IMG/VR virus record: IMGVR_UViG_3300024058_000001
Location: 1 to 64,000 of that record
DNA: 64,000 bases
From: a virus
Lineage: Duplodnaviria; Caudoviricetes
Reading direction: 5' to 3' (one strand)
The first letter of the stretch is position 1, and the number at the start of each line of letters is the position of its first letter. The notes below the pieces were generated by a model. The model was not told where the DNA came from, did not search any database, and saw only the letters and a list, made by a program, of their open reading frames with translations. Shown here one piece after another: positions 1 to 64,000 of this stretch. Made by a program: the position numbers and the translations under genes.

Positions 1-176
1 CTAAAATCTTTAGCATTATACATGTGCTCCATCAACGAATGGAATGCTACCCCTGTCACCAAAGGATAGCTTAAGGGAACAAACGGTTTTATGTACTTTA
101 CATACTTCAAGAAGTACATCCATTCGCATCTGTCGGCAGTATCAAGAGCCGTATGTGATAATCTTAGTTTTTTCAT
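1..176 (-). CDS. PD-(D/E)XK (RecB/Cas4-like) exonuclease, N-terminal part, truncated by window edge
   Basis: Manual translation from ATG at 176: MKKLRLSHTALDTADRCEWMYFLKYV...LVTGVAFHSLME, matching the LS.S.L.....C...Y...Y...G..FH..E start of phage PD-(D/E)XK nucleases; follows MazG in the replication operon. Confidence 0.65.
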   Translation of the reverse strand, partial: MKKLRLSHTALDTADRCEWMYFLKYVKYIKPFVPLSYPLVTGVAFHSLMEHMYNAKDF

Positions 177-181
177 GTTAA

Positions 182-502
182 CTATCGCCAATCCCTTTTA
201 CTAACTTCGTCCCAAGCATCACGAATGCAATCCTGAAAGCTAAATCCTCGTTTAGCACAGTAAGCCATTAGAAATATTGCAATGTCACCTATAGCATCTT
301 TGGCTTTAGTTTCATGCTCTTTTTGGGTTCCGCGAATGCCTTGTAAACCTTTTAGGTGTGCATGTGAAAGTTCTCCGAGTTCTTCCATAGCTCCAATCAA
401 ACATCTGGACATACCAGATTCTTTATCCTTATTAGGAAAATTCTTATTGTTCCATCGTTCAACTTCGTCTTGTTTATCATCTAAATCATATGGATAGCTC
501 AT
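182..502 (-). CDS. MazG-like nucleotide pyrophosphohydrolase
   Basis: EELGEL...DAIGD acidic helical motif of all-alpha NTP pyrophosphatases; 106 aa. Confidence 0.8.
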   Translation of the reverse strand: MSYPYDLDDKQDEVERWNNKNFPNKDKESGMSRCLIGAMEELGELSHAHLKGLQGIRGTQKEHETKAKDAIGDIAIFLMAYCAKRGFSFQDCIRDAWDEVSKRDWR

Positions 503-535
503 GGCTTCCCCTTTCTTTTGTTGAAAAGTTTTTCA

Positions 536-2029
536 TTAGTCTAATGCCACCCAAACAGATTTTACTTGTGTGTAAAGTTCTATAGCTGCCTTACCAAGTT
601 CTCTACCAAACCCACTTTGTTTAAAACCTCCAAATGGAGAAGCTGCGTCAAATACATTATAACAATTAATCCAAATGGTTCCTGCTTTAAGCTTCTTAGC
701 CAATCTATGGGCTTTGCCTATGTCTCTTGTCCAAATACCTGCAGATAGTCCATATAGAGTATTGTTAGCCCTCTTAATTAAGTCATCCATATCTTTAAAA
801 GAAAACACAGTAACTACAGGGCCAAAAATTTCTTCCTTGGCAATAGTACAATTATCATCGTCACAATCAAAGATAGTAGGTTTAACAAAATATCCTTTAT
901 TCCTAGCAGGCCCTCCTCCTGTAATAAGAATAGATCCTTCCTTTTTACCAGTTTCAATAAGACTCAAAACCTTAAAATACTGTTCTTTGGATACCAAAGC
1001 ACCCATTTCAGTCTTTGGATCTAATGGATCACCTATAACTATCTTATCTGCCTTTTCTTTAAATTTATGTAAAAACTTATCTTTTATAGACTCTTGAACG
1101 TATAGACGTGAACCTGCACAACATACTTCTCCTTGATTAAAGAAAATACCTGTAATGGCTCCCTGTACCGCTGCGTCTATATCCGCATCATCAAATACAA
1201 TATTAGGTGCTTTGCCACCCAATTCTAAAGATACTTTCTTAAGATTGCTTCGAGCAGCCATTTCCATAATAAGTCTGCCTACTTCTGTAGATCCAGTAAA
1301 CGCTACTTTATCAACATCTTCATGCAATGCAATAGCTGCTCCTGCAACTGGGCCATAACCTGTCACAATGTTTACTACGCCTGCGGGAAGATGCGTCATA
1401 AATAACAATTCTGCAAAACGAAGTGCCGTTAAGGGAGTTTGTTCCGCTGGCTTTAAGACTACAGTACAACCTGCAGCCAATGCTGGCCCTAACTTCCATG
1501 CTAACATTAGCAACGGAAAATTCCAAGGAATAATCTGTCCTACAACCCCTACTGGTTCTCTAAGAGTATAGTTAAGAAATTCTCCATTAACAGGAATAGT
1601 TTCGCCTTCAATCTTATCTGCTAATCCTGCATAATACTCGAAGCATTCTACAGCTAGAAGAAGATCAACATTAGAAGTTTCACTAATAGGTTTTCCATTG
1701 TCCAAACTTTCTAGTTGAGCAAATTTTTCTTTGTCTTTGTCTAAAAGAACAGCAATACTATGAAGTATCCTACCTCTTTCTCTAGCTGTAAAGGTACTCC
1801 AAGGCCCATTGTCAAACGCTTCACGTGCTGCTGCAACGGCTGCATCCACGTCTACAGCCCCTGCTTCTGCCACATCAGTTAACTTTTCTTCCGTAGCAGG
1901 ATTAATTACATCAAACCGCCTTCCAAGATCAGCTTCAACCCACTCATTATTAATAAAAAGCTTCCCTGGCTTAATTTCATTTCTTACATCTGGCAATAAC
2001 GATTCATCTACTTTAAGTTTAGTACTCAT
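536..2029 (-). CDS. NAD(P)-dependent aldehyde dehydrogenase (ALDH1/2-like), intact
   Basis: PWNFP, FTGSTEVG, LELGGK (catalytic Glu), FFNQGEVCCAG (catalytic Cys), EEIFGP, GGFKQSGFGRE; ATG overlaps the polymerase TGA (ATGA). Confidence 0.97.
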   Translation of the reverse strand: MSTKLKVDESLLPDVRNEIKPGKLFINNEWVEADLGRRFDVINPATEEKLTDVAEAGAVDVDAAVAAAREAFDNGPWSTFTARERGRILHSIAVLLDKDKEKFAQLESLDNGKPISETSNVDLLLAVECFEYYAGLADKIEGETIPVNGEFLNYTLREPVGVVGQIIPWNFPLLMLAWKLGPALAAGCTVVLKPAEQTPLTALRFAELLFMTHLPAGVVNIVTGYGPVAGAAIALHEDVDKVAFTGSTEVGRLIMEMAARSNLKKVSLELGGKAPNIVFDDADIDAAVQGAITGIFFNQGEVCCAGSRLYVQESIKDKFLHKFKEKADKIVIGDPLDPKTEMGALVSKEQYFKVLSLIETGKKEGSILITGGGPARNKGYFVKPTIFDCDDDNCTIAKEEIFGPVVTVFSFKDMDDLIKRANNTLYGLSAGIWTRDIGKAHRLAKKLKAGTIWINCYNVFDAASPFGGFKQSGFGRELGKAAIELYTQVKSVWVALD

Positions 2030-4575
2030 TTAGGTATCTCCTCTAATTTTAGTTTTTTCATTTCTCCGAATCTAGTACCAGTTTTTATATCTACGACCAT
2101 CGAGACATTAATCTTAGGAATCGGTCTTTCCATTTCAGTTTTTACTAGCTTAATAACGATGTCCAGTTCTTCTTTCTTTACTTCTACGCATAATGAATCA
2201 TGAATAGTCAAAACAAGTCTAGATTCAAGAGCTTTATCATATAAAGCTTTCCTTACACGCAATGTAGCAATAGACAAAATATCATGCGCCCCGCCTTGAA
2301 TAGGACTATTAACAGCTTGTCGCTTCGCATGTTCTTTTACAGCAGGATTACCTGAATTAAAATCCTGGTACAATCTTCTTCGGCGACCTATCCAATTTAC
2401 TACTTCGCCTACTGATTCTGCTCGTCTTTCGGTATTTTCCATCCACCGCTTCATTCCAGGATATCTTGTAAAAATTGCATCAAATACGCCTTTGACTTGA
2501 TCTAAAGATAAATCTGTTTCTTTAGCTAAATTATCTTCACTCTTCCCATATATAACAGAATATACAATGGTTTTAGCCTTATCTCGTATTTCTTGAGTAA
2601 CTTCTTCATAAGGAATACCAAAACCAATAGATGCAATTTTCTTATGAATATCCAAATCTTTATTAGAAATATCAGTAATCATTGTCTCGTCGCCACACTC
2701 ATTGGCTAATAATCTAAATTCTATCTGCCCAAAATCTGCCTCTAATAAAACATATCCAGGTGAAGCAATAATACCATTTCTAACTTCTTTGGCTTTCTCT
2801 GAATCTCTTATAGGAATATTTTGAAGATTTGGATTAGAGCTAGATAAACGTCCTGTAACCGTTACATGTTGTTTATAACTTGTATGTAACTTACCGTCAC
2901 TTTTTACTAAATCAGGAATAGGAGCTATGTAAGTAGATAAAAATTTACGTAGTTTTCTATGCTCCTGAATTACCTTTGGAATTTCATGATGGTCAGCTAA
3001 CTTTTCTAGCACATCCTTATCGGTAGACGGTTTCTTAGGGCCTTTTGTTTTTCTATTCTTGTTAGAAACGTATTTAAGTATTGGTAACTTAAGAATATCA
3101 TAAAACAATACACGCATTTGGTCGGATGAATTGAAATTAACTGGCTTCTTTTGCTTATCTTTTAATTGATTAACTTCAGGAAAATCATTTAAAGCTTCTT
3201 CCAGTTCATCAATTTTATGCTTGTACTTAATAGCTAACTTTTTATAGTATTCAACATCTACTGATACACCAATTAGTTCCATATCCGCCAATGCAAAGGA
3301 TAAAGGTACCATAACTTTTTGCAATAGCACCAATAATCCCTGAGATTTTAATTTCGGGAATAAATTAATAAAAACTCTAAGTGTACAATCAGAATCTTTT
3401 CCAGCATACTTAGCTAATGAATTTAAAGGAGCTTTAGCATACGTATCAGAATCAACATCTGTTTCTTTAACTCCCAAAATCTCATACAATTCATTAGCAT
3501 AGTCTCCCATATCCGTGTACTTTAAGGATAAGTCGGTTAATCCGTGACCACCCTTATCATTCTCATCAAGCAAATAATGCGCTAACATGGTATCAAATAC
3601 AACTCCACGTAATCGTATGTTGTGTAATCTAAAAAACTGATAATCATACTTTATGTTCTGTCCTACCTTCTTTATATTTATATCTTCTAAAAGTTCTTTT
3701 AGTATTTTCCATATTACTTTTTCATCCGTCCTAGCCCAAAATGGTTCTATCCCAAATTTATAAAAAGGAATTACCCATGCTTCCCCAGGTTTCCAAGAAA
3801 ACTGAACCATAATAATCTTGCCTGTTAGATAATCTCCAACAGTTTCTGTATCCACAGAGACAACTTTAGCTTTTTTAACATGTTCAGCTAACAAACTAAT
3901 TTTGTGTAAATTGTCGCACATGATTACATCCGTACCTAACTGATTAGTTTCTCCTGTTTCCCCGATTTGTTTAATCAGCTTCAAATCTCTAACAAACTGT
4001 TCTGTTGAATCCATATCCTCGCCTCTACGAATAATAAACGAAGGATGCCACGTAGGAACACAATAGCATTGGTATTTGTCACTCCACATGGGTTTTCCTC
4101 TAAGTTTGGTAATGCCATCAGCATTCAACACTCGTTTTAACGCTACTGCGCCTAATAGCCCAATAACTTTAGGCTTCTGAGCATATATCTCTTGGTCTAG
4201 GTAATCGGCACATTTCTTAACTTCAGAAGGTTTAGGTGCTCGATTACTAGGTGGTCTACACTTTACAGAATTAGTAATATAGATATTTTTTCTATCAATA
4301 CCTGCTTCTTTAAGATACTTAGTTAAAAGCTTTCCTGATTCGCCAATAAAAGGAATCCCTTGTATAATTTCGTCTTTACCAGGAGCTTCCCCTATCAACA
4401 TTATGTCAGATTTCTCATTTCCATGACCCCATAAACATACTAGCTTTTTGTCTTCCGCCTCGCTAGTCTTATGCAAAGGACACTGCTTACATTCGGGATC
4501 TCTCCCATTAACATGTTTCTTTTTAGATTTTACAACCTTCTTTTTAGTTTTTGTAACTTTCTTTTTCTTTAGCAT
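2026..4575 (-). CDS. polA: Family A DNA polymerase with N-terminal family-4 uracil-DNA glycosylase domain and 3'-5' exonuclease
   Basis: UDG4: CKQC, GEAPG, PFIGESG, NSVKCRPP, HPS; Exo I DTET, Exo II NIKYD, Exo III YAGKD; Pol: TGRLSSSNPNLQN, motif A DFGQIEFR, motif B RDKAKTIVYSVIYG, motif C HDS. Confidence 0.95.
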   Translation of the reverse strand: MLKKKKVTKTKKKVVKSKKKHVNGRDPECKQCPLHKTSEAEDKKLVCLWGHGNEKSDIMLIGEAPGKDEIIQGIPFIGESGKLLTKYLKEAGIDRKNIYITNSVKCRPPSNRAPKPSEVKKCADYLDQEIYAQKPKVIGLLGAVALKRVLNADGITKLRGKPMWSDKYQCYCVPTWHPSFIIRRGEDMDSTEQFVRDLKLIKQIGETGETNQLGTDVIMCDNLHKISLLAEHVKKAKVVSVDTETVGDYLTGKIIMVQFSWKPGEAWVIPFYKFGIEPFWARTDEKVIWKILKELLEDINIKKVGQNIKYDYQFFRLHNIRLRGVVFDTMLAHYLLDENDKGGHGLTDLSLKYTDMGDYANELYEILGVKETDVDSDTYAKAPLNSLAKYAGKDSDCTLRVFINLFPKLKSQGLLVLLQKVMVPLSFALADMELIGVSVDVEYYKKLAIKYKHKIDELEEALNDFPEVNQLKDKQKKPVNFNSSDQMRVLFYDILKLPILKYVSNKNRKTKGPKKPSTDKDVLEKLADHHEIPKVIQEHRKLRKFLSTYIAPIPDLVKSDGKLHTSYKQHVTVTGRLSSSNPNLQNIPIRDSEKAKEVRNGIIASPGYVLLEADFGQIEFRLLANECGDETMITDISNKDLDIHKKIASIGFGIPYEEVTQEIRDKAKTIVYSVIYGKSEDNLAKETDLSLDQVKGVFDAIFTRYPGMKRWMENTERRAESVGEVVNWIGRRRRLYQDFNSGNPAVKEHAKRQAVNSPIQGGAHDILSIATLRVRKALYDKALESRLVLTIHDSLCVEVKKEELDIVIKLVKTEMERPIPKINVSMVVDIKTGTRFGEMKKLKLEEIPK

Positions 4576-4576
4576 A

Positions 4577-5875
4577 CTATACCTTCTTTAGTTCTGCTTT
4601 TATGATTTCAGGGCTAAAAGGAAGCAGCCTTGATAGTACTCCTGTGTGATATTCCTTAGATACACTATCTTTTGCTTTACTAATCATCTTTAGGCATAGC
4701 GACAAAATTGATACATCGTCTCCACCACACCCACCTTCGCAATATACTAAATAAGACAGCCCATCTTCACTGTTATCTATTAGTTTAGTTAGTTCCTTAA
4801 CTCCCTTATAACGCACAAACGTATCGGGATCTTCTTCCCTTGGTAAAAACACAACTTTAGGGATTAACGAGTTTTCTATCATTATAGGAATATTTTTAAA
4901 CGCCATCAGCTTACCTGCATCGTCTCCGTCATACAGTAACACGATAGTTCTACACTTTTGTCCCAATAACTTACATTGCACAGGTGTAAGAGCACTCCCT
5001 AGTTGTGCTACTGCGTTAAATCCTTTTATTCTCATCCTAATGCAATCAAAATTGCCTTCTACCAGAATAAGTGGTTCTTTAGAAGTAGCTTGTTCAAATC
5101 CATACAAGAAATGTCCCTTTTTATAAAATTCAGAGTTAGTACTATTAATGTATTTGGGTACTTGTTCTTCGCTTATTGCCCTTGCAGAAAATCCTCGTAC
5201 ATGTTTTCCTACGCTACCAAATATAGGAAATATTAGCCTTCCTTCAAACTTTGGTACAAGACCATATCCATAATCACCAAACAATCTTGAATTAATTAGT
5301 TCATCATACGTAAACTTCATAAATTGCATATATTCTGCAAATCCTTTATAAGGACAAAATCCTAAATGGAAGTCTTCAACATCAGGTATTACAAATCCTC
5401 TATGTATTAAATATGCTTGAGCATCTAAATCTTTTTCTAACTCAGTTCTAAAATAATTAGCTGCTACGTTATTCAACAAAAGTAATCTTTCGTCGTCTAT
5501 GAGAGTAACAACGTTAGTGCGAGATTCTTTAAGTTCGTTCATCCAACGCTTTCTAAGGTACAACAAGTTTTGTTCTGTGCTATCTAAGGAGTAACCTGTC
5601 ATAATGGCCAACTTAGATAAAGCTGATTTAAAATCTACTCCGTCCAATTCCATAACTAACGTTAAAGCATCTCCACTAACTTTGCATGACCAACAATGAT
5701 ATTTAGTATCGCTCTTTCTAATAGTAAAACTAGGATTAGTATCGTCATGAAACTGGCAAATAGCATTAATCCATTCACCATTATCTTCTATTTGTGAAAA
5801 TCCATATTCTTTCAATAGAGATACTACATCAACTTTTTCTTTTATCTCTGTAGTATTTATATGTCGAACACTCAT
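4577..5875 (-). CDS. dnaG: DNA primase (CHC2 zinc finger + TOPRIM)
   Basis: CQFHDD...CWSC zinc finger, PKYINS, VEGNFD, YDGDDAG, EDPD; start moved to ATG 5875 overlapping the helicase stop. Confidence 0.93.
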   Translation of the reverse strand: MSVRHINTTEIKEKVDVVSLLKEYGFSQIEDNGEWINAICQFHDDTNPSFTIRKSDTKYHCWSCKVSGDALTLVMELDGVDFKSALSKLAIMTGYSLDSTEQNLLYLRKRWMNELKESRTNVVTLIDDERLLLLNNVAANYFRTELEKDLDAQAYLIHRGFVIPDVEDFHLGFCPYKGFAEYMQFMKFTYDELINSRLFGDYGYGLVPKFEGRLIFPIFGSVGKHVRGFSARAISEEQVPKYINSTNSEFYKKGHFLYGFEQATSKEPLILVEGNFDCIRMRIKGFNAVAQLGSALTPVQCKLLGQKCRTIVLLYDGDDAGKLMAFKNIPIMIENSLIPKVVFLPREEDPDTFVRYKGVKELTKLIDNSEDGLSYLVYCEGGCGGDDVSILSLCLKMISKAKDSVSKEYHTGVLSRLLPFSPEIIKAELKKV

Positions 5876-7254
5876 AAATCCATCCCTTCTAAATCCTTTT
5901 CTGATACGGTAGCAACATTTTCTTCTTTTGTTCCTTTTACATCCCCTATTATGCATAGATCAAGATCACACCATAACTTTGCGCTTTGAATTCTACCATT
6001 TCGACATTTAGGAACGGACATTCGCATTTCATGAGGATTAGCCTTATCCCAAATAAGTCCTATAATTAAATTGGCAGGATCGGCAATACGTTTACTTAGT
6101 GCAATATCTTCTATTTCTAAATCATCATCTGATTTCTTTTTCATTCCTTCTGCATTAACTTGTGCTGCAGAAATAACAGGGATTTTCAGAGTTCGTGCTA
6201 AACCACGTACATCTTCAGAAATTTCTGACATTTGTTCCCATCCATTTTTTCCTTTAGAATAAGCTTCAGGTTTCAACATACCAAGATAATCAATAAATAC
6301 TATATCTATACGCATGTTTTGTTGCAGTTGTCTCAACTGAGCTTCTATTAATCCTACGTTACATTTCGGAACATCGATAATATAAAATTCTCCGCTTCTA
6401 TTAGCTATATCATTTTTTAATACAAATGTTTGTTTATTTAATTGTTCGGCTGTAAGCTGCTGTGTTTTTATATTGATAAAAGGAATTTGTGATTCTAAAC
6501 TTAATATGCGTTCCCGTATTACTAACTGGGGCATTTCTAAACTTACATATACAACATTGTATCCATTCTTAGACGCATGATTTGCCCAATTGATTAATCC
6601 CATTGACTTACCACTTCCAGACTTAGCAATTAATAGCACATATTCAGCAGGCATAAAGCCTCCAGTTAACTCATCTAAAGCTTTCCATCCAGAAGGAATA
6701 CCTCTAAACTTTTCAGGATTATCCTGCATCTCTTTAAAGTAACTTAATAGATCGTCCACTTCCTTGGTATTTATAACTTCTAAATAGTTAGAATCCATTG
6801 CCGTTAATTTTAAATCATACAATTTTTTATCTAACTCTTTAAACGCTTTATTGCCACCTTTGGAATCTAAAATAACAGACGTAGATGCTAAAATATCCGA
6901 CATCTCTTTAGACATATAAGCTTGTTTAATAGACCTCATAGCAAAAGCAAATTCAGCATCATTTGTAGAAATCTTTTTTAGTTCGTCTATAAAACTTAAT
7001 ACCTTTATTCGTTCTTCTTGTGAAATACCCCAACTTTGCATATAGTTAGAAACTAAATCTACGGTAAGTAAACTTCCGTGTTTGCTATATACATTTGTAA
7101 CCATCTTAAAAAGATTCTTGTGAAGTTTTTTATTAAAATATTTTATGTTAATGGTCAATAACGCTTTGTTAATTCGATCTGTGCTAGTAAACAATCCTGC
7201 TAATATGTTCTTTTCTGATTCTAGATCTTCTAGTTTAATCTTAGCGTACGACAT
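5872..7254 (-). CDS. dnaB: Replicative DNA helicase, DnaB family
   Basis: Walker A AKSGSGKS, SLEM, IDYL, AQVN, KCRNG. Confidence 0.93.
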   Translation of the reverse strand: MSYAKIKLEDLESEKNILAGLFTSTDRINKALLTINIKYFNKKLHKNLFKMVTNVYSKHGSLLTVDLVSNYMQSWGISQEERIKVLSFIDELKKISTNDAEFAFAMRSIKQAYMSKEMSDILASTSVILDSKGGNKAFKELDKKLYDLKLTAMDSNYLEVINTKEVDDLLSYFKEMQDNPEKFRGIPSGWKALDELTGGFMPAEYVLLIAKSGSGKSMGLINWANHASKNGYNVVYVSLEMPQLVIRERILSLESQIPFINIKTQQLTAEQLNKQTFVLKNDIANRSGEFYIIDVPKCNVGLIEAQLRQLQQNMRIDIVFIDYLGMLKPEAYSKGKNGWEQMSEISEDVRGLARTLKIPVISAAQVNAEGMKKKSDDDLEIEDIALSKRIADPANLIIGLIWDKANPHEMRMSVPKCRNGRIQSAKLWCDLDLCIIGDVKGTKEENVATVSEKDLEGMDL

Positions 7255-7540
7255 TGCTTCTTTTCCTTTTTGTTGTTCTTGGTTTTTCCATAGTTATAGC
7301 CCGTATAACCTGTAGAACTATCTCCATCTGTGCATGATCGTCTTGATCTCCAATGCAATCATCCCGCATTTTTAGCAACATCTGCCATATTTCTCCTATA
7401 GCATTTTGTTCTATATCTTGGAAAGCTTCGACTAATTTATTGCATTGTTTGCATTCCCAAGGCTTCCTTCTCATTTCTAAAGCGGGTATTCCATGCCGTT
7501 TATCCGAACATAAACTCTTAGCTAACTCGGTATGTGTCAT
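7241..7540 (-). CDS. Hypothetical protein
   Basis: ORF with ATGA overlap to upstream phosphatase. Confidence 0.55.
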   Translation of the reverse strand: MTHTELAKSLCSDKRHGIPALEMRRKPWECKQCNKLVEAFQDIEQNAIGEIWQMLLKMRDDCIGDQDDHAQMEIVLQVIRAITMEKPRTTKRKRSNVVR

Positions 7541-8007
7541 GATTTTTCCTCCCATGTGTTACATTGCAAAACATGGTAGCCGTTCTCTCGCCACATGTCC
7601 ACAACCCGCTGTCTATCATCTACAATAAACTGAACCTCGTAGCCTTTGTCTCTTAGGAAATCATCTAACATTTCTAGCTTAATTACTTGGTCTGGTCTAT
7701 AATCCTTGTCTTTTCTCATTAAGAGATAGTCATATCTTATATCCTCTTTAGATAGCCATTCTACAGTTTTTTCTCTTACTATGTCATTTCGTCCAGAAAG
7801 AATTATAACTTCGCCATGTTTACGACAAATATTAAACAAATCAATAACCCAATAAATAGGCTTATCGTTTACACAAGCTTCCTGAAACTTACCCCAATGT
7901 ACAGGAGATTGTCTTACATAATGCAATCTATGGTTAATATCTGCCAATGTCCCATCTAAATCAAATATAAATAATTTTGTACAATCATGCATTCTGTTTA
8001 TATCCAT
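7537..8007 (-). CDS. HAD-family 3'-phosphatase (PNKP phosphatase domain as stand-alone protein)
   Basis: FDLDGTLA, SGR, LLMR..D.RPD...K, DDR..VV.MWR..G. Confidence 0.88.
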   Translation of the reverse strand: MDINRMHDCTKLFIFDLDGTLADINHRLHYVRQSPVHWGKFQEACVNDKPIYWVIDLFNICRKHGEVIILSGRNDIVREKTVEWLSKEDIRYDYLLMRKDKDYRPDQVIKLEMLDDFLRDKGYEVQFIVDDRQRVVDMWRENGYHVLQCNTWEEKS

Positions 8008-8536
8008 ATTTAATAAGCCTCCCTAATGTTTGTTTAGGATACGGTTCTCTTAGTATCCAATCAAAGCCCTCTTTGTAATCAGGTTCTATGTAATTCTTGT
8101 CAAACATATTCCAGATTTCTTCCCATTTTTCTTTTGTATATCCTCGGTTACTCTTCATGCGCCGTTCTACACATTCTTTTTTATTTAATCCAGGAAGAAC
8201 ATGTACTAATGTTTGTACATTATGATCTTCTGCTATCATTAATAATCTTCTTCTAGATCGTAAGCTTGTATTAGTTTCGTCTACTACAATGTTGTACCCA
8301 CTTCGCAAAAATAATTCTATGGCATATGTTTCTACATCATACACAAGCGATTCCAACTCAACATCAAACTTGTATCTATCGCCGTCTATCATGCTTCGTA
8401 GTCCATCACGTGAAACCACAATGTACTTTTTATCTGCGTATTTTCTAGAAAGCGTGGTCTTTCCACACCCTATGTTACCTACAAGAATAACCATTACTTG
8501 GTCTTTCTTTTTCTTATGTTCTTCTTTGTTTTCCAT
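7985..8536 (-). CDS. Polynucleotide kinase domain (AAA_33) as stand-alone protein
   Basis: GNIGCGKTT P-loop, SRDGLR, VVDETN, ERR lid. Confidence 0.82.
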   Translation of the reverse strand: MENKEEHKKKKDQVMVILVGNIGCGKTTLSRKYADKKYIVVSRDGLRSMIDGDRYKFDVELESLVYDVETYAIELFLRSGYNIVVDETNTSLRSRRRLLMIAEDHNVQTLVHVLPGLNKKECVERRMKSNRGYTKEKWEEIWNMFDKNYIEPDYKEGFDWILREPYPKQTLGRLIKYGYKQNA

Positions 8537-8672
8537 CGGATACCTCAGATTGTTTTTTTAGTTTAAAAACAAAATACTCTACCAACACATTGTGTTCCTT
8601 CCCATACGCTTGCCCAAAACATTCCGCATAAAACTACTATTCCTGTAACCGTAAGAGCATAAGACATTAGTT

Positions 8673-9638
8673 TCATAAACCCTCCTTTGTTTTTTCCTTT
8701 AACATGTCCAAGATTACAAATTGCTTTTTAGCTAAAATTTGCTTATAAAATTCAGGAAAACCTGCACAAATTTTTCTTTTAATTTGTGGCATAAAATACT
8801 TACTAAGAAACTTTTCGATTGTTACTTTTTCTTCCTTTTCTAAGTCAACATGTAATTCCTTCATTAACATGCCAATATCTTTAGGAGTAAAGGTTAGCTT
8901 TCCCTCATCTCGTAAATGCTGTATAGCTTTATTCCATCTTGCTTCTGTCCTAAAACCTTCAATGAAATTACCCAATGTATCTTTTCCAGATATATGTTTC
9001 CAATCCTTCATATGTTTCTCTTTAAACTTTTCACTAACGTATTTTCCAAAGCAAGAAGTAATCTCCCCGATTGTCGTCAACTGACCATAATTCTTAATTA
9101 CGACACCTTCTATTAAAGTATTTCCTAATACACTTTGAGTTATCTCTAATATATCAATAAATCTTTCATAGCCTTTGCTCTGTTCCCATTCTCCATTATA
9201 AATCAAAGGAACAGTCTCAAACCCAAGGTTATCCGCGTATTCTTTTATTACCTCGTAGCTTTTAACAAAATTTTGTCCTATCTTTACACCAAATACTATA
9301 ATGTTATATTTCGGAGTTCTTTCGTAAGCTAGTACGTTGTGTTTAGGTTTATTCAGATACTCTCCATAAACAAAAAATGGCCCGATTGATTCATGAATGG
9401 CCATAAGCTTATCCCGTCTGCTTTCTACTTCAATAGCAGCTTGTTCAAACATTTTGTCACACGATTCAAAATATATCTGCCTTCCTTTAGAACGCATGAC
9501 AACTTCACCGCTTTGGTCAACACCAAAACCAAACATACTGCCGTCAACCTTTTCTGTTATCTCAACTGTACCTTTAAAAAGGTTCTGTATGGCATCATGA
9601 CCTAATGTAAAAATCTTGGGATAGTGCGGTAATGGCAT
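8673..9638 (-). CDS. RNA ligase, Rnl2-like
   Basis: YPKI N-terminus, motif I TEKVDG, YGE, VPLIY.G, EGVVIK, KYV...FKE. Confidence 0.85.
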   Translation of the reverse strand: MPLPHYPKIFTLGHDAIQNLFKGTVEITEKVDGSMFGFGVDQSGEVVMRSKGRQIYFESCDKMFEQAAIEVESRRDKLMAIHESIGPFFVYGEYLNKPKHNVLAYERTPKYNIIVFGVKIGQNFVKSYEVIKEYADNLGFETVPLIYNGEWEQSKGYERFIDILEITQSVLGNTLIEGVVIKNYGQLTTIGEITSCFGKYVSEKFKEKHMKDWKHISGKDTLGNFIEGFRTEARWNKAIQHLRDEGKLTFTPKDIGMLMKELHVDLEKEEKVTIEKFLSKYFMPQIKRKICAGFPEFYKQILAKKQFVILDMLKEKTKEGL

Positions 9639-9656
9639 ATGTGCCTCCTTGATTGT

Positions 9657-9685
9657 ATTATACCACAGTAGACGGTATAAAGCAA
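9657..9685 (-). promoter_or_regulatory. sigma70-type promoter for RNA repair/replication operon
   Basis: TTGCTT-17-TATAAT with TG extension. Confidence 0.7.
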
Positions 9686-9836
9686 ATATTAATTTCCGTC
9701 CATAGTAACAGACGAAACATGTTTATCTTCTATACTAACTGTAACAACAACTTTCTTACCTTCTAATCCGTTTACAAGTAAATCCTTTATGTCAGTAAGT
9801 AACTTCCTATCTTCTTTGCTTAGTCTTACACCAAAA

Positions 9837-10211
9837 TTAAAGAAACCCATCGAATCCACCTCCCTCCTCGTCTTCTTCTTCTTTCTCATTATGATGTTTA
9901 AAATCCCACCATGCATTTATGCTATCTTCACTTATTTCAAATCCATCAAAATCCGCAGGTAAAATAAACGCATACTTAAAATCTTGGTATAAAGAATCCA
10001 CTTCTTTCTTTGGAAACTTCATATCTAATAAAATAGCTCTAGCTAAATCACTTGGCCCTGCTCCTGAGTAGCCCCATTCAAAAAAATCTGAACCATGCCT
10101 TTTTGTATTTTCTAGCATTCTAGTGTTTACACCAGTTAAATCTATTTCTTCTACTTCCACTATTGGTATCCCGTCTTTTCTATAACCTCTATATATTTTT
10201 ATCTTATTCAT
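9837..10211 (-). CDS. DUF6166-like phage protein
   Basis: FEWGYSGAGPSDLARAIL and YQDFK motifs. Confidence 0.65.
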   Translation of the reverse strand: MNKIKIYRGYRKDGIPIVEVEEIDLTGVNTRMLENTKRHGSDFFEWGYSGAGPSDLARAILLDMKFPKKEVDSLYQDFKYAFILPADFDGFEISEDSINAWWDFKHHNEKEEEDEEGGGFDGFL

Positions 10212-10527
10212 TTCTTTTGTATAGTATATGATATATCGAAATCTTTAAATGCCAAAATCATAAGAAGTAAAAATTCAGGTTGACCCCATAATGTAACCCC
10301 ACAGTAAATCCAAAAGGGTATCATAGCTATGGCAAATAGATTAATTATTATTCTAGTAGAATGCATACTATCCTCCAATCATTTTTAATATACTTGCATA
10401 AAAATAAGCAATGAAACAATAAAACCTAAAACTACAAATACTGTACAAACTATACTACATGTTGTCCGATTCTAATAATTCGGGAAATCGTACCCGTATA
10501 ATAAACTCATACCAAGTTTCTTTACAC

Positions 10528-10806
10528 TTAAACATCGCCATTACGCTTTATAGCCTCGTCTTCATACGGAGTAACAACTCGTCGTACTAACTCTAAAATA
10601 GTCAATAACAAAGTACCTACTACTAGAGCTAATCTCCAATATTTGATACCCTTCTTTTCAATAAACTTTTTGCATATAACATGGTTCTGATAATTAATTG
10701 CTCCTGCAAAATCTTCGTCTTTAAGAGAAGCAAAATAACGTGCTGTATGTTTTAAATCCGTTGTTTCTTCTATTTCCCATCTAAAAGATTCTGGCAAATA
10801 CGGCAT
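10528..10806 (-). CDS. Conserved phage protein (DUF6899-like)
   Basis: MPY start, GAINY, ELVRR...PYED..I.RNGDV end. Confidence 0.55.
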   Translation of the reverse strand: MPYLPESFRWEIEETTDLKHTARYFASLKDEDFAGAINYQNHVICKKFIEKKGIKYWRLALVVGTLLLTILELVRRVVTPYEDEAIKRNGDV

Positions 10807-10817
10807 AATAGTTCCTC

Positions 10818-11291
10818 CTAATAAGTTCTCTTGTTTTTTAATTTACTAAACTCGTCAAATAACTCTTGGCATTCAACTTCTCGTAATCCACCCTTAAGCT
10901 TCATATGGCTACGACCTAACACTCGCATTTTCTGATTAGAGATATCTAATTCAATAAAGCCTACCTTTTTTGCATCAGCCAAAGAAACACCATAATAAAT
11001 CTTAGATATCTTAGACCAATGACACGCAGTAAAACACATAGGGCAAGGTTCACATGTTGAATAAATAACACAACCTTTAAGGTTTACTGTTTTAAGTTTC
11101 TTACATGCTTTTCTTATCGCGTTAACTTCTCCATGCGCGGTAATGTCTGTATCTTTCCAAACTACGTTATGTGCGGATACAACAACTTTATTGTTTTTTA
11201 CTATACATGCTCCAAAAGGCATTTGTCCTTTTTTCATACCTTCACGTGCTTTATCAATTGCAAGATTCATAAAGTGTTTATGCTGTAACAT
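10818..11291 (-). CDS. guaD: Nucleoside/nucleobase deaminase, guanine-deaminase (GuaD)-like
   Basis: PFGA, D.TAHGE..AIR.AC, EPCPMC, C-terminal Tyr typical of CDA-fold guanine deaminases. Confidence 0.75.
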   Translation of the reverse strand: MLQHKHFMNLAIDKAREGMKKGQMPFGACIVKNNKVVVSAHNVVWKDTDITAHGEVNAIRKACKKLKTVNLKGCVIYSTCEPCPMCFTACHWSKISKIYYGVSLADAKKVGFIELDISNQKMRVLGRSHMKLKGGLREVECQELFDEFSKLKNKRTY

Positions 11292-11293
11292 AT

Positions 11294-11548
11294 TTATTTA
11301 TCCTTTTTCTCTAATGATTCTATTCTTTTAACTAATATTTTAATTGTTCCATCTAATACATCTATTACTTTTTCTAATATTTCTCTTTTTTCTCTTTCAT
11401 CTTTAAGCATTCTAGCTAAGTCTCCTGTTTCGCTAAGAATCTTTAAACTAAAATTTTCGTCATGCTGTACAACTTCAGCAAGATGCTTAAGCATATCTTT
11501 TGTACTTTGTTCTTTCCTTACTTTTCTAGCTCTTAATTTTTTATGCAT
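11294..11548 (-). CDS. Hypothetical coiled-coil protein
   Basis: ORF in operon context. Confidence 0.5.
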   Translation of the reverse strand: MHKKLRARKVRKEQSTKDMLKHLAEVVQHDENFSLKILSETGDLARMLKDEREKREILEKVIDVLDGTIKILVKRIESLEKKDK

Positions 11549-12062
11549 TTAAACTATCCTTATCTTTAGAAAATTTGCTCCATAAATCATCCATAGATAA
11601 CATTCCAAATCCATTAACTAAACTATTGCCCCGTGTTCTCCATAAAACTCCAAACAATCTCTTAGGACGCGAAGCATCTTTAAGTTGAACATATTGTTCA
11701 ATAACTTCGTATCTTAATTCATCAGCAGAAATAATCCCATTCTTTGCCATAAATACTAACAACTTTATATTATCTCCTGTTTGCTTGGCTTCTTCTGTTT
11801 GTGCCATATTCACACCACCGAATAAACTGTAAACCGAAGATGCACGTTGCCCTGATTGAGCTACAGTATCAGGCGCATGTAAAACATAACTATCGCCTAT
11901 ACTTGCGCTACCTCCACCGCCACCTGTAGCCGTTGACGATGAATCTGTACTAGCTTGGTTAACTGTTCCAGTATTATTGTTTCCTACTGAAGTCGTAGCA
12001 CCATAGGCTAAAGATGTAATTAATCCAATTATAATTATTACAGATAAGATTATTCGTCTCAT
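11541..12062 (-). CDS. Exported protein with signal peptide and low-complexity S/T/G linker
   Basis: MRR + hydrophobic stretch + AYG cleavage-like site; directly downstream of promoter. Confidence 0.65.
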   Translation of the reverse strand: MRRIILSVIIIIGLITSLAYGATTSVGNNNTGTVNQASTDSSSTATGGGGGSASIGDSYVLHAPDTVAQSGQRASSVYSLFGGVNMAQTEEAKQTGDNIKLLVFMAKNGIISADELRYEVIEQYVQLKDASRPKRLFGVLWRTRGNSLVNGFGMLSMDDLWSKFSKDKDSLNA

Positions 12063-12098
12063 TGTATTTATACTCCTTTTATTTCTTTCTATACCTTA

Positions 12099-12127
12099 AT
12101 TGTACCACATAAGAGGATAGAAGTCAA
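12099..12127 (-). promoter_or_regulatory. sigma70-type promoter
   Basis: TTGACT-17-TACAAT with TG extension. Confidence 0.75.
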
Positions 12128-12184
12128 GTAAAAACTTAATATTTTGTAATTCATTATCTCATATAGACTTACAAAGTATAACCC

Positions 12185-12613
12185 TTATTTTATAAACTTT
12201 ACTTTGTCCCATTTTCCACAACAAGGACATAAAGGATTAGGAAATCCATGTGCTTGTTCGTCTACAGGCGACCATGAAGATACAAATGCCAATCCGCAAC
12301 ATCCACATTGCCATGTCATATTACTACTATTTGGAATAACAAAATCAGTAGTAGAATTTGCAGCATTAATAAAATGTGTATTATTAGGATCAAACTTATC
12401 AGTAATAGGATCTTCTTCTTTAAATTCATTTGGAGCCATCGTGTCATGGTATGCATTCGTACATGAATTAAAAAATTCCCAAAACTTTTTAGTCCCCATT
12501 ATACTAAACAAATCGTGCATGTCTTTAACGTCTTCTGTAGTAATCTTTGGCAATTGACGTTGAAGATATGCACTTTCTTTAAGTTCTCTTGGTTTTCTCA
12601 TTATCGCCTCCAT
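12185..12613 (-). CDS. Hypothetical protein with C-terminal zinc ribbon
   Basis: CGCC...CPCC. Confidence 0.5.
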   Translation of the reverse strand: MEAIMRKPRELKESAYLQRQLPKITTEDVKDMHDLFSIMGTKKFWEFFNSCTNAYHDTMAPNEFKEEDPITDKFDPNNTHFINAANSTTDFVIPNSSNMTWQCGCCGLAFVSSWSPVDEQAHGFPNPLCPCCGKWDKVKFIK

Positions 12614-12784
12614 TGCGAAATTTTTTTCTAATGTTTAAACTTTGCAATATAATATTATGATACTCTATATCTTCTTTGGTTAAAGTTCCTTTTTTAAACT
12701 TTTGTCTAATATCCCCATACAACATAACCATTGTATACAAATCTTTTTGTGCCTTCTTATAACGTAATATTAATAATCTTTGTT

Positions 12785-13420
12785 CTAACATAGATCTATT
12801 ACCGTTGCTTTCTCCGTTAGCACATAATATTCGTCTAACACTCCTACATTGTAAAACCAAACACCATGTTTAAATTGAGTATCTTTTTGTTCGTGTATAT
12901 GACCAAATAAATGCACCTTCGGCTTAACACGGTTAATTGCCTGCATTAAATCCCAACAACCCACATGTTCCCCTTTGTTTCCAGAAGGTAAACTAGGAAC
13001 ATCCATAATTCCCTGTGGAGGGCCATGTGTAATCAATACGTCAGTTTCATCTGGTATCATATCCCAATATTGTTTAATGTCGTCACCTCGATCTGCCATA
13101 AAATGCCAATCATTAAATGTCGGAGTAATAGGTGAACCCCAAAATTTAACTCCGTCTATAATATATTGTTCATTCTCTAAATACTTGGCATTTGTTAACA
13201 TTGCCTGTACTAAGTTATAATTACCCACTAGGAAACTATCATGGTTTCCACCAATTACTAACTTATGTTTATGGGGTAATTTTCCTAACCATCCATTAAA
13301 CATCGATAGACCACTAGCATCATACACATCAATATCACCTGCATGGATAAAAACATCTCCATCAGGTATATCCATTTTAAGATATTCTAAATGTGTATCT
13401 GATATAGCTACAATCTTCAT
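12785..13420 (-). CDS. Metallophosphoesterase (calcineurin-like)
   Basis: SDTH, HAGD, GNHD, THGPP, FGHIHE. Confidence 0.92.
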   Translation of the reverse strand: MKIVAISDTHLEYLKMDIPDGDVFIHAGDIDVYDASGLSMFNGWLGKLPHKHKLVIGGNHDSFLVGNYNLVQAMLTNAKYLENEQYIIDGVKFWGSPITPTFNDWHFMADRGDDIKQYWDMIPDETDVLITHGPPQGIMDVPSLPSGNKGEHVGCWDLMQAINRVKPKVHLFGHIHEQKDTQFKHGVWFYNVGVLDEYYVLTEKATVIDLC

Positions 13421-13948
13421 TTCTTACTCCTATGTTCTTCAAGAAAATCTGATATTTCTTCCCTAATTTTAAAATACAACGCTTCAAATACTTCTGCTCC
13501 GATTTCTCTAACAAGTCTAACCAATTCTTCTTGAGATTCCTTATCTTTTTTCATGTTAATCTCTCCCTTCCTCGTTATATTGTAAAGTTCCTTCTGGTAC
13601 ATATCCTGCTCCCAATATTGCCTGATTTACTAAAGTTAACAGTTCATGCAAATCAATATGATCGCCTTCGGTTTCAACAGTGGACTTAGTACCTCCTATT
13701 TCGATTGTTATCTTTGTCATAAAACCTCTCCTTTTTGCGAACCGTTTTTTTAACACTCCCTCGGCGGTTCTATACGTAATACATACGCCGATTACTTAGG
13801 TTTTACATGTTCCATGATATTTTTTAATTCTTCCCATTGTATAACCACCATATCAATAAGACTACTCTTAGAACATAATTCAAGATTCTTAATAAATTCC
13901 TCTTTAGTCATATATTCCTCCGTTTTTCTGTATACGCCGAATTGCTTA

Positions 13949-14362
13949 CTATCCTACGTTTGTTCTTGCGCCATCATCCCATTGCTTGCTATCTAGACCA
14001 AGATATTGGCATATCTTCTCTAATTGTGGTTTACCGTAATACTCATACTTTCCTAAAGACTTAGCCAATTCTTCTTGGCCGTTTAACCAAAGCCATGCCA
14101 TATAATGACTCAATGACCTAGACGCAGAAAGTCCTCTACAATCGTTTGCTTTTTCCCATGCAAAATCCATATAATCAATCATAACAGATTTTACATCTTC
14201 CAACTTATGCGGTTTCCAATCCTCTTTCTTAGTATCATCATTTAAGTACGGCTTTGCATGTTCGTAATCCATAAACATCACATATTCCTCAACCTCTTGA
14301 CCAAAGAGGTCGTTGTCTTTTCTTTCTTCATACCTAGCTACTATTTCATCTTGAGTTCGCAT
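13949..14362 (-). CDS. Hypothetical phage protein
   Basis: 137-aa ORF with good RBS (AAGGAG). Confidence 0.6.
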   Translation of the reverse strand: MRTQDEIVARYEERKDNDLFGQEVEEYVMFMDYEHAKPYLNDDTKKEDWKPHKLEDVKSVMIDYMDFAWEKANDCRGLSASRSLSHYMAWLWLNGQEELAKSLGKYEYYGKPQLEKICQYLGLDSKQWDDGARTNVG

Positions 14363-14386
14363 TTTTTATCTCCTTTATTTTGTTTT

Positions 14387-14719
14387 TCATAGTTTACTTC
14401 CCACCGTAATCTTAACAATTTTTTCTCTAAACTCACAGCCTCTTTCAAGCTTAGGAAAGAAATCTTTAATATATTTAGAAGGTAACTCAATACATGGATT
14501 ATTAGTAAGATATAAATAAAGATGCTTACTACGATGTTTGCCTACTCCATGTGCCATAAACTTTAAAACTGCTTGTATGCTTATTTTTACATCTGTACCA
14601 TCACGCCTCGTACCAGTTCGTGGTAGACCTTCCACCTTACATTTTGGACAACACCAAACTACTTCGCCGTCTTCACCATAATCTCGATCTAAGTTATTAC
14701 TGCAACCTGGACACTTCAT
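14387..14719 (-). CDS. Zinc-ribbon protein
   Basis: MKCPGC...CPKC. Confidence 0.55.
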   Translation of the reverse strand: MKCPGCSNNLDRDYGEDGEVVWCCPKCKVEGLPRTGTRRDGTDVKISIQAVLKFMAHGVGKHRSKHLYLYLTNNPCIELPSKYIKDFFPKLERGCEFREKIVKITVGSKL

Positions 14720-14742
14720 AGCTTCACTCTCCTTTTATAATT

Positions 14743-14813
14743 GGAGATAGCAAGGGATGGCTTCTAATGAAGTCGCCCCATAGGACGATTATCAAACACC
14801 CGATGCTATCTCC
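14743..14813 (-). ncRNA. Putative structured intergenic RNA element
   Basis: 10-bp perfect outer stem GGAGATAGCA/TGCTATCTCC enclosing two small hairpins; GC-rich island in AT-rich DNA. Confidence 0.4.
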
Positions 14814-14824
14814 GCAAACTGTTT

Positions 14825-15214
14825 TCATAATTTTACGATTCCGTTTACTAGCAAGTGAGCATACATAGTCGCTCTTGCATCAGCCTCGGTATCAAAGTCA
14901 TCAAAGATAAGCTCTTTCTTCTGTACCCAACCACCATGATCTTCTTCACCAGCGTCATTGTACCACTTGTACCCTATGCGATATGTCCTGTATCCCGCAG
15001 GTAGTAATTCTCCAAGTTCCGCTACAGTAAAAAGAGAAACATAATTAACTTCGTAACGTTTCCCTTGTACATAAACATATGTAGATTTTCTATCTATATG
15101 ATATACCCAACGTTTTTCTGGAACACTCCAATACCACATACTTTCTTGTGGCACTCCAAGTTTTTTTAATTGTTCACCTAGTATAGAATCACATAACTGA
15201 TCTCGTAAATTCAT
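14825..15214 (-). CDS. Hypothetical phage protein
   Basis: LKKLGVPQES and FTVAELGELLP, a recurrent phage protein pattern. Confidence 0.6.
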   Translation of the reverse strand: MNLRDQLCDSILGEQLKKLGVPQESMWYWSVPEKRWVYHIDRKSTYVYVQGKRYEVNYVSLFTVAELGELLPAGYRTYRIGYKWYNDAGEEDHGGWVQKKELIFDDFDTEADARATMYAHLLVNGIVKL

Positions 15215-15442
15215 TATGTCATACCTCCATGATTTCTCAATTCTTTAATACTTGTAATAATCGACGTTGGATCAGTTCCTGGTGTCTCCCAAAACAATTC
15301 CTCTGCTTCTTTTTTTGTGAAAGCAAGCCATATTTCGTCGTGTTCTTCTTCGGGTATCCTATATGTTATTTCCCATTCTTTTACTTTTTTCTTTTTCATA
15401 ATCTCTCCTTTATTGTTAGTGTACCCCCACCAGCCATTTTAG

Positions 15443-15901
15443 TTAAATACAAATTCCCCATCCGCAGTACTCAGTCACAATTATTTGACTACTTGTATAG
15501 ATAGTCTCGGTAAACTCTGGCTCATATGTCCATCTTGTAGCCCCATTTACTTCTTGCGTCTGAAAATTATACGATACTATTATCTGATCTTGTGCGCCTA
15601 AAGTTGGCGATATATATGTAACTCGATAGTCTTCATACGAATTGCCCTGACTACCAATTCTCCAATCAGTTAAATCTAATATTTCTTCCACTATGTCTAC
15701 CTTAGTAACACTCCCATCCTGCCAAAGTATTTGTTGATTATTACCAATCGATTTTACCAACCAATGACTACCTTTTCGATGGCCCTCGTTCTGGACTTGA
15801 TGAAAATTAGTACTAGGATCACCTTTAGTCGTATCAGCAAACACCATTGGATTGACTAGCATACTTGCAACTATCATGCAGACCAACATTTTTTTAATCA
15901 T
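15443..15901 (-). CDS. Exported protein with signal peptide
   Basis: MIKK + hydrophobic core + VFA-D; starts 1 nt after the pilin stop. Confidence 0.65.
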   Translation of the reverse strand: MIKKMLVCMIVASMLVNPMVFADTTKGDPSTNFHQVQNEGHRKGSHWLVKSIGNNQQILWQDGSVTKVDIVEEILDLTDWRIGSQGNSYEDYRVTYISPTLGAQDQIIVSYNFQTQEVNGATRWTYEPEFTETIYTSSQIIVTEYCGWGICI

Positions 15902-15902
15902 T

Positions 15903-16184
15903 TTATCCCCCTATGTTTGGATTTAACTTATATTTTTGTGCTATGTTCTTAACGCCTACATAGTCTTCTAGCTGTATTATATCCGTAGGAAATTCACCAT
16001 TTAGGCCGTAGTACATTACAATCGCTGTATTGATAGATAATAATTCCGATTTAGTTTTTGTAGATTGTGCATCCTCTCGCATTCTATTGGCAATCGGAAC
16101 ACTTATTGCTAAAAGTACTCCAATGATAGACACTACAATCGTAATCTCTGTTAAAGTAAATCCTTTATTGTCCTGTTTCTTCAT
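15903..16184 (-). CDS. Type IV pilin / GspG-like pseudopilin
   Basis: Class III signal KG-FTLTE + hydrophobic helix to ISVP, then EL..I..AI.MY....G.FP..I..L; start at ATG 16184 with GAGG RBS. Confidence 0.85.
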   Translation of the reverse strand: MKKQDNKGFTLTEITIVVSIIGVLLAISVPIANRMREDAQSTKTKSELLSINTAIVMYYGLNGEFPTDIIQLEDYVGVKNIAQKYKLNPNIGG

Positions 16185-16345
16185 CAAATTCTTCCTCTGG
16201 AATATCACTATTGTTAATTACAAGATATTCTCCTTTTCTTTTTTCTTCGTCTTCATGAGGGTAGAATGTCCAGGTATCTTTACAATCAGGACATTGTACA
16301 TCTTCTATTCCATCACCTTCTAATTCTCTACCGCAACAGATCATA

Positions 16346-16810
16346 CTAAACATTTCTGTACTCCCATATATTTGAAAAATCAATTACCTCATTTAGAACA
16401 AATTTTAACTGATTAATATCCATATTTATATTCATACTCATATCTTTCTCTAGCTTCTCAGGTAATGAATGTTTAAATAGTTTTAATAGTATTGTCATTC
16501 TATCTATTATTTTATCATAATCATGCAAAGCACCATCTGCTGCATTAGTAAATTTCCAACAAAAATTTATTAATGTACGTTTAGACAATTTTTTAAAATT
16601 GTCGTCGGTAGTCATTGTCATAATATGACCTAATGTATCTCGTTTCACGGCTATAGAATATTTTGTACATTTTATACAATTTATAAGGTGGGCTGTTACA
16701 AAATCAGAAAAAGTTTCGTTTATTGGTTTACCTATCCCTATACTAGTTTCCCACCATTCAGATAATGAATTTCTTACTAAAGTACAATTTTTAGATTCTG
16801 AATTATCCAT
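16346..16810 (-). CDS. Protein with N-terminal ZAS/zf-HC2-like motif
   Basis: C9-x31-HLINCIKC; spacing longer than canonical. Confidence 0.45.
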   Translation of the reverse strand: MDNSESKNCTLVRNSLSEWWETSIGIGKPINETFSDFVTAHLINCIKCTKYSIAVKRDTLGHIMTMTTDDNFKKLSKRTLINFCWKFTNAADGALHDYDKIIDRMTILLKLFKHSLPEKLEKDMSMNINMDINQLKFVLNEVIDFSNIWEYRNV

Positions 16811-17222
16811 TATTCTTTTTCCTTATCTCTTAGTTTTTTTACAATATTCTTTATCGGACACACACAATTAAAATCAGGTCTATCAGAAACGTCTTCAAAA
16901 CAAGCTTTGTAGTGTAACTCTGGTATTTCATTTAAAACTGCTACTTTTATATCAGTAACCATTTTAATCATTTTGTCCATTGTTTTATTTTCCTTTCACT
17001 ATAGTGCATTGTAATACTTCCATTTGGTTTATTACAGTTCCTTTTCCTTTGCATTCTAAACAAGTTTTTGTTACGTTCTTGTAATACTTTGTTACTTTAT
17101 CTCCTCGACATCTCGGACAAAGAATTTTAATTATTAATTTAATCATATGGTTTTAAATCTCCCAACTGTATAATATTTTATTAAATAAATAAATGTTTTC
17201 ATTGTTTTTTACCTCTATATAT

Positions 17223-17251
17223 AGAATAACATATTTGACTACTCTTGTCAA
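17223..17251 (-). promoter_or_regulatory. sigma70-type promoter
   Basis: TTGACA-17-TATTCT with TG extension. Confidence 0.7.
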
Positions 17252-17254
17252 TAG

Positions 17255-17620
17255 CACATCTAAAAAAATCTATAATAGTATATATAGTACTATAGCTATA
17301 CATAACTATAGTATTATTAATATAAGATATTCTTATATGTCTTACTGTAGGTATGTAATGTAGGATATTATTATAGTAGTTATTAACTACTTTAATAACG
17401 TAAATTATTAACTGAGTACACGTACCAGGGACAATACTATGGACAATACTGTGTGCCCTATAGTGTGCCCAGTAGCTATAGCTATAGATATAGCTATATA
17501 ATGTGCTAATATCGCTAAAAAGCCCTGTAAGGCCCTTTTGGTAGGGGTCAAAGGGGTAGACCCTACCAAGGGTACCCAAGCCCCACAGGGCGTGACTGTG
17601 TGCAAAGTCTATGTATGAGA
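17255..17620. other. Non-coding origin-like tract
   Basis: Very AT-rich TATA/TAG-rich block, direct repeats GGACAATACT x2, GTGTGCCC x2, TAGCTATA x3, then GC-rich inverted repeats. Confidence 0.45.
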
Positions 17621-17809
17621 AATGGCACTTTTGTGATAATCTAGTAATCTTCATGGCTCAGATTGCTCGTATTTAGTTTTTTGGTGAAATATGCTAGATA
17701 ATACTTATATGCACAGTTACCACACATAAATTCATTGTTGATCGCATACTTGCGATTACATTTTGTACAGTATACTCTTTTTCTTACTTTAGTTTTTCTT
17801 TTAAGTGTT

Positions 17810-20725
17810 TTAACCATTATCTTTATCCTCTAATTCTTTTATTGCTTCATTTAAAAGTTTCAAAGTCTTTTCTTGTATTTCTAATGGAACACAGTCATAA
17901 TCAGATAATACTTCTGTAAATATCAAAGATACTTTTTTAAATTTTTTGAGTACCTTAGTTATTACAGTATCTCTGTGTTTTAAGAAAATGTAATTTTTTT
18001 TCATTTATTTTACCACCTTTGTTCTAAGTGTCTCTCCGTTTAGTTCAAGTTCCCATTGTTTTAAAACTACCTTTGTTCCATCAGATTTTTTACCTGTTAA
18101 TACAACAATGCCTATTGTTGCAATTGGCCATTTAATTAGTTTTTTGTCAGTTGTGATTTCTACATCAACCAATATTTGTTTTCCAACTGGTTCATTTGTT
18201 ATTTGTCGATATCTCATGTTAGCCAATCCTTTCTACGACTTCTCTTGGATATTCATTATTACTAAAACGTTGTGTGCCGTAGCCGTCTAGCTTGCTATAA
18301 AGAATATCTGCAATGTAGTACAACCTATTCTTACGAATGTTAACTACAGATATTTGTACATCTGGCCATTTGTCAACTCCACTACCTACTGCTTCTATCG
18401 TTCTGATCCTATCTCTAATCTGGTCGTTAGTTATCATCTGGTTCACCTTTCCTTTCTAATTTAATGGTATCACATTTTTAAGAGTTTGTCAAGTGTTTAT
18501 CCAATTTTTTTTGTACATTACTAATTTGCAATTTATCTCTTTTGATATTTCTTTCTTCTTCTTCTTTAAAGAATTTTTGTAAATTGTGTATCTTTAACTG
18601 GTTTTCTTTTTTTGTTAATTTACGGCATTTTAAACTTGCCCCAATATAAATACAACCGTCGCCTCTTGATTCTATTACTAAATCATACTTAGTGGGATCG
18701 CCATGTATTGAAGCAATGTCTTTAATTATATTTTTACATTGTACACTAAATTTCCATATTTTAACTGTTTTAGTTTTTCTATTTAGCATGTTTACTGCGT
18801 AATAGCGCGACCCATGTATGTATCTGTATATTCCAACTACTCTAAATCTTTTTGTCCATTTGCGCTTGCGGTTTAACTTTAACAAGTTTCTAGTATTCAT
18901 TTTTTGTACCATCCTTTTTTAGATTTTGTTTTAGTCGTTACGTATGGTAACGTGCCCTACACCATACTTTTCAATGTAATACTTAAACCATCTGTTTGCA
19001 ATTGCTTGGTTGTGATATCTACCGATAAGTATTTCGTTACCAATAGTATCAATCTTAAAAATATCAAATGGTTTATTTTCAGTTTGTTGCATAGCCATGC
19101 TCCTTTCTTTCTATGTATTTTTCTTTTGCTAATTCAGAATATAAATCCATTATATCATCTCTATTATCAAATGGTTTGTTGTTTATATGCAAGTTAATTC
19201 CATTTAATATTTCTTGTCCTGCTTCTGTCTCATAAAAGTCATGGTCTTCATAGATTGTTTCGTCACCTTTTTTACATGCTGGACAATTAGGTGGTCGGTT
19301 TATACCTTGTATCGGCCCTGTGTATTTTGTACCACAATATTTATGTATCCAATGTTTCATCGTTTACCCCGTACTTTCTTCCATATTTTTCAAGATAAAT
19401 ATTGTCGCTATCTATAGAAGAATAATCATCTTCTATTACAGAACGTTCGTATTCAACTAGATCGTTCAATTCGTCTTCTTTACCAGTTTTTTTCACAGGG
19501 TTATTATTACTTTCAGTTATGTGGTAATAATCTGTTGTATTATCTTTATACTTCTGTTTTGTTTTCCATGTTCTCGTAGTTATGAATAATGCGTAAGCTC
19601 CTTCTGTAATTAGTGTTCGGAATCTTTCTTTAGCGTCATGTGAACACCCGAACGTTTCAGTTATTTGTGTTGAATCAATCATTAATCCCGATAAAAGATA
19701 TTGTCTTTTTGGATTCATAATTTATTTCCTGTCTGCCAATGTTATTGGCTTAATAGTTATTTTGTATTCAACTTCGTCTAATGTATCCGTTATACGACCC
19801 TCGATACCGTCAGCTAAATAATGTGTCTCACCTTCTTTAATTTGGCCATTAGTGTTTTTTAATAAAATACGAAGTAATTCTAAACAATGTGTCATGGCTA
19901 TATCCTTTCTGTTTGTACTTTGTTTAACAAGCTTGGTGATACACGCCATTTCGTAAAACCATCTACTGCAAGTAGTATAATGTTTTTTTGTCCGATCTTA
20001 GTAACCTTACCTTCAATCTTACCACGCTTACTATTAAACCAAACCTTATCGCCAATATGAAATTTGCTTTTAGTTTCAATGTTTCTAATATCTTGTAAAT
20101 CTTTCAATCGGTCAAAGATTTGGTTGTGAGCTTGTTTCAAAAAATCGTAATCAGCTTCTTCTAAAATTGTACTAAGATGGTTTTGTAGTGTCATTATTTG
20201 TCACCTTTCTTTTTAATACCGTAGTTACGATTAAATGTTCGATCCATTAGATAGTTATTAACCGCTTGATACAAAACTTCGGTATCGTTCATTTTTTGTA
20301 AATCTGTCCATTCCTGTAATGTTACATCATTTACTGTAGTTCGTTCTATCGGTAATTTAACAATATACTTTTTTTGTTTAACTGTTAGCTGTCTCATTTT
20401 GTTTATCTCCTAAATAGTCTAATAGACGCTTTTGATATTTATGTGGAACATCGTCTAATATTAATTGTTTAAGTTCGTTATTTTGGCATGTACAATGAAA
20501 AGGTGTTTTTAGGTATTCTGGTGCTAAATCACGATTCAACCCTCTAACTTTTCCAGACGCTACCATAAACGCTATTTCTTCAGCGCGATCTTGAACCGCA
20601 CCCATGCACCAAAGGTTATCATCTGGAAAACTTTTTGCTCTCTCCCCACGTTGCCATGATGTACTTTGTAATTCATCAGCTATCTTTTCTAAATATCTAA
20701 TAACGGAACAGTTCTGAATATTCAT
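17810..20725 (-). other. Cluster of about ten short hypothetical early genes (17810-18004, 18005-18226, 18219-18446, 18478-18912, 19079-19360, 19341-19718, 19722-19895, 19898-20194, 20194-20397, 20378-20725)
   Basis: Abutting/overlapping minus-strand ORFs with RBS; no recognisable families. Confidence 0.55.
18464..18492 (-). promoter_or_regulatory. sigma70-type promoter
   Basis: TTGACA-17-TACCAT with TG extension. Confidence 0.7.
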
Positions 20726-20726
20726 A

Positions 20727-20957
20727 TTAGATACCTAGCCTTTTCTCTGTTTGCACAAACTCTACAATGTGCTTACACTTCTTTTGTCTAAACACATAAT
20801 GTGGACATGTACATACATAAGTATAATGGTTACGATTCCGTACTCTAACCTTTGCTACTGTGTACATCAGCCCTTCTGTAGTTTGCGATCTGACTTTCGC
20901 GTACTTACGCGCTCCGAACCGTTCACCTTTATATCGTCTTGCTATTACTATAATCAT
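20727..20957 (-). CDS. SWIM zinc-finger protein
   Basis: CTCP..VFR...CKH. Confidence 0.75.
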   Translation of the reverse strand: MIIVIARRYKGERFGARKYAKVRSQTTEGLMYTVAKVRVRNRNHYTYVCTCPHYVFRQKKCKHIVEFVQTEKRLGI

Positions 20958-20986
20958 TTTCGTCTCCTTGGATATGTATTTTTTTA

Positions 20987-21265
20987 CTACCGTTTATAAT
21001 TTTTGCATGAACCATCATAGGGGTAGAGTTTAGTTGCTTTTTTATGTAATCTAAGAATTTCATCCCTTACCCCTTGAACACCAGCAGACAACTCGGATAA
21101 ATGTTCAATGCCTAGTGTTAAACCTTCTTTGCTAGGCACGTATTTATTGCCTATTTTAGAAAACAATCTAACATCTACATAATGTTTATTTTTGTCTTCT
21201 AGCAAGCTTATCCGTATTTCTTCGTGTTCATCCTTTTGTAACGTGTGTATCACTGTAGTTTTCAT
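20987..21265 (-). CDS. PC4/p15-like ssDNA-binding protein
   Basis: EEIRISL, YVDVR.F, PSKEGLTL. Confidence 0.75.
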   Translation of the reverse strand: MKTTVIHTLQKDEHEEIRISLLEDKNKHYVDVRLFSKIGNKYVPSKEGLTLGIEHLSELSAGVQGVRDEILRLHKKATKLYPYDGSCKNYKR

Positions 21266-21288
21266 TTAATTTTCCTCCGTTTAGTTTT

Positions 21289-21465
21289 TTATTTTTTAGT
21301 ATTAGCCGTATGAATTGCCACATTAAACATTCTGATGTTATGTTCCTCTTCGGCGCAATCCGTACAAACTTTTAAATGATTCTCTATTAAATTGTCTAAC
21401 GAAGTATCGTTTAATTCTCTAAATAACCATGCCACCATCCTTTTTTGTATTTGTTTACAGTTCAT
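21289..21465 (-). CDS. Stand-alone zinc anti-sigma (ZAS/zf-HC2) protein, 58 aa
   Basis: MNC-x26-HLKVCTDC; start at ATG 21465 with GGAG RBS. Confidence 0.75.
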   Translation of the reverse strand: MNCKQIQKRMVAWLFRELNDTSLDNLIENHLKVCTDCAEEEHNIRMFNVAIHTANTKK

Positions 21466-21694
21466 TGTTACTTCTCCTTTCAACTTCTTTTTCCCAAAAC
21501 TTATTATCAAAACCACTTGGAAGTTTGTTTGGGTATGCCATGCTAAGAATCCCATTAAGTTCTCTAGCTTTCCATTCTTCTTTCTTACAAATTACACATG
21601 TCTTTAGGTGCTCCTCAAGCTGGATACTTAATTTTTCCTCAAGTTCACCGTCCAGCCACCGATTAATATTGTATTGTGCATCTTTACAGTTCAT
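21455..21694 (-). CDS. Stand-alone zinc anti-sigma (ZAS/zf-HC2) protein, 79 aa
   Basis: MNC...WLDGEL...LEEHLKTCVIC...LPSGF, RsiW/RsrA-like N-domain, no transmembrane segment. Confidence 0.85.
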   Translation of the reverse strand: MNCKDAQYNINRWLDGELEEKLSIQLEEHLKTCVICKKEEWKARELNGILSMAYPNKLPSGFDNKFWEKEVERRSNNEL

Positions 21695-21733
21695 TTCGTT
21701 TACCTCGCTTTGTTTTATTTTCCTGCTACTTAT

Positions 21734-21762
21734 ACTTTACCAGATAATTGGGCGGTTGTCAA
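21734..21762 (-). promoter_or_regulatory. sigma70-type promoter driving the ZAS-ZAS-PC4-SWIM operon
   Basis: TTGACA-17-TAAAGT with TG extension. Confidence 0.7.
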
Positions 21763-22103
21763 GTCTTTTTTGCTTTTTTAGATACTGTGGCCCAACTGTC
21801 TCTTTGTGTGATATTTCCTTTAACCCATTTTTTAGGTACAACACGATTTAATATTTCGACAAACGGCAACGTCCAACTGTCACCTATCTCTATATGATCT
21901 AATGTACAGGTTTGCTTTGTAACTTTGGTTACTACATAAAACGCTTTCCCGTCTGCAACGTGGTCGGAAACATACCGCCCTACTAAAGTTTTATTTTTCT
22001 TAGCGTCTTCGTCGGCTTGTAGCATAACTAATATTTTTATTTTATTTTCTTCTACCCGATTATCGATTATGTCCTGTGTTGATGTTTCTTTTGATTTACT
22101 CAT
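21759..22103 (-). CDS. Hypothetical protein, paralog of 22323-22685
   Basis: Shared AKK.KTLVGR...Y.VTK.....CTL. Confidence 0.6.
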   Translation of the reverse strand: MSKSKETSTQDIIDNRVEENKIKILVMLQADEDAKKNKTLVGRYVSDHVADGKAFYVVTKVTKQTCTLDHIEIGDSWTLPFVEILNRVVPKKWVKGNITQRDSWATVSKKAKKT

Positions 22104-22305
22104 GGCAAACCCCTTGATTTATTAGATTTTTGGCTGTACGACTAAACCAACCTTGTAATGTCCACGCTAGACTAGTATCAATTAAATACTGCCATGCTTC
22201 TATTGTCTTTTGTTCGTCGTTACATTCTACAAAACCTTCTGCAATTCCTACCGCTTCGTAATTATCCATTTTTTTGTTCCCCTTTTGTTTTTTATTTGTC
22301 TTCAT
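22096..22305 (-). CDS. Small conserved phage protein
   Basis: AWQYLIDT..AW.LQGW..RTA..LI..G pattern recurrent in phages. Confidence 0.6.
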   Translation of the reverse strand: MKTNKKQKGNKKMDNYEAVGIAEGFVECNDEQKTIEAWQYLIDTSLAWTLQGWFSRTAKNLINQGVCHE

Positions 22306-22311
22306 ACTTAT

Positions 22312-22340
22312 AGTGTACCCTGTTACTTAGGATTTGTCAA
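22312..22340 (-). promoter_or_regulatory. sigma70-type promoter
   Basis: TTGACA-17-TACACT. Confidence 0.7.
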
Positions 22341-22685
22341 GTGTGCCTTCGCTTTCTTAAATATTTGTTCTAGTTCATGGTTTCGTTGTAATTCCTCACA
22401 TCTAACATTGTATTCTACCATGCTTCTAGGCATTTTATTGTGATGTTCTTTAATAGCTAATGATTCCTGCATATGCTCAATCTTTACAAACTTTAACGTG
22501 CACATATCATTTTTAAGTTTTGTTACGGTATAGTACGAGAAATTTCCTTTACTGCATACTTGAAAAGATCGCCCTACTAAAGTTTTTTCCTTTTTTGCAT
22601 TCCAATTTGTGTTTATCATATTCATTAAATTTCTGTTGCTTTCGGTATTCGGTATTTCTTTTGGCCATTCGTTTTTTGTTTTCAT
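22323..22685 (-). CDS. Hypothetical protein, paralog of 21759-22103
   Basis: Shared KTLVGR motif. Confidence 0.6.
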   Translation of the reverse strand: MKTKNEWPKEIPNTESNRNLMNMINTNWNAKKEKTLVGRSFQVCSKGNFSYYTVTKLKNDMCTLKFVKIEHMQESLAIKEHHNKMPRSMVEYNVRCEELQRNHELEQIFKKAKAHLTNPK

Positions 22686-22968
22686 TTTTTTTGTACCATC
22701 CTTTTTTTATTTTTCCTCATTATCATTATATACGGTCTTATTTTTTTCATCGTATATAACTAGATTTTTGAATCCCTTACGCTTTAGTTCTTGCAATTTC
22801 TTGAACACTGTTAAAAGACTTCTAGATTTTCTTTTGTGTGTGTATCGCTTTCCTAACCTAGTAGATCCTTTTATCGTGTATCTTTTACTCCACTTGCTAA
22901 ATACATTCATTATATGTTCCTTTCCAGAGTACAGGGGCGAGTAAACTACCTCGCCCCGTTTACCCCAC

Positions 22969-23937
22969 CTACGCCTTAGCAATCGTTACTAATTGACTGA
23001 ATGCTTCCTCTTTAAGATTCTTACCACTACCAAAACCTGCAGAGTACAATCGGTTACTGGCATCACCTTTTGTAGTACGTTCGTAATCTACATACTCGGT
23101 TACGCCGTTGTAAAGGGCCCAAGCACTGCCCCTTACACCTGTTACATCGTTACCACGACCCGACACAAACAAACGCTTAATAGTATCCTGTATGTTACGT
23201 GTACGTGTTTTAATCTCGCTATCTTTTTTATCCTGAACGTTTAGCAACGTATCGAGAAACGAATCGACCGCAAGACCGTTCATTTGTTTACGTGCCAAAA
23301 CTTCGCTTTGCTCTTTAAACGCCATAAAGTACGCTTTGCTATCTGCTAAAATTTCCTGTGCATCGGTTACCTTGTCACGGAAGTTTTGCGTATGTTTCAC
23401 TTTTAAAACCTTTTCGCCGTCCATACCTAATAAACTGGCGTTTAAGGTATTCCAGCAGACCACGCGCACAGGAGTTTTGAACATCTGCAGTTTTAGACTT
23501 CCATCGTGTGACGTGCTAAGTAATAGGTACGATCTGATTTCGTCGCGCCCTGCTACCTCGAAAGTATAAGGTAAACGTGCTAGTATCCAAACAATACGCC
23601 CACCCTTTAAAGATCCAGCAACCTCATATTTTGCTTGTCCTGTACCAGTTACTTCGTCAAAAATTTTAAAGCAATCGGTATTTTGAATCGGAACGTACCG
23701 ATCTTTAGAAACCTGTAAAACTTCCTTTGTGTCTTCACGTACAATTGCTTTGTACCCCTCTATAATATCGCCATCGGCATTTAGTATAGGTTGCTCGACA
23801 ACCTTCCAGCCTAGCCCACTTGCAATAATCGCTTCACTAGCGGTTAAAACTTCCTCGCCTACGTAATGCCCGATCTTGTGCCAAGGTGTTTCTCCTGCAT
23901 AAAACAAACTATCGTTTTTTGTTATTTCGTGTGACAT
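22969..23937 (-). CDS. DUF932/DUF945 family phage/plasmid protein
   Basis: PWH..G, Y.P.QN...F, AGSL.GG..VW, SHDGS, TPVRVVCWNT, W..YN.VTE..D. Confidence 0.88.
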   Translation of the reverse strand: MSHEITKNDSLFYAGETPWHKIGHYVGEEVLTASEAIIASGLGWKVVEQPILNADGDIIEGYKAIVREDTKEVLQVSKDRYVPIQNTDCFKIFDEVTGTGQAKYEVAGSLKGGRIVWILARLPYTFEVAGRDEIRSYLLLSTSHDGSLKLQMFKTPVRVVCWNTLNASLLGMDGEKVLKVKHTQNFRDKVTDAQEILADSKAYFMAFKEQSEVLARKQMNGLAVDSFLDTLLNVQDKKDSEIKTRTRNIQDTIKRLFVSGRGNDVTGVRGSAWALYNGVTEYVDYERTTKGDASNRLYSAGFGSGKNLKEEAFSQLVTIAKA

Positions 23938-23996
23938 TTTTTGGTTCCCCTTTTTGGTTTTGGATTTTTGTTTTTTGTGTTCGTCTTCATACTCAT

Positions 23997-24025
23997 ATGG
24001 TACCCGATTCGATTCGCTTTGTCAA
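23997..24025 (-). promoter_or_regulatory. sigma70-type promoter
   Basis: TTGACA-17-TACCAT. Confidence 0.7.
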
Positions 24026-24038
24026 GACCACCCCCAAT

Positions 24039-24913
24039 CTTTTTTGTGTTATTTTTATACATTTTACCTAACCCTTTTCTATGTAAAACGATACGTAGGA
24101 TCAAATTTTTCATCGTTGTATGCATTACGGCATTTACCGCTTTCTTTATCAAGTGATTAATATTCAGTCCCACAAGGATCACCCCAACTGTTGTAACATG
24201 CTTTTGTTTTTTTTGCTTTTTTATACTTTTTCCAGAAGTCTTTATTTTTCTTTTTGAAATGACCACCCGTAGATTTTTTATTCTTAGATATTGGCCTTCC
24301 GAAAATATCTGTTTTGGTTTTGGTGCTTCTGGTGCTCCATTGGCTACGCTTTACGCTATTTGTCTCTGTGCCCGTATTGGTTTCAGTGGAATGTTCTGCT
24401 TTAATCTTATTTTCAGCATTTACTTCATTTACTAGACCAATTTGATTATCTACAACCTTTTCGTTGCGGTCAAAAGTTACTAAAAGACGCTCTATTTGAA
24501 TTGTACTTTTGGCACTTAATAGATTGATTTGTTTCTCTATGGCATCTTCGTCGTCTTTATAAATGTCGTGGACAATTGCATCAATTTCATTACTGTTGAA
24601 GATCACAATACCATCAGTCAGTTTAAGGAAAATCCTGTCGTTCAAGTCTTCCAAAACAATACCCTCGACTATCGCGCCGTTTCTTAGCATCAATCGGTCA
24701 ATATCTTTCCAATTGGATTTTAAGAAACGAATTTCTTTGGCTTGTGGTAAAGCATTGCTAAAGTTTATGCTAAAACCCATTATGCTTATTGCTATGAGTA
24801 CTACAGTGATTATTAGTCTACGCATCTGTTTTTTTGAACCCCCTTTTTTGTGTTATTTTTATACATGTTATCTAACCCTTTTCCACGTAAACTGATACGT
24901 AGGGTCGAATTTT
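24039..24913. repeat. Imperfect ~71-bp direct repeat (24039-24109 and 24843-24913) flanking gene 24157-24825
   Basis: About 63/71 identity by manual alignment; one copy overlaps the SprT gene 3' end. Confidence 0.85.
24157..24825 (-). CDS. Exported protein, host-like (D.L.L.NG..VEG.V beta domain)
   Basis: Signal peptide; DRLMLRNGAIVEGIV...I.L....G.V.F...EI..I. Confidence 0.65.
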   Translation of the reverse strand: MRRLIITVVLIAISIMGFSINFSNALPQAKEIRFLKSNWKDIDRLMLRNGAIVEGIVLEDLNDRIFLKLTDGIVIFNSNEIDAIVHDIYKDDEDAIEKQINLLSAKSTIQIERLLVTFDRNEKVVDNQIGLVNEVNAENKIKAEHSTETNTGTETNSVKRSQWSTRSTKTKTDIFGRPISKNKKSTGGHFKKKNKDFWKKYKKAKKTKACYNSWGDPCGTEY

Positions 24914-25338
24914 CCCCCACTGTACTTATTACAGCATGAAGCGCATGCCATTTTATGCGCCCGTCTACTTAATCTAAACCTTTCGCGCTCATGACCATTT
25001 ACGCATTTACCTATGTAGTTTGCTTTAGGTGTATTGGCATCGTTTTCATTATAACACCTCTTACCATCCCCGCCCATTGAAATAAATTTATCGCGCCATA
25101 CCTTATCATGATTATGCCCTATTCCTGCAACTGCGTGTGCGATTTCGTGTAGAATTGTATTACGTACTCGATCTACTTCGTTTAGTCGTACAAGATGCTG
25201 CGATAACTTAATCACATTAATACCAAAATAACACGTACCAAAAGCACGTTTACTATTGCTTAGTCTTATTTCCCAATTGTGCAATCCGTATTCATTTTTT
25301 AGATTTTCTGCTAAGTGTAAAGCTTCTGTAATGTCCAT
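24868..25338 (-). CDS. SprT-like zinc metalloprotease
   Basis: G.C...I.LS, TILHEIAHA, H...W. Confidence 0.88.
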   Translation of the reverse strand: MDITEALHLAENLKNEYGLHNWEIRLSNSKRAFGTCYFGINVIKLSQHLVRLNEVDRVRNTILHEIAHAVAGIGHNHDKVWRDKFISMGGDGKRCYNENDANTPKANYIGKCVNGHERERFRLSRRAHKMACASCCNKYSGGKFDPTYQFTWKRVR

Positions 25339-25363
25339 TTTTAAATCCTTTCTTTTCAGATTT

Positions 25364-25558
25364 TTAACTATATGATCGTTGTACTAATCTATGTATCTGC
25401 TCGAATTCATTTTTATATTGTTCGCAACTATCACACTTTGCTATATGCCGAAATAAAGCATATGCTAATGCATACCGTGTAAAAGTACACGTTACTAAAT
25501 CTTCTATGCATTCGCGTGTTATATCGCATCCTATGTTTACTTTCCTTTTTTGTTTCAT
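25364..25558 (-). CDS. Stand-alone zinc anti-sigma (ZAS/zf-HC2)-like protein, 64 aa
   Basis: C11-x26-HIAKCDSC followed by amphipathic helix; first gene after a perfect promoter. Confidence 0.65.
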   Translation of the reverse strand: MKQKRKVNIGCDITRECIEDLVTCTFTRYALAYALFRHIAKCDSCEQYKNEFEQIHRLVQRSYS

Positions 25559-25587
25559 GATTTCACCCTTTCCCTTTCCTTGCTTAG

Positions 25588-25616
25588 ATTATACCCTAAC
25601 TGGTTTTCGCTGTCAA
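25588..25616 (-). promoter_or_regulatory. Perfect-consensus sigma70 promoter
   Basis: TTGACA-17-TATAAT. Confidence 0.85.
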
Positions 25617-26318
25617 GGCGAAAACGCGAAGAGTTTTTTTACTCCTGCTGCCATGCGCGGTTACAACAATATTTTTTGCTTTTTGCACTGATCCACCGCA
25701 TAAACCGCAATCCTTACAGGATACGCCCCTTGTAATAGCTGGACATAAAATCTCGTTTGCTTGTATATCATTTTTGTATGTAACCCGAAATGTACGCCAG
25801 CCTTCCGATACCGCTTGCTTTTGTTCTGCTAAGGTGTCCACGCTGGCCATTGTAAAAGCTTGCCCTTGCTTACTTGTACGCCATTGATGGGTATACCCAG
25901 TATTTTTATTTTTCTCTGTAAGCATGCTTTTCCATATTTCAGATGGTACCGCTTTCGGATCGCCATATGCCCCTAAGCGTATATCCTTACCTTTAAAATA
26001 TACCCCCTTATTAGCTTGCTTTGTGATATTGGCATATATGCCCCGTTTGTATGCCTTGTATATCGCTTCGGGTGCTTGCCCTATATTAACGTAGCAGTCA
26101 CCCTTTAGGGCCCATCTATGGGGACACGCCCCACAAATACTAAAATCCTTTTTTTCTCTGTAGGCTTCTATAGGGGACATATCACGCCTTAAGATCCACG
26201 TTTGTACCATGTCACCCGTTTTTATATTAGTAGTTACCATTGTTGCAATTACGACTATATCAGCTCCATCTATTAAGCTTGCCCCTTCATATATGATGTA
26301 GCCTTTTTGTTTAAGCAT
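25596..26318 (-). CDS. Cys-rich conserved phage protein (gp88/DUF7227-like)
   Basis: N.KTG, CG.C...CYV, RLGAYGDP, TGYTHQW, CP...C..C.LC. Confidence 0.6.
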   Translation of the reverse strand: MLKQKGYIIYEGASLIDGADIVVIATMVTTNIKTGDMVQTWILRRDMSPIEAYREKKDFSICGACPHRWALKGDCYVNIGQAPEAIYKAYKRGIYANITKQANKGVYFKGKDIRLGAYGDPKAVPSEIWKSMLTEKNKNTGYTHQWRTSKQGQAFTMASVDTLAEQKQAVSEGWRTFRVTYKNDIQANEILCPAITRGVSCKDCGLCGGSVQKAKNIVVTAHGSRSKKTLRVFALTAKTS

Positions 26319-26505
26319 GCTTACCCCCTTTTTTATAATTGGCTTTTATCAGTTTCATATAACATATTAAATTTGTCTCTATCTTGATAATACAGATAAT
26401 CGCCATACGGTCTTTTTATCTGTCGGTATCTGCCGTTACGATGCATAGGATTGGAATATTCCTTATTTAGTTTTTCTCTAAATTCTTTTTTAGTCATTTC
26501 CTCAC

Positions 26506-26808
26506 CTATCCTTTTTTGTGTTTCGTGCCTATACTCAAAAGGTACCCCATAAAAACCTGCTTGTCAAGGGGAACGTCCAATTTTTGTGTGCCATCTTGAC
26601 CCATCCCGTACATGTACTTATTAAATACCCCCCCTATTGCGTAACCCCTTATGGTGCGTATGTTTAACGTACCACCCCGATTAATATCAAGGTACAAAAA
26701 GGAAACGTGACTCCGAAACTTTGCAATATACCCCCTAGTTATTTTACTTATGCTTACTTGCTTATTCTTTTCTAGTTTTATCTTTGTGTTTGTATTCAAG
26801 TCTATCAT
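26506..26808 (-). CDS. Hypothetical early protein
   Basis: ORF with GAGGAG RBS downstream of promoter 26852. Confidence 0.5.
   Translation of the reverse strand: MIDLNTNTKIKLEKNKQVSISKITRGYIAKFRSHVSFLYLDINRGGTLNIRTIRGYAIGGVFNKYMYGMGQDGTQKLDVPLDKQVFMGYLLSIGTKHKKG
26539..26567 (-). promoter_or_regulatory. sigma70-type promoter
   Basis: TTGACA-17-TACCTT. Confidence 0.55.
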
Positions 26809-26851
26809 TTTTTTTACTACTCCTCTAGGTACCTACCTGTTATCTATTATA

Positions 26852-26879
26852 AGTATAGCCTATGGACGGTAAAAGTCAA
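26852..26879 (-). promoter_or_regulatory. sigma70-type promoter, module copy 1
   Basis: TTGACT-16-TATACT, spacer contains ACCGTCCAT. Confidence 0.7.
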
Positions 26880-26907
26880 GGGTAGGCAGGATAATAAATA
26901 TAGATAC

Positions 26908-26925
26908 TTGGCATGGTACTTGCTA
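26908..26925 (+). promoter_or_regulatory. sigma54 (RpoN) -24/-12 site, module copy 1
   Basis: TTGGCATGGTACTTGCTA, GG-N10-GC. Confidence 0.75.
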
Positions 26926-27227
26926 GTAAATTTTACCTTATTATATAACTTTTTAAATGTATTTAGCTAGGGAGGACATGTTAGACTTTGCAAAAGACTT
27001 TACACATTTCTTATTAAAGTCATTACCAAAGTCCAGTAGGAGGGTTCGGGGTATATGACTTATTTTTGCACATATTAAAACACGTTTTTTAAGAAGTTTG
27101 GGTAGGAGGGGTTTATTTACTACTTATTATAACATGCATTTTAAGAAGTCCGATTCTTACTTCACCTCAGACTTTTATAAACTTATTAAGAAGAGGGTGC
27201 TCTCTCCCCTTGGCCTTTCCTACCTAT

Positions 27228-27256
27228 ATACTAACACCTAACGACTAACTTGTCAA
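27228..27256 (-). promoter_or_regulatory. sigma70-type promoter
   Basis: TTGACA-17-TAGTAT with TG extension. Confidence 0.65.
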
Positions 27257-27264
27257 GTGTTATT

Positions 27265-28554
27265 TTATAATATTTTACAATTGTAATTGGCATCTACTAA
27301 TTTACGATGCATACAATCCCATATAAAAACTTCTCTTTTTGATCCTAGTATATACGCGATTGCTTTTTGCTTATCATTTGTCTTTAGAAATACTTTGCAT
27401 GCTCTTGTAGTACGTGATTCGGAATGTTCACCTTGCACCCAATATCTTTTAAACTCGTATGTTTGCATATGCTCACCTATCCCTTTCTTTATTTAACATT
27501 ACTAATGTACTACATATATTATCGAACATACTACATTTGTTGTCAGCTTTGCATGTACTACAAGTCTTTATATGCTGCTGTAACGTTTGACTTAAAAGCT
27601 TTGGCGCGTTAATCGTTCCGTGTATAATCATTTATTTTACTCCTTTTCTTTTTTTAAGTTCGGCACGATATATAGACGCTTCGTCAGAATAATAACTATC
27701 GTCTATCCTTGCTTGTACACATGCTATACAATCATTGATTGCACTGTATAGATCGGCATAAGACATCTTTTCGGCTTGCTTAGCTTTCGCTTCCCAGTCT
27801 ATTTGTTTTGTCATATGTTCACCTTATCCCTTTTTTTTATTTACTTCTTACAATTATCATTATAATCATACAGATCAAACACTAGCTTGCAATGATCGAA
27901 TGCATCTAATCTAGGTTTATCCATATTACTAAATCGTTCGATATGCTCTTTCGATAAATCTTGACCACAACGTGCACAGCTAAAAGATGTTTTATCGCAT
28001 GACGATAATACTATAACGTCATTGTATCCCTTATCATAACCATGTTTATATACCATATCTATTTGTTCCTGTGTATACATCATGGGTGCTTTTTTAATCT
28101 TTGTAATGGTATTTGTTTTTACATTTCTTTTTAAATCGCTTTTAGCTTGTGCTACTTTCTCGACCTCTATCGTAAACGTACGATAGTTAAATGCTTTATT
28201 ACTCTTTTTAGCCATCATAGAATAATCTAACGTTGCATTTGACCTAGTTAAATAATCTTCGATCTGTCCTATCTTTTCTGCCTGTGCCTTAAAGTCTTTG
28301 CGTGTTAGCATGTTTCACCTTATCCCTTTTTAGATTTATAGTTTATTATCTTCGTATGCATCAATCGCATTATCAAACAAGCTTTCAATCGTCCCATACG
28401 TTAAGCCTACGGTAAAAACATCATCGTAAGGTACATCGCGTACATCTTCGCTATTGAATCTTATCCATTCGCCATTGACGCTTACTACCGTGTCAAGCGT
28501 TCCATCGTCTTCTAGCCTTACTTCATAGTCCGTACCGTCTTTTGTGATCTTCAT
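27265..28554 (-). other. Four short hypothetical early genes (27265-27468, 27632-27814, 27841-28311, 28336-28554)
   Basis: Each preceded by a similar AAAGGG..AGGTGA RBS. Confidence 0.55.
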
Positions 28555-28581
28555 TTGTTCACCTTTGCCCTTTCTGATAGA

Positions 28582-28609
28582 ATCATAACAGATGGACGGT
28601 TTATTGCAA
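28582..28609 (-). promoter_or_regulatory. sigma70-type promoter, module copy 2
   Basis: TTGCAA-16-TATGAT, spacer contains ACCGTCCAT. Confidence 0.65.
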
Positions 28610-28637
28610 GGCCCTAGCCTAAAATAATTAAAATAGT

Positions 28638-28655
28638 TTGGCATGATACTTGCTA
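28638..28655 (+). promoter_or_regulatory. sigma54 (RpoN) -24/-12 site, module copy 2
   Basis: TTGGCATGATACTTGCTA, GG-N10-GC. Confidence 0.75.
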
Positions 28656-29256
28656 CAAGTCAGACTGAATTAGTCTTATATAAAGACTTATTAAAGATAG
28701 GAAATAACAATATAGTAATAAGAAAAGAGTTCATAAAGACATAAGGATAACATATAAGTTATCATAGGACTTATACAAAGAGTGAGGATAAGTTTCCCTT
28801 ACGGTTAGGGCTTTATAAAGAGATTTTAAAAGATGTGTGAGTGAAGAGCACTGGTTTTACCCATATCCTAAGCACAACTGTGTCATTTTGCTACGCCTAG
28901 AGAGGTACTTAAGAGCCTATAAGTACTCAATTATCCTTATGTGTGTACTTGTATTTGTATATGATTTCTTCTCTTTATGTCCTTCTAGGTACTTGGAGTA
29001 CACGCCTTATCCTATGTAATACTTATCTCTTTATGCGTTGTTTAGGGGGCTATTCTCCGCATTCTTTACCTGTAGGGGGGCTTTTTGAGATGATATATCT
29101 CGCCATAACATACATATTTGTCATCCTTTTGGCTACTTATAATTTACATCATATATGCTGTGGTTCTAGACATCCTAACAACTTATACGCTGTTTGGGCT
29201 ATAACTCTATATAACCATGTAATTTGGTCATCTACTTGCCTATTTACACTGTTTTT

Positions 29257-29305
29257 TGATAGATCGGCAAGGAGGACCTAGTGGACTTAGGTTGCCGATC
29301 TATCA
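29257..29305. repeat. 14-bp inverted repeat hairpin with bulged GGAGG
   Basis: TGATAGATCGGCAA ... TTGCCGATCTATCA. Confidence 0.8.
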
Positions 29306-29527
29306 TGTTTAGGGTAGGGGGGGGTTTTGCATGTCATCTTTTATGTACACGATATATTTTGGTAATTGCTACATAATGCTTACACTTGTTGATAAGTGTA
29401 GACGTTTTGTACACCTCATCAGGTATGAAAGAGGCATTTACTACTCATTTAGTGTCTGATTAGCATGCGTTTATGCCAGCTAGGGTATAGCTTAACTTCT
29501 CTATTATGAGAGTTTAACAGCCCTTTT

Positions 29528-29635
29528 TGTGATTATTTCACGAATTGTGTCCTTAAAGCGTGATAATCATCACATTATGTATAATCAATATGTATCATTT
29601 ATGATACATTATAAAGATGTGTCACTTCTGATACA
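29528..29635. promoter_or_regulatory. Cluster of palindromic protein-binding-like sites
   Basis: TGTGATTATTTCACG, GTGATAATCATCAC, ATGTATCATTTATGATACAT, TGTGTCACTTCTGATACA. Confidence 0.55.
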
Positions 29636-29935
29636 CCTCTTTTTGATGCTTCTCTGCTAGCCTGACAGTTTGATTTGGTTTATAAGGGGATTTAGGGGTT
29701 AGAATGGTCAAATCGTCGATTTAAGCTCTTGAAGCTGAGTTAGGGGGCTAGACCCCCGTCTATCAGCAAATGGCCTACAGCCTTCATTCTGGAGGATGTT
29801 TGTGTATGGAATACAGGGCTTTAGTGGGCGTTAGACCACGATTATTGGGAATCTGACTATCTGTGCTTGTCACTGTGTGGGTATGCTGAAAAACTATCGG
29901 TTTCCCTGCGGGGCACAGGCATTGAAAAAAGGCAT

Positions 29936-29978
29936 AAAAAAAGCCCCTAATACGGTGCAGAAACACCACATTAAGGGC
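29936..29978 (-). terminator. Rho-independent terminator ending the accessory block
   Basis: GCCCTTAATGTGGTG-TTTCTG-CACCGTATTAGGGGC followed by T7. Confidence 0.85.
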
Positions 29979-30016
29979 GACTAGGAAGAACCCTAGTTCT
30001 TACTAAATTCTAATAG

Positions 30017-30214
30017 TTATTTATGTAATATTAATTTTTCAAATTTGAAATCTTTATATTTATCAGGCACAATACAAATCTCCGCATTTAAGATAAGAGC
30101 ACCTTTAATAATAACTTCTGAACTCAATACAACATCAACTTTTTGATATCCCATGCCCATTTCTGGACACTTAAGTAATTCTATTGTTTGTTCTTCACTT
30201 AGTTTAATTTCCAT
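30017..30214 (-). CDS. Small conserved protein (PE.GMGYQ motif)
   Basis: ORF with AAGGAGGT RBS. Confidence 0.55.
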   Translation of the reverse strand: MEIKLSEEQTIELLKCPEMGMGYQKVDVVLSSEVIIKGALILNAEICIVPDKYKDFKFEKLILHK

Positions 30215-30342
30215 AATTTTACCTCCTTACTCACTTCTAATTATATTAAGGTGAAAATATATAGGCAATACAAGAAACTGCTACAAACGATACACAAATA
30301 GCAATCATAATCTCGTCAGGACTCATATCTATCTCCTTTTTA

Positions 30343-30456
30343 CTTAAAGCAAAGAGCAGGATTGGCTACCTACACGGCCACAATGGTTTCACGAAATGTG
30401 CAGCCTAAAACGATGTTAACTATACTAGCGTCTAATTCCGCCATCTTTGCTTTAAG
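30343..30456 (-). ncRNA. tRNA-like element (degenerate; D-arm resembles tRNA-Leu)
   Basis: 13-bp closing stem, D-arm-like TGGCGGAATTAGACGC, T-arm-like GTAGG-TAGCCAAT-CCTGC; no canonical anticodon arm, no TTC, no CCA. Confidence 0.45.
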
Positions 30457-30522
30457 CCCAGGTTGGTAGCCCTCAAACGGTAGTCGGCTCTAGGGCTGAC
30501 ACCTCGGACTACTACCCAGGCT
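30455..30522 (-). ncRNA. Putative structured RNA, possible pseudoknot
   Basis: Outer stem AGCCTGGGT/ACCTGGGCT; interleaved GTAGTC/GACTAC and AGCCCT/AGGGCT pairings. Confidence 0.35.
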
Positions 30523-30831
30523 ATTTGTTATAGTTTTATCTTCATGTCTTCTTCATAATCCTCTATAGTTTCTCTTTTAACCCACCAAGGCCAAGGCGTT
30601 TCAGTTGTTGCCATCACTACCCACACTCAAAGGTTTAACTAGGTACTGAATAAACTTCTTTGCTTTGATATAGTTAAAAACATCAAAATGAAACCTACCC
30701 AATATTGTTCCCTTGGTACTTATACATATAGTTCTTGTTTTGTCGTTAAGTGCATATGCATTTGGAACTGGGTAAGCTTTCCCATTACACCAAGCTTTAA
30801 ATTCTAAAAGTTTACTCATGGTTTCTCCTTT

Positions 30832-31167
30832 TTAGACTGTATGAGTTCCTTCAACTGAACGTTCTTCTCTTTCTTTTGTTCTATGATCAAGCCAATGCAA
30901 GGCTTCTTCTAACTTTATGATAGCCATTGCATTCTCTGGACATTTGAACTTGCCATCGTTGGCTTTCTGATAAAATTCTATACGTTGTTTAGCAGCAGAA
31001 ATAACTGTTTCAACAAATGCTCCATTAGGTTCTTGTCTCTCGGTTCCACGACCTAATGGCCCATCTTGCCAATTGATTGATAAACCTGTACCTTCAAATT
31101 TACCACCAGATGGATTTCCTTCAATATCTCTATAGTTTTCATAGTTACAGTTTTTAATGTCATTCAT
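30832..31167 (-). CDS. tad1: Tad1/Acb2-family anti-defence nucleotide sponge
   Basis: I.WQ.GP...NG...E.V......RI..YQ...F.C.ENA.AI..LEEAL.WL..RT..R..R.VEGT matches the Tad1 pattern recalled from memory. Confidence 0.65.
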   Translation of the reverse strand: MNDIKNCNYENYRDIEGNPSGGKFEGTGLSINWQDGPLGRGTERQEPNGAFVETVISAAKQRIEFYQKANDGKFKCPENAMAIIKLEEALHWLDHRTKEREERSVEGTHTV

Positions 31168-31546
31168 AGTTTCTCCTTTCTATTTTAAATTTATTATACT
31201 ACTTGGTTAGTCCATCTTATTGTATCATCTGTTATACTGCGATATGCTGTGCTAACACAAATACCAAAAAGGTATATTTCAGCCCAAGCACCTATATCAG
31301 GGGAGCTACCCCATCTTACATTTATATGGTTTAATAAAAACTTCTTAAATATCCATCTCTTTAGTTTGTTCATGATTTAATACCTCTTAATTGTTCTTAA
31401 ATTTTCTATCCTAAGAGCGTCATTTAGTTCATAATCTATGTATGTATACGGAGAAATAAATCTACTATCATAATCATCGGCTGGTTTCCATCCTTTACGT
31501 TTCAGCCTGATAGCAGCATTTTTAATTTCTCTATATATTTTATCGA

Positions 31547-31972
31547 TCATGACTTCGCCATCATATTATCAATAACTTCATAGTAGCTTGTCATATAAGA
31601 TTGCCTTAAATGAGACGTTTCATGTTTATCTTCATCATTTTTTTGAATAGCAAAACGAGCTTCATTAGGTACATAAATAATATGATAGTATTCAACACTC
31701 GTTTCTCCAGTTGGCTTATTAGTCATCACATTTACTATCCTTGACGTTGACTTAACAATGTCTCCTTCATATATATCCTTTTCATGTTTATCTTGTAAGC
31801 CACTGTATTGACCAACAGTTTCAGGGTCTACATCAAATGCATGACAATTCAATTCAACAATTTGATGGGATTCTGTATAATCCACACTGTCATGATAATC
31901 TATATAAACATAACTACCGTAAACCCATTCTCCATTGTCAACTCGTTTGCCTCTAAATTTAATGTCTCTCAT
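31547..31972 (-). CDS. YopX family protein
   Basis: MRDIKFRGK..DNGEWVYG, TVGQYSGL.DK....IYEGDIV. Confidence 0.88.
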   Translation of the reverse strand: MRDIKFRGKRVDNGEWVYGSYVYIDYHDSVDYTESHQIVELNCHAFDVDPETVGQYSGLQDKHEKDIYEGDIVKSTSRIVNVMTNKPTGETSVEYYHIIYVPNEARFAIQKNDEDKHETSHLRQSYMTSYYEVIDNMMAKS

Positions 31973-32128
31973 GACTTCACCATTAACCTCTATTACTGTC
32001 GATTACACAATCTTCTATTTCATCGTCAGGATCACGACCCTGTGCATCACACACTTTTCTAAATTCACACAATATGCTTTCTAGATTAGATTTTAAGTCA
32101 GCATATTTTTGGAATTCTTCCGCCTCGC

Positions 32129-33958
32129 TCATGGCTTCCTCGCCTTGTTTAGGGCTTGCTTGGCCTTAGTGCGTAATAAATCTGCCCATCTTTGTGCCTC
32201 TTCATGCTCTGGATAAAAGACATCTCTATTTTTATCTGCTATCCACTCCAACGCCCCCTCAAGCGTAGCAATCCTAGCCTCTGCGGTGGTGAGTTTGGAT
32301 TGATATTCTTCTGCTTCCGACCACGGAGGTCTGTTTGCAAACTTCTCAGCCTCGGCCAATCTCTCTCGTAGGTTGGTGCGTTGAGCTTGGAGCTTGGCAA
32401 TCAAAGCCTCTTTAACATCTACCGAACCGAATGGACGCTCCTTACTCATGATCTCACCTTTAGGGTTAGTTCATTATCAAACATAAACACTGACTTAGCT
32501 TCTCCATCTAAGAAATACCTGACCTCATACTGCATTCCAATATGTTGAATCCAAATAGACACTATCCTACCAGGTCTTTCTATCTCGTCTATTACAACTG
32601 TATCTCCCATTTTAAATTTAAAGTCCATATCTTATCCTTCGTGATAAATCTCTTTCAAATGTTGCTTTTACTTCAAGCCATATCTTCTCATCCATATCCA
32701 TCCCAAGTTTACCATTTGTATCATTGATCTCTTTGATAATAAACCTCTTATCATCATCAGAGAGATTGGCTTCTAGTAATGCCTTGGCAATGGCTGATAC
32801 AATGTAAGTGCTTCTGCCTAATGCATAACGAAATGCTGCTATATAAACTAAGTTATCTATGTCTCTAGACATTGTGTTCTCCTTGTGTCTTTTACAAATC
32901 TTCCACAGCTACATCGTGGTGGATATGGCCAGCCATGCTCAGGACAATTTTGGTTAGGTTCTACTGCCATAATATCACAACTACAGGTTTTATCTTCTTT
33001 GCAAATATGCGCTTCCATTAATTCTCCGTTTATAGCCTTAAGTTTTTTGTATATATTTTATTTATCCCTATAGTACAATTATATCACAATAGACGTGATT
33101 TGTCAAGGGGTTATTTATTCCTCCGCTTGCTTTGATCCTTCCTGCCACAGGCTCTACACTTTGACCCTTTACTTACTAATGCTCTGTCGCATGAATAGCA
33201 CCAGTACTTACCTAGTTTTGGTGCTGTTTTCTTTATCCTGTTGCTTTTGTTCATTTGAATAATCCCAGGTGTACGTATCACCATTAGTAAATGTAATCCT
33301 GCAGTCTTCCTTCTTGTCTCTATGCATAGCTCTATGTCTGGCTATCCCAAGATGATGAAATTCTTTACGACATGTATGGCAATAAGTTGTTGGAAGTGTT
33401 GGCCTGTATGTAAATTCGTTTTCTATTTTCATTTCTTTATATCGTCCTTCTTAGCCTTTTCTGCATGAAAATGCTGCTTACATAGGCTCTTACCGTTGTA
33501 CATGAAGTGTGCAGCATTACATTCGATGCACTCTACGCATATAAACGATGTGGTTAATCGACATGGTACTGCATTATCCATATCTGAATTACCTATATTC
33601 ATACCATCTTTAGGATCAATCATCATGATTTATCCATATCTTCAATTGTCTTACCCAGTGCTTCACTGCCTTCGTTAATCTCTTTATCACAATTGCGCCC
33701 ATATTCACGAAGTAACCCAACACACGGCCTAAGTGCTTCATTCTTAATAGCTATCAATTTATGCAGCCTAACAATTTCATCTTCGTATGTTTTTCTAATT
33801 TGCTCTATTTCTTCGCTCATTGCTTTCTCCTTAAGCTTGGATTTAAACCATTTGAATACATTATCCGTATCTGCCACCATTATACGTTTAACTGATTTGC
33901 TATCCAGTGTATCAGAGATAACAAACTTATCATAAAATTGCTTCTTAAGACTTTTCAT
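32129..33958 (-). other. Cluster of short hypothetical genes (32129-32449, 32446-32628, 32618-32872, 33208-33432, 33429-33626, 33623-33958)
   Basis: Overlapping start/stop ORFs; 33208-33432 has a C2H2-like CHTC...H...H. Confidence 0.55.
33078..33106 (-). promoter_or_regulatory. Perfect-consensus sigma70 promoter
   Basis: TTGACA-17-TATAAT with TG extension. Confidence 0.85.
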
Positions 33959-34434
33959 TTGTTTTTCCTCAATTGAGAGTTATATCGAATAAGTGTTTTA
34001 ATATTAACAGGCTTAAAATCCCAAACATCGACGCCTACGTTAACGATAGTGCCTTTATGCTTCCATTTCTCATGCACGTGACCACATAGTTGTAAATCAT
34101 AATATGGCTTTGAATCCGCTGGATAGTGTGCCATATGTACTTTAACACCAAATCCTTCATATACTATCTCTTTAGGGAATGACTTAAACAATTGATTCTT
34201 ATCATGATTACCCCAAATAAAAATTTTATATCCTTTGAGCCTACTAATCCAACTTGCTACATCTTTGTGAAAACAAAAGTCACCTAAGAAATAGGTTGTA
34301 TCATCTGCATCTACAAGTTTATTAAAATTTGCAATAAGAGCTTGATCCATCTCATCGGCTGACGTAAACGGCCTATCGCAATACTTTATAATGTTATCAT
34401 GACCTAGATGCCAATCAGATGTAAACCAAATCAT
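33955..34434 (-). CDS. Metallophosphoesterase (calcineurin-like)
   Basis: FTSDWHLGH, LGDF, GNHD, HYP, GHVH, NVGVD. Confidence 0.9.
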   Translation of the reverse strand: MIWFTSDWHLGHDNIIKYCDRPFTSADEMDQALIANFNKLVDADDTTYFLGDFCFHKDVASWISRLKGYKIFIWGNHDKNQLFKSFPKEIVYEGFGVKVHMAHYPADSKPYYDLQLCGHVHEKWKHKGTIVNVGVDVWDFKPVNIKTLIRYNSQLRKNK

Positions 34435-34861
34435 TTTTTATCCCTTTCTGTTGTTTTAATATGCCATCCCCATAAACAATTAGTACATACCCAATACATG
34501 GTGTCTGGCATTTTGGCTCTCTTATCTATGCCTTCTGTTGCGCCACAATTAGGACATTTATGCTGTGGCCTTTTCTGATCGTTCATTTTATGTACAAAGT
34601 AATGCTAACAATAAAAGAAACCACCACTTTGTTCCTGAATACAGATATAATGACACAGCAAGTGCTATTGTAATCATACTAAGTAGCCAGTCTTTCATGA
34701 TCTTTTTTTTCTTTTTCTTTTTATTCTCACAAGCTCAGGTGGTGCACAAACGTTACACTGGCCACAACTATCATATTCACATTGTTTACAATGCGGTGCG
34801 CTGCATACCATACATTCATATGAAGCTATTCGCTTAGAATGTTCAATGCAATATTGTTTGT

Positions 34862-35401
34862 TCATACTTTTACCTTCTCTCCAACCTCTTTTATGAAGTA
34901 ATACCCATCTCTAATTAGCGTTACATAATCAAGCTTGCATACTTCGCGTGAATCAAAGGGAATCGTTATATAATGCCACCCACTAGGAGATTTATGAGAC
35001 TTCATTAAATTCCCCATTGGAATTCTTTTAGATATTTCGTATAATTTATTTTTGTCCTCTGTGTCGATATCAAGCATGAACTGCTTTTGTCCATAGATAC
35101 ATTCTTTTTGTAACAGGGCAGTACGCCATTGAGAATCAACATAAGAGGCCATTTCAGGATGATAAATAAGTTGCGCCATAAGAACCTTCAGGGCCTTCTG
35201 TACATCCCTTGCATTAACTGTTCGATGAATACGCCAATATCCACCCTTTTGCTTCAGGATAGCTTCCAAGCGATCTACCTCATCACCATATCCTTTATCT
35301 ACTGTGCGTATGCACTGGGATTTCTCTCCATGTGTAGGTCTTGCTAAAGCAAGTAAAATATGTACATAATCCGTTTCTATACGAACTTCTCTGTTACTCA
35401 T
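34862..35401 (-). CDS. Hypothetical protein with AEP/prim-pol-like motifs
   Basis: MLDID ... KSPSGWH. Confidence 0.4.
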   Translation of the reverse strand: MSNREVRIETDYVHILLALARPTHGEKSQCIRTVDKGYGDEVDRLEAILKQKGGYWRIHRTVNARDVQKALKVLMAQLIYHPEMASYVDSQWRTALLQKECIYGQKQFMLDIDTEDKNKLYEISKRIPMGNLMKSHKSPSGWHYITIPFDSREVCKLDYVTLIRDGYYFIKEVGEKVKV

Positions 35402-36402
35402 GACTTAAATATATCCTTTTTTAGTTTCTCTTTGTAATCGTCAAGACTAAGAGAACCATCAGGATTTAAAGAATCTTCGTACCATTCCCAATTGTCAACA
35501 CCACCAACTTCTAATCTATCAAGTTCTTCCTGGGCACATTTAAGGGAAAGGTATTCTTCCTTTGTTATTGTTATATCTTCACTCATATAATCCACCAAAT
35601 ATGTATACCATATTACTCATGATTTATCCTTTCTTACGCTTGCAATGTAAACAATGCAAAAGCACAGCTATGTATATAACTAATGCGTGTAATATAGCAT
35701 GTGAAATAAAGCCTATGATTACTAATGCTATCCCATTCATAATTTCTCCTTTTTAGCTCTATCACTTTCTTTTCTTAGCTCTCTAAAAATATCTAAAATA
35801 CCATATGTGCCTTTAGGTAGCTTCTTAGCCTTAGTTGATAGTGTTACTTTAGCTTTGTTCATCTTCATCTCCAATCTTCGATATAGTTCTTTTATATTCA
35901 GATATTGGCATCTTTCGTTGTGCTTCTTTTGGCAATACATATTCTATCCATGTGCTACATCTAGAACAAGAACTATAAAATCGTTTTACTTGCCAATATT
36001 CTAATTTCTCTAAATCACATGGCCCGTCTTTACTTTGAAATCCATCAATGTTGTACTTGCAATTAGGGCACTTAATCTTAAAGTTAATATAGTCGAACAT
36101 AGACATAGTAACCACCCACCACAATTACTATAAGGCTTACTACTTTAATTATTAACCAGAATGCTAAAACTGCAAACATTTTAGTTTTATTAGTATAATA
36201 CATGTTATAATCAGGCACTTTATACAAATTGTTTACATCTCCACTATGATAATATAATTCTGCTTTCCATTCAGGATAATCTTTTGTAACATCCCCTCGT
36301 TTACATTTGACATTTTGCACACCCCAACATGATTCTCGTTTATACCAACCCACATTAGGTAACTTTACTATATGCTTTGCGATGAACTCGTCCATCTGTT
36401 TA

Positions 36403-36699
36403 TTATTCATTGTCTTTTAGCTCCCTGTATTGTGCATCTTCAACATCGACTTTATCATAAGTTTTTTCAAATATTTCGTTCTTACATGGATAAAACTCTC
36501 CCTGTATACCTTTAATAATCCACCATGTTGGAGGACAGCCCATAATCCCTTCAATAGTTTTTATAAATGTTCTAGGAGATTCTTGATAATCATAAAAGAA
36601 ACTTTCTCCTGCAAATTTTCTACATTCATCAAATGATTCTTTAGTTCCTTTAAATTGTACTGCTTCAATTACTACAGGTTTCTTTCTATATAGAGCCAT
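36403..36699 (-). CDS. Conserved phage protein (KKPV/PGDYG-like)
   Basis: YRKKPVVIEAVQ, T.EG.M, WIIKG..GEFYPCK..IF..TY. Confidence 0.7.
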   Translation of the reverse strand: MALYRKKPVVIEAVQFKGTKESFDECRKFAGESFFYDYQESPRTFIKTIEGIMGCPPTWWIIKGIQGEFYPCKNEIFEKTYDKVDVEDAQYRELKDNE

Positions 36700-37553
36700 T
36701 ATAGCATCTCCTCAAATAACTTTCTAAATGGTTTACACATTTTGTCCAAACGTTTTTCTATTTCTTTTCTAGCTTCTTTACCTTCTTTTACTTCGCGTTT
36801 AATATATGTATGCCCATTTTTGTATTTGATTTCTTGGCTAATAAATATAGCTTCATTTTTTATTCGTGATCGCATTTAATTCATTCTCCCCACAATTTTC
36901 TTTAGCCTAGATTTTGATAAGTTAAATTCCACATGTTTGTGATCTATGTATACAACAACAGTAACACTTTTTGGATTTTCATAGTACCAAATATCTTCAG
37001 TTATTTTCTTTGGAACTCGTCTATAATATGGCATATCTTTGTTATTTCTCGTCGTCATTTTGAGCCTCCACAAACAATATTTTTAAATCATTCAAAGCTT
37101 TACTAATTGCTTCTGCTTTATTCTTTTCTGATAGTATATCATCTTTGTACTTTACTAAGATTAGTCTGATTTTCTCGGTGTATTCAACGATATTAACACT
37201 TACCTTTTTATCAGATAGTTCACTTAGCCATAAAGCTAAACGATACTTATTAGTAACAGTAAGCGGAGTCCCTGTCTTTATACGATTGATTACATCCAGT
37301 ATCTTATTGTTCATTCTTGTGTACCTACAATAGTAATTAAGCCATATCTTTTGCAGTCTTCTCTTTGACAGAACATCAAAGGATTGCCAGTATAAGTATT
37401 ATTATTGACTAAGATATGGCTACATTCGATGCACTTCATTTTTATATTGTGACCGCTTAAGCCAGGTCTTATAACCTTAGTTTTAGGTAAATTTAAATGT
37501 CTATTTAGTTTCTTCATTATTCATTATCTCCTGTTAATTGTATAGTTTCACAT

Positions 37554-38438
37554 TTAGGACAAATTATCTTGTACATGAATTTCTCCTCCATGTCCTTGTA
37601 CTTCATAGTATAAATAGTCTACTCTTACTCTATGATATTCCTTGCCCCATTTGTTTGATTCGCTTACTTCCATGAAGCGATTAAAGTTCTCTTTCGCTTC
37701 ATACACCCTAAATTGCGAAGGTGGATGTGCGCTAAAAAAGTGTATAAAATCAGGTAACTTGTCTATTGGTATTGTGGCCAATTTCTCATTATATTTTATT
37801 ACTGCTTCTGCTGGATAACCTAGCTTTGACAAATAATTCATTGCTCTACCATCTGCCTCTACTTCGGCACTTTTACTAAATTGTTGCTTAATATAAGGAG
37901 AGCTTACTTCAAAACCTGATAACATACCTGATGCTGCACCTGCAGCAGATCCTAAATATCCACCTGTTGCACTAAGTCCAATTTTTGCAATTTTGTTTAT
38001 TTTAAACTTTTTTCCCTTTTTACCTGATTGATAACGTAATGCAGTAGTATGTCCTATTTCATGAGCTAACACTGCAGCAAGCTCTGCTTTTGAATCTATA
38101 AAAGAAAATAGCCCTGTTGATATATAGATATAACCACCAGGAAAAGCAAATGCTTCTACTCTTGGTTCTTTTATTACAAAGAATTGCCAAGGTAGATGAG
38201 GGCGTTCACTTATCCTAGCGATATCTTTGCCCACTTTGGTTACATAATCATTAATTATTTCATCTTCAATAAATACGACATCTTTTTTAAATTGTTTACT
38301 TTGATCTACACCTGACCTAATTTCTTCTAAATCATACATATTAAGAGGAATATCATCACTAATAATACGCATTCTTTTATCTGTACATCCTAATAATAAA
38401 AAACTTACAATTAACATTACTAATAAAAGCATTCGCAT
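37554..38438 (-). CDS. M48 family zinc metalloprotease lipoprotein (BepA/YfgC-like)
   Basis: Lipobox LLLGC, AFAFPGGYI, ELAAVLAHEIGH, E.EAD, SAHP. Confidence 0.9.
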   Translation of the reverse strand: MRMLLLVMLIVSFLLLGCTDKRMRIISDDIPLNMYDLEEIRSGVDQSKQFKKDVVFIEDEIINDYVTKVGKDIARISERPHLPWQFFVIKEPRVEAFAFPGGYIYISTGLFSFIDSKAELAAVLAHEIGHTTALRYQSGKKGKKFKINKIAKIGLSATGGYLGSAAGAASGMLSGFEVSSPYIKQQFSKSAEVEADGRAMNYLSKLGYPAEAVIKYNEKLATIPIDKLPDFIHFFSAHPPSQFRVYEAKENFNRFMEVSESNKWGKEYHRVRVDYLYYEVQGHGGEIHVQDNLS

Positions 38439-38967
38439 TATTAGTATGCCTTATGTAATAAATCTATTAAATGTTGTATCTTTGTAAAAAAAGATGATTC
38501 TCCAGTATCTTGAATAATATAAGGACTAACCTGTCCATCTAATGTTAAATGAGAAGTAAGAGTTAATGTATATTCACCGTTAATTTCAGTTAATGTAATT
38601 GTAGGTACTAATAAGCTAGAGTCATATCGCCTACGATAATGTTCTTTTGCCTCTTCTAAAATAAAATCTGCTTTTCTTTGCATAAAAGTAATAAAATCCA
38701 TTATATAACACCCATCTCTTTGTTTAAATATTGTTCTATATCATTAAGAGTAATTAAAGAATCAGACAAATTATACCTATCATTCTGTCCAGGAATATCA
38801 AAGTCAAGACGTTCTAATTCTGCTATAGCATCGTGGAGTTGTCCCATTATCTTGAATATCTTATTACGCTTAATCCTAACAAATTTAGAAATAGATAGTT
38901 TTTTATTTTTCATGATTTAGCTCCTGTAGTTTATTTTTGTAACTTATTCTACCACAATTTAGTACTA

Positions 38968-39507
38968 TCATACCTTATCCAAGCAACATTTCTTGTATTT
39001 TTTACCACTGCCACAAATACAAGGATCATTGCGTCCTATTCTTAATACATTCTTTATTGTTCCGCATATAGCATGATCAAAATAAAGAATACCATTTGTA
39101 TGATCGATCTCATGCTGTATAACAACTGCTTCTATATCTTCTACCATAGATTTATGTTCTTCTAATTCTTCGTCTTGGTATGTAAAAGTAACATGTTTAT
39201 ATCTATCTGTTTGCTTTGACTTCTTAGGAAAACTCAAACATCCTTCTTTAGAAAATACAAATGGTTCTTCTCTGCTTACTATCTGTGCATTACATGCAAA
39301 CAGCCATTGACCTGAAGGAAACTTTACTAAAAATGCTTGTCTATGTATCCCAATTTGTGGTGCAGATACTCCATATGCTCCTTCTTTAGGAAACATCCCC
39401 AGTAATGCTTCTTTTAAGTCTGTTGCTTGCTCCTTGGTTTCCACTGGTTTGCAAGTCTGTCGTAAGAATTCTTCGCTGTAAAGTGGGAACTGCTTTAGTT
39501 TTATCAC
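38968..39507 (-). CDS. def: Peptide deformylase with C-terminal SEC-C motif
   Basis: GVSAPQIG, EGCLS, QHEIDH; GRNDPCICGSGKKYKKCC. Confidence 0.93.
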   Translation of the reverse strand: MIKLKQFPLYSEEFLRQTCKPVETKEQATDLKEALLGMFPKEGAYGVSAPQIGIHRQAFLVKFPSGQWLFACNAQIVSREEPFVFSKEGCLSFPKKSKQTDRYKHVTFTYQDEELEEHKSMVEDIEAVVIQHEIDHTNGILYFDHAICGTIKNVLRIGRNDPCICGSGKKYKKCCLDKV

Positions 39508-39727
39508 GTATTACATCCTCGTTTTGCTGTTCATTTACTATATTCTTTACTCGTATAACGAATAATGTATTTCTAATTTGGGGATCGTTCTTTATCTTAT
39601 ATATTATTTTATTCGTCATATCTCTTATTTCATTAGCTTCTTCAAGTCTATTAAAATTAACATTGCACCCGACACACATAATGCATAATGCTAACAATAT
39701 AGTTAATACGTTAGTCTTCTTCATCAA
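39386..39727 (-). CDS. Putative small lipoprotein (3' end overlaps def; true end uncertain)
   Basis: MKK + hydrophobic core + CVGC lipobox. Confidence 0.45.
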   Translation of the reverse strand: MMKKTNVLTILLALCIMCVGCNVNFNRLEEANEIRDMTNKIIYKIKNDPQIRNTLFVIRVKNIVNEQQNEDVIRDKTKAVPTLQRRILTTDLQTSGNQGASNRLKRSITGDVS

Positions 39728-39930
39728 CAGAAAACTCAGTATCCAAGAACTTTTCTAAAAGCTCTTTTAAGTAATGTTGTTTTTCATATCCACAAAGTTT
39801 ATAATGCCGTCTTATATCTATCTTTAAATCATTAAGATCATTAAGATTTTTTTCCATCTTTTTTCTCCTTCACCTTTTTTTGATTAGCTTCTTCAAGTCG
39901 ATCAAAATTAACACTAATAGACTAACTAAA

Positions 39931-40485
39931 CTATGAATTAGGGTCAATCTCACATTTGCCTTTTTTATGATCCTCTTCAAACTTCTTATTGAATTTATCA
40001 AACAGCACTCTTTGGTCACGTATTTGTATGCACACATTTTTTATTACTGCATCTAAATCAATAAAATCTTCATCTGGAGGAGGTTTTGGTATTGAAGTTG
40101 CTACAAATACAATATCATTACCTTTACTTTTACGTGGTACATTCCACGCATCAAATTCTTTCATTCCTGGCAATATCTTGTAGAGTATCTTGCGTATATC
40201 TTCTAAGCTTAGATTAGCCATACCAAACTTATCCCATTTAATATCCTGTTTTAAGCATGCATCTAACCAGCCAATAACACGCTCTAAACCTTGAGGAAAT
40301 GCATAAGGAGACTGCCTAACAGCAGTCCATGCTAATGCCCCTGTAATATCTTTTCTAAAGGTAATACGTTTTTCTTTCCATGTACTGTTTTGTTGATTAG
40401 GTACATCTTTTAACACAGCTTTTATCTCCTTAAGTAAACTATCAGGATTCTTTATGTTTACAATTGGATATTTTTTTCTATTCAT
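39931..40485 (-). CDS. Hypothetical protein
   Basis: 184-aa ORF directly after promoter. Confidence 0.6.
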   Translation of the reverse strand: MNRKKYPIVNIKNPDSLLKEIKAVLKDVPNQQNSTWKEKRITFRKDITGALAWTAVRQSPYAFPQGLERVIGWLDACLKQDIKWDKFGMANLSLEDIRKILYKILPGMKEFDAWNVPRKSKGNDIVFVATSIPKPPPDEDFIDLDAVIKNVCIQIRDQRVLFDKFNKKFEEDHKKGKCEIDPNS

Positions 40486-40505
40486 GTTTATCCTTCCTTA
40501 TTAGT

Positions 40506-40534
40506 AGTATAACACAGAAGACTGTACTTGTCAA
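40506..40534 (-). promoter_or_regulatory. sigma70-type promoter
   Basis: TTGACA-17-TATACT with TG extension. Confidence 0.8.
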
Positions 40535-40797
40535 GCTACTATTATCCAAAAATTAGAATCTTTTGAGCTAAATCAATAGCCTGGTTTAAAAGAGTAAGTG
40601 TTATTCCCACAGCTTTTGGTGCTAACTTCAATAGTGACCATAACATGTGTAATCCTCCTTATAAAGGCTTTAATTTATCCTTGTTTGTCTTAAATTTATC
40701 TGTACGACCTGTTTTAAGCATATCTTGTATATCTTCTTTAATCATTTTAATAAGTTCTTGAATAAGTTCTTTAGGTGTATCAAAGACTATATGGCGT

Positions 40798-41166
40798 TCA
40801 TAAACTATGCGTTTCATTAGTGCCACCTTGTTTAAGCCGTATATGTGCAAATGCAGACGATTTATTATTAGACTTCGGTTTGTTATGTTTTCTTACAAAT
40901 TGCTTCGTTTTAGGCTTTTCAATAGCTTTTATATCAAGATTTGAATTCCTATATATGCTACCTTTATAGTTATCAGCACTACCACCTGGGCCATACATTA
41001 TGTCCAATGTTTGATTAAGATCCTTTGTCAAATTAAACCAATAATCAAATTTCTTTTTCCACTTCTTATAATGAGCAGGATATCTAAGCTTAATTAATTT
41101 CTCTTCTATTGCAATCCTGAGTTGATCATGTAATTGAGTATTAAATGATGTATGAGTTTTTTTCAT
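40798..41166 (-). CDS. Hypothetical basic protein
   Basis: ORF following last tail gene. Confidence 0.5.
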   Translation of the reverse strand: MKKTHTSFNTQLHDQLRIAIEEKLIKLRYPAHYKKWKKKFDYWFNLTKDLNQTLDIMYGPGGSADNYKGSIYRNSNLDIKAIEKPKTKQFVRKHNKPKSNNKSSAFAHIRLKQGGTNETHSL

Positions 41167-41171
41167 AATGT

Positions 41172-43340
41172 TTATTCCACTGACCTATTTTCTAATCGAA
41201 ATCCAGTAACAGAATTTTCTACTTTAATATTACCATGTCGTATTCGTCCTAATATATTTCTAAAACATATACTACCCGAACCAAATTGAAATAATTGTAT
41301 TTTATAGTTTGTAAGAAGGAAAAATTTTATATCTTTAAAAGAAGCTATAGTTGCAACCAATGGTGTTTCATCTTCTGCGGTAGATGCAGCTAATTCTTGA
41401 CTAATGTACAAAGATTGAAATGCTTCTTCATCCCCTATCCCTGATATCTCTGAATCAACAAAAGTTGATGTAAGTACTGGCATTACTTTAACCCATGCAT
41501 TTAGCATTCTTTTAAAATCAATTTCATAATTAGGCCCTCCTAATGGAGCATCTAAGTCATCTAACAATACAATTAATGATGGTTGTAAAGTAAAATCACC
41601 TGTAGAAGGGCCAAAATTAATGGATTGGTTAAAACCCAAACCACCAAATCTATAGCCATCTTCTGTTTGAGTTACAGAGTCTTGAAATTCTGGTAAAAAA
41701 GAGTTTACAATTATATCTAATGCTGCCTGATTCTCTAAAAAAAATATTCCGATGTTTAAATTATTAGTCTGAGTATTTGCAATTGTAAAAGGAGAAGATG
41801 GATCAAGCGGTAATGTAGTAACTGATCTATCAAAACGTAATTGCATTTCTAGTATAAAAGTTCCTGCTATATCAGGATCTTCTATCTCTGTTAAACCTGC
41901 ACATACTCCTGATCCTTCTAAATCATCTGTATCACCATGTGCATAATCTTCTAATTCTTCATCAATAGTTACTTTAATGTCTTCGTGCCATTTAAAAAGA
42001 TTAAGATCAGTAATATCAAAACTAGGTTTACTTAATCCAGGAAAAACGACATCATCATGCAATTCTCTTAATGTATTACCACTTGCTGAAATTCCACCAT
42101 TTGGATCAAGTAAACTTGACACAAATACTATATTACCTTTAGGTTCTACAGGAGCTACGTTACCTTCAAGTCCTATGATAGAAAACGAATTACCTGTAGT
42201 AGTTGGAGTTCTACAAGAAAAAAGCTGTGGTTCTAATGCAGCAAAATTACCTTCTGCTAAAGAACTAGCCAAAGAAGTCATTTTAAATATTTTATTTGCA
42301 AGTGCTTTAACTGTGGGAACTGGTTCTCCTGGCAAAGTAACACCATTTAATATTTCCAGTTTTGCTTCAGTAGAATTAGTAAATTCTACAGATATTTCTG
42401 TAATAGAAGGAAAACTATCTAAACATGCTTGATTGGGATATGTTCTTTCAATTGGAATATTTAGTTTTTGAAACGTCATTAAACGCCACCACCCTTGATT
42501 TTCTTCTATTGCATCAAAGTTTACTGGCCCGTGTAATTGCTTTGCTGGTGGTTCAGCATCTAAAAGAGTTTGAATTTGTTCAGTTTCTGCTTTTACACGT
42601 ATTTGCAAATCAGTAGGAAAAATAGCTGTTCTTGTAAATACTAGACCAGGAAATTCAGGTAAAGTGGATTCAATTTCAAATCCCACATCACTAACACTAT
42701 AATACTCAAAAAATAGAGCACCAGGTACTGTATGACGTAAATCTTCAATATGAATTGCTCGTAAAGGTGTATTTGGTGGTAAAGTAGGAGAATTCGTTAC
42801 GTCTTCTTGATTCACACTATCTGGAAGTCTAAATGTTCCAATAACCGTTCCATCTTTATGTATATATGGTCTACCACGATCTATATCTGTCCATTCATCC
42901 TTAGCTTCATCATTAGGCCCAGGTTCTACAGGGTCTTGATTAGGATCAACACTAAAATAAGTAGATAATTCGGAGCCAATTACACTTAAAATCTTTTCAA
43001 CAGATTCCCGTAACTCAACTATATGTAATACTCGTACATTGTTCCCATCTATCTCTGAAAAATCTGTGAGAAATTCTCCTGCAATTCCAACCTGTATTTC
43101 TTCTAGTGTTCTTACTTGTTGTAGTTCTCGAATATGAACACCTTTAACTCTATCGGCTCCTATAAATTCAGGCCCACTAAATCCCAATGGGCCAGTCCTA
43201 AGAGGATCATCTGTCCATCGTGGTACAGGCAATCCATTATCGTCTGTCCCTAATGATCCTTGTTCAAAACCAATAGTTTCTTCTGCTATATCGCCAATTC
43301 GTGAATGACACGTAGGACAAAGTAAATCGAATGCAGCCAT
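41172..43340 (-). CDS. Virion tail-tip / receptor-binding protein (putative)
   Basis: Acidic, beta-rich 722 aa; three HI.ELR-type motifs near N-terminus; last gene of tail module. Confidence 0.55.
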   Translation of the reverse strand: MAAFDLLCPTCHSRIGDIAEETIGFEQGSLGTDDNGLPVPRWTDDPLRTGPLGFSGPEFIGADRVKGVHIRELQQVRTLEEIQVGIAGEFLTDFSEIDGNNVRVLHIVELRESVEKILSVIGSELSTYFSVDPNQDPVEPGPNDEAKDEWTDIDRGRPYIHKDGTVIGTFRLPDSVNQEDVTNSPTLPPNTPLRAIHIEDLRHTVPGALFFEYYSVSDVGFEIESTLPEFPGLVFTRTAIFPTDLQIRVKAETEQIQTLLDAEPPAKQLHGPVNFDAIEENQGWWRLMTFQKLNIPIERTYPNQACLDSFPSITEISVEFTNSTEAKLEILNGVTLPGEPVPTVKALANKIFKMTSLASSLAEGNFAALEPQLFSCRTPTTTGNSFSIIGLEGNVAPVEPKGNIVFVSSLLDPNGGISASGNTLRELHDDVVFPGLSKPSFDITDLNLFKWHEDIKVTIDEELEDYAHGDTDDLEGSGVCAGLTEIEDPDIAGTFILEMQLRFDRSVTTLPLDPSSPFTIANTQTNNLNIGIFFLENQAALDIIVNSFLPEFQDSVTQTEDGYRFGGLGFNQSINFGPSTGDFTLQPSLIVLLDDLDAPLGGPNYEIDFKRMLNAWVKVMPVLTSTFVDSEISGIGDEEAFQSLYISQELAASTAEDETPLVATIASFKDIKFFLLTNYKIQLFQFGSGSICFRNILGRIRHGNIKVENSVTGFRLENRSVE

Positions 43341-43342
43341 AA

Positions 43343-46300
43343 TTACTCCAGATACCTAGCGAATGGCCCTGAATCTTGTGGTTGCTTAGGAAGTTCTTCT
43401 TTAGCTGATGCCAGCGCCCGTGATGCTTGTGCTAATTCGCTAGTTTCAAAATTTAATATAAATAATTTTCTTATTTTTTCTCTAGGATCAGATTGTCGTA
43501 CACCTGGTTCTTTTAGTAACGGAAGAATAACAATATTTTGAACAAATTTTTCACTTGTAAGTTGGACGATTGTAGTAAATCCATTTACAAAACTATGAGT
43601 TACTGATCCTACTTCTAATTTCAAGTTATTGACATTTACAGAAGACCGTAAATCTATAGTTTCGTCGCCTATTACTGTAATAGATCCACTAACTTGTGGG
43701 TCTTTTAAACGTGCTAGTTCCCCATCCGCTCTTGTTTGCATTCTTTTTAATATATCTTCTTCATTATTAAACCCTGTAACCGAATCCTTAAGGATAGCAT
43801 ATTGACCATCCGTGATAGACCTGCAACGTTTACCTGTACCTGCTGTTACTTTAGGTGGATCAGCATCAATAGTAAACTCTACTTCTATAGGCCCAGTTGT
43901 AAAAAAGTAATCTAGTAACACTCTAACCTTTACTAAACCTTCAGGATCTCCCTGAATACCAACACGGGATTTCAATACCCTGCCTACCTTAGTGCTAGGT
44001 GCCCAAATTTTAGGAATTTCTTCTAAACTAACTCTTACGGCATCTTTTCCTCGGTACTCTAAGGACGCACCAATCGGTTGTCTTTCAGTGCTATATCTAT
44101 TAATACTTCGTATAATAGGTCGTAGTTTTAAATCGTTTGCTGAAAAGTTTCTAGTATTTTTAAACGAAAAAGCCCGTCCTCTACTTTTGTCAAACAATGA
44201 GGTACCAAAATTAGAATTGCCAGAAGATGAATCATTAGACGTTCCTGTAAATGTTGTAGTTCGTTGACCTGTATCCTGACCTGTCAATGTTGGATTTCCA
44301 CGATCATCAAATCCTACAGTTAATTTTTCTCCTGTATCTGGATCAATAAATGTATCTCCTGATCTAGCTCTTTTCTTAATTGATCCACCCTTATTTTTAA
44401 AAGTTACTGTTTTATTAGCAGAATTAGTTTCAACTTCTATTTCTGATCCCTTACTAAATTTAAATGTACTATTTTGTTCTTTACCAAAAGAACTAGAAAA
44501 ATTTCCTAATTCTGTTATACCAAAATCATTTAAACTAACTTGAATGTTATCGTCAAATCTCACAACAGGACGTTCTTTTTGAAAACCCAAGACTTGAATA
44601 TCTCTAATATTTTTACCGCTAAGATCAAACTGCAATGCATGTCTTCCAGCTTTACCGACTGTATCAATAAAACTAGAAATACGAACAGTTTTCCGTATTT
44701 GAATAGGAGCACCAATTACTGTAATATTATCTATTGTTTCTAATTCTGTTTCTTGAACATCATAACTAATAATATTTTTTCCAAAATTAAATGTTCTTGT
44801 CGTAAACCCACCCGACCCAAAATTATATACAGATGTTATACCTGTCGACATATCATGATAAAGTTTTGCATTTCCAACTTTGTTTAATACAAGTTCGGCT
44901 GCTTCTAATGTAGTTAAATCGGTTATATCAATCAATCCAGGAAAATCTGTAGGCCCGTTGGTAATTCCTAAGTCTTTAAGAATTTGGTCTGCATTACGAA
45001 AAAATAAGATTTCTGAAGTATTAGAAGAAACATTGGGCAATCCCTTGATTTGTGCTGCTCTTAATTTACCCTCAGTAACTTGATTATCTGCTTTTACTTT
45101 TACTACGTTAAATACTGTAATTCCTTCATCTAATTCTTCTTCAAATAAAGCTTTTTCTGTTAATTCGATAATAGTACTATGACACGTATAAATAACTCTA
45201 AATCCTCCACCTTCGTCTAACGCATCTGCTTTAGTGGTAATAAATCCTCTAAAAACAAGTCTGCTATTGATTAGTACATCTATATCATCGTTTATAGCAG
45301 GATCACCACCTGGCCTAAAATCACGTGGTAAACTAAATGATGCGGTTGACAAGTTACTTCCAAAGCCTAATCTAACTTGTTCCAATATAGCAGTAGATTC
45401 AGGAGTTCCGTTTATTTTTACTACATACGTTGGACTACTGAATCTTTCTAAATCTTTATTAAACGTAGGAGTAGCCGTTGCTTCGTTTGAATTAGGACTT
45501 TCTTGTCCTAATCCGTTAATTCCTCTAACTATAAATGTAACTGCAACACCTTCCGTTTGACCTCCAACTTGATAAGATGTACCTTGTACGGGAAGGCTAT
45601 TTACTTTTACAAATGTAGGGCCTGTATCTTTTCTAAATATGTTAAAAAATGCATTGGTTGCTGTCCAAGTTAGATTAATAGTATCTGAATTTCCTCCGTC
45701 TACTGCTATTAAACCTGTAGGAGCAGAAGGAACATCATTATCTACAGTTGTTTCAATATTTTTATCAATTTCTATATTTTTATCCATTTGTATAGTTGCA
45801 AAGAAATCTAATGGTTCTTTTATAAATCCGTTAGAGTCAATTGTTTCTTCATTTGTAACAAAAATAATTGCATCAGAAAATATTTCTTGATCACCAATTA
45901 AAATGATTTTAGCATCTATACTAATATTTTGAGTAGAAGTTTCTCCTACAAATGTATCAGTAAGTATAGTTTCTTCACGTTCTATTTGTATAACACCTTC
46001 TGCAAAAATAATCTGAGTTGTAATCTCTCCTACAAATGCATCTGAAGTAATAAGCTTTGTTTGAGTTGAAGTAACAATTGCATCAGATGTAATAATTTCT
46101 TCATTAGTAACTACTTCGGCCATTAATGTAGCAAAACATAAATCTACTAATGATCCCGATATTTTAAACCAATTAATACCATCTTCTGTTTTAACTGCAT
46201 CTCCTCTTAAATAAAGTAAATCTAATGAATTTTTTGCATTTTCAAATTCATATCTGTTACTTGCGTCATGAGGAGCAGATTTAAATACAACTGCATATAG

Positions 46301-48295
46301 TACATTTTTTTGTAATAAAGGAGCTTGTGGTATTGTAGCTCTTGTAACAGGAGTACTTTTAGATGTTGCAAATTCAGATTTAGCGATAGTTGTTGATCCA
46401 ATTACTACACCATTAGGAAAACCATTTGTTGTTTCTTGTATTTCAATATCCATATCTCCTAATGTTCCACTATCTACCTTTAATACCGAAAACCATATTT
46501 GAGTAAGGGCTGCTGTTTCACTAGAAGTAAACGTTTGACCTACTTGAGCCGTACCAAGTTCATCATTTAAATCTGCTAGAGAAGATTGAAAATTAAATCT
46601 TCCCATTTGAAATTGATCAATAAATGGATTAACTTGTGCTTCCATTCTAATAACAATCGAACCATCGGCTAATGTAAGACTACTCCAAAGCCCAGGTTCA
46701 AATTTAATAAAATGATTACCTCCAGTCATTAATCCATCTGGACTAAATCCTGTTGTTACTACAAAATAACGATAAAAGTTTGAAGTACTTGCAGGAGTAG
46801 CAGATTTTAAAGTAATAACATATTCTATACCTGCAGTTAATACTGGCTTAGTAATAAAATTTACTGTAGTTTTTGGTGGTGAAGAAGTAAACGAAGTTGG
46901 TAAATCAGCAGGAGAAAATGCTACAGATTCAATTGGAATTCCATCGGGTACACCAGCTACTATTGTTTCTAGACTAATAATTAAATCAGAGGGAGCATTA
47001 CCATTTTCAGCTATTACCAAATCTACAGAATTTAATTTTCCTGTAATTGACGGAGTAAAGCTTTGACCAGCAGAAAAACCCGCATGAATTCGATGTATAT
47101 TGTTAAAGCTAAATGCTGCAAGTGCTATATTATCAATTCTAGTAGGAATTTCCAGTATCTGTGTTTGAGAAGAAACAGTATGAGTCCCTATAGGAGCAAT
47201 TTCAGCATCAGAATTTATATTTTGGGTTATTTCTACTTCTTCTGCCATAAACGTAGCAAAACCCAAATCTTGGTTAGGAAGCTCACCCCAAGATGTTCCA
47301 TCATTTGCTTGAACTGCACTTCCAGGACTATAATGGTTATCTGTACCTCTACCAAAAAATCTATAATTATTAACATCATTATGTGTTGCAGAAAATACAA
47401 TAGCATATTTGGTACCTGATGTTAATACAGGCTTTTCGGGAATAAAAACTTCGTAAACATCAGAGGGTATAACTGTTAATGTAAAGTCTTGCGGTCTAAT
47501 TTTTCCTTGTGCTTGTATAACTGATCCAATTATTGTACCATTAGGAAGACCACCTGTAGTTTCTTGAATCTCTATATTTAAATCTCCTAATGCACCTATA
47601 TTGTTTTTTATTGCAGAAAATTGAATCTTTTCAAGTTTTGCAGTTACGCTAGGCACAAAAGTTTGTCCAATTTTTCTTGTACCTGCTACATCATCTAAAC
47701 TAGTTACTGTATCAGTTCTAGTAATATTAAATTGATCTATGAATGGAGTAAAATCCACATCCATAGTAGTAACAAAACCTATATCTTCACTTTCACGTGG
47801 CGTACCTGTAAAACTTGGACTACCAAGAAATAACTCTCCATCTGGATAAATTTCGCTAGTTGTAACAGACATTTTTTTAAATCTTACCCCATAAAAAACA
47901 AAATTTGGAAATAAAGGTTGAAAAGATTTTAATGTAATTGCATATTTAACACCTTGTTGCAAAGGTATACTTGGGCTAAATACAACTGTTGTTGGAAGGT
48001 TAGCATCAATTCCAAAAAAGTTAGGATCTACAGGAACTGAAGAAGCTGATAAACTAGTACTACCTAATACAATTCCACTAGGTCTAGGAGGAATCTGACT
48101 ATCCATAGTTTCTATAGCAATTACTAAAGGAAATGTATAAAGACTCAAATTTCCTGGAAATCTAGAAATAGTCAAATCTATAGATACAAGATTACCCGTT
48201 ACTCCAGGAGTAAAACTCTGTGCAGCGCTACTACCATCATCAATATCTATTCCTCCTGATGATACAGCAATTGATATTTGATCTCTTTTTGGCAT
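43343..48295 (-). CDS. Large tail hub/central tail protein: four repeated beta-sandwich domains, 14-aa repeats, FN3 domain, hub-like C-terminus
   Basis: Q(S/T)F(T/V) repeats x4; PSAPTGL...LTW...IFR...VRGIN..G.ES..SN FN3; LVFRGFI and GSITV.GD hub-like motifs. Confidence 0.65.
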   Translation of the reverse strand: MPKRDQISIAVSSGGIDIDDGSSAAQSFTPGVTGNLVSIDLTISRFPGNLSLYTFPLVIAIETMDSQIPPRPSGIVLGSTSLSASSVPVDPNFFGIDANLPTTVVFSPSIPLQQGVKYAITLKSFQPLFPNFVFYGVRFKKMSVTTSEIYPDGELFLGSPSFTGTPRESEDIGFVTTMDVDFTPFIDQFNITRTDTVTSLDDVAGTRKIGQTFVPSVTAKLEKIQFSAIKNNIGALGDLNIEIQETTGGLPNGTIIGSVIQAQGKIRPQDFTLTVIPSDVYEVFIPEKPVLTSGTKYAIVFSATHNDVNNYRFFGRGTDNHYSPGSAVQANDGTSWGELPNQDLGFATFMAEEVEITQNINSDAEIAPIGTHTVSSQTQILEIPTRIDNIALAAFSFNNIHRIHAGFSAGQSFTPSITGKLNSVDLVIAENGNAPSDLIISLETIVAGVPDGIPIESVAFSPADLPTSFTSSPPKTTVNFITKPVLTAGIEYVITLKSATPASTSNFYRYFVVTTGFSPDGLMTGGNHFIKFEPGLWSSLTLADGSIVIRMEAQVNPFIDQFQMGRFNFQSSLADLNDELGTAQVGQTFTSSETAALTQIWFSVLKVDSGTLGDMDIEIQETTNGFPNGVVIGSTTIAKSEFATSKSTPVTRATIPQAPLLQKNVLYAVVFKSAPHDASNRYEFENAKNSLDLLYLRGDAVKTEDGINWFKISGSLVDLCFATLMAEVVTNEEIITSDAIVTSTQTKLITSDAFVGEITTQIIFAEGVIQIEREETILTDTFVGETSTQNISIDAKIILIGDQEIFSDAIIFVTNEETIDSNGFIKEPLDFFATIQMDKNIEIDKNIETTVDNDVPSAPTGLIAVDGGNSDTINLTWTATNAFFNIFRKDTGPTFVKVNSLPVQGTSYQVGGQTEGVAVTFIVRGINGLGQESPNSNEATATPTFNKDLERFSSPTYVVKINGTPESTAILEQVRLGFGSNLSTASFSLPRDFRPGGDPAINDDIDVLINSRLVFRGFITTKADALDEGGGFRVIYTCHSTIIELTEKALFEEELDEGITVFNVVKVKADNQVTEGKLRAAQIKGLPNVSSNTSEILFFRNADQILKDLGITNGPTDFPGLIDITDLTTLEAAELVLNKVGNAKLYHDMSTGITSVYNFGSGGFTTRTFNFGKNIISYDVQETELETIDNITVIGAPIQIRKTVRISSFIDTVGKAGRHALQFDLSGKNIRDIQVLGFQKERPVVRFDDNIQVSLNDFGITELGNFSSSFGKEQNSTFKFSKGSEIEVETNSANKTVTFKNKGGSIKKRARSGDTFIDPDTGEKLTVGFDDRGNPTLTGQDTGQRTTTFTGTSNDSSSGNSNFGTSLFDKSRGRAFSFKNTRNFSANDLKLRPIIRSINRYSTERQPIGASLEYRGKDAVRVSLEEIPKIWAPSTKVGRVLKSRVGIQGDPEGLVKVRVLLDYFFTTGPIEVEFTIDADPPKVTAGTGKRCRSITDGQYAILKDSVTGFNNEEDILKRMQTRADGELARLKDPQVSGSITVIGDETIDLRSSVNVNNLKLEVGSVTHSFVNGFTTIVQLTSEKFVQNIVILPLLKEPGVRQSDPREKIRKLFILNFETSELAQASRALASAKEELPKQPQDSGPFARYLE

Positions 48296-48296
48296 A

Positions 48297-48722
48297 TTAG
48301 TTCACAACTATTCTTCCGTCTTTGTGTATTTTCATTATCCTTTTATGATTTTTTTCATTTTCGTCTGTATATTGGAATCCTAAATAATAAACATGTTCAG
48401 GTGTACCAACTTCTACTAGATTATTTCCAAATGTTCTTGTTACTTCCCTATAATAAATAAGCCGATATTTGTAAGGATTTTTCCTTAGCATATCGGCCCT
48501 GGGCTGTAATCGTTCACTAGCAGTCTTCGCTGTTTCGATTGTTCCTTTTTCTAAGTCAACAATGTAACTAAGTCCATCAGCTTCTTGTAATCCAAAAAGC
48601 TGTAACTCATCCTGCCTTTCTAGTACATCTTTAAATAGTCTCTCTTTATCGCCTTCAAATTGATTTATTGAACTTCCATCTTTAAACACTGCAAACCAAG
48701 GTAACGTTATCATGTTAACCAT
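48297..48722 (-). CDS. Conserved phage protein in tail module
   Basis: W.A.F.DGS...Q, RLIYYR, Y.LG.Q; start at ATG 48722 with GGAGG. Confidence 0.6.
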   Translation of the reverse strand: MVNMITLPWFAVFKDGSSINQFEGDKERLFKDVLERQDELQLFGLQEADGLSYIVDLEKGTIETAKTASERLQPRADMLRKNPYKYRLIYYREVTRTFGNNLVEVGTPEHVYYLGFQYTDENEKNHKRIMKIHKDGRIVVN

Positions 48723-48759
48723 GTTAGCCTCCATTAAATTTGGGATATTGTATTGTATT

Positions 48760-48796
48760 ACAAATACCCCTAGCAACTAGCATTGAATTGCCAGGG
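48760..48796 (-). terminator. Hairpin/terminator after 154-aa virion gene
   Basis: CCCTGGCAATT...AGTTGCTAGGG then TATTTGT. Confidence 0.55.
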
Positions 48797-48801
48797 TCTT
48801 A

Positions 48802-49266
48802 TTAAGTCTCGTCGTATTTCAACGTAAACGTCTTCTGGTTAACTGCACCAGGAGGAGTTGAAACAGTTGTCTGTAACTGCAAGGTCATGTAACCCGAAAA
48901 ATCAGGATTACCTGCAGGAGCAGCAGGAGTTAAAGCTGCGCCTTCAGTTGTTGGAATATCAACCGTTGCAACAATAGACGTAGTGTCAGTAGGAGTAGCA
49001 AAAGTCGCATCAACTGCTGCTTTAATTGCTTCACCAGTAACAAACGTACCTGCTGATTTGAAAAAACGCAAATTAGCAATAGACGTAAATGTTCCAGAGA
49101 ACCTTCCACGAAGCCACTTCTCAAAGCTATTATTACCAGCCGTGATAGGGTCGTTAGTAGGTACAATGTTAACTGCATCTACACTACCGAAATTCGCATT
49201 AGCGATTCCGTTAGTTACTGTTTCAGCTACTGTATTGCTTTCACTGAATTCAAATGTTGCTGCCAT
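48802..49266 (-). CDS. Small virion structural protein
   Basis: A/T/G-rich, NSFEKW.R, C-terminal YDE.; strong RBS and downstream hairpin. Confidence 0.6.
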   Translation of the reverse strand: MAATFEFSESNTVAETVTNGIANANFGSVDAVNIVPTNDPITAGNNSFEKWLRGRFSGTFTSIANLRFFKSAGTFVTGEAIKAAVDATFATPTDTTSIVATVDIPTTEGAALTPAAPAGNPDFSGYMTLQLQTTVSTPPGAVNQKTFTLKYDET

Positions 49267-49294
49267 GATTAAATCACCACCTTTCTTTTATAGG

Positions 49295-50428
49295 TTATCC
49301 TTTAAATGATACTCTTATCCGAAATCTTATATTTAAAATTCCAGATGGACTAGCACTTGTAGGAGGAGTTATACTTAAGTTAAGAAGTTTCGCATTATTA
49401 GATGGAATAGGATTTTCAAATAAATGAACGATTTCTTGTCCAATCAGTGAAAATGTCGTTTCTGCATCGTCTTCTATTTCATATTCATAATCTATTAGTA
49501 CATCTTCTGTAGCAGAAGGCAGAGCAGTTCCTAATGTAATTTCCCCTGATATTCCATCAAATGTCCCACTTGTAAAAAAGTTAGTTCCTAATCTATTAGG
49601 ATCACTATTTAAAAATACACCAACAACTGCTATAAGGGGAGTATGACTAACAGTAACAGTTGTATCTGTATCAGATGTTTGTCTTTCTAAATCTACTATT
49701 ACAGGATTACTAATAATTCCGCTTGATTGTACACCAAACCAATCTTGTGATGCAACTTCTGAACCAAAGTCTTTTACATTTGGCGAATATGTTACAGTAA
49801 TATTTTGAGTAGCTGGAGGGATTTTACCTGTTACTCCGTCCCCAAATGATAATAATCCACTTGCAAAACTAAATGTGTATATCTCATCCGTAGAACCAAA
49901 TCCTGCTAAATTATCTACCCTTGTATATACAATTCCGCCAACTCGTACAATTAAAGGGTACAATACGTCATCATCTAAAACAGGAGGAAATGCAACAGTA
50001 AAGGTTTGGCTTGCTGCTCCTGTACTAGCACCTTGCAATTCATCAATAAGTTCTAATGATAAAATTCGGAATTGAATATCTCTAGCATCTACAGATTCAA
50101 AACCTCCACCTTTATCATTAAACAATTGAAAAGGATTATCAGGATGCTGAAATTCTTCTCCAGCTATTACACCTGTAAACACTAAAGGATTGCTCTCTAT
50201 ACCTACCTCCACAGTTGGAGCCGTAGATGCAAATAGCTTTAAATCAGGTTCATTTTTAGTAATCTGTGCATCAGAAAATATAGTCTCTGTAAATTCCACT
50301 AAAACTATAGAATCTGATTCAACAGTTTGAGTAGTAATAAGCTGTATTGTTGCATCAGACAGTAAATTTTGTGTTACTGTACCAAAAATAGTTGCATCTG
50401 ATGTAACATTCTGCTGTACTGTAGGCAT
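49295..50428 (-). CDS. Baseplate-associated protein
   Basis: G.S.G...Q.F and FGDG..GKIPP...NI.VTY motifs of baseplate-wedge-type domains; N-terminal 14-aa repeats. Confidence 0.6.
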   Translation of the reverse strand: MPTVQQNVTSDATIFGTVTQNLLSDATIQLITTQTVESDSIVLVEFTETIFSDAQITKNEPDLKLFASTAPTVEVGIESNPLVFTGVIAGEEFQHPDNPFQLFNDKGGGFESVDARDIQFRILSLELIDELQGASTGAASQTFTVAFPPVLDDDVLYPLIVRVGGIVYTRVDNLAGFGSTDEIYTFSFASGLLSFGDGVTGKIPPATQNITVTYSPNVKDFGSEVASQDWFGVQSSGIISNPVIVDLERQTSDTDTTVTVSHTPLIAVVGVFLNSDPNRLGTNFFTSGTFDGISGEITLGTALPSATEDVLIDYEYEIEDDAETTFSLIGQEIVHLFENPIPSNNAKLLNLSITPPTSASPSGILNIRFRIRVSFKG

Positions 50429-50429
50429 A

Positions 50430-50858
50430 TTAGACGTTTTGCTCCAATGTATTTGGAATTTTAATTGTTATATTGTAATCTTGTATATTACCATGTGTTT
50501 GTTCTTGAAATTGAATACCATCTGTTGCTATTTGTCCGTCATATCGTAAATGCCTAGTCGGGCTAAGTATATGCAATTGCCCTGGGCCAACTTGTATTCC
50601 ATTAATTAAATTATTTCTGAGTGTTTCCATATCATCCCAACTATTTGTTTTATTGAATAGAACACCCTTTAGTTCAATAGTACGTTCATTTACCCCAAGT
50701 TCTTGTACAATTGCGCCATCTAATAAAGGTACAATCAATCTAGCAGTTCGTTTACCAGGCGTAGGTCTAGTAATAAAAGGATTAGGAAAAAATGTAAATG
50801 TTCCTTGATCCCCATTAACACCTCTGCGCCATTCTACTGTTACTTTAACTGTGCTCAT
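50430..50858 (-). CDS. Distal tail / tube-initiator-like protein
   Basis: Position after tape measure; P.LDG..VQ.LG...R.I.L.G pattern. Confidence 0.55.
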   Translation of the reverse strand: MSTVKVTVEWRRGVNGDQGTFTFFPNPFITRPTPGKRTARLIVPLLDGAIVQELGVNERTIELKGVLFNKTNSWDDMETLRNNLINGIQVGPGQLHILSPTRHLRYDGQIATDGIQFQEQTHGNIQDYNITIKIPNTLEQNV

Positions 50859-52504
50859 TATCCAAATGTATCCTGTGCGCGTTCTTCTCTACCTGCATTA
50901 GTGGCCTCTCGTCTTATATTGTTTAGTTTCGTATTAACAGCAGCCTGTGCTCCCTCTCTAGTTGCTTCTTTAATATCTTCTGATGATATACTAAGATTTA
51001 CTATTACATTAGATAAAGGTTTCAATGCTGCTTCGATTGCACCACCTAAAAAATCTCCAATTTCTGATCCAAGCTTTAATATACCGTCTAATCTTCCTTT
51101 AAATTTTGATAAGGATATATCAGCATCAGTAATCGCCCCGTCTACCGCAAGAAATTCGTCAAAGGATTTAGTAATAAGCTTATTTGATTCTAATTGTTGT
51201 TTAATTAAAGCAAAAAAATCTTCTCCAATTTGCTTAATAGCTTCTGTAGCAGTTAAGCCACCTTGTCTAAAATCCTTAAATTGTTGTGCGATATCTCCAA
51301 ATATTCCAGTTATACCATCTGCTCCCTTTTCTCGTTGTAGCTCTTTAAGTCTTTTTTGACGTTCTTTAAACGTATCTTCTTCTGTTTCTGTTGTTGCTCT
51401 TATTTCATCTCTTATACCCTGTTGAAAAAATCTAAATTGATTGCCGAATTCCAATTGCTCTGCTGTTAATGTTGAAAGTCCCGCACGTTGAGCTTGTAAT
51501 AATAGAGCATCTGCTTTTGTAACATCTCTAGCTAATTGTTGACGTTCTATACGGGTTTTCCCTAACCTTAATGATTGTAACTCTAATGCTTTATTAAAAT
51601 CAAATATTTTGCTAGTAGTAGAACCAATAGCATCATCAACATCTTGATTTTTAAATGCATTGACTAAAGCTTGTGCAATTCCAATAGTACCCTCACCTGA
51701 AATAAGTGCTTTTGTTGCTCCTTTTATTGCTCTTGTAAATTTAAGATTAATGACATTTGATGCTATAGCAATATCTGTAGTAAACTTATTGAAAGCAAGT
51801 CCAGTTTTACCTGTTTCTTTATCTAGTTCGTCTTGAACATTAGCTAAAATTTGTAATTTAGAAGCTAAAGTGTCAGTTTCATCTGCTGCTGCTCCACCAA
51901 ATTTTTCCGCTAATTTATCCAGCAATGTACCTTGACGAATTGCTGCCTTGATGTCTGCCCGTCTTAAGTCTGTTAATTGCAGAAGAACCCGAATATTACC
52001 TTTTTGAGCAAGATTTAATATGCGAGTTGTAGTAGTTAAATCTCGACCAGTTGCTGCAGCCACATCTTGTGCTACAATAACAGTTTTTTGTGCCTTTTCT
52101 AAGTCTCTCGTAGATTGCAACGCAATGGTAGTAGCTCGTTGTACATCTTGAACAGAAAATCTAGTGGTACGGGCCGTTTGTTCCGCACCACGTGTGATTA
52201 AAGCAGCACTCTTTTCGCTTTCTTCGCCCACTAATCGTAATTGTGTGCGTAATCGTACAAACGATGCTTCTGCAGATATTGCTTGTTGATTTGTTTTAGT
52301 AAATCCAACAGCAGCTTTTGCAATTGAAGAAACAAGAAAAATACCTGCAGCAATGCCTAGCGTTTGAGCACTAAACGCAATAGACGCAAGAACACCCGCA
52401 AGCTTTAGCCCTGTGCCAATTACACCTTTAAAACCAGCTTTTGCAGCGTTAAAGCCTGAAGCATCAAATTTTGATGAAATTCTAAAAAGTAAACTACTAG
52501 CCAT
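50858..52504 (-). CDS. Tail tape measure protein (548 aa)
   Basis: Ala-rich helical; AQDVAAATGRDL, KFGGAA motifs; follows frameshifted chaperone pair. Confidence 0.8.
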   Translation of the reverse strand: MASSLLFRISSKFDASGFNAAKAGFKGVIGTGLKLAGVLASIAFSAQTLGIAAGIFLVSSIAKAAVGFTKTNQQAISAEASFVRLRTQLRLVGEESEKSAALITRGAEQTARTTRFSVQDVQRATTIALQSTRDLEKAQKTVIVAQDVAAATGRDLTTTTRILNLAQKGNIRVLLQLTDLRRADIKAAIRQGTLLDKLAEKFGGAAADETDTLASKLQILANVQDELDKETGKTGLAFNKFTTDIAIASNVINLKFTRAIKGATKALISGEGTIGIAQALVNAFKNQDVDDAIGSTTSKIFDFNKALELQSLRLGKTRIERQQLARDVTKADALLLQAQRAGLSTLTAEQLEFGNQFRFFQQGIRDEIRATTETEEDTFKERQKRLKELQREKGADGITGIFGDIAQQFKDFRQGGLTATEAIKQIGEDFFALIKQQLESNKLITKSFDEFLAVDGAITDADISLSKFKGRLDGILKLGSEIGDFLGGAIEAALKPLSNVIVNLSISSEDIKEATREGAQAAVNTKLNNIRREATNAGREERAQDTFG

Positions 52505-52733
52505 TTGCTATCCTGTAAGTGGTTCTTCCTTTTCTTGAATTTGACGGAATATTCTCCATCTGTTTTTCTACGGTGCGTACTGCTTCTTTGTTTTGTTCTG
52601 CTAACATAGCAGTTAAAACACGCATTTGTTCAGTTGTTAAATCGTCTGTATATTCCGTTTTAAATACTTTGTATCTATAGGAGTTTGCCACGTGAAACGG
52701 AGCTAAAAAGTATGGACTCCTTATTAGTTTTTT
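52497..52733 (-). CDS. Tail assembly chaperone, -1 frameshift extension (gpGT-like)
   Basis: -1 frame from A AAA AAC at 52733-52727 is open into ORF 52497-52691. Confidence 0.75.
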   Translation of the reverse strand, partial: KKLIRSPYFLAPFHVANSYRYKVFKTEYTDDLTTEQMRVLTAMLAEQNKEAVRTVEKQMENIPSNSRKGRTTYRIANG

Positions 52734-53290
52734 ACTTCTTCATCCGTTAATACAAAATACTTTTCCCATCTATTATACAGATCAAAAATAGTCAATTCAT
52801 CTATTTGAGCGATTTCTTCTAAAGATTTAAAGTACCGAATCGTTTTATCATTTTTTTGTTTCAAGGCACAAAAAACCGTCATATATCGTTCTTCAGCAGC
52901 TATGCGAATTAATTGCACATCAGGATCAAATTTATATCGACTGAAATGCACAATTGCTTCAGTAATAGCAGCCTTGACATCATTTAAATCACGCCAAGTC
53001 ATAGGAAGTAAAATACCTTCTATTTTATCTTTCTCAAATTCTGCTAGTTGTTCTTCAGCAAATTGCTTTTTTTCGTTAAGGATTTTAATTTGTTTTTCGT
53101 CCTTAACTTCGCTTAACTGCTCGTCTATGCGTATAGCATTATCTTGCAATGTTTCGACGGACGATGTATGACGGTAAACACTAACCTCCAACGGAGGATT
53201 GTTTAATTTTTGATACGCTTTTGTTGCAACCTTCTCTTTAACTAAACTATCTACTAATTTCTTAGAATTAACTTTTTCTTCAGTATTCAT
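52724..53290 (-). CDS. Tail assembly chaperone (gpG-like)
   Basis: Between tail tube and tape measure; ends GTA AAA AAC TAA. Confidence 0.8.
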   Translation of the reverse strand: MNTEEKVNSKKLVDSLVKEKVATKAYQKLNNPPLEVSVYRHTSSVETLQDNAIRIDEQLSEVKDEKQIKILNEKKQFAEEQLAEFEKDKIEGILLPMTWRDLNDVKAAITEAIVHFSRYKFDPDVQLIRIAAEERYMTVFCALKQKNDKTIRYFKSLEEIAQIDELTIFDLYNRWEKYFVLTDEEVKN

Positions 53291-53310
53291 TGTAGCCTCC
53301 CGATTTATTT

Positions 53311-53356
53311 TGAAGGGGGGAATAGCAAGGCAATTAGCCCTGCTATGCCCCTTCAG
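53311..53356 (-). terminator. Stem-loop downstream of major tail gene
   Basis: GAAGGGG.ATAGCAGGGC-loop-GCCTTGCTAT..CCCCTTC; no U-tract on the coding strand, so possibly an mRNA stabiliser. Confidence 0.5.
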
Positions 53357-53375
53357 TATGTATACTGATTATTTT

Positions 53376-54137
53376 TTAAGAATCAATATATGTAGTAAAA
53401 GCTTCAAAAACGTCATCTGTAGAAAAATCAGCTTCAGGAATTGTAATAGTACTACCTACTAAAGTAGCATTATCAAATTTGTCACCATTTTTCAATACAA
53501 GAATTAACGCTTTGCCATTTAAATCTGCATCCGCAGCTTCAACAGCCTGTGGAGTATTGTCTGTATCTGCCTCAAAATTACCTGACACAAGTGCAGCAAC
53601 TTTATCAGCTTGTGAATTTGAATTGCCTTGAGCAAAAGCACTAGAACCTGATCTCAAAAGTCGACTATATTCTAAAGCCACACCTTTAAGTCTTAGTACG
53701 TTTGTAGACGTACCATCACGGGTAATAGCACCTTCTTCTCTTACAGGTTCACCTGTAGCAGAACCTCTAATCCTTGTAAACTTACAAAGAACCGACTGAA
53801 AAATAACACTATCAGAAGGTCTACGAATATTTAACATAATCGTAATTTCTTTATAATTAGCAGGATCATCCACTGTAGCAACTGCACTTGGATCTAAATC
53901 ATTAATAGACGTATCCACTAGTTTACTATCAGTATCAAAATAATTAAAACTAATTTCTACGCCATCAAAATTTGTCACAATAGCAACTGCTTCGGCTGAA
54001 TCAAATTCAAAAATTCTTCGTTCATCAAATGCTGGAGTATAGTCAAAATTCTGCGCCAACGGCACACGAACTGCACCATGACTCTGACTTACTAATTCCA
54101 GCAGTGTATTTGTTCCAACAACTGTTTCAATGCCCAT
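53376..54137 (-). CDS. Major tail tube protein (putative)
   Basis: Synteny (terminator - tube - chaperones - TMP), acidic, strong RBS, downstream hairpin. Confidence 0.7.
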   Translation of the reverse strand: MGIETVVGTNTLLELVSQSHGAVRVPLAQNFDYTPAFDERRIFEFDSAEAVAIVTNFDGVEISFNYFDTDSKLVDTSINDLDPSAVATVDDPANYKEITIMLNIRRPSDSVIFQSVLCKFTRIRGSATGEPVREEGAITRDGTSTNVLRLKGVALEYSRLLRSGSSAFAQGNSNSQADKVAALVSGNFEADTDNTPQAVEAADADLNGKALILVLKNGDKFDNATLVGSTITIPEADFSTDDVFEAFTTYIDS

Positions 54138-54152
54138 TTATTTCACCATCCT

Positions 54153-54785
54153 TTAATTTATCTCTGTATCTGAGTTTAGATTTTGTGTTACGTTTAACTG
54201 TTGACCTAATTCGTTCCAAAACACTCTAATCAGGAGTATGTATCTTTTTACATTTTGGTTTTCTTGATCTACAATAAACTTTTCGTTAATTGAGTTACTT
54301 TCTTTATCAAGCTCTATAAACCCTATTACGGGTTTATTAGGATTGCTATAATCCCTTAATTGAATTGTCGACACATCGGGAGTACTAGTGTGACCAGCAT
54401 TTGTAAGTGCAAAAATAACTCTATCACGCAAATTTCTTACTACGCGAGTTGAACCTGTAAATGTTTCACTATCTTGCGAAATACAGGTTATTTCAATAAG
54501 TGTTTGATTACGAACACCAAAAATTGGAGAGCCATCGGGAGAATGACCAATCAATTTATCAAACGCTCGTTCCCCTAAGTTAAATAATCCTCTTTCTGTT
54601 GTGCTAATTGCAGGAAACTGTTGGGGAGCAATTGGATAGTCGAACACCCAAAAAAATTCTTCGCCACTGGGTAATGGTGGACTACCCAAATGCCCTCCGT
54701 CTATATTTTCAATAAGCCAATTGTTAAAAGAGGCCATCAGGTTTTCTTTTCCTGAACTATGTACGAAACCTTTTGGAACTGGCAT
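54153..54785 (-). CDS. Tail terminator / completion protein (putative)
   Basis: Synteny; FPAIS motif. Confidence 0.55.
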   Translation of the reverse strand: MPVPKGFVHSSGKENLMASFNNWLIENIDGGHLGSPPLPSGEEFFWVFDYPIAPQQFPAISTTERGLFNLGERAFDKLIGHSPDGSPIFGVRNQTLIEITCISQDSETFTGSTRVVRNLRDRVIFALTNAGHTSTPDVSTIQLRDYSNPNKPVIGFIELDKESNSINEKFIVDQENQNVKRYILLIRVFWNELGQQLNVTQNLNSDTEIN

Positions 54786-55396
54786 TATATGTCAATCTCC
54801 GTAACCTTTGGAGGGCGCACAACTTTTCCCTCTTTTTCCATCTTCTTTAACCATTCTCCATAAAATTTAGTAAACCATAATTCCCCTGCATAACGTGCTC
54901 TTGTAGTAAAATGTACACCTTTACCAAAATCCATTGCATCTTTATATGGTACTTGATTATCAACTGCTATCTCTTGTACTGCAGGAGTTTTATCTTCTGC
55001 AACACTAGATGCTTTCCCTTCTGCAACCGAACTTGCACTAAAATGATATTCTTTATGATAAGGAGTTTTATTGGATTTTTTAAATGGATCATATAACGAT
55101 GTATCTTTAATTTGTCTACTATAATCTATTGTGTATTTATCTAAAATAGCAGTCCAACCACCGCGCAATTTTCCTGTATCCATAGGAGTTACTCTTATTA
55201 AATATTTATGTATTTCAAATACTAAATTTCTGTATAATTCTAAATTATATTTAGAAAATCTTTTAATAGATTTTTCAATTTCTTTTGTTTCTTTAATGTT
55301 CTCTATAGTAAGAGTAACTTTAAGGGGGCCACTTCTTTGTCTAGAACGTTGTTCCGCTTCTGATTTTATATTTACACCAAAAACTGTTTCACCCAT
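54785..55396 (-). CDS. HK97 gp10-like neck / tail completion protein
   Basis: TPMDTGKLRGGW, N.VPY motifs. Confidence 0.7.
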   Translation of the reverse strand: MGETVFGVNIKSEAEQRSRQRSGPLKVTLTIENIKETKEIEKSIKRFSKYNLELYRNLVFEIHKYLIRVTPMDTGKLRGGWTAILDKYTIDYSRQIKDTSLYDPFKKSNKTPYHKEYHFSASSVAEGKASSVAEDKTPAVQEIAVDNQVPYKDAMDFGKGVHFTTRARYAGELWFTKFYGEWLKKMEKEGKVVRPPKVTEIDI

Positions 55397-55827
55397 TATG
55401 CATTCCCCACTTTTCTAAATATATATCCAAATAAAACTTCTTTACCTATAATTGAATGAGTATGAGATTTACCTACTATACGATATTCATGCTTTTCATA
55501 AATAATTCTATCGCCTTCACTTTGCCCGCCAATTTGCTCAGTAGTATCTATAATATTAAGTTTTTCTGTAAGAGTAACAGAAATATCGCCTAATTGATAA
55601 AGTCCACCAGAATATAATACATCTTGTTGACTAACACTATTAATAACTGCTTTTGCAGGTTTTCTACTAAATCCTAGCTTGGGTTGTATTCCTCTTGCAG
55701 GATCGCCTGGATCAGCTATACCAGTAAACTTTTTAATGATAATAGGCTCTCCATAAGGTACATTAGTACTTGCTAATGCATCATCAATAAATTTCCTATC
55801 TTTATCACTAAACTGTTCACCAGCCAT
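55396..55827 (-). CDS. Head-closure (stopper) protein (putative)
   Basis: GG.Y..GD, DRI.Y....YRIV; synteny. Confidence 0.6.
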   Translation of the reverse strand: MAGEQFSDKDRKFIDDALASTNVPYGEPIIIKKFTGIADPGDPARGIQPKLGFSRKPAKAVINSVSQQDVLYSGGLYQLGDISVTLTEKLNIIDTTEQIGGQSEGDRIIYEKHEYRIVGKSHTHSIIGKEVLFGYIFRKVGNA

Positions 55828-55829
55828 AT

Positions 55830-56600
55830 TTAAACCTTCTCATCTGTTTCAGGTTGTTGATATTCTTCTTCTTCTTTTTTTTCTTCTTTTTTTGGTTCTT
55901 TAGGATCGTTTTTTCTAATTTCATCTTTCCTTGTAAGCATAGTTTTTTTAGTCTCCCTAATTTTTTGTTCTAATGCAACTCTATCTCCGCCAGTAGTTTT
56001 TAATCTTTCATTAGATAACATTTCTTGTTCTTCTGCATATTTACTGGATATAGCTGACGATTTAATAGCATTTCCATCATATTGATAATTGCAACAATTA
56101 TTCCAATCAACATCATCTGTAATAATTTTGCAAGTACTTGGTTGTTGAAATCTTATACAACGTATGCATCCAAAACCTTCATCTCTCTCATCGTATCCAG
56201 CTTCTTCTTTTAATAATCTAAAAGGATTTGTTTGACTAGGTTTTGCATTTGGCCCCGTCATACGTAATTGACAAGTACCTTCTGGTTCTATATGTCCTAG
56301 AACATTAGTGCATTCGCCTGTTTCTGGAATGTACATACTACAAGTTACACATTGATATTTTCCTTCTATATCATCTGTAACTAAGACAACCATTTTGCCA
56401 TCGCCTAACATAATATTTCTTTTTTCAATTGCTTTTTCAAACTCTTCTTTTAAAATAGATACTGATTCATTCTTAACAAACAAATGGACAAATCTTCTAC
56501 CACCATCTGTTACTGTTGTACCTTTTCTAATTGTGTTTAATTGTTCTTCCGTAACATCAATACGATAACCTTTAATTATAACTGAATATATTTTGCTCAT
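55830..56600 (-). CDS. Protein with two HiPIP-like Cys4 motifs
   Basis: CVTC...C..V.G.I.P.GTC and CIRC..F..P..C..I...V....CC. Confidence 0.5.
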   Translation of the reverse strand: MSKIYSVIIKGYRIDVTEEQLNTIRKGTTVTDGGRRFVHLFVKNESVSILKEEFEKAIEKRNIMLGDGKMVVLVTDDIEGKYQCVTCSMYIPETGECTNVLGHIEPEGTCQLRMTGPNAKPSQTNPFRLLKEEAGYDERDEGFGCIRCIRFQQPSTCKIITDDVDWNNCCNYQYDGNAIKSSAISSKYAEEQEMLSNERLKTTGGDRVALEQKIRETKKTMLTRKDEIRKNDPKEPKKEEKKEEEEYQQPETDEKV

Positions 56601-57346
56601 TAGCTTATCTCCGCATCAGATAATATTGCTTGAATAGTTTGTTCACCTATAAATGCATCGTTTGATATTGTTTCAATATTTATTATCTTAGGTAAAATTC
56701 GATTAGTCTTATTGTAATGCCGAAGCATTTGTAAATCAGATAATAATTGTGCTTCATTATCTTGAATTATTTGATTTGTTTGACTAACAATATTAGATTT
56801 ATTAATTGTACGTCCACCAACACTTACACTAAAGAAATCTTTTGATTCTAAAATTAAAGCTCTTAGTACATTAGTATAAAAACGTTTACAAATAGCAGGT
56901 CTATAATCTTCAGGAATATTATCTTGATCAACAGGTCTATATATTAAAACTGATATTTCACTAGCAGAATGACTAGCTATTTGGAATAACTGTGGATCAG
57001 TAAAAGGAAAGAATGTATATGTTGCTATCAAGGATTCATCGGTAGTTAGTGGAGTAAGTAATACAACACGTCCACCAATAAAATCAATAATATAATCATC
57101 TGTTTCAAATAGCAATTCTGATACACCAGTAATATTATTAAGTTTCTTTATCTTTGGTTTGGGAACAGCTTGCCAGTTACCGTTCTTTGCATCAAAAACA
57201 CCATTAGATGAATCAAACGGACATAATTCTTCGTCCACTACGCTACATAACAGTTTAGTTAATAGCACATCTTTACACAATTGTGTAATCTCTGTTATAT
57301 CATCAGGAATTGCTATTGATGGATCTAAAAAGATAACGTCAGACAT
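56600..57346 (-). CDS. Head-tail adaptor / neck protein (putative)
   Basis: Synteny; DY.ID...G.V domain; FSVSVGG..I.K. Confidence 0.55.
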   Translation of the reverse strand: MSDVIFLDPSIAIPDDITEITQLCKDVLLTKLLCSVVDEELCPFDSSNGVFDAKNGNWQAVPKPKIKKLNNITGVSELLFETDDYIIDFIGGRVVLLTPLTTDESLIATYTFFPFTDPQLFQIASHSASEISVLIYRPVDQDNIPEDYRPAICKRFYTNVLRALILESKDFFSVSVGGRTINKSNIVSQTNQIIQDNEAQLLSDLQMLRHYNKTNRILPKIINIETISNDAFIGEQTIQAILSDAEIS

Positions 57347-57356
57347 TTGTTACTCC

Positions 57357-57938
57357 TTAATTTCCTATGACGTTGTGTGTTCCGTTAGCGAACACCACAA
57401 GATCATGTGTTTCTCTAATAATACCTGTCTTAAAAAATTCTATTAAATACAATGCAGCATCTAAAAACACAGTTGCATTCCCTGAAGCATCTGTTTGTGC
57501 AACAGCAATAGCAACTGCAGGATTGGATTTGTCAAATATTCTAATTTGAGCATTGGGAATAGGAACAAGTGTAACTGAATTCTTTACAGTTACTGTAACT
57601 GCAAATGCTCCAGAACCTGTCGTACCATCAACTGGCACAACTCTGTATTCTTCTGTTGCCACAGTTGGAATTCCATCTATAGTAGTATTAAACGTAGTTA
57701 AATATTTTGTAAAAGATGCATTAGATGCAATAGGAAATTTAAAAAACCACCTGTTAGTGGCACCAATTCTAGTCATAGCAGTTGATGCTAAATCTTCTTC
57801 TTCAGGCCCCCCATTAATATGAGAGATCCTAACAGTAGGCGTAGTATAATCTGCAGGAAATGTTGGTTCACTTCCTGACAGTCTTAGCACTGTTAAGAGT
57901 ATAGTATTTTCTTGACTTTGATTAAATTCAAATCCCAT
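57357..57938 (-). CDS. Virion protein with Ig/transthyretin-like C-domain
   Basis: PIPNAQIRI...TDASGNA...L...Y. Confidence 0.55.
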   Translation of the reverse strand: MGFEFNQSQENTILLTVLRLSGSEPTFPADYTTPTVRISHINGGPEEEDLASTAMTRIGATNRWFFKFPIASNASFTKYLTTFNTTIDGIPTVATEEYRVVPVDGTTGSGAFAVTVTVKNSVTLVPIPNAQIRIFDKSNPAVAIAVAQTDASGNATVFLDAALYLIEFFKTGIIRETHDLVVFANGTHNVIGN

Positions 57939-57960
57939 TAGTTATCACCTTTACTTTATT

Positions 57961-58392
57961 TTAGACTATTTCTGCTCCAGCTTGAATAAACTTAAATTTG
58001 CTAATATCATCTAGTACACATTGATGCTTGATCAAATCAGCAAGGGTAGTTGCGTCTATAACACCCTGTTTTGCTTCGTTAACGTATTGCTCTGTTAAAT
58101 CTTTAGCAATTTTTACAGGATTAGGTGCATTAGTATCAACCCATACAATTTCTTTTGATCCATCGTTCTTCTGTCTCCATTGTTCTCTATCTGTTCGATC
58201 TGTGGGGATATCGGCTAATTCCACATCTTCATATGGTAAATCCTTTTGGGGAGTACCGTCAATAGGATGATTTAACTTAGCTGTTTGTCTAGTCATTAAA
58301 TCTGCATCAGTTTCTCCTGGTAGTCTAGCTTTCTCTGCAAATTGGGTAATTAGCACTGATCCATCTGGTTTTTTAAATATGCGTATTTTCAT
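57961..58392 (-). CDS. Fibre-associated chaperone-like protein
   Basis: DG.V.I, IP.DR..R..W motif commonly following fibre genes. Confidence 0.5.
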   Translation of the reverse strand: MKIRIFKKPDGSVLITQFAEKARLPGETDADLMTRQTAKLNHPIDGTPQKDLPYEDVELADIPTDRTDREQWRQKNDGSKEIVWVDTNAPNPVKIAKDLTEQYVNEAKQGVIDATTLADLIKHQCVLDDISKFKFIQAGAEIV

Positions 58393-58414
58393 AAATACTC
58401 CTTTTTAATGTTTA

Positions 58415-59746
58415 TTAATGATTTCCTACAGCCATTACACCAACGTTATCTCTGTCTGATTCACTACCATTATTGTCACGAATTGAAACATCTACACTAT
58501 CTGTAAATATGCCAAACCCTCCGGTACTATCAATAGTAACATAACCAACAGCCTTTCCTGTTCCAGCTATTACGTAATTTGCATCAGCAAAATCAATGTC
58601 CCAGTTTATTGTAGCTTCCCCTGTTCCTCTGTCCGTTATACTAGATACATTATAACTATCTACTAAAGTTGCTGTACCTGATGCTTGATCGTAATGAATC
58701 CATCCTTGTATTAACTGCTTTGCAACTGATTCATATGGATGTTGTGCATACGATATTGCTGTATCACCGTCTACTATACACATACCATCAAAGTAAACAG
58801 TTGTAGTATTTCCATCATTTGTCAATCGTAGGTTTATATTCGTCGCAGATGCATCAATAGTACGTGTCACAGAAATAAATTCCCATGCACCGCCACCAGT
58901 ATGATACGGAGAATTTGAACTTCCTCCACTATCACCTAATAATAAACGTCCTGCATTTGCAGCAGTTGCTCTTATCCAACACGAAAAAGTTAGATCACGA
59001 CCTCTGAAAATCGTGTTCTCCGAAGTAGTAATAACGGGTATAAAAAAACGACTTAGAGAGTTCCCACTTGCATCTGATAGCAACGCAAGAGAAAATTCAC
59101 CAAATAGAACATTCCCTGCACCAGATTCCTGAGAAACTGATCCACCATCAAGCAACGTCCACGCATTAAGCGCATCTGGTGGAACACTTGTCCCATTTCC
59201 CCATTGACTGAAATTTCCGTTTTCTATTAAATTTGTAAATTGTTGGGTTTCTCCACCTGATAATCCCGCAGCAGGTGCATCTTTAAATATTGCATTACCT
59301 GTGCCAGTGTCTTTTGTTAATATTTGTTCATTAGTAGCACCAGCTACATCTGTAATCTTATTTACTGCTGTTTGTCTAGCATCGTTTATCCAAACTGATC
59401 CGTTAAATCTTAAGAAATCATCAGTAGTAACGGATGTTAGAGTAACATCAGATAAGTCATTAAATGCTGACGCACCTGATACATCAATAGTAACTACACC
59501 TCCACCATCATCTGTTAGCTTTCCGTTTGTAACATTAATTGTAGTGACATTCGATACATTTGGTGCGCCGTCTGTCTCTTTAACTGTTAATGGTGTTCCA
59601 GTAAGATCAAGTGATACTTGTCCCCCACTTTGATCCGTAAGCTTCCCGTTAGTTACACGAATAACCGAAACATTGCTTACTACAGGACTGCCATCTTCTT
59701 CTCTTACTGTAACAAATTGTGTTGAACCTGTAAAACCTTGTGACAT
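58415..59746 (-). CDS. Fibre protein with carbohydrate-binding-like domain
   Basis: Tandem V.E.DG.P.VSNV repeats, DLSDV, NLIENGNF jelly-roll, SYNVSSITD.GTG fibre C-terminus. Confidence 0.65.
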   Translation of the reverse strand: MSQGFTGSTQFVTVREEDGSPVVSNVSVIRVTNGKLTDQSGGQVSLDLTGTPLTVKETDGAPNVSNVTTINVTNGKLTDDGGGVVTIDVSGASAFNDLSDVTLTSVTTDDFLRFNGSVWINDARQTAVNKITDVAGATNEQILTKDTGTGNAIFKDAPAAGLSGGETQQFTNLIENGNFSQWGNGTSVPPDALNAWTLLDGGSVSQESGAGNVLFGEFSLALLSDASGNSLSRFFIPVITTSENTIFRGRDLTFSCWIRATAANAGRLLLGDSGGSSNSPYHTGGGAWEFISVTRTIDASATNINLRLTNDGNTTTVYFDGMCIVDGDTAISYAQHPYESVAKQLIQGWIHYDQASGTATLVDSYNVSSITDRGTGEATINWDIDFADANYVIAGTGKAVGYVTIDSTGGFGIFTDSVDVSIRDNNGSESDRDNVGVMAVGNH

Positions 59747-59767
59747 GATTTATCTCTCCAATTTTGT

Positions 59768-59923
59768 CTATTTATTAAGACCTAGAATTTTTTCAAGAAT
59801 TTCCAAACGAGCACGTATATCTTGACTTAAATCTGAATTTTTATCAATAACATCATATGCAATTTGAGCTTCAGTTTGAATTTGTTGTATTGTTTTTTTA
59901 TTTGTAATCTTTTTAATAGTCAT
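59768..59923 (-). CDS. Small coiled-coil protein (51 aa)
   Basis: Manual translation MTIKKITNKK...ARLEILEKILGLNK. Confidence 0.5.
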   Translation of the reverse strand: MTIKKITNKKTIQQIQTEAQIAYDVIDKNSDLSQDIRARLEILEKILGLNK

Positions 59924-59937
59924 AATTATACTCCAGT

Positions 59938-60267
59938 TTAAGTAACTTCTACTCCAAATAAATTAAAAGATAGAGTAGCCAAAGTTGCTAATACTCTAAC
60001 AACATCGGTTGCTGCCAAAGTAATTCCTAATGTAGCAGTAAACGTCTCATTACCAGGAATTGCAATATCGTAATAAATATACTGTTCATCTGAATCTACT
60101 GCTCCAGCAACTGCTATAGAAATTCTAAAAGACGTAGCAGTAGAACTACGATTTGCAACTGTTATTGAACTTCCTGTAACAGATGTACTACCAGGCACTG
60201 TATAAATATCTGTAAGCGTAGCTGCCAAAGGGTTTGATTGTCCTAAAACTTTAAGTGTGTCAGCCAT
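59938..60267 (-). CDS. Small virion protein
   Basis: KVLGQS.P, YTVP, SI.V.N, LGITL...D, SFN.FG.E. Confidence 0.65.
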   Translation of the reverse strand: MADTLKVLGQSNPLAATLTDIYTVPGSTSVTGSSITVANRSSTATSFRISIAVAGAVDSDEQYIYYDIAIPGNETFTATLGITLAATDVVRVLATLATLSFNLFGVEVT

Positions 60268-60268
60268 A

Positions 60269-60664
60269 TTATCCTCCCATTGTTAGAAATAGTCTTCCAA
60301 AACTTGCAGGTGCTGCCACAGGAGTATCACTAGTTCCTGTATTAATCCATACACGTTTATCAGTAACACTAGAAATAGATCCACCTGATGTAACAACCTC
60401 TGCAATAGGAATCCGTCCAGACGTAAAGCCTGATGTATTAGTCGAAGCAACTCCAACAGACGTTATCTCCACAAAATTTGTAGTATTATTAGTTAATACA
60501 ACATTTTGAGAAGACGCATTTGTAATAACATTGTCATCACGTATACGGCCAGCTTTAACAGTTAAATTTAAACCTGATGCAGCTAGGGGCCCAAAGTCTC
60601 TAAGATCATCAATTAAAACATCTAAATCTCTAATTTGTCCTGAACGAACTTCTGTACGTGCCAT
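60269..60664 (-). CDS. Small virion protein, paralog of a domain in 61092-63257
   Basis: Shared AG..R.DNV...FVE...GFT.GRIP.AEV...I..V.D.R.W. Confidence 0.6.
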   Translation of the reverse strand: MARTEVRSGQIRDLDVLIDDLRDFGPLAASGLNLTVKAGRIRDDNVITNASSQNVVLTNNTTNFVEITSVGVASTNTSGFTSGRIPIAEVVTSGGSISSVTDKRVWINTGTSDTPVAAPASFGRLFLTMGG

Positions 60665-60669
60665 TTATA

Positions 60670-61017
60670 TCATCCTTTTTTCTTAAATTTCTTCTTGAAT
60701 TCGTCTTTAGTAATCTTTTTATCAACATCTTTCTTAAGGGCTACTTTTTGTGCAATAATTCTGTCTTTGTTTCTTTGTTCTTTCATTCTAAGTATATTAG
60801 TATCGTTTTGATATAATGCCCATTCTCGCATAGTTCTTTTTAAATAATCTTTAGCACCTTGTAACTTTAATACTTGTTCTTTGTAACGAGCAGCGTCATC
60901 TTCTGCTTCTACTAGTTTTATTACTGCACTTCTATAATCTTTATCTAATTTTTCTAATTTATCGTTTGCAAATTCCCCAAAATTCCATCTTCGAGCTTCA
61001 TTAATATTGTCAGACAT
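60670..61017 (-). CDS. Hypothetical coiled-coil protein
   Basis: ORF with GGAGG RBS. Confidence 0.55.
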   Translation of the reverse strand: MSDNINEARRWNFGEFANDKLEKLDKDYRSAVIKLVEAEDDAARYKEQVLKLQGAKDYLKRTMREWALYQNDTNILRMKEQRNKDRIIAQKVALKKDVDKKITKDEFKKKFKKKG

Positions 61018-61046
61018 TGTATTGTCCTCCAGCTTTTAGTTTTTGT

Positions 61047-61070
61047 GGGGTAGGGCCGAAGCCCTACCCC
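61047..61070 (-). terminator. GC-rich stem-loop with cUUCGg tetraloop
   Basis: GGGGTAGGGC-TTCG-GCCCTACCCC; no U-tract on the coding strand. Confidence 0.65.
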
Positions 61071-61091
61071 GTATTAATTAAATTTTAGCTA

Positions 61092-63257
61092 TTATGGTTT
61101 TCTGTAAGAAACAAGCACTTCGTCGCCAGATAAAGGAGCAGAATTAAATGTAATCGTAGCTCCAGAGATGGTGTAGTCGTCAGACCCACCCTCATTCTGA
61201 AGAATACCATTCAAGTATACTTCCTCTGTTCCAGCAGTAGGTGTGTTCGCAAGAACACCAGTAGTATCTGCGCCATCAAAATCAAACGCCACGTCTTCAC
61301 GTGTAATAAAGTTTGATTCCGTAAGACCTCCACTACCAGCACTTTCTGCGTCCAACCATGCTCGTCTGTCAACAATTGCCGTAATGTCGCCTGAAGCAGC
61401 AGTAACTTCTGCAAGCGGAATGCGTCCAGCCGTAAAGCCAGAAACATTATTCGATACAGTACCGCTACCGTCTACTTCGACAAATGACACGTCATCATCA
61501 GCTACAGTGGTAGTACCAGCACTTACTGCGGTAACAACGTTATCATTTCTAACGGTGCCTGCAGCAAAATCAGCAACTAGTCCTGTACCTTCTGTAACTT
61601 GAAGATCACTAAGATGGTCTACATCAACTGCACCAGACACAATTTCGTCTGAATCGACAGAATCAGTAGCCAGTTCATTAGCTGTAATACCACTAGCTTT
61701 AATACGAAGAGTATCCGCATTAATTTCTATTGTGGAGTCATCAACATTTACGTCAAGTTCTCCGCCAGCAGCTTGGCCTAAACCAAGACCAGCAATATCG
61801 GCATTAATAGCATCCTTATCTACTGAGTCAGGAGCGTAATGCTCTGCATCAATAGAATCTGCTACGTAATGCTCACTGTCAATTTGGTCGTCGCCAATCT
61901 TTGCGCTAGTAACCGCATCAGCAGCCAGTTGAGCCGTATCAATACCTAAATTTTTAACATTCAAGGTATCGGTAGTAATCTCAATAGTGGTATCATCAAC
62001 ATTTACGTCGAGTTCGCCACCAGCAGCTTGACCTAAGCCAAGACCTGCGATATCAGCATTGATTGCATCTTTATCAACTGAATCAGGAGCATAATGTTCG
62101 GCATCAATAGAATCAGCCACATAATGTTCGCTGTCAATTTGATCATCAGCAATCTTCGCACCAGTCACAGCATCAGCAGCTAATTGAGCAGTGTCAATAC
62201 CTAAATCTTTAACATTTAGGATATCAGCAGAAATCTCAATAGTAGAATCATCTACTCTAACACTAAGTGTGTTACCAGACTTTAGAAGACCATCACCAGC
62301 AGTAATTTGGCCTGCACCAGAAAACTGGGCAAACTCCAAAAACTTGTTAGCTTTGCTACTAGTTAGTGTAATAGGATCATTGGCAGTAAGAACAAAACCA
62401 TTATCCTTATTAACTGTACCTTCCTCAATGAAGGTAAACAAACCAGCAGTGACTTCAGCATCAGTATCGGCATCGGTAGTACGAGTAAGAGTCAACGTAG
62501 TTGACGTTCCACCAGTAACTTCCCAAAGACCATTGTAAACACCGCGAGTAGCTTCTGTGCCACCTGCATCGGTTGTTTCATCTGAAGCCGTTTCAGCATC
62601 TTTAATGAGAATTCTATTTCCAGAAACAGGCTCTACCCCGTCAATAAGACCAAGGGAGGCACCTGCACTTAAACTAGAAATCGTCATAACCCCAGTAGCA
62701 CTGACAACATCAATAGTAACACTTGAAGTCCAGTTGGAATCAGAATCTGTAGCCATACGAGCAGAAAGTTTAACATCTAAACCTTGTGCAACGCCATCTA
62801 CATAAAGTTTGTTAGCTGCGTCAGTGTCAACCAACGGAGTTTTAACTCTAATTGTACCACTAGGAGAAAAATCATACGTTGCCGTAAGATCAAGCTCCGA
62901 AGCAGTAACAGCATCAGTCGCAATTTCATTTGACGTAATGCCACTAGCTTTAACCTGCAATGTATCAGCAGAGATTTCAATAGTAGAATCATCGACGTTA
63001 ACCGATAAAGCACTACCTCCACCACCACCTAAGCCATCGCCAGCTACAGAAGAGTTAAGCTGTGTTCCAGTAATACCTGCGTCTTTGACTTTGAGTACAT
63101 CTGTATCAATCGTCAGTGTACTATCATCGTCATTAACTTCTAAAGCAGCGCCACCGCCACCAACTAAACCATTACCAGCTACAGAAGTGTTAAGTTCTGT
63201 CTCTGTAACAGTTGCAGCTTTAATTTGTACATTTCCTCTAATTTGTGTAACAGCCAT
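61092..63257 (-). CDS. Large fibre/decoration virion protein with internal repeats
   Basis: DAANK.YVD...QGLD.K, RIL.KD, NG.., TR..DAD; VDDSTI and G.GL repeats; C-terminal VYLNG...DYT domain. Confidence 0.7.
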   Translation of the reverse strand: MAVTQIRGNVQIKAATVTETELNTSVAGNGLVGGGGAALEVNDDDSTLTIDTDVLKVKDAGITGTQLNSSVAGDGLGGGGGSALSVNVDDSTIEISADTLQVKASGITSNEIATDAVTASELDLTATYDFSPSGTIRVKTPLVDTDAANKLYVDGVAQGLDVKLSARMATDSDSNWTSSVTIDVVSATGVMTISSLSAGASLGLIDGVEPVSGNRILIKDAETASDETTDAGGTEATRGVYNGLWEVTGGTSTTLTLTRTTDADTDAEVTAGLFTFIEEGTVNKDNGFVLTANDPITLTSSKANKFLEFAQFSGAGQITAGDGLLKSGNTLSVRVDDSTIEISADILNVKDLGIDTAQLAADAVTGAKIADDQIDSEHYVADSIDAEHYAPDSVDKDAINADIAGLGLGQAAGGELDVNVDDTTIEITTDTLNVKNLGIDTAQLAADAVTSAKIGDDQIDSEHYVADSIDAEHYAPDSVDKDAINADIAGLGLGQAAGGELDVNVDDSTIEINADTLRIKASGITANELATDSVDSDEIVSGAVDVDHLSDLQVTEGTGLVADFAAGTVRNDNVVTAVSAGTTTVADDDVSFVEVDGSGTVSNNVSGFTAGRIPLAEVTAASGDITAIVDRRAWLDAESAGSGGLTESNFITREDVAFDFDGADTTGVLANTPTAGTEEVYLNGILQNEGGSDDYTISGATITFNSAPLSGDEVLVSYRKP
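61700..62256 (-). repeat. Tandem 85-aa (255-nt) duplication inside the fibre gene
   Basis: LGIDTAQLAADAVT.AKI.DDQIDSEHYVADSIDAEHYAPDSVDKDAINADIAGLGLGQAAGGELDVNVDD occurs twice. Confidence 0.9.
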
Positions 63258-63320
63258 TATTAAATCACCCCATATTTTATTTTTATTTTTGTTTCATTTT
63301 CATGTTCGGGTGAATTTTCA

Positions 63321-63599
63321 TTACGCTTTCACTTGCTTGTTCACATAGCCAGCCCCGTGACACTTGGAGCATTTGGAATATCCATGTCTCAAATTCGCTT
63401 TACATTCGCATCGTTCAATCACATTATCAGTTTCTAAGTTTTTAAAACATTCTCTAAGGTTATTATAAAATGCATCCATAACCTGTTTTTTAAAATACCT
63501 GTATTCATCGGAGCTTTTCCCGAACTTAAACTCTCCGATTCCTAATATTTCTTTCATTTGTGTTAAATTATTTAAAAATATACATTCAGATATGTTCAT
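63321..63599 (-). CDS. Hypothetical protein with C-terminal zinc finger
   Basis: CEC...C..C.G.GY. Confidence 0.55.
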   Translation of the reverse strand: MNISECIFLNNLTQMKEILGIGEFKFGKSSDEYRYFKKQVMDAFYNNLRECFKNLETDNVIERCECKANLRHGYSKCSKCHGAGYVNKQVKA

Positions 63600-63603
63600 A
63601 TGA

Positions 63604-63852
63604 TTATAACCTTTGATAAACCACAGTAATACGATCAGGATCTACTCCACCTGTAGGAGAATTTATAAATTCAAATGATTGATTTGTCAATATATTATAA
63701 TCTTCATTTACTAATAATTCCAAACCATTCAATTGAACTTGTAAAGAAGCACCAACAAACGTGAAGCTTGTGGTAAATGTTTTATTTGCTCCATCAATTG
63801 TTCCAAATGCTTCTTCTTTAAATATTAATATTCCACCACGTAATACGGCCAT
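63604..63852 (-). CDS. Small virion domain protein
   Basis: G.IDG.N..FT, V.LNG, DY motif, like the C-terminus of 61092-63257. Confidence 0.6.
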   Translation of the reverse strand: MAVLRGGILIFKEEAFGTIDGANKTFTTSFTFVGASLQVQLNGLELLVNEDYNILTNQSFEFINSPTGGVDPDRITVVYQRL

Positions 63853-63873
63853 ATTCAATCCTCACGTTCAGTT

Positions 63874-64000
63874 TTAAACCCTAATTCGTTTATACGGGGA
63901 TAAACTCGTAAGTGCCCCCTCCGTTAGAGATTTTACATGTGCGCTATACGGAAAATCTCCATATGATTTAGGAAATCCTTCAGATGTTAACGACATCGCA
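63874..64000 (-). CDS. C-terminus of a gene truncated by window edge
   Basis: Open frame ...SLTSEGFPKSYGDFPYSAHVKSLTEGALTSLSPYKRIRV-stop. Confidence 0.45.
   Translation of the reverse strand, partial: AMSLTSEGFPKSYGDFPYSAHVKSLTEGALTSLSPYKRIRV

Follow-up and report, generated by a model that had tools for sequence, protein, structure and literature searches.

Pairs of an ECF sigma factor and its anti-sigma factor belong to the most common stress switches of bacteria. Zinc anti-sigma (ZAS) proteins are described here from a phage in which no ECF sigma factor was found. The phage concerned has a complete genome of 104,771 bp (~105 kb) with ~34% G+C, and the window analysed here is one whole stretch of 64,000 nucleotides of its DNA. 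A preliminary description of this window had claimed four stand-alone ZAS proteins from four cysteine-histidine motifs, and all four motifs were indeed recovered from the minus strand, at the positions and with the spacing given below. As a count of ZAS proteins, four is however too many, since family scores, profiles and placement in the ESM Atlas leave two candidates firm, one probable and one weak. Judged from sequence, the phage carries two certain and two to three possible membrane-less copies of the zinc anti-sigma domain:

21455..21694, minus strand: ZAS-A, 79 aa, complete four-helix CHCC zinc anti-sigma domain without a membrane segment
21289..21465, minus strand: ZAS-B, 58 aa, paralogue of ZAS-A with helices 1-3 only
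25364..25558, minus strand: candidate C, 64 aa, probable divergent ZAS-like three-helix protein, C11-x26-H38-x3-C42-x2-C45
16346..16810, minus strand: candidate D, 154 aa, N-terminal ~55 residues possibly ZAS-like, C9-x31-H41
27473..27631, minus strand: ORF E, 52 aa, L-x2-H-I-x2-C-x2-C motif only

On the evidence of their sequences, ZAS-A and ZAS-B are class I zinc anti-sigma domains of the zf-HC2 family, scoring 34.3 and 26.5 bits, respectively, against the Pfam model PF13490 with its cut-off of 22.2 bits, a curated threshold not reached by C, D or E. The putative zinc ligands are spaced C3-x25-H29-x3-C33-x2-C36 in ZAS-A and C3-x26-H30 and then H-x3-C-x2-C in ZAS-B, such that ZAS-A (x25), ZAS-B (x26) and candidate C (x26) all combine H-x3-C-x2-C with a Cys/His 23-26 residues upstream. 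The two genes are arranged in tandem with an 11-nt overlap of the ZAS-B ATG with the 3' end of ZAS-A, an AGGAG ribosome-binding site precedes this ATG, and the products share 38% identity (E 2e-9). The AF2 model of ZAS-A, the one ZAS candidate modelled, has a pLDDT of 91.9 and predicts a three-helix bundle plus a fourth helix (residues 3-14, 20-32, 34-53 and 62-77). When this model was used in Foldseek, the top ten matches were all ECF anti-sigma domains, albeit, with such a small query, at weak E-values of no better than 0.2. ZAS-A retains the LDGEL and PSxxFExxFWxKV helix motifs, and a nearly invariant helix-1 Asp is substituted in ZAS-B. As had been claimed, both lack a membrane or sensor part: the Kyte-Doolittle maximum in a 19-residue window is 0.18 for ZAS-A, the one of the four candidates scanned in this way, and for B, C and D the lack of a membrane segment was judged by sequence instead of a hydropathy score.

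What the phage copies lack becomes apparent from their cellular relatives. Among 1.84 billion representatives, 121 relatives of ZAS-A were found, most of them 140-170 aa long with N-termini matching ZAS-A over its full length, and a membrane-like segment is present in 99 of the 122 sequences scanned (ZAS-A and the 121 relatives). In an alignment of 30 sequences comprising ZAS-A, ZAS-B and 28 relatives, C3, H29, C33 and C36 are invariant. Compared with membrane anti-sigma factors of the RsiW kind, ZAS-A spans their entire cytoplasmic domain of four helices and stops at the start of their membrane helix, while ZAS-B stops after helix 3, and neither has the single membrane helix with extracytoplasmic tail of the RsiW type. 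In agreement with the normal pairing of ZAS proteins with an ECF sigma factor, such a gene adjoins every cellular relative with readable neighbours, and these sigma factors score best against SigW models. The adjacent, co-transcribed ECF sigma gene is absent from the phage. The closest cellular relatives are at most 45% identical, with loci of 43-49% G+C as compared to ~34% in the phage, and neither a donor nor a target can be singled out.

The profile of the 30-sequence alignment matches RsiW, RsrA, DdvA, RslA and ChrR. The closest likeness is to RsiW, the anti-sigma factor of Bacillus subtilis SigW, whose construct crystallised with SigW (PDB 5WUQ) shares the CHCC site and the four-helix cytoplasmic domain with ZAS-A, is matched by the profile at E 2.8e-10 over residues 1-77 of both, and is the top Foldseek match (probability 0.99). 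RsiW is, however, a membrane protein encoded with its own sigma factor and removed by regulated proteolysis, whereas ZAS-A has neither a membrane or outer part nor a sigma gene beside it. The Streptomyces SigR anti-sigma factor RsrA (PDB 5FRF; profile E 9.3e-7) is soluble and small and has the same motif, but it is a cellular redox sensor whose gene adjoins sigR, and its model TIGR03988 is matched only weakly by A and B (24.1 against an equivalog cut-off of 62.5 bits). AsiA of T4 and ORF67 of phage G1 (PDB 4G6D) are likewise small and phage-encoded and act by binding to a sigma factor of the host, as is proposed here for the ZAS proteins, but their folds are unrelated to ZAS and their target is the primary sigma factor. 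The N-terminal domain of DdvA from Myxococcus xanthus, solved with DdvS (PDB 8RLZ), is a CHCC domain of three helices and ~70 residues that binds regions 2 and 4 of its own ECF sigma factor, and in isolation such a ~70-residue domain tightly binds both sigma domains (PMC11506125). In contrast to the ZAS domain described here, which is on the phage side, DdvA belongs to the host and carries a large periplasmic TPR-CHAT sensor.

Candidates C and D gave no zf-HC2 match in Pfam even at E ≤ 10. A family profile built from 122 cellular relatives, when compared with all 1466 ORFs in the six frames of the phage genome, ranked ZAS-A (5e-27), ZAS-B (2.2e-12), C (4.1e-4), ORF E (1.5e-3) and D (0.01) ahead of the next ORF at 0.68, the match of ORF E covering only 17 aligned columns. 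The hhalign probabilities are 99.7 for A, 98.1 for B, 89.5 for C (54 columns, first Cys aligned) and 81.5 for D (44 columns), whereas nine further small, Cys-rich proteins encoded by this phage reached 0.4-20. In the ESM Atlas, candidate C falls among zf-HC2 clusters (0.94; TM 0.70-0.83) and is probably a divergent member of the ZAS family; candidate D, not placed among these clusters, with a loop 6 residues longer and a C-terminal 100 residues without assigned function, is a possible one. ORF E has too few residues ahead of its motif for helix 1 and the first ligand. Across the ~31,300 residues, H-x3-C-x2-C occurs six times, whereas shuffling within proteins gave 0.27 occurrences (at most 3 in 2000 shuffles), an enrichment of ~20-fold, with one of the six occurrences being the zinc ribbon of a SprT-like protein.

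The block in which the ZAS genes sit consists of small genes under the control of a sigma70-type promoter family, and strong promoters indeed precede ZAS-A, overlapped by ZAS-B, and candidate C:

21734..21762, minus strand: sigma70-type promoter TTGACA-17-TAAAGT with TG just upstream, directly upstream of ZAS-A
25588..25616, minus strand: perfect sigma70 promoter TTGACA-17-TATAAT, 29 nt before candidate C
20987..21265, minus strand: 92-aa protein of PC4-like single-stranded-DNA-binding fold, third gene of the same apparent operon as ZAS-A and ZAS-B

This promoter family comprises 12 minus-strand sites concentrated at 17-41 kb, with cTTGACAa, a 17-nt spacer and TAnnnT in common, and candidate D is the third gene downstream of its site at 17251. 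The PC4-like gene follows ZAS-B with a GGAGG site of its own and scores 24.4 bits against the Pfam PC4 cut-off of 25 (E 2e-5). The first gene of the block encodes a homologue of the Thoeris inhibitor Tad5 (143.5 bits). The window contains no match to Rfam, and tRNAs are absent.

The claimed absence of a sigma factor from the 64-kb window was borne out, as Sigma70_r2, r4, r4_2 and TIGR02937 were all negative there. Extended to the rest of the genome, this holds for ECF sigma factors: profile searches across 104,771 bp detected no full sigma of the Sigma70_r2/TIGR02937 type, and a profile of the relatives' own ECF sigma factors had no match. It does not hold for region 4, which makes up one protein outside the window:

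87622-88011: 129-aa Sigma70_r4-only protein, just upstream of the large terminase gene, 34 bits against a cut-off of 24.1

Every top Foldseek match of its model is sigma A region 4, PDB 4G6D with G1 ORF67 being among the entries returned, and the protein is ~70% identical in a syntenic phage contig. The phage has region 4 only and not the combination of regions 2 and 4 of a cognate sigma factor. The 192-aa gene upstream was considered as a source of region 2 and rejected, since it resembles only DUF3310, and that weakly.

ZAS-A and ZAS-B are phage versions of the zinc anti-sigma domain found on the cytoplasmic side of RsiW-like ECF anti-sigma factors, from which the membrane anchor has been shed along with the extracytoplasmic part; candidate C probably and D possibly belong with them. 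In the reading that we favour, to which an even chance is given, these sensor-less proteins are probably made early and would trap ECF sigma factors of the host, be it one or several. Transcription would be by the host sigma70 polymerase from promoters in the small accessory gene block, and the proteins would bind region 2 and region 4 of the sigma factor. Since a membrane and extracytoplasmic part is missing, the host would be unable to switch these proteins off by the usual regulated proteolysis, and an envelope-stress, phage-tolerance or defence-island regulon would stay silent during infection. The phage ZAS proteins would probably silence a host stress or defence response. Release of core RNA polymerase for the phage promoters, as suggested in the preliminary description, would be a further hypothetical gain. 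Against this reading stand the low identity and higher G+C of the cellular relatives, the slender host lead, the lack of close phage relatives with ZAS genes, and the chance that a phage protein with region 4 is the actual partner.

The 129-aa protein makes a phage-internal partner possible, in which case the ZAS proteins would keep it inactive until late in infection and thereby serve as a timer of late transcription or of packaging. Its region-4 score, its model and its retention in the syntenic contig speak for such a role, as do the match to PDB 3HUG, in which the partner of the anti-sigma domain is a lone region-4 domain, and the restriction of ZAS-B to the three-helix bundle. However, the likeness of the 129-aa protein is to region 4 in primary and sporulation sigma factors and not to that of ECF ones, and its gene lies 66 kb away from the ZAS genes in another module, in a position typical of a small terminase subunit. 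Furthermore, ZAS-A retains the conserved helix 4, which in sigma/anti-sigma crystal structures contacts sigma region 2 and would hence be of no use against a partner with region 4 only. Use of ECF-type promoters by the phage was considered and rejected, as GAAC-N16-17-CGT was found 5 times against 5.06 expected, and this absence of enrichment counts against the timer as well, which we regard as quite unlikely.

A different use of the zinc three-helix fold, directed at region 4 of the host primary sigma factor in an AsiA-like switch from -35-dependent promoters or at a non-sigma target, is an unlikely alternative. In its favour, B, C, D and E are all short proteins that have diverged, with B devoid of the nearly invariant helix-1 Asp. 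It is also consistent with the distribution of promoters, since those of the block have perfect -35 boxes, none of which occurs in intergenic DNA at 41-92 kb except at 54795 (gene junction, poor -10, 2/6 matches), and the site ahead of the terminase gene resembles an extended -10; moreover, sigma A region 4 is a target of other phages, as in G1 ORF67. ZAS-A nevertheless matches canonical ECF partners across all four helices, and to our knowledge no ZAS domain binds a primary sigma factor. Hardly probable, finally, is that the ZAS genes are host-derived passengers with little or no role in infection and that the weaker candidates C, D and E are small proteins that bind zinc but have no relation to ZAS. 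The genome being a singleton without close relatives that have these genes, the lack of ZAS genes in elements with the neighbouring DUF932 gene and the scores of C, D and E below family thresholds would fit such an origin. However, ribosome-binding sites of good quality, a promoter and the overlap of stop and start in ZAS-A and ZAS-B, retention of all four ligands and helix motifs in ZAS-A at phage-like G+C, the apparently adaptive exact loss of the membrane part and the excess of H-x3-C-x2-C over shuffles argue against it.

Searches for phage relatives point to the isolation of this genome. A word-index search with ZAS-A returned only itself, no relative of ZAS-A or of the neighbouring DUF932 gene was found in IMG/VR, and no ZAS gene lies near the DUF932 gene of more distant elements. 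Comparison of the 20-26 kb region with GenBank phages by blastn produced trivial matches only, tblastn of ZAS-A, ZAS-B and one short relative against 50,697 GenBank phage records gave no credible match at the low sensitivity that applies to a 35-residue domain, and PHROG had no family for ZAS-A or ZAS-B at E < 0.02. As no close phage relative with ZAS genes was found, it cannot be judged whether selection conserves them. As a host pointer, RecA had no match among genomes, and ZAS-A was matched in only 2 of 201 sampled Bdellovibrionota genomes (E ≤ 1e-3). The sole host lead, again Bdellovibrionota, comes from a single gene, the phage aldehyde dehydrogenase, which has 73% and 69% identity to two Bdellovibrionota MAGs as compared to at most 60% elsewhere; the lead is weak, since the flanks of these bacterial genes have 54% G+C and are not phage-like.

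Regulons of the required kind exist in bacteria: the ECF/ZAS pair DdvS-DdvA controls a CBASS-CRISPR defence island (PMC11506125), and a preprint links the ECF sigma factor SigX to a response of Bacillus subtilis that provides phage tolerance (bioRxiv 10.1101/2021.02.16.428622). Our literature search for phage-encoded ZAS proteins found none, and the words sigma, anti-sigma and ECF are absent from a November 2026 review of phage countermeasures (PMC13728456). As a tentative and rather doubtful extension, A, B, probably C and perhaps D and E could form a small arsenal, each tuned to a different host ECF sigma factor, and represent a new class of counter-defence that would act by keeping defence islands under sigma control, or the regulons of the envelope and of phage tolerance, switched off and not by direct inhibition of a defence protein. 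The idea is cheap to test, as ZAS proteins are small and soluble and the binding assays of the family are standard, and such domains could be used as orthogonal ECF inhibitors in synthetic circuits. If true, an uncleavable phage anti-sigma factor would be a simple way to hold such regulons off and would extend phage counter-defence by a layer of regulation.

All four motifs from which a preliminary description had named four zinc anti-sigma (ZAS) proteins were found at their positions and with the spacing given there, but only two of the four ORFs, ZAS-A and ZAS-B, exceed the zf-HC2 cut-off of 22.2 bits, while candidates C and D gave no match even at E<=10. The zf-HC2 scan of the whole phage genome likewise retrieved A and B only. 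The ORFs concerned were further compared with a family profile of 122 cellular N-terminal domains, with filters off and every six-frame phage ORF scanned.

ZAS-related ORFs, with family-profile E-values
21455-21694, minus strand: ZAS-A, 79 aa, zf-HC2 34.3 bits, E 5e-27
21289-21465, minus strand: ZAS-B, 58 aa, zf-HC2 26.5 bits, E 2.2e-12
25364-25558, minus strand: candidate C, E 4.1e-4
27473-27631, minus strand: ORF E, 52 aa, absent from the preliminary description, E 1.5e-3
16346-16810, minus strand: candidate D, E 0.01
Next best phage ORF: E 0.68

ZAS-A and ZAS-B are paralogues (38% identity, E 2e-9), each preceded by a Shine-Dalgarno site, with the ATG of ZAS-B located 11 nt inside the 3' end of ZAS-A. 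A HMMER search of 1.84 billion representative proteins revealed 121 relatives of ZAS-A at E<=1e-3, most of them 140-170 aa long, whose N-termini align with the whole length of A. In a 30-sequence alignment the zinc ligands C3, H29, C33 and C36 are invariant, and ZAS-A retains the helix-1 LDGEL and helix-4 PSxxFExxFWxKV signatures, stopping just short of the point at which its relatives continue into a hydrophobic helix and a conserved tail; ZAS-B stops after helix 3. A membrane-like segment is present in 99 of the 122 scanned sequences (A and its 121 relatives) and absent from A, for which the earlier claim that transmembrane and sensor domains are lacking thus holds. The profile of the alignment matched the cytoplasmic domain of RsiW, crystallised with SigW, over residues 1-77 (E 2.8e-10), followed by RsrA, DdvA, RslA and ChrR. 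The AlphaFold model of ZAS-A has four helices (pLDDT 91.9), and ECF anti-sigma domains make up all of its best ten Foldseek matches, with E-values that are weak for such a short chain. Therefore, by its motifs, relatives, profile and fold matches and the missing membrane segment, ZAS-A is a complete class-I zinc anti-sigma domain minus the membrane and sensor parts. Of the 122 proteins counted (that of the phage and 121 relatives), 37 show two to four tandem H-x3-C-x2-C motifs in chains of about 300-400 aa; these metagenomic multi-domain anti-sigma proteins (cellular relatives P0003, P0008-P0010, P0012 and others) are also those against which ZAS-B scores best.

The H-x3-C-x2-C motif occurs six times in the phage proteome, as compared to 0.27 in shuffles. 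With hhalign, C reached 89.5% over 54 columns with the first Cys aligned, D 81.5% across 44 columns with six residues inserted, and E 89.1%, though across no more than 17 columns. For nine further small Cys-rich proteins of the phage the values were 0.4-20%. The ESM Atlas groups C with zf-HC2 clusters on both features (0.94) and structure (TM 0.70-0.83), and its support for D is weak. C is hence graded a probable divergent ZAS member and D a possible one, while E shares with ZAS the motif only.

In cells, an ECF sigma gene adjoins every relative with readable neighbours (loci L007-L009, L010, L015 and L016), and these sigmas score highest against SigW-type models. Next after the sigma/anti-sigma pair comes a Metal_resist/LTXXQ gene in L007-L010, with RND efflux genes in addition in L007-L009. 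As to the phage, the absence of an ECF sigma from the window extends to the complete genome: Sigma70_r2 was not detected at E<=1, a profile made from the sigmas of the relatives gave at best a 30-residue fragment (E 0.012), and ECF-type promoter motifs are no more frequent than expected (5 vs 5.06). A single gene carries region 4 only.

87622-88011 of the complete genome (15622-16011 of L014, a part of it), outside the window, minus strand: sigma-region-4-only protein, 129 aa, Sigma70_r4 34 bits vs cut-off 24.1

This protein is similar to region 4 of the primary and sporulation sigmas, all its top Foldseek matches being sigma A region 4 (about 30% identity). Its gene precedes that of the large terminase by 110 nt, and a related syntenic 62-kb contig has it at the same position, with about 70% protein identity. 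It is not an ECF sigma; it may serve as a late activator, mimic region 4 or form the small terminase subunit.

The virus record, whose first 64 kb form the window, is complete, with 104,771 bp, direct terminal repeats and about 34% G+C. Its minus strand carries 68 of the 75 ORFs that are 150 aa or longer.

Gene blocks, in the direction of transcription
104-88 kb: recombination and nuclease block (RecA, SbcC-like, metallophosphatase and AAA ATPase genes)
88-41 kb: packaging and structural genes (large terminase, portal)
40.5-17 kb: small-gene block, about 70 genes
17-0 kb: replication block (DnaB, PolA, RNA ligase, aldehyde dehydrogenase)

The family A DNA polymerase (2026-4575, minus strand) carries an N-terminally fused uracil-DNA-glycosylase-superfamily domain (residues 50-198). 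A 101-aa protein (15903-16208, minus strand) has a prepilin-type N-terminal methylation motif (PF07963, 27.1 bits); in L018, a distant element, a comparable small N_methyl gene is found close to the DUF932 homologue. The small-gene block, in which duplication seems common, includes a peptide deformylase bearing a SEC-C motif at its C-terminus (38968-39507, minus strand) and an M48 zinc peptidase (37554-38438, minus strand). Just upstream of ZAS-A is a paralogue pair (21759-22103 and 22323-22685, minus strand; 36% identity over 50 residues, E 8e-9), and two genes downstream of the ZAS operon a 76-aa ORF (20727-20957, minus strand) shows, in translation only, a SWIM-like C-x-C...C-x-H pattern.

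Twelve promoter-like sites on the minus strand have in common cTTGACAa, a spacer of exactly 17 nt and TAnnnT, often with TG or GG immediately ahead of the -10 box. The 17-41 kb stretch accounts for ten of the twelve.

-35 starts, minus strand
In the window: 17251, 18492, 21762, 22340, 24025, 25616, 26567, 27256, 33106, 40534
Outside the window: genome 92873, 104060

In agreement with the earlier placing of ZAS genes close behind sigma70 promoters, putative site 21762 directly precedes ZAS-A and site 25616, a perfect consensus, lies 29 nt before C; site 22340 comes after the second gene of the paralogue pair (22323-22685). Promoter-like sites at 15-30 kb are no more numerous than in shuffles (62 vs 60.5); the case for promoters rests on the common extended pattern and intergenic positions. 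In the 41-92 kb structural block, intergenic DNA showed no family site bar a weak one at 54795, and therefore late genes may have a different mode of transcription. Behind site 40534, the first gene of the small-gene block (39931-40485, minus strand) encodes a protein homologous to the Thoeris inhibitor Tad5 (PF25190, 143.5 bits, E 4.6e-42), which co-purifies with ThsB (PMC13728456). The promoter family and this homologue heading the block would put the ZAS genes in the company of accessory genes that are directed at the host and transcribed by its polymerase.

Concerning the host, the promoters and Shine-Dalgarno sites appear consistent with a bacterium that uses canonical sigma70 promoters, and not with Bacteroidota-type promoters. 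The full-length aldehyde dehydrogenase (536-2029, minus strand; Pfam E 6.5e-184) is closest to two Bdellovibrionota MAGs (73% and 69% identity; elsewhere 60% or less), and is a possible host lead or possibly an auxiliary metabolic gene. ZAS-A matches were found in only 2 of 201 sampled Bdellovibrionota genomes.

A proposed survey of phages for orphan ZAS genes yielded no credible match by tblastn among GenBank phages, no PHROGs family matches ZAS, and the literature searched, a recent review included (PMC13728456), contained no phage-encoded ZAS protein. The target of the phage ZAS proteins might be the primary sigma or something else, the fold having been repurposed, which is unlikely. Somewhat less likely still, they act as a timer on the phage's own 129-aa region-4 protein, which may be a partner because anti-sigma domains can bind isolated region 4, as in PDB 3HUG, one of the matches, but is not an ECF sigma. 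That they are passenger genes is the least probable.

The best-supported reading, to which we give about an even chance, is that anti-sigma domains made by the phage, and beyond removal by host proteolysis, would trap one or more host ECF sigmas. An isolated 70-residue CHCC domain binds both sigma domains tightly, and an ECF sigma/ZAS pair gates a CBASS-CRISPR island (PMC11506125). A preprint on SigX and phage tolerance (bioRxiv 10.1101/2021.02.16.428622) suggests a second reason why a phage may want ECF sigmas trapped.

Follow-up and report, generated by a model that had tools for sequence, protein, structure and literature searches.

Two 18-mers in a phage genome are best explained as genuine sigma-54 elements (RpoN; SigL in Bacillota) that selection appears to keep at constant spacing from a divergent early promoter of the host sigma-A type, where a parked or activator-gated complex would pay off in control rather than in gene expression. 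This composite reading is somewhat favoured, and binding of sigma-54 at the 18-mers, taken by itself, is rather likely. The 64-kb stretch of DNA analysed (the window) belongs to a 104,771-bp genome and holds a 74-bp module twice, at 26852-26925 and 28582-28655, all elements being shifted by exactly 1730 nt from copy 1 to copy 2. The module reads in this order; a leftward -10 box, a 16-bp spacer with conserved ATGGACGGT, a -35 box, 28 AT-rich bp, and a plus-strand TTGGCATG(G/A)TACTTGCTA. The 18-mers, which lie 28 bp past the -35 box, are the sigma-54-type -24/-12 elements; site 1 (26908-26925, plus strand) is TTGGCATGGTACTTGCTA, or TTGGCATG-GTAC-TTGCTA, with GG at 26910-26911, GC at 26921-26922 and a predicted rightward start near 26934, and site 2 (28638-28655, plus strand) is TTGGCATGATACTTGCTA, or TTGGCATG-ATAC-TTGCTA, with a predicted rightward start near 28664. 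The linker of module 1 (26880-26907, 28 bp) is A+T-rich and UP-element-like in its sigma-54-proximal half, and that of module 2 (28610-28637, 28 bp) is also A+T-rich. The original prediction had claimed a duplicate module with every element offset by 1730 nt and diverged bases between kept motifs, and the sequences of both copies bear this out; the two copies agree at 17 of 18 positions of the 18-mer and at 9 of 9 of the spacer 9-mer but at only 11 of the 28 intervening bp, and the promoter boxes agree at 3 of 6 (-35) and 4 of 6 positions (-10).

Both 18-mers match all 12 positions of the Clostridiales sigma-54 consensus TTGGCATNNNNNTTGCT. This consensus has been used for finding sigma-54 sites in 57 Clostridiales genomes (PMC6615313). 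The 104,771-bp genome contains two exact matches to TTGGCATNNNNNTTGCT against 0.013 expected, both of them the module 18-mers, and the window contains three matches with at most one mismatch against 0.45 expected. When up to three mismatches to the 18-mer are allowed, two occurrences are found in the window (0.07 expected), and the whole genome yields only these two module hits. A chance origin of both 18-mers is thus excluded. The two window sites, and likewise every one of the 8 aligned copies described below, have exactly 10 bp between GG and GC, in the arrangement TGGCA(C/T)-N5-TTGC.

The aligned set consists of 8 module copies from five phage genomes, namely the window phage and four contigs from other samples (L035, L036, L037 and L238) that were reached by exact-protein look-ups; the sources of the five genomes are subsurface, marine-sediment and hadal-trench samples, the window phage being an uncultured sediment phage assembled from a subsurface metagenome. 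Neither megablast nor blastn against the phage collection turned up close relatives, nor did neighbouring proteins in IMG/VR, and scans of IMG/VR and metagenome contigs with the whole-module pattern returned chance or unrelated sigma-54 sites only. Module 1 has counterparts in L035 and L238, and module 2 in all four relatives. The 8 copies align without indels over the whole stretch that starts with the -10 box and closes with the 18-mer, and the TTGG-A-TG and TTGCT blocks, which comprise 13 recognition positions, show a single change in the whole set (C to A in L037, the one relative with an altered -24 block, TTGGAATG). By contrast, the 4-nt centre reads GTAC, CGAA, ATAA, ATAC or ATAG, so that three of its four bases are variable. 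Site 1 is TTGGCATG-CGAA-TTGCTT in L035 and TTGGCATG-ATAA-TTGCTA in L238; site 2 has the ATAG centre in L035 and L036, is TTGGAATG-ATAG in L037, and in L238 is the same as in the window. In the module-1 trio, the -35-proximal DNA is scrambled (GGGTAGGCAGG, CCCCCTACCCT and TAGGTCATGCA) but both blocks are untouched. Across the linkers of the 8 copies, an AATAA core and several further columns never change and the -35-proximal half is variable; the 50-nt bin 28600-28649, which takes in most of linker 2 and 12 nt at the start of the 18-mer of site 2, is identical to L238 at 48 of 50 positions. Only the spacing within the module is fixed, since the distance between the modules varies (1730 nt in the window, 1593 nt in L035 and 1229 nt in L238). 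The driven genes and the genes between the modules also differ among the phages, and the modules remain.

Such bipartite conservation with a free centre would be expected of a -24/-12 element and not of a dyad operator. At functional E. coli sigma-54 sites, conservation is likewise limited to the important positions (Bonocora et al., 2015; PMC4591121). The -24/-12 identity put forward in the original prediction is therefore well supported by the complete consensus match together with block-confined conservation and invariant spacing in four relatives, and the prediction's interpretation as a whole is partly supported, with a decoy, a physiological switch and an antisense or small-RNA promoter as its candidate functions. 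The same data bear on the idea that the duplication is a neutral remnant without function. The two modules are clearly homologous, as a remnant would be, but the linkers share only 11/28 against 17/18 and 9/9 in the blocks, and the modules persist in four relatives despite replacement of the surrounding genes, which makes this idea scarcely credible.

The leftward halves of the modules have the make-up of sigma-A-type promoters, with conserved -35 and -10 hexamers 16 bp apart and, no more than about 40 nt further on, a ribosome-binding site and a real gene. Leftward promoter 1 (26852-26879, minus strand) consists of TTGACT (26879-26874), a 16-nt spacer with ACCGTCCAT (26870-26862) and TATACT (26857-26852), and is conserved in L035 and L238. 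Its target is a 100-aa gene (26506-26808) starting 44 nt after the -10 box, and the N-terminal 52 aa of the product have 50% identity to the start of P0009 in L238. Leftward promoter 2 (28582-28609, minus strand) consists of TTGCAA (28609-28604), a 16-nt spacer with ACCGTCCAT (28600-28592) and TATGAT, the last forming the extended -10 element TGT-TATGAT (box at 28587-28582), and is conserved in L035, L036, L037 and L238. It leads to a 72-aa gene (28336-28554) that starts 28 nt after the -10 box and has homologues at 92-93% identity; distant homologues in L038 and L039 have no module upstream. A second sigma-54-like site, TGGACGGTTTATTGCA, overlapping promoter 2 was rejected, as its GG is missing in all relatives, and the 18-mer was also discarded as a plus-strand sigma-A promoter, as it has no usable -10 box.

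The 18-mer might instead be recognised by a different DNA-binding protein (a host factor, or an early or middle regulator of the phage) that acts from upstream as a class I-type activator or a repressor of the leftward promoter, in which case the likeness to sigma-54 sites would be coincidental. The geometry agrees with this; the centre of the 18-mer lies near -71.5 of the leftward start, a classic class I position, and the register is strictly fixed. Moreover, another element of the module is conserved, namely the GACG core of ATGGACGGT in the spacer, which recurs in inverted orientation at a third promoter near 9660-9705, once upstream of it and once within its spacer. This recurrence indicates that dedicated regulators do act on these promoters, and the spacer 9-mer is a plausible operator of a phage regulator. 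The 18-mer itself, however, shows neither dyad symmetry, the reverse complement of TTGGCATGRTACTTGCTA being unlike the site, nor direct-repeat symmetry, and the bipartite conservation with its free centre is of another kind. A likeness of ACCATGCCA to the 9-mer ACCGTCCA is gone in the relatives because it depends on the variable centre. A coincidental 12/12 match with the right GG-N10-GC spacing is also very improbable (0.013 per genome). Furthermore, the 18-mer occurs in 31 unrelated viral contigs with GC contents from 28% to 57%, often clustered with similar sites, whereas the reversed control occurs in none. Its presence in contigs of such widely differing GC fits a factor with universal specificity and not a private regulator. 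The operator of a phage-encoded regulator, which had been named beforehand as the finding that would overturn the sigma-54 assignment, is therefore improbable for the 18-mer, which has no dyad and recurs in the 31 contigs against zero for the control, and the broader proposal of another protein at this site is unlikely as well.

Both sites had been described as facing non-coding DNA, and the codon usage of all downstream plus-strand ORFs agrees with this description. These ORFs score -0.10 to -0.28 per codon and a 26-codon ORF scores 0.02, compared with a median of +0.20 for small minus-strand ORFs. The plus-strand small ORFs, including the 26-codon one at 26978-27058, were dismissed on account of low codon score and lack of conservation, and a 20-25-codon minus-strand ORF in island 2 was dismissed since its changes among the relatives appear to be all non-synonymous. 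Island 1, the non-coding DNA right of site 1 (26926-27264), contains two imperfect palindromes of 28 bp each (27070-27097 and 27122-27149) and, at its right end, a fully conserved leftward promoter (27228-27256). Island 2, right of site 2 (28656-28900), has about 80-92% identity in four relatives.

These islands give some ground for regarding the sites as productive promoters fired by a host enhancer-binding protein, with the rightward transcript serving as an unstructured regulatory or antisense RNA, as an R-loop, or to activate by transcription an element for replication or packaging that lies in the islands. The DNA to the right of each site is conserved while neighbouring genes are exchanged among the relatives, the phased 28-bp palindromes of island 1 have multiplied to six or seven in L035, and a 1.4-kb gap beyond site 2 carries clustered TAGGGG repeats and a perfect 14-bp inverted repeat. 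The origins of T4 and T7, which combine a promoter with an unwinding element, offer a likeness. Enhancer sites are able to act from downstream of a sigma-54 promoter, so that the island 1 palindromes could serve as enhancers. On the other hand, islands 1 and 2 have no common sequence, and L035 does not preserve the bases that directly follow the -12 block. Nothing marks out an RNA; an Rfam search of the downstream DNA was empty up to E = 1, folding energy showed no excess over shuffles on either strand of either island (z = +0.49, -0.54, -0.73 and +0.15), covariation terms were positive with only one or two compensatory pairs among 55-59, and no terminator that would define a downstream RNA was found. 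A structured small RNA downstream was thus rejected for both strands of both islands, as neither folding energy nor covariation gave a signal. There is likewise no origin-type skew signal, and no activator was identified. Productive promoters of this kind are therefore doubtful.

The phage appears to bring no sigma-54 machinery of its own. For RpoN and enhancer-binding ATPases, PF00158, PF14532 and PF04552 had no match in the phage, and no Fis-type activator was found; a weak HTH_8 match was rejected as an activator, the protein being a metallophosphoesterase. An upstream activator site common to both modules was not found either, the palindromes sitting downstream of site 1. The other signals of the genome are Bacillota-like; its promoters are of the form TTGACA, 17 nt and a TRTG-type extended -10, and Shine-Dalgarno 5-mers precede 46% of ORFs against 8% of control positions. 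Such promoter and ribosome-binding signals fit the TGGCAT form of the sigma-54 consensus. As clues to the host, the phage has no tRNA genes, and its peptide deformylase has just 30-36% identity to the bacterial genomes tried. The best matches of the ALDH are in Bdellovibrionota MAGs, which possess RpoN, but these were rejected as hosts because the matched loci have about 53% GC against 35% in the phage.

Under the favoured reading of the 18-mers as docking sites of the host sigma-54 polymerase, the holoenzyme would bind them after injection as a stable closed complex. At site 1, the footprint would extend over about 26900-26929, right up to the UP-element zone of the leftward promoter, with about 89 bp between the two divergent starts. 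The complex would stay parked, and only a host enhancer-binding ATPase could set off transcription to the right, into the conserved non-coding island; given binding, the chances that a site ever fires are about evenly balanced. Since no phage activator and no visible downstream product were found, the pay-off would more likely lie in control than in gene expression, namely in control of the early promoter or the island through occupancy, through competition between promoters, or through antisense transcription gated by the host.

The sites might also be pure decoys, by which replicated phage genomes would titrate scarce host sigma-54 holoenzyme and shut host sigma-54 regulons. Sigma-54 is of low abundance, and two sites in each of a few hundred genomes could make a difference. 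A role as decoys has been considered for sigma-54 sites of non-canonical kind (PMC4591121), and it would agree with the finding of neither product nor activator. A decoy does not need a fixed register with the neighbouring promoter, yet this register is invariant in 8 copies, and there are just two sites per genome, so that decoys are very unlikely. To return to a polymerase bound for local control, a bolder version would make the parked sigma-54 polymerase an architectural part of the first early promoters, held 28 bp back from the -35 box in fixed helical phase, gating the sigma-A promoter or the island, and released by a host stress or nutrient activator. This version is possible, though held tentatively. 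If it holds, the first minutes of infection would be coupled to host physiology without a phage-encoded regulator. Against the favoured reading stand the parked sigma-54 complexes of E. coli, which showed no roadblock effect on overlapping genes (PMC4591121).

In general, then, these phages probably dock or use a host sigma-54 polymerase form. Transcription by sigma-54 is usually treated as a cellular stress and nutrient system, and, one promoter of phage YuA aside, there is hardly any work on how virulent phages use it. Here a compact 74-bp unit with two promoters in fixed register is present in five phage genomes and survives the swapping of surrounding genes. If sigma-54 polymerase binds to it, the module would represent a natural case of one polymerase form placed to control another, would tie phage early expression to host physiology, and would add a Bacillota-like lineage to the phages that have such sites and no activator. 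Designs of synthetic divergent promoters could also take it over as a finished part.

As for known systems, the lev, roc and aco promoters of B. subtilis are further examples of sigma-54 (SigL) promoters. With the bacterial RpoN/SigL -24/-12 promoters of the Clostridiales set (PMC6615313), the phage sites share GG and GC 10 bp apart, a free centre, and conservation of the recognition positions only. They differ in that no downstream gene, upstream activator sequence or activator gene was found for them, and in that they stand back to back with an early sigma-A promoter and point against the orientation of all genes of the phage. The orphan and intragenic sigma-54 sites of E. coli (PMC4591121) are similar in having a strong consensus far from any suitably oriented gene and conservation on the important bases only. 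The E. coli sites are bound in an inactive state, as is proposed for the phage sites, but they are chromosomal and lie mostly within genes in the sense direction, whereas the phage sites are intergenic, directed against the genes and paired with a promoter. The statement in the original prediction that sigma-54 sites are rarely described in phages has to be qualified, since the Pseudomonas phage YuA has a mapped example, a start site assigned to the sigma-54-like promoter P015 (Ceyssens et al., 2008, as cited in PMC10914365). The host of YuA is a high-GC proteobacterium and the start was mapped, whereas the present sites are predicted, accompany Bacillota-like signals and occur as two copies in a duplicated cassette. 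What the two systems have in common is a virulent phage with a host sigma-54-type promoter beside sigma-70-type promoters.

Reading of the sequence bore out the original prediction of two back-to-back promoter modules at 26852-26925 (module 1) and 28582-28655 (module 2), and the 1730-nt offset between the copies is the same for every element of both. On the minus strand, each module runs from the reverse complement of an 18-mer, which is a sigma-54-type -24/-12 element on the plus strand (site 1, 26908-26925; site 2, 28638-28655), through a 28-bp linker, A+T-rich toward the 18-mer, to a leftward sigma-A-type promoter. The latter consists of a -35 box (TTGACT in module 1, TTGCAA in module 2), a 16-nt spacer with a 9-mer, ACCGTCCAT, at positions 4-12, and a -10 box (TATACT in module 1; TATGAT with a preceding TGT in module 2), and is followed by a ribosome-binding site and a minus-strand start codon (26808 and 28554, respectively). 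The copies agree at 17 of 18 positions in the 18-mer and at 9 of 9 in the 9-mer versus 11 of 28 in the linker, so that the shared blocks are attributable to selection and not to recent copying. With up to two mismatches permitted, the 18-mer has no further occurrence in the 104,771-bp genome.

Exact-protein look-ups with two module-adjacent genes yielded four related contigs from other samples; L035 (4.1 kb) and L238 (12 kb, an NCBI record of a Challenger Deep viral survey; PMC9529941) carry both modules, and L036 and L037 carry module 2 only. The resulting eight modules align with zero indels from the -10 box through the end of the 18-mer, whereas the distance between modules varies (1730, 1593 and 1229 nt); the predicted exact register is therefore a property within each module and does not hold between modules. 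If the leftward start is placed ~7 nt past the -10 box and the sigma-54 start 12 nt past the GC, the two starts in a module would lie ~89 bp apart, with the 18-mer centred at ~-71.5 relative to the leftward promoter. A closed sigma-54 complex has a footprint of ~-34 to -5, and its edge would here meet the start of the alpha-subunit/UP-element zone of the leftward polymerase. The fixed spacing in eight copies suggests that two bound machines, or whatever occupies the 18-mer, need a defined relative position, which a pure decoy would not need.

A sigma-54 recognition element is the best reading of the 18-mer from sequence and comparative evidence. Both sites match 12 of 12 specified positions of TTGGCATNNNNNTTGCT, the sigma-54 consensus used to search 57 Clostridiales genomes in a comparative study (PMC6615313). 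Exact matches to it number two genome-wide versus 0.013 expected from composition, and three in the window versus 0.45 expected when one mismatch is allowed. The 18-mer is asymmetric, without a dyad, and a plus-strand sigma-A promoter is ruled out, there being no -10 box at the right distance downstream. The main rival explanation is that a different protein binds the 18-mer and activates or represses from upstream, and the need for defined spacing would apply to such an occupant as well. However, the exact 18-mer is found in 31 IMG/VR contigs with GC contents from 28% to 57%, and its reversed form, used as a control, has no match in IMG/VR; the presence of one motif in unrelated phages so different in composition is consistent with a universally specific host factor and at odds with a private phage regulator. 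Many of these 18-mers are clustered with similar TTGGCATG-N4-CTTGC sites or adjoin an opposed copy; a crude ORF test places most of them between genes and gives few of them an ORF that starts in the same direction within 150 nt. Clusters of this kind, tandem or opposed, occur in the unrelated viral contigs L010, L008, L022, L033, L004 and L023, some being followed by the near-complement GCAAGATCCGTGCCA. A sigma-54-like promoter has been mapped in phage YuA (PMC10914365). On balance, binding of the 18-mer by host sigma-54 holoenzyme seems rather probable.

Several signals together point to a Bacillota-like host: strong promoters with TTGACA, a 17-nt spacer and a TRTG-type extended -10; Shine-Dalgarno 5-mers ahead of 46% of ORFs versus 8% of control positions; a DNA polymerase most similar to the enzymes of SPO1-like Bacillus phages (~30% identity); and YopX and Tad5-like genes. 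The Tad5 type I Thoeris inhibitor family match is strong (39931-40485, minus strand; E 4.6e-42) and is grouped after the tail genes with a peptide deformylase fused to a SEC-C zinc motif (38968-39507, minus) and an M48 peptidase (37554-38438, minus). The genome has 35% GC with nearly all credible genes on the minus strand; its source is a subsurface metagenome, and a marine-sediment run contains a relative at ~85-90% identity. The window covers the first 64 kb of the 104.8-kb IMG/VR record, whose 127-bp terminal overlap looks like a circular-assembly artefact. The aldehyde dehydrogenase (536-2029, minus) shares 73% and 69% identity with genes of two Bdellovibrionota MAGs, every other bacterial match being at most 60%. 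Both MAGs encode RpoN, but they are not credible hosts because the matched loci have ~53% GC versus 35% in the phage.

A domain search of the phage genome found no Sigma54_activat, Sigma54_activ_2 or RpoN DNA-binding domain, and the only Fis-type HTH match falls in a metallophosphoesterase, on its generic N-terminal helix-turn-helix. A 129-aa protein (genome 87622-88011, minus; L034 1447-1836) matches Sigma70_r4 (34 bits versus a cut-off of 24.1) and the PHROG 'RNA polymerase sigma factor' without having region 2. It was rejected as the factor for the -24/-12 sites, to whose recognition sigma-70 region 4 is irrelevant, and may be a phage factor for transcription in the middle or late phase. 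No sigma-A-type promoters precede the structural genes. Comparison of the two modules revealed no common candidate for an upstream activator site, and any firing of sites 1 and 2 would rely on a host activator. The sites could serve as an activator-gated divergent promoter, with transcription of the island being what matters, as a parked complex modulating the early promoter, or as both at different times.

As predicted, the sites face non-coding DNA, the codon score being negative or near zero for every plus-strand ORF rightward. An Rfam search of 25000-32000 gave no family with a cut-off of E = 1; the 240-290 nt downstream of each site, when folded, gave z-scores of -0.73 to +0.49 on either strand; and folds of alignments that included three or four relatives gave positive covariation terms with just one or two compensatory pairs. 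By ORF, Rfam and folding evidence, no discrete RNA product is visible there. Even so, the DNA does not drift freely: in comparison with L238, 26700-27300 and 28550-28900 stand out as islands with 56-96% (mostly ~80% or more) identity per 50-nt bin, while other genes have taken the place of those between and beside them. The gene led by module 2 encodes 72 aa in four genomes, and L238 has a 45-aa gene in that place; module 1 leads into a 100-aa gene in the window, and its L238 counterpart leads into a gene that joins the N-terminal part of that one to the following gene. With islands conserved and neighbouring genes swapped, the modules and their islands behave as portable control cassettes. 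Between 26300-30300 and L238 5700-9900, the regulatory islands are better conserved than the surrounding genes, and in place of the window's five small inter-module genes L238 has two others and L035 another set. Genes are exchanged here like cassettes at conserved promoter regions.

Island 1, to the right of site 1, contains two imperfect 28-bp palindromes (27070-27097 and 27122-27149) 52 bp apart, versus six or seven copies in L035 (1320-1640), and they resemble targets of a dimeric DNA-binding protein, whether iterons, operators or enhancers. Their consensus is approximately ACTTMTTAWAA-N6-TTWTAAKAAGT; partial copies lie near 26948, 27176 and 28686, and GAATWGCTTTG follows most copies in L035. 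At the end of the island, a leftward promoter (27228-27256, minus; TTGACA-17-TGT-TAGTAT) lies inside 58 consecutive alignment columns identical between the window and L035. No coding sequence follows for 290 nt, and its predicted transcription would run through the palindrome array toward site 1. Beyond site 2, 28656-30016 is 1.4 kb without a credible gene, the ORF at 29784-29969 having been discarded for its codon score (-0.18) and its overlap with a terminator (29943-29978). TAGGGG occurs nine times on the plus strand of the genome, five of them in 29043-29741; the region also has a perfect 14-bp inverted repeat (29257-29305), and its 1.6-kb counterpart in L238 has this G-run motif too, along with blocks common to both. 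The stretch may serve in packaging or replication, or may contain the genome ends.

The 9-mer, ATGGACGGT, is less strictly conserved than the 18-mer; it occurs as ATTGACGGT, ACGGACGGT and AGGGACGTC among the relatives, and only its GACG core is invariant. A third leftward promoter (9655-9705, minus; TTGCTT-17-TATAAT), which precedes the RNA ligase gene, has ATGGACGG just upstream of its -35 box and ACCGTC at the modules' spacer position, forming an inverted pair. This suggests that the three belong to a small class of promoters sharing a dedicated operator, of which the 9-mer word is plausibly a half-site for a separate regulator.

In the 18-mer, TTGG-A-TG and TTGCT are kept in all eight modules with the sole exception of one C-to-A change in L037, and the four bases separating the two blocks vary (GTAC, CGAA, ATAA, ATAC or ATAG). 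The three copies of module 1 offer the most telling comparison: the 11 bp adjoining the -35 box are scrambled, yet 13 of 13 recognition positions are unchanged, and these are intact even in L035, where the sequence past the -12 block is unalignable. The same restriction of conservation to important bases has been used to argue for functional sigma-54 sites in E. coli (Bonocora et al.; PMC4591121).
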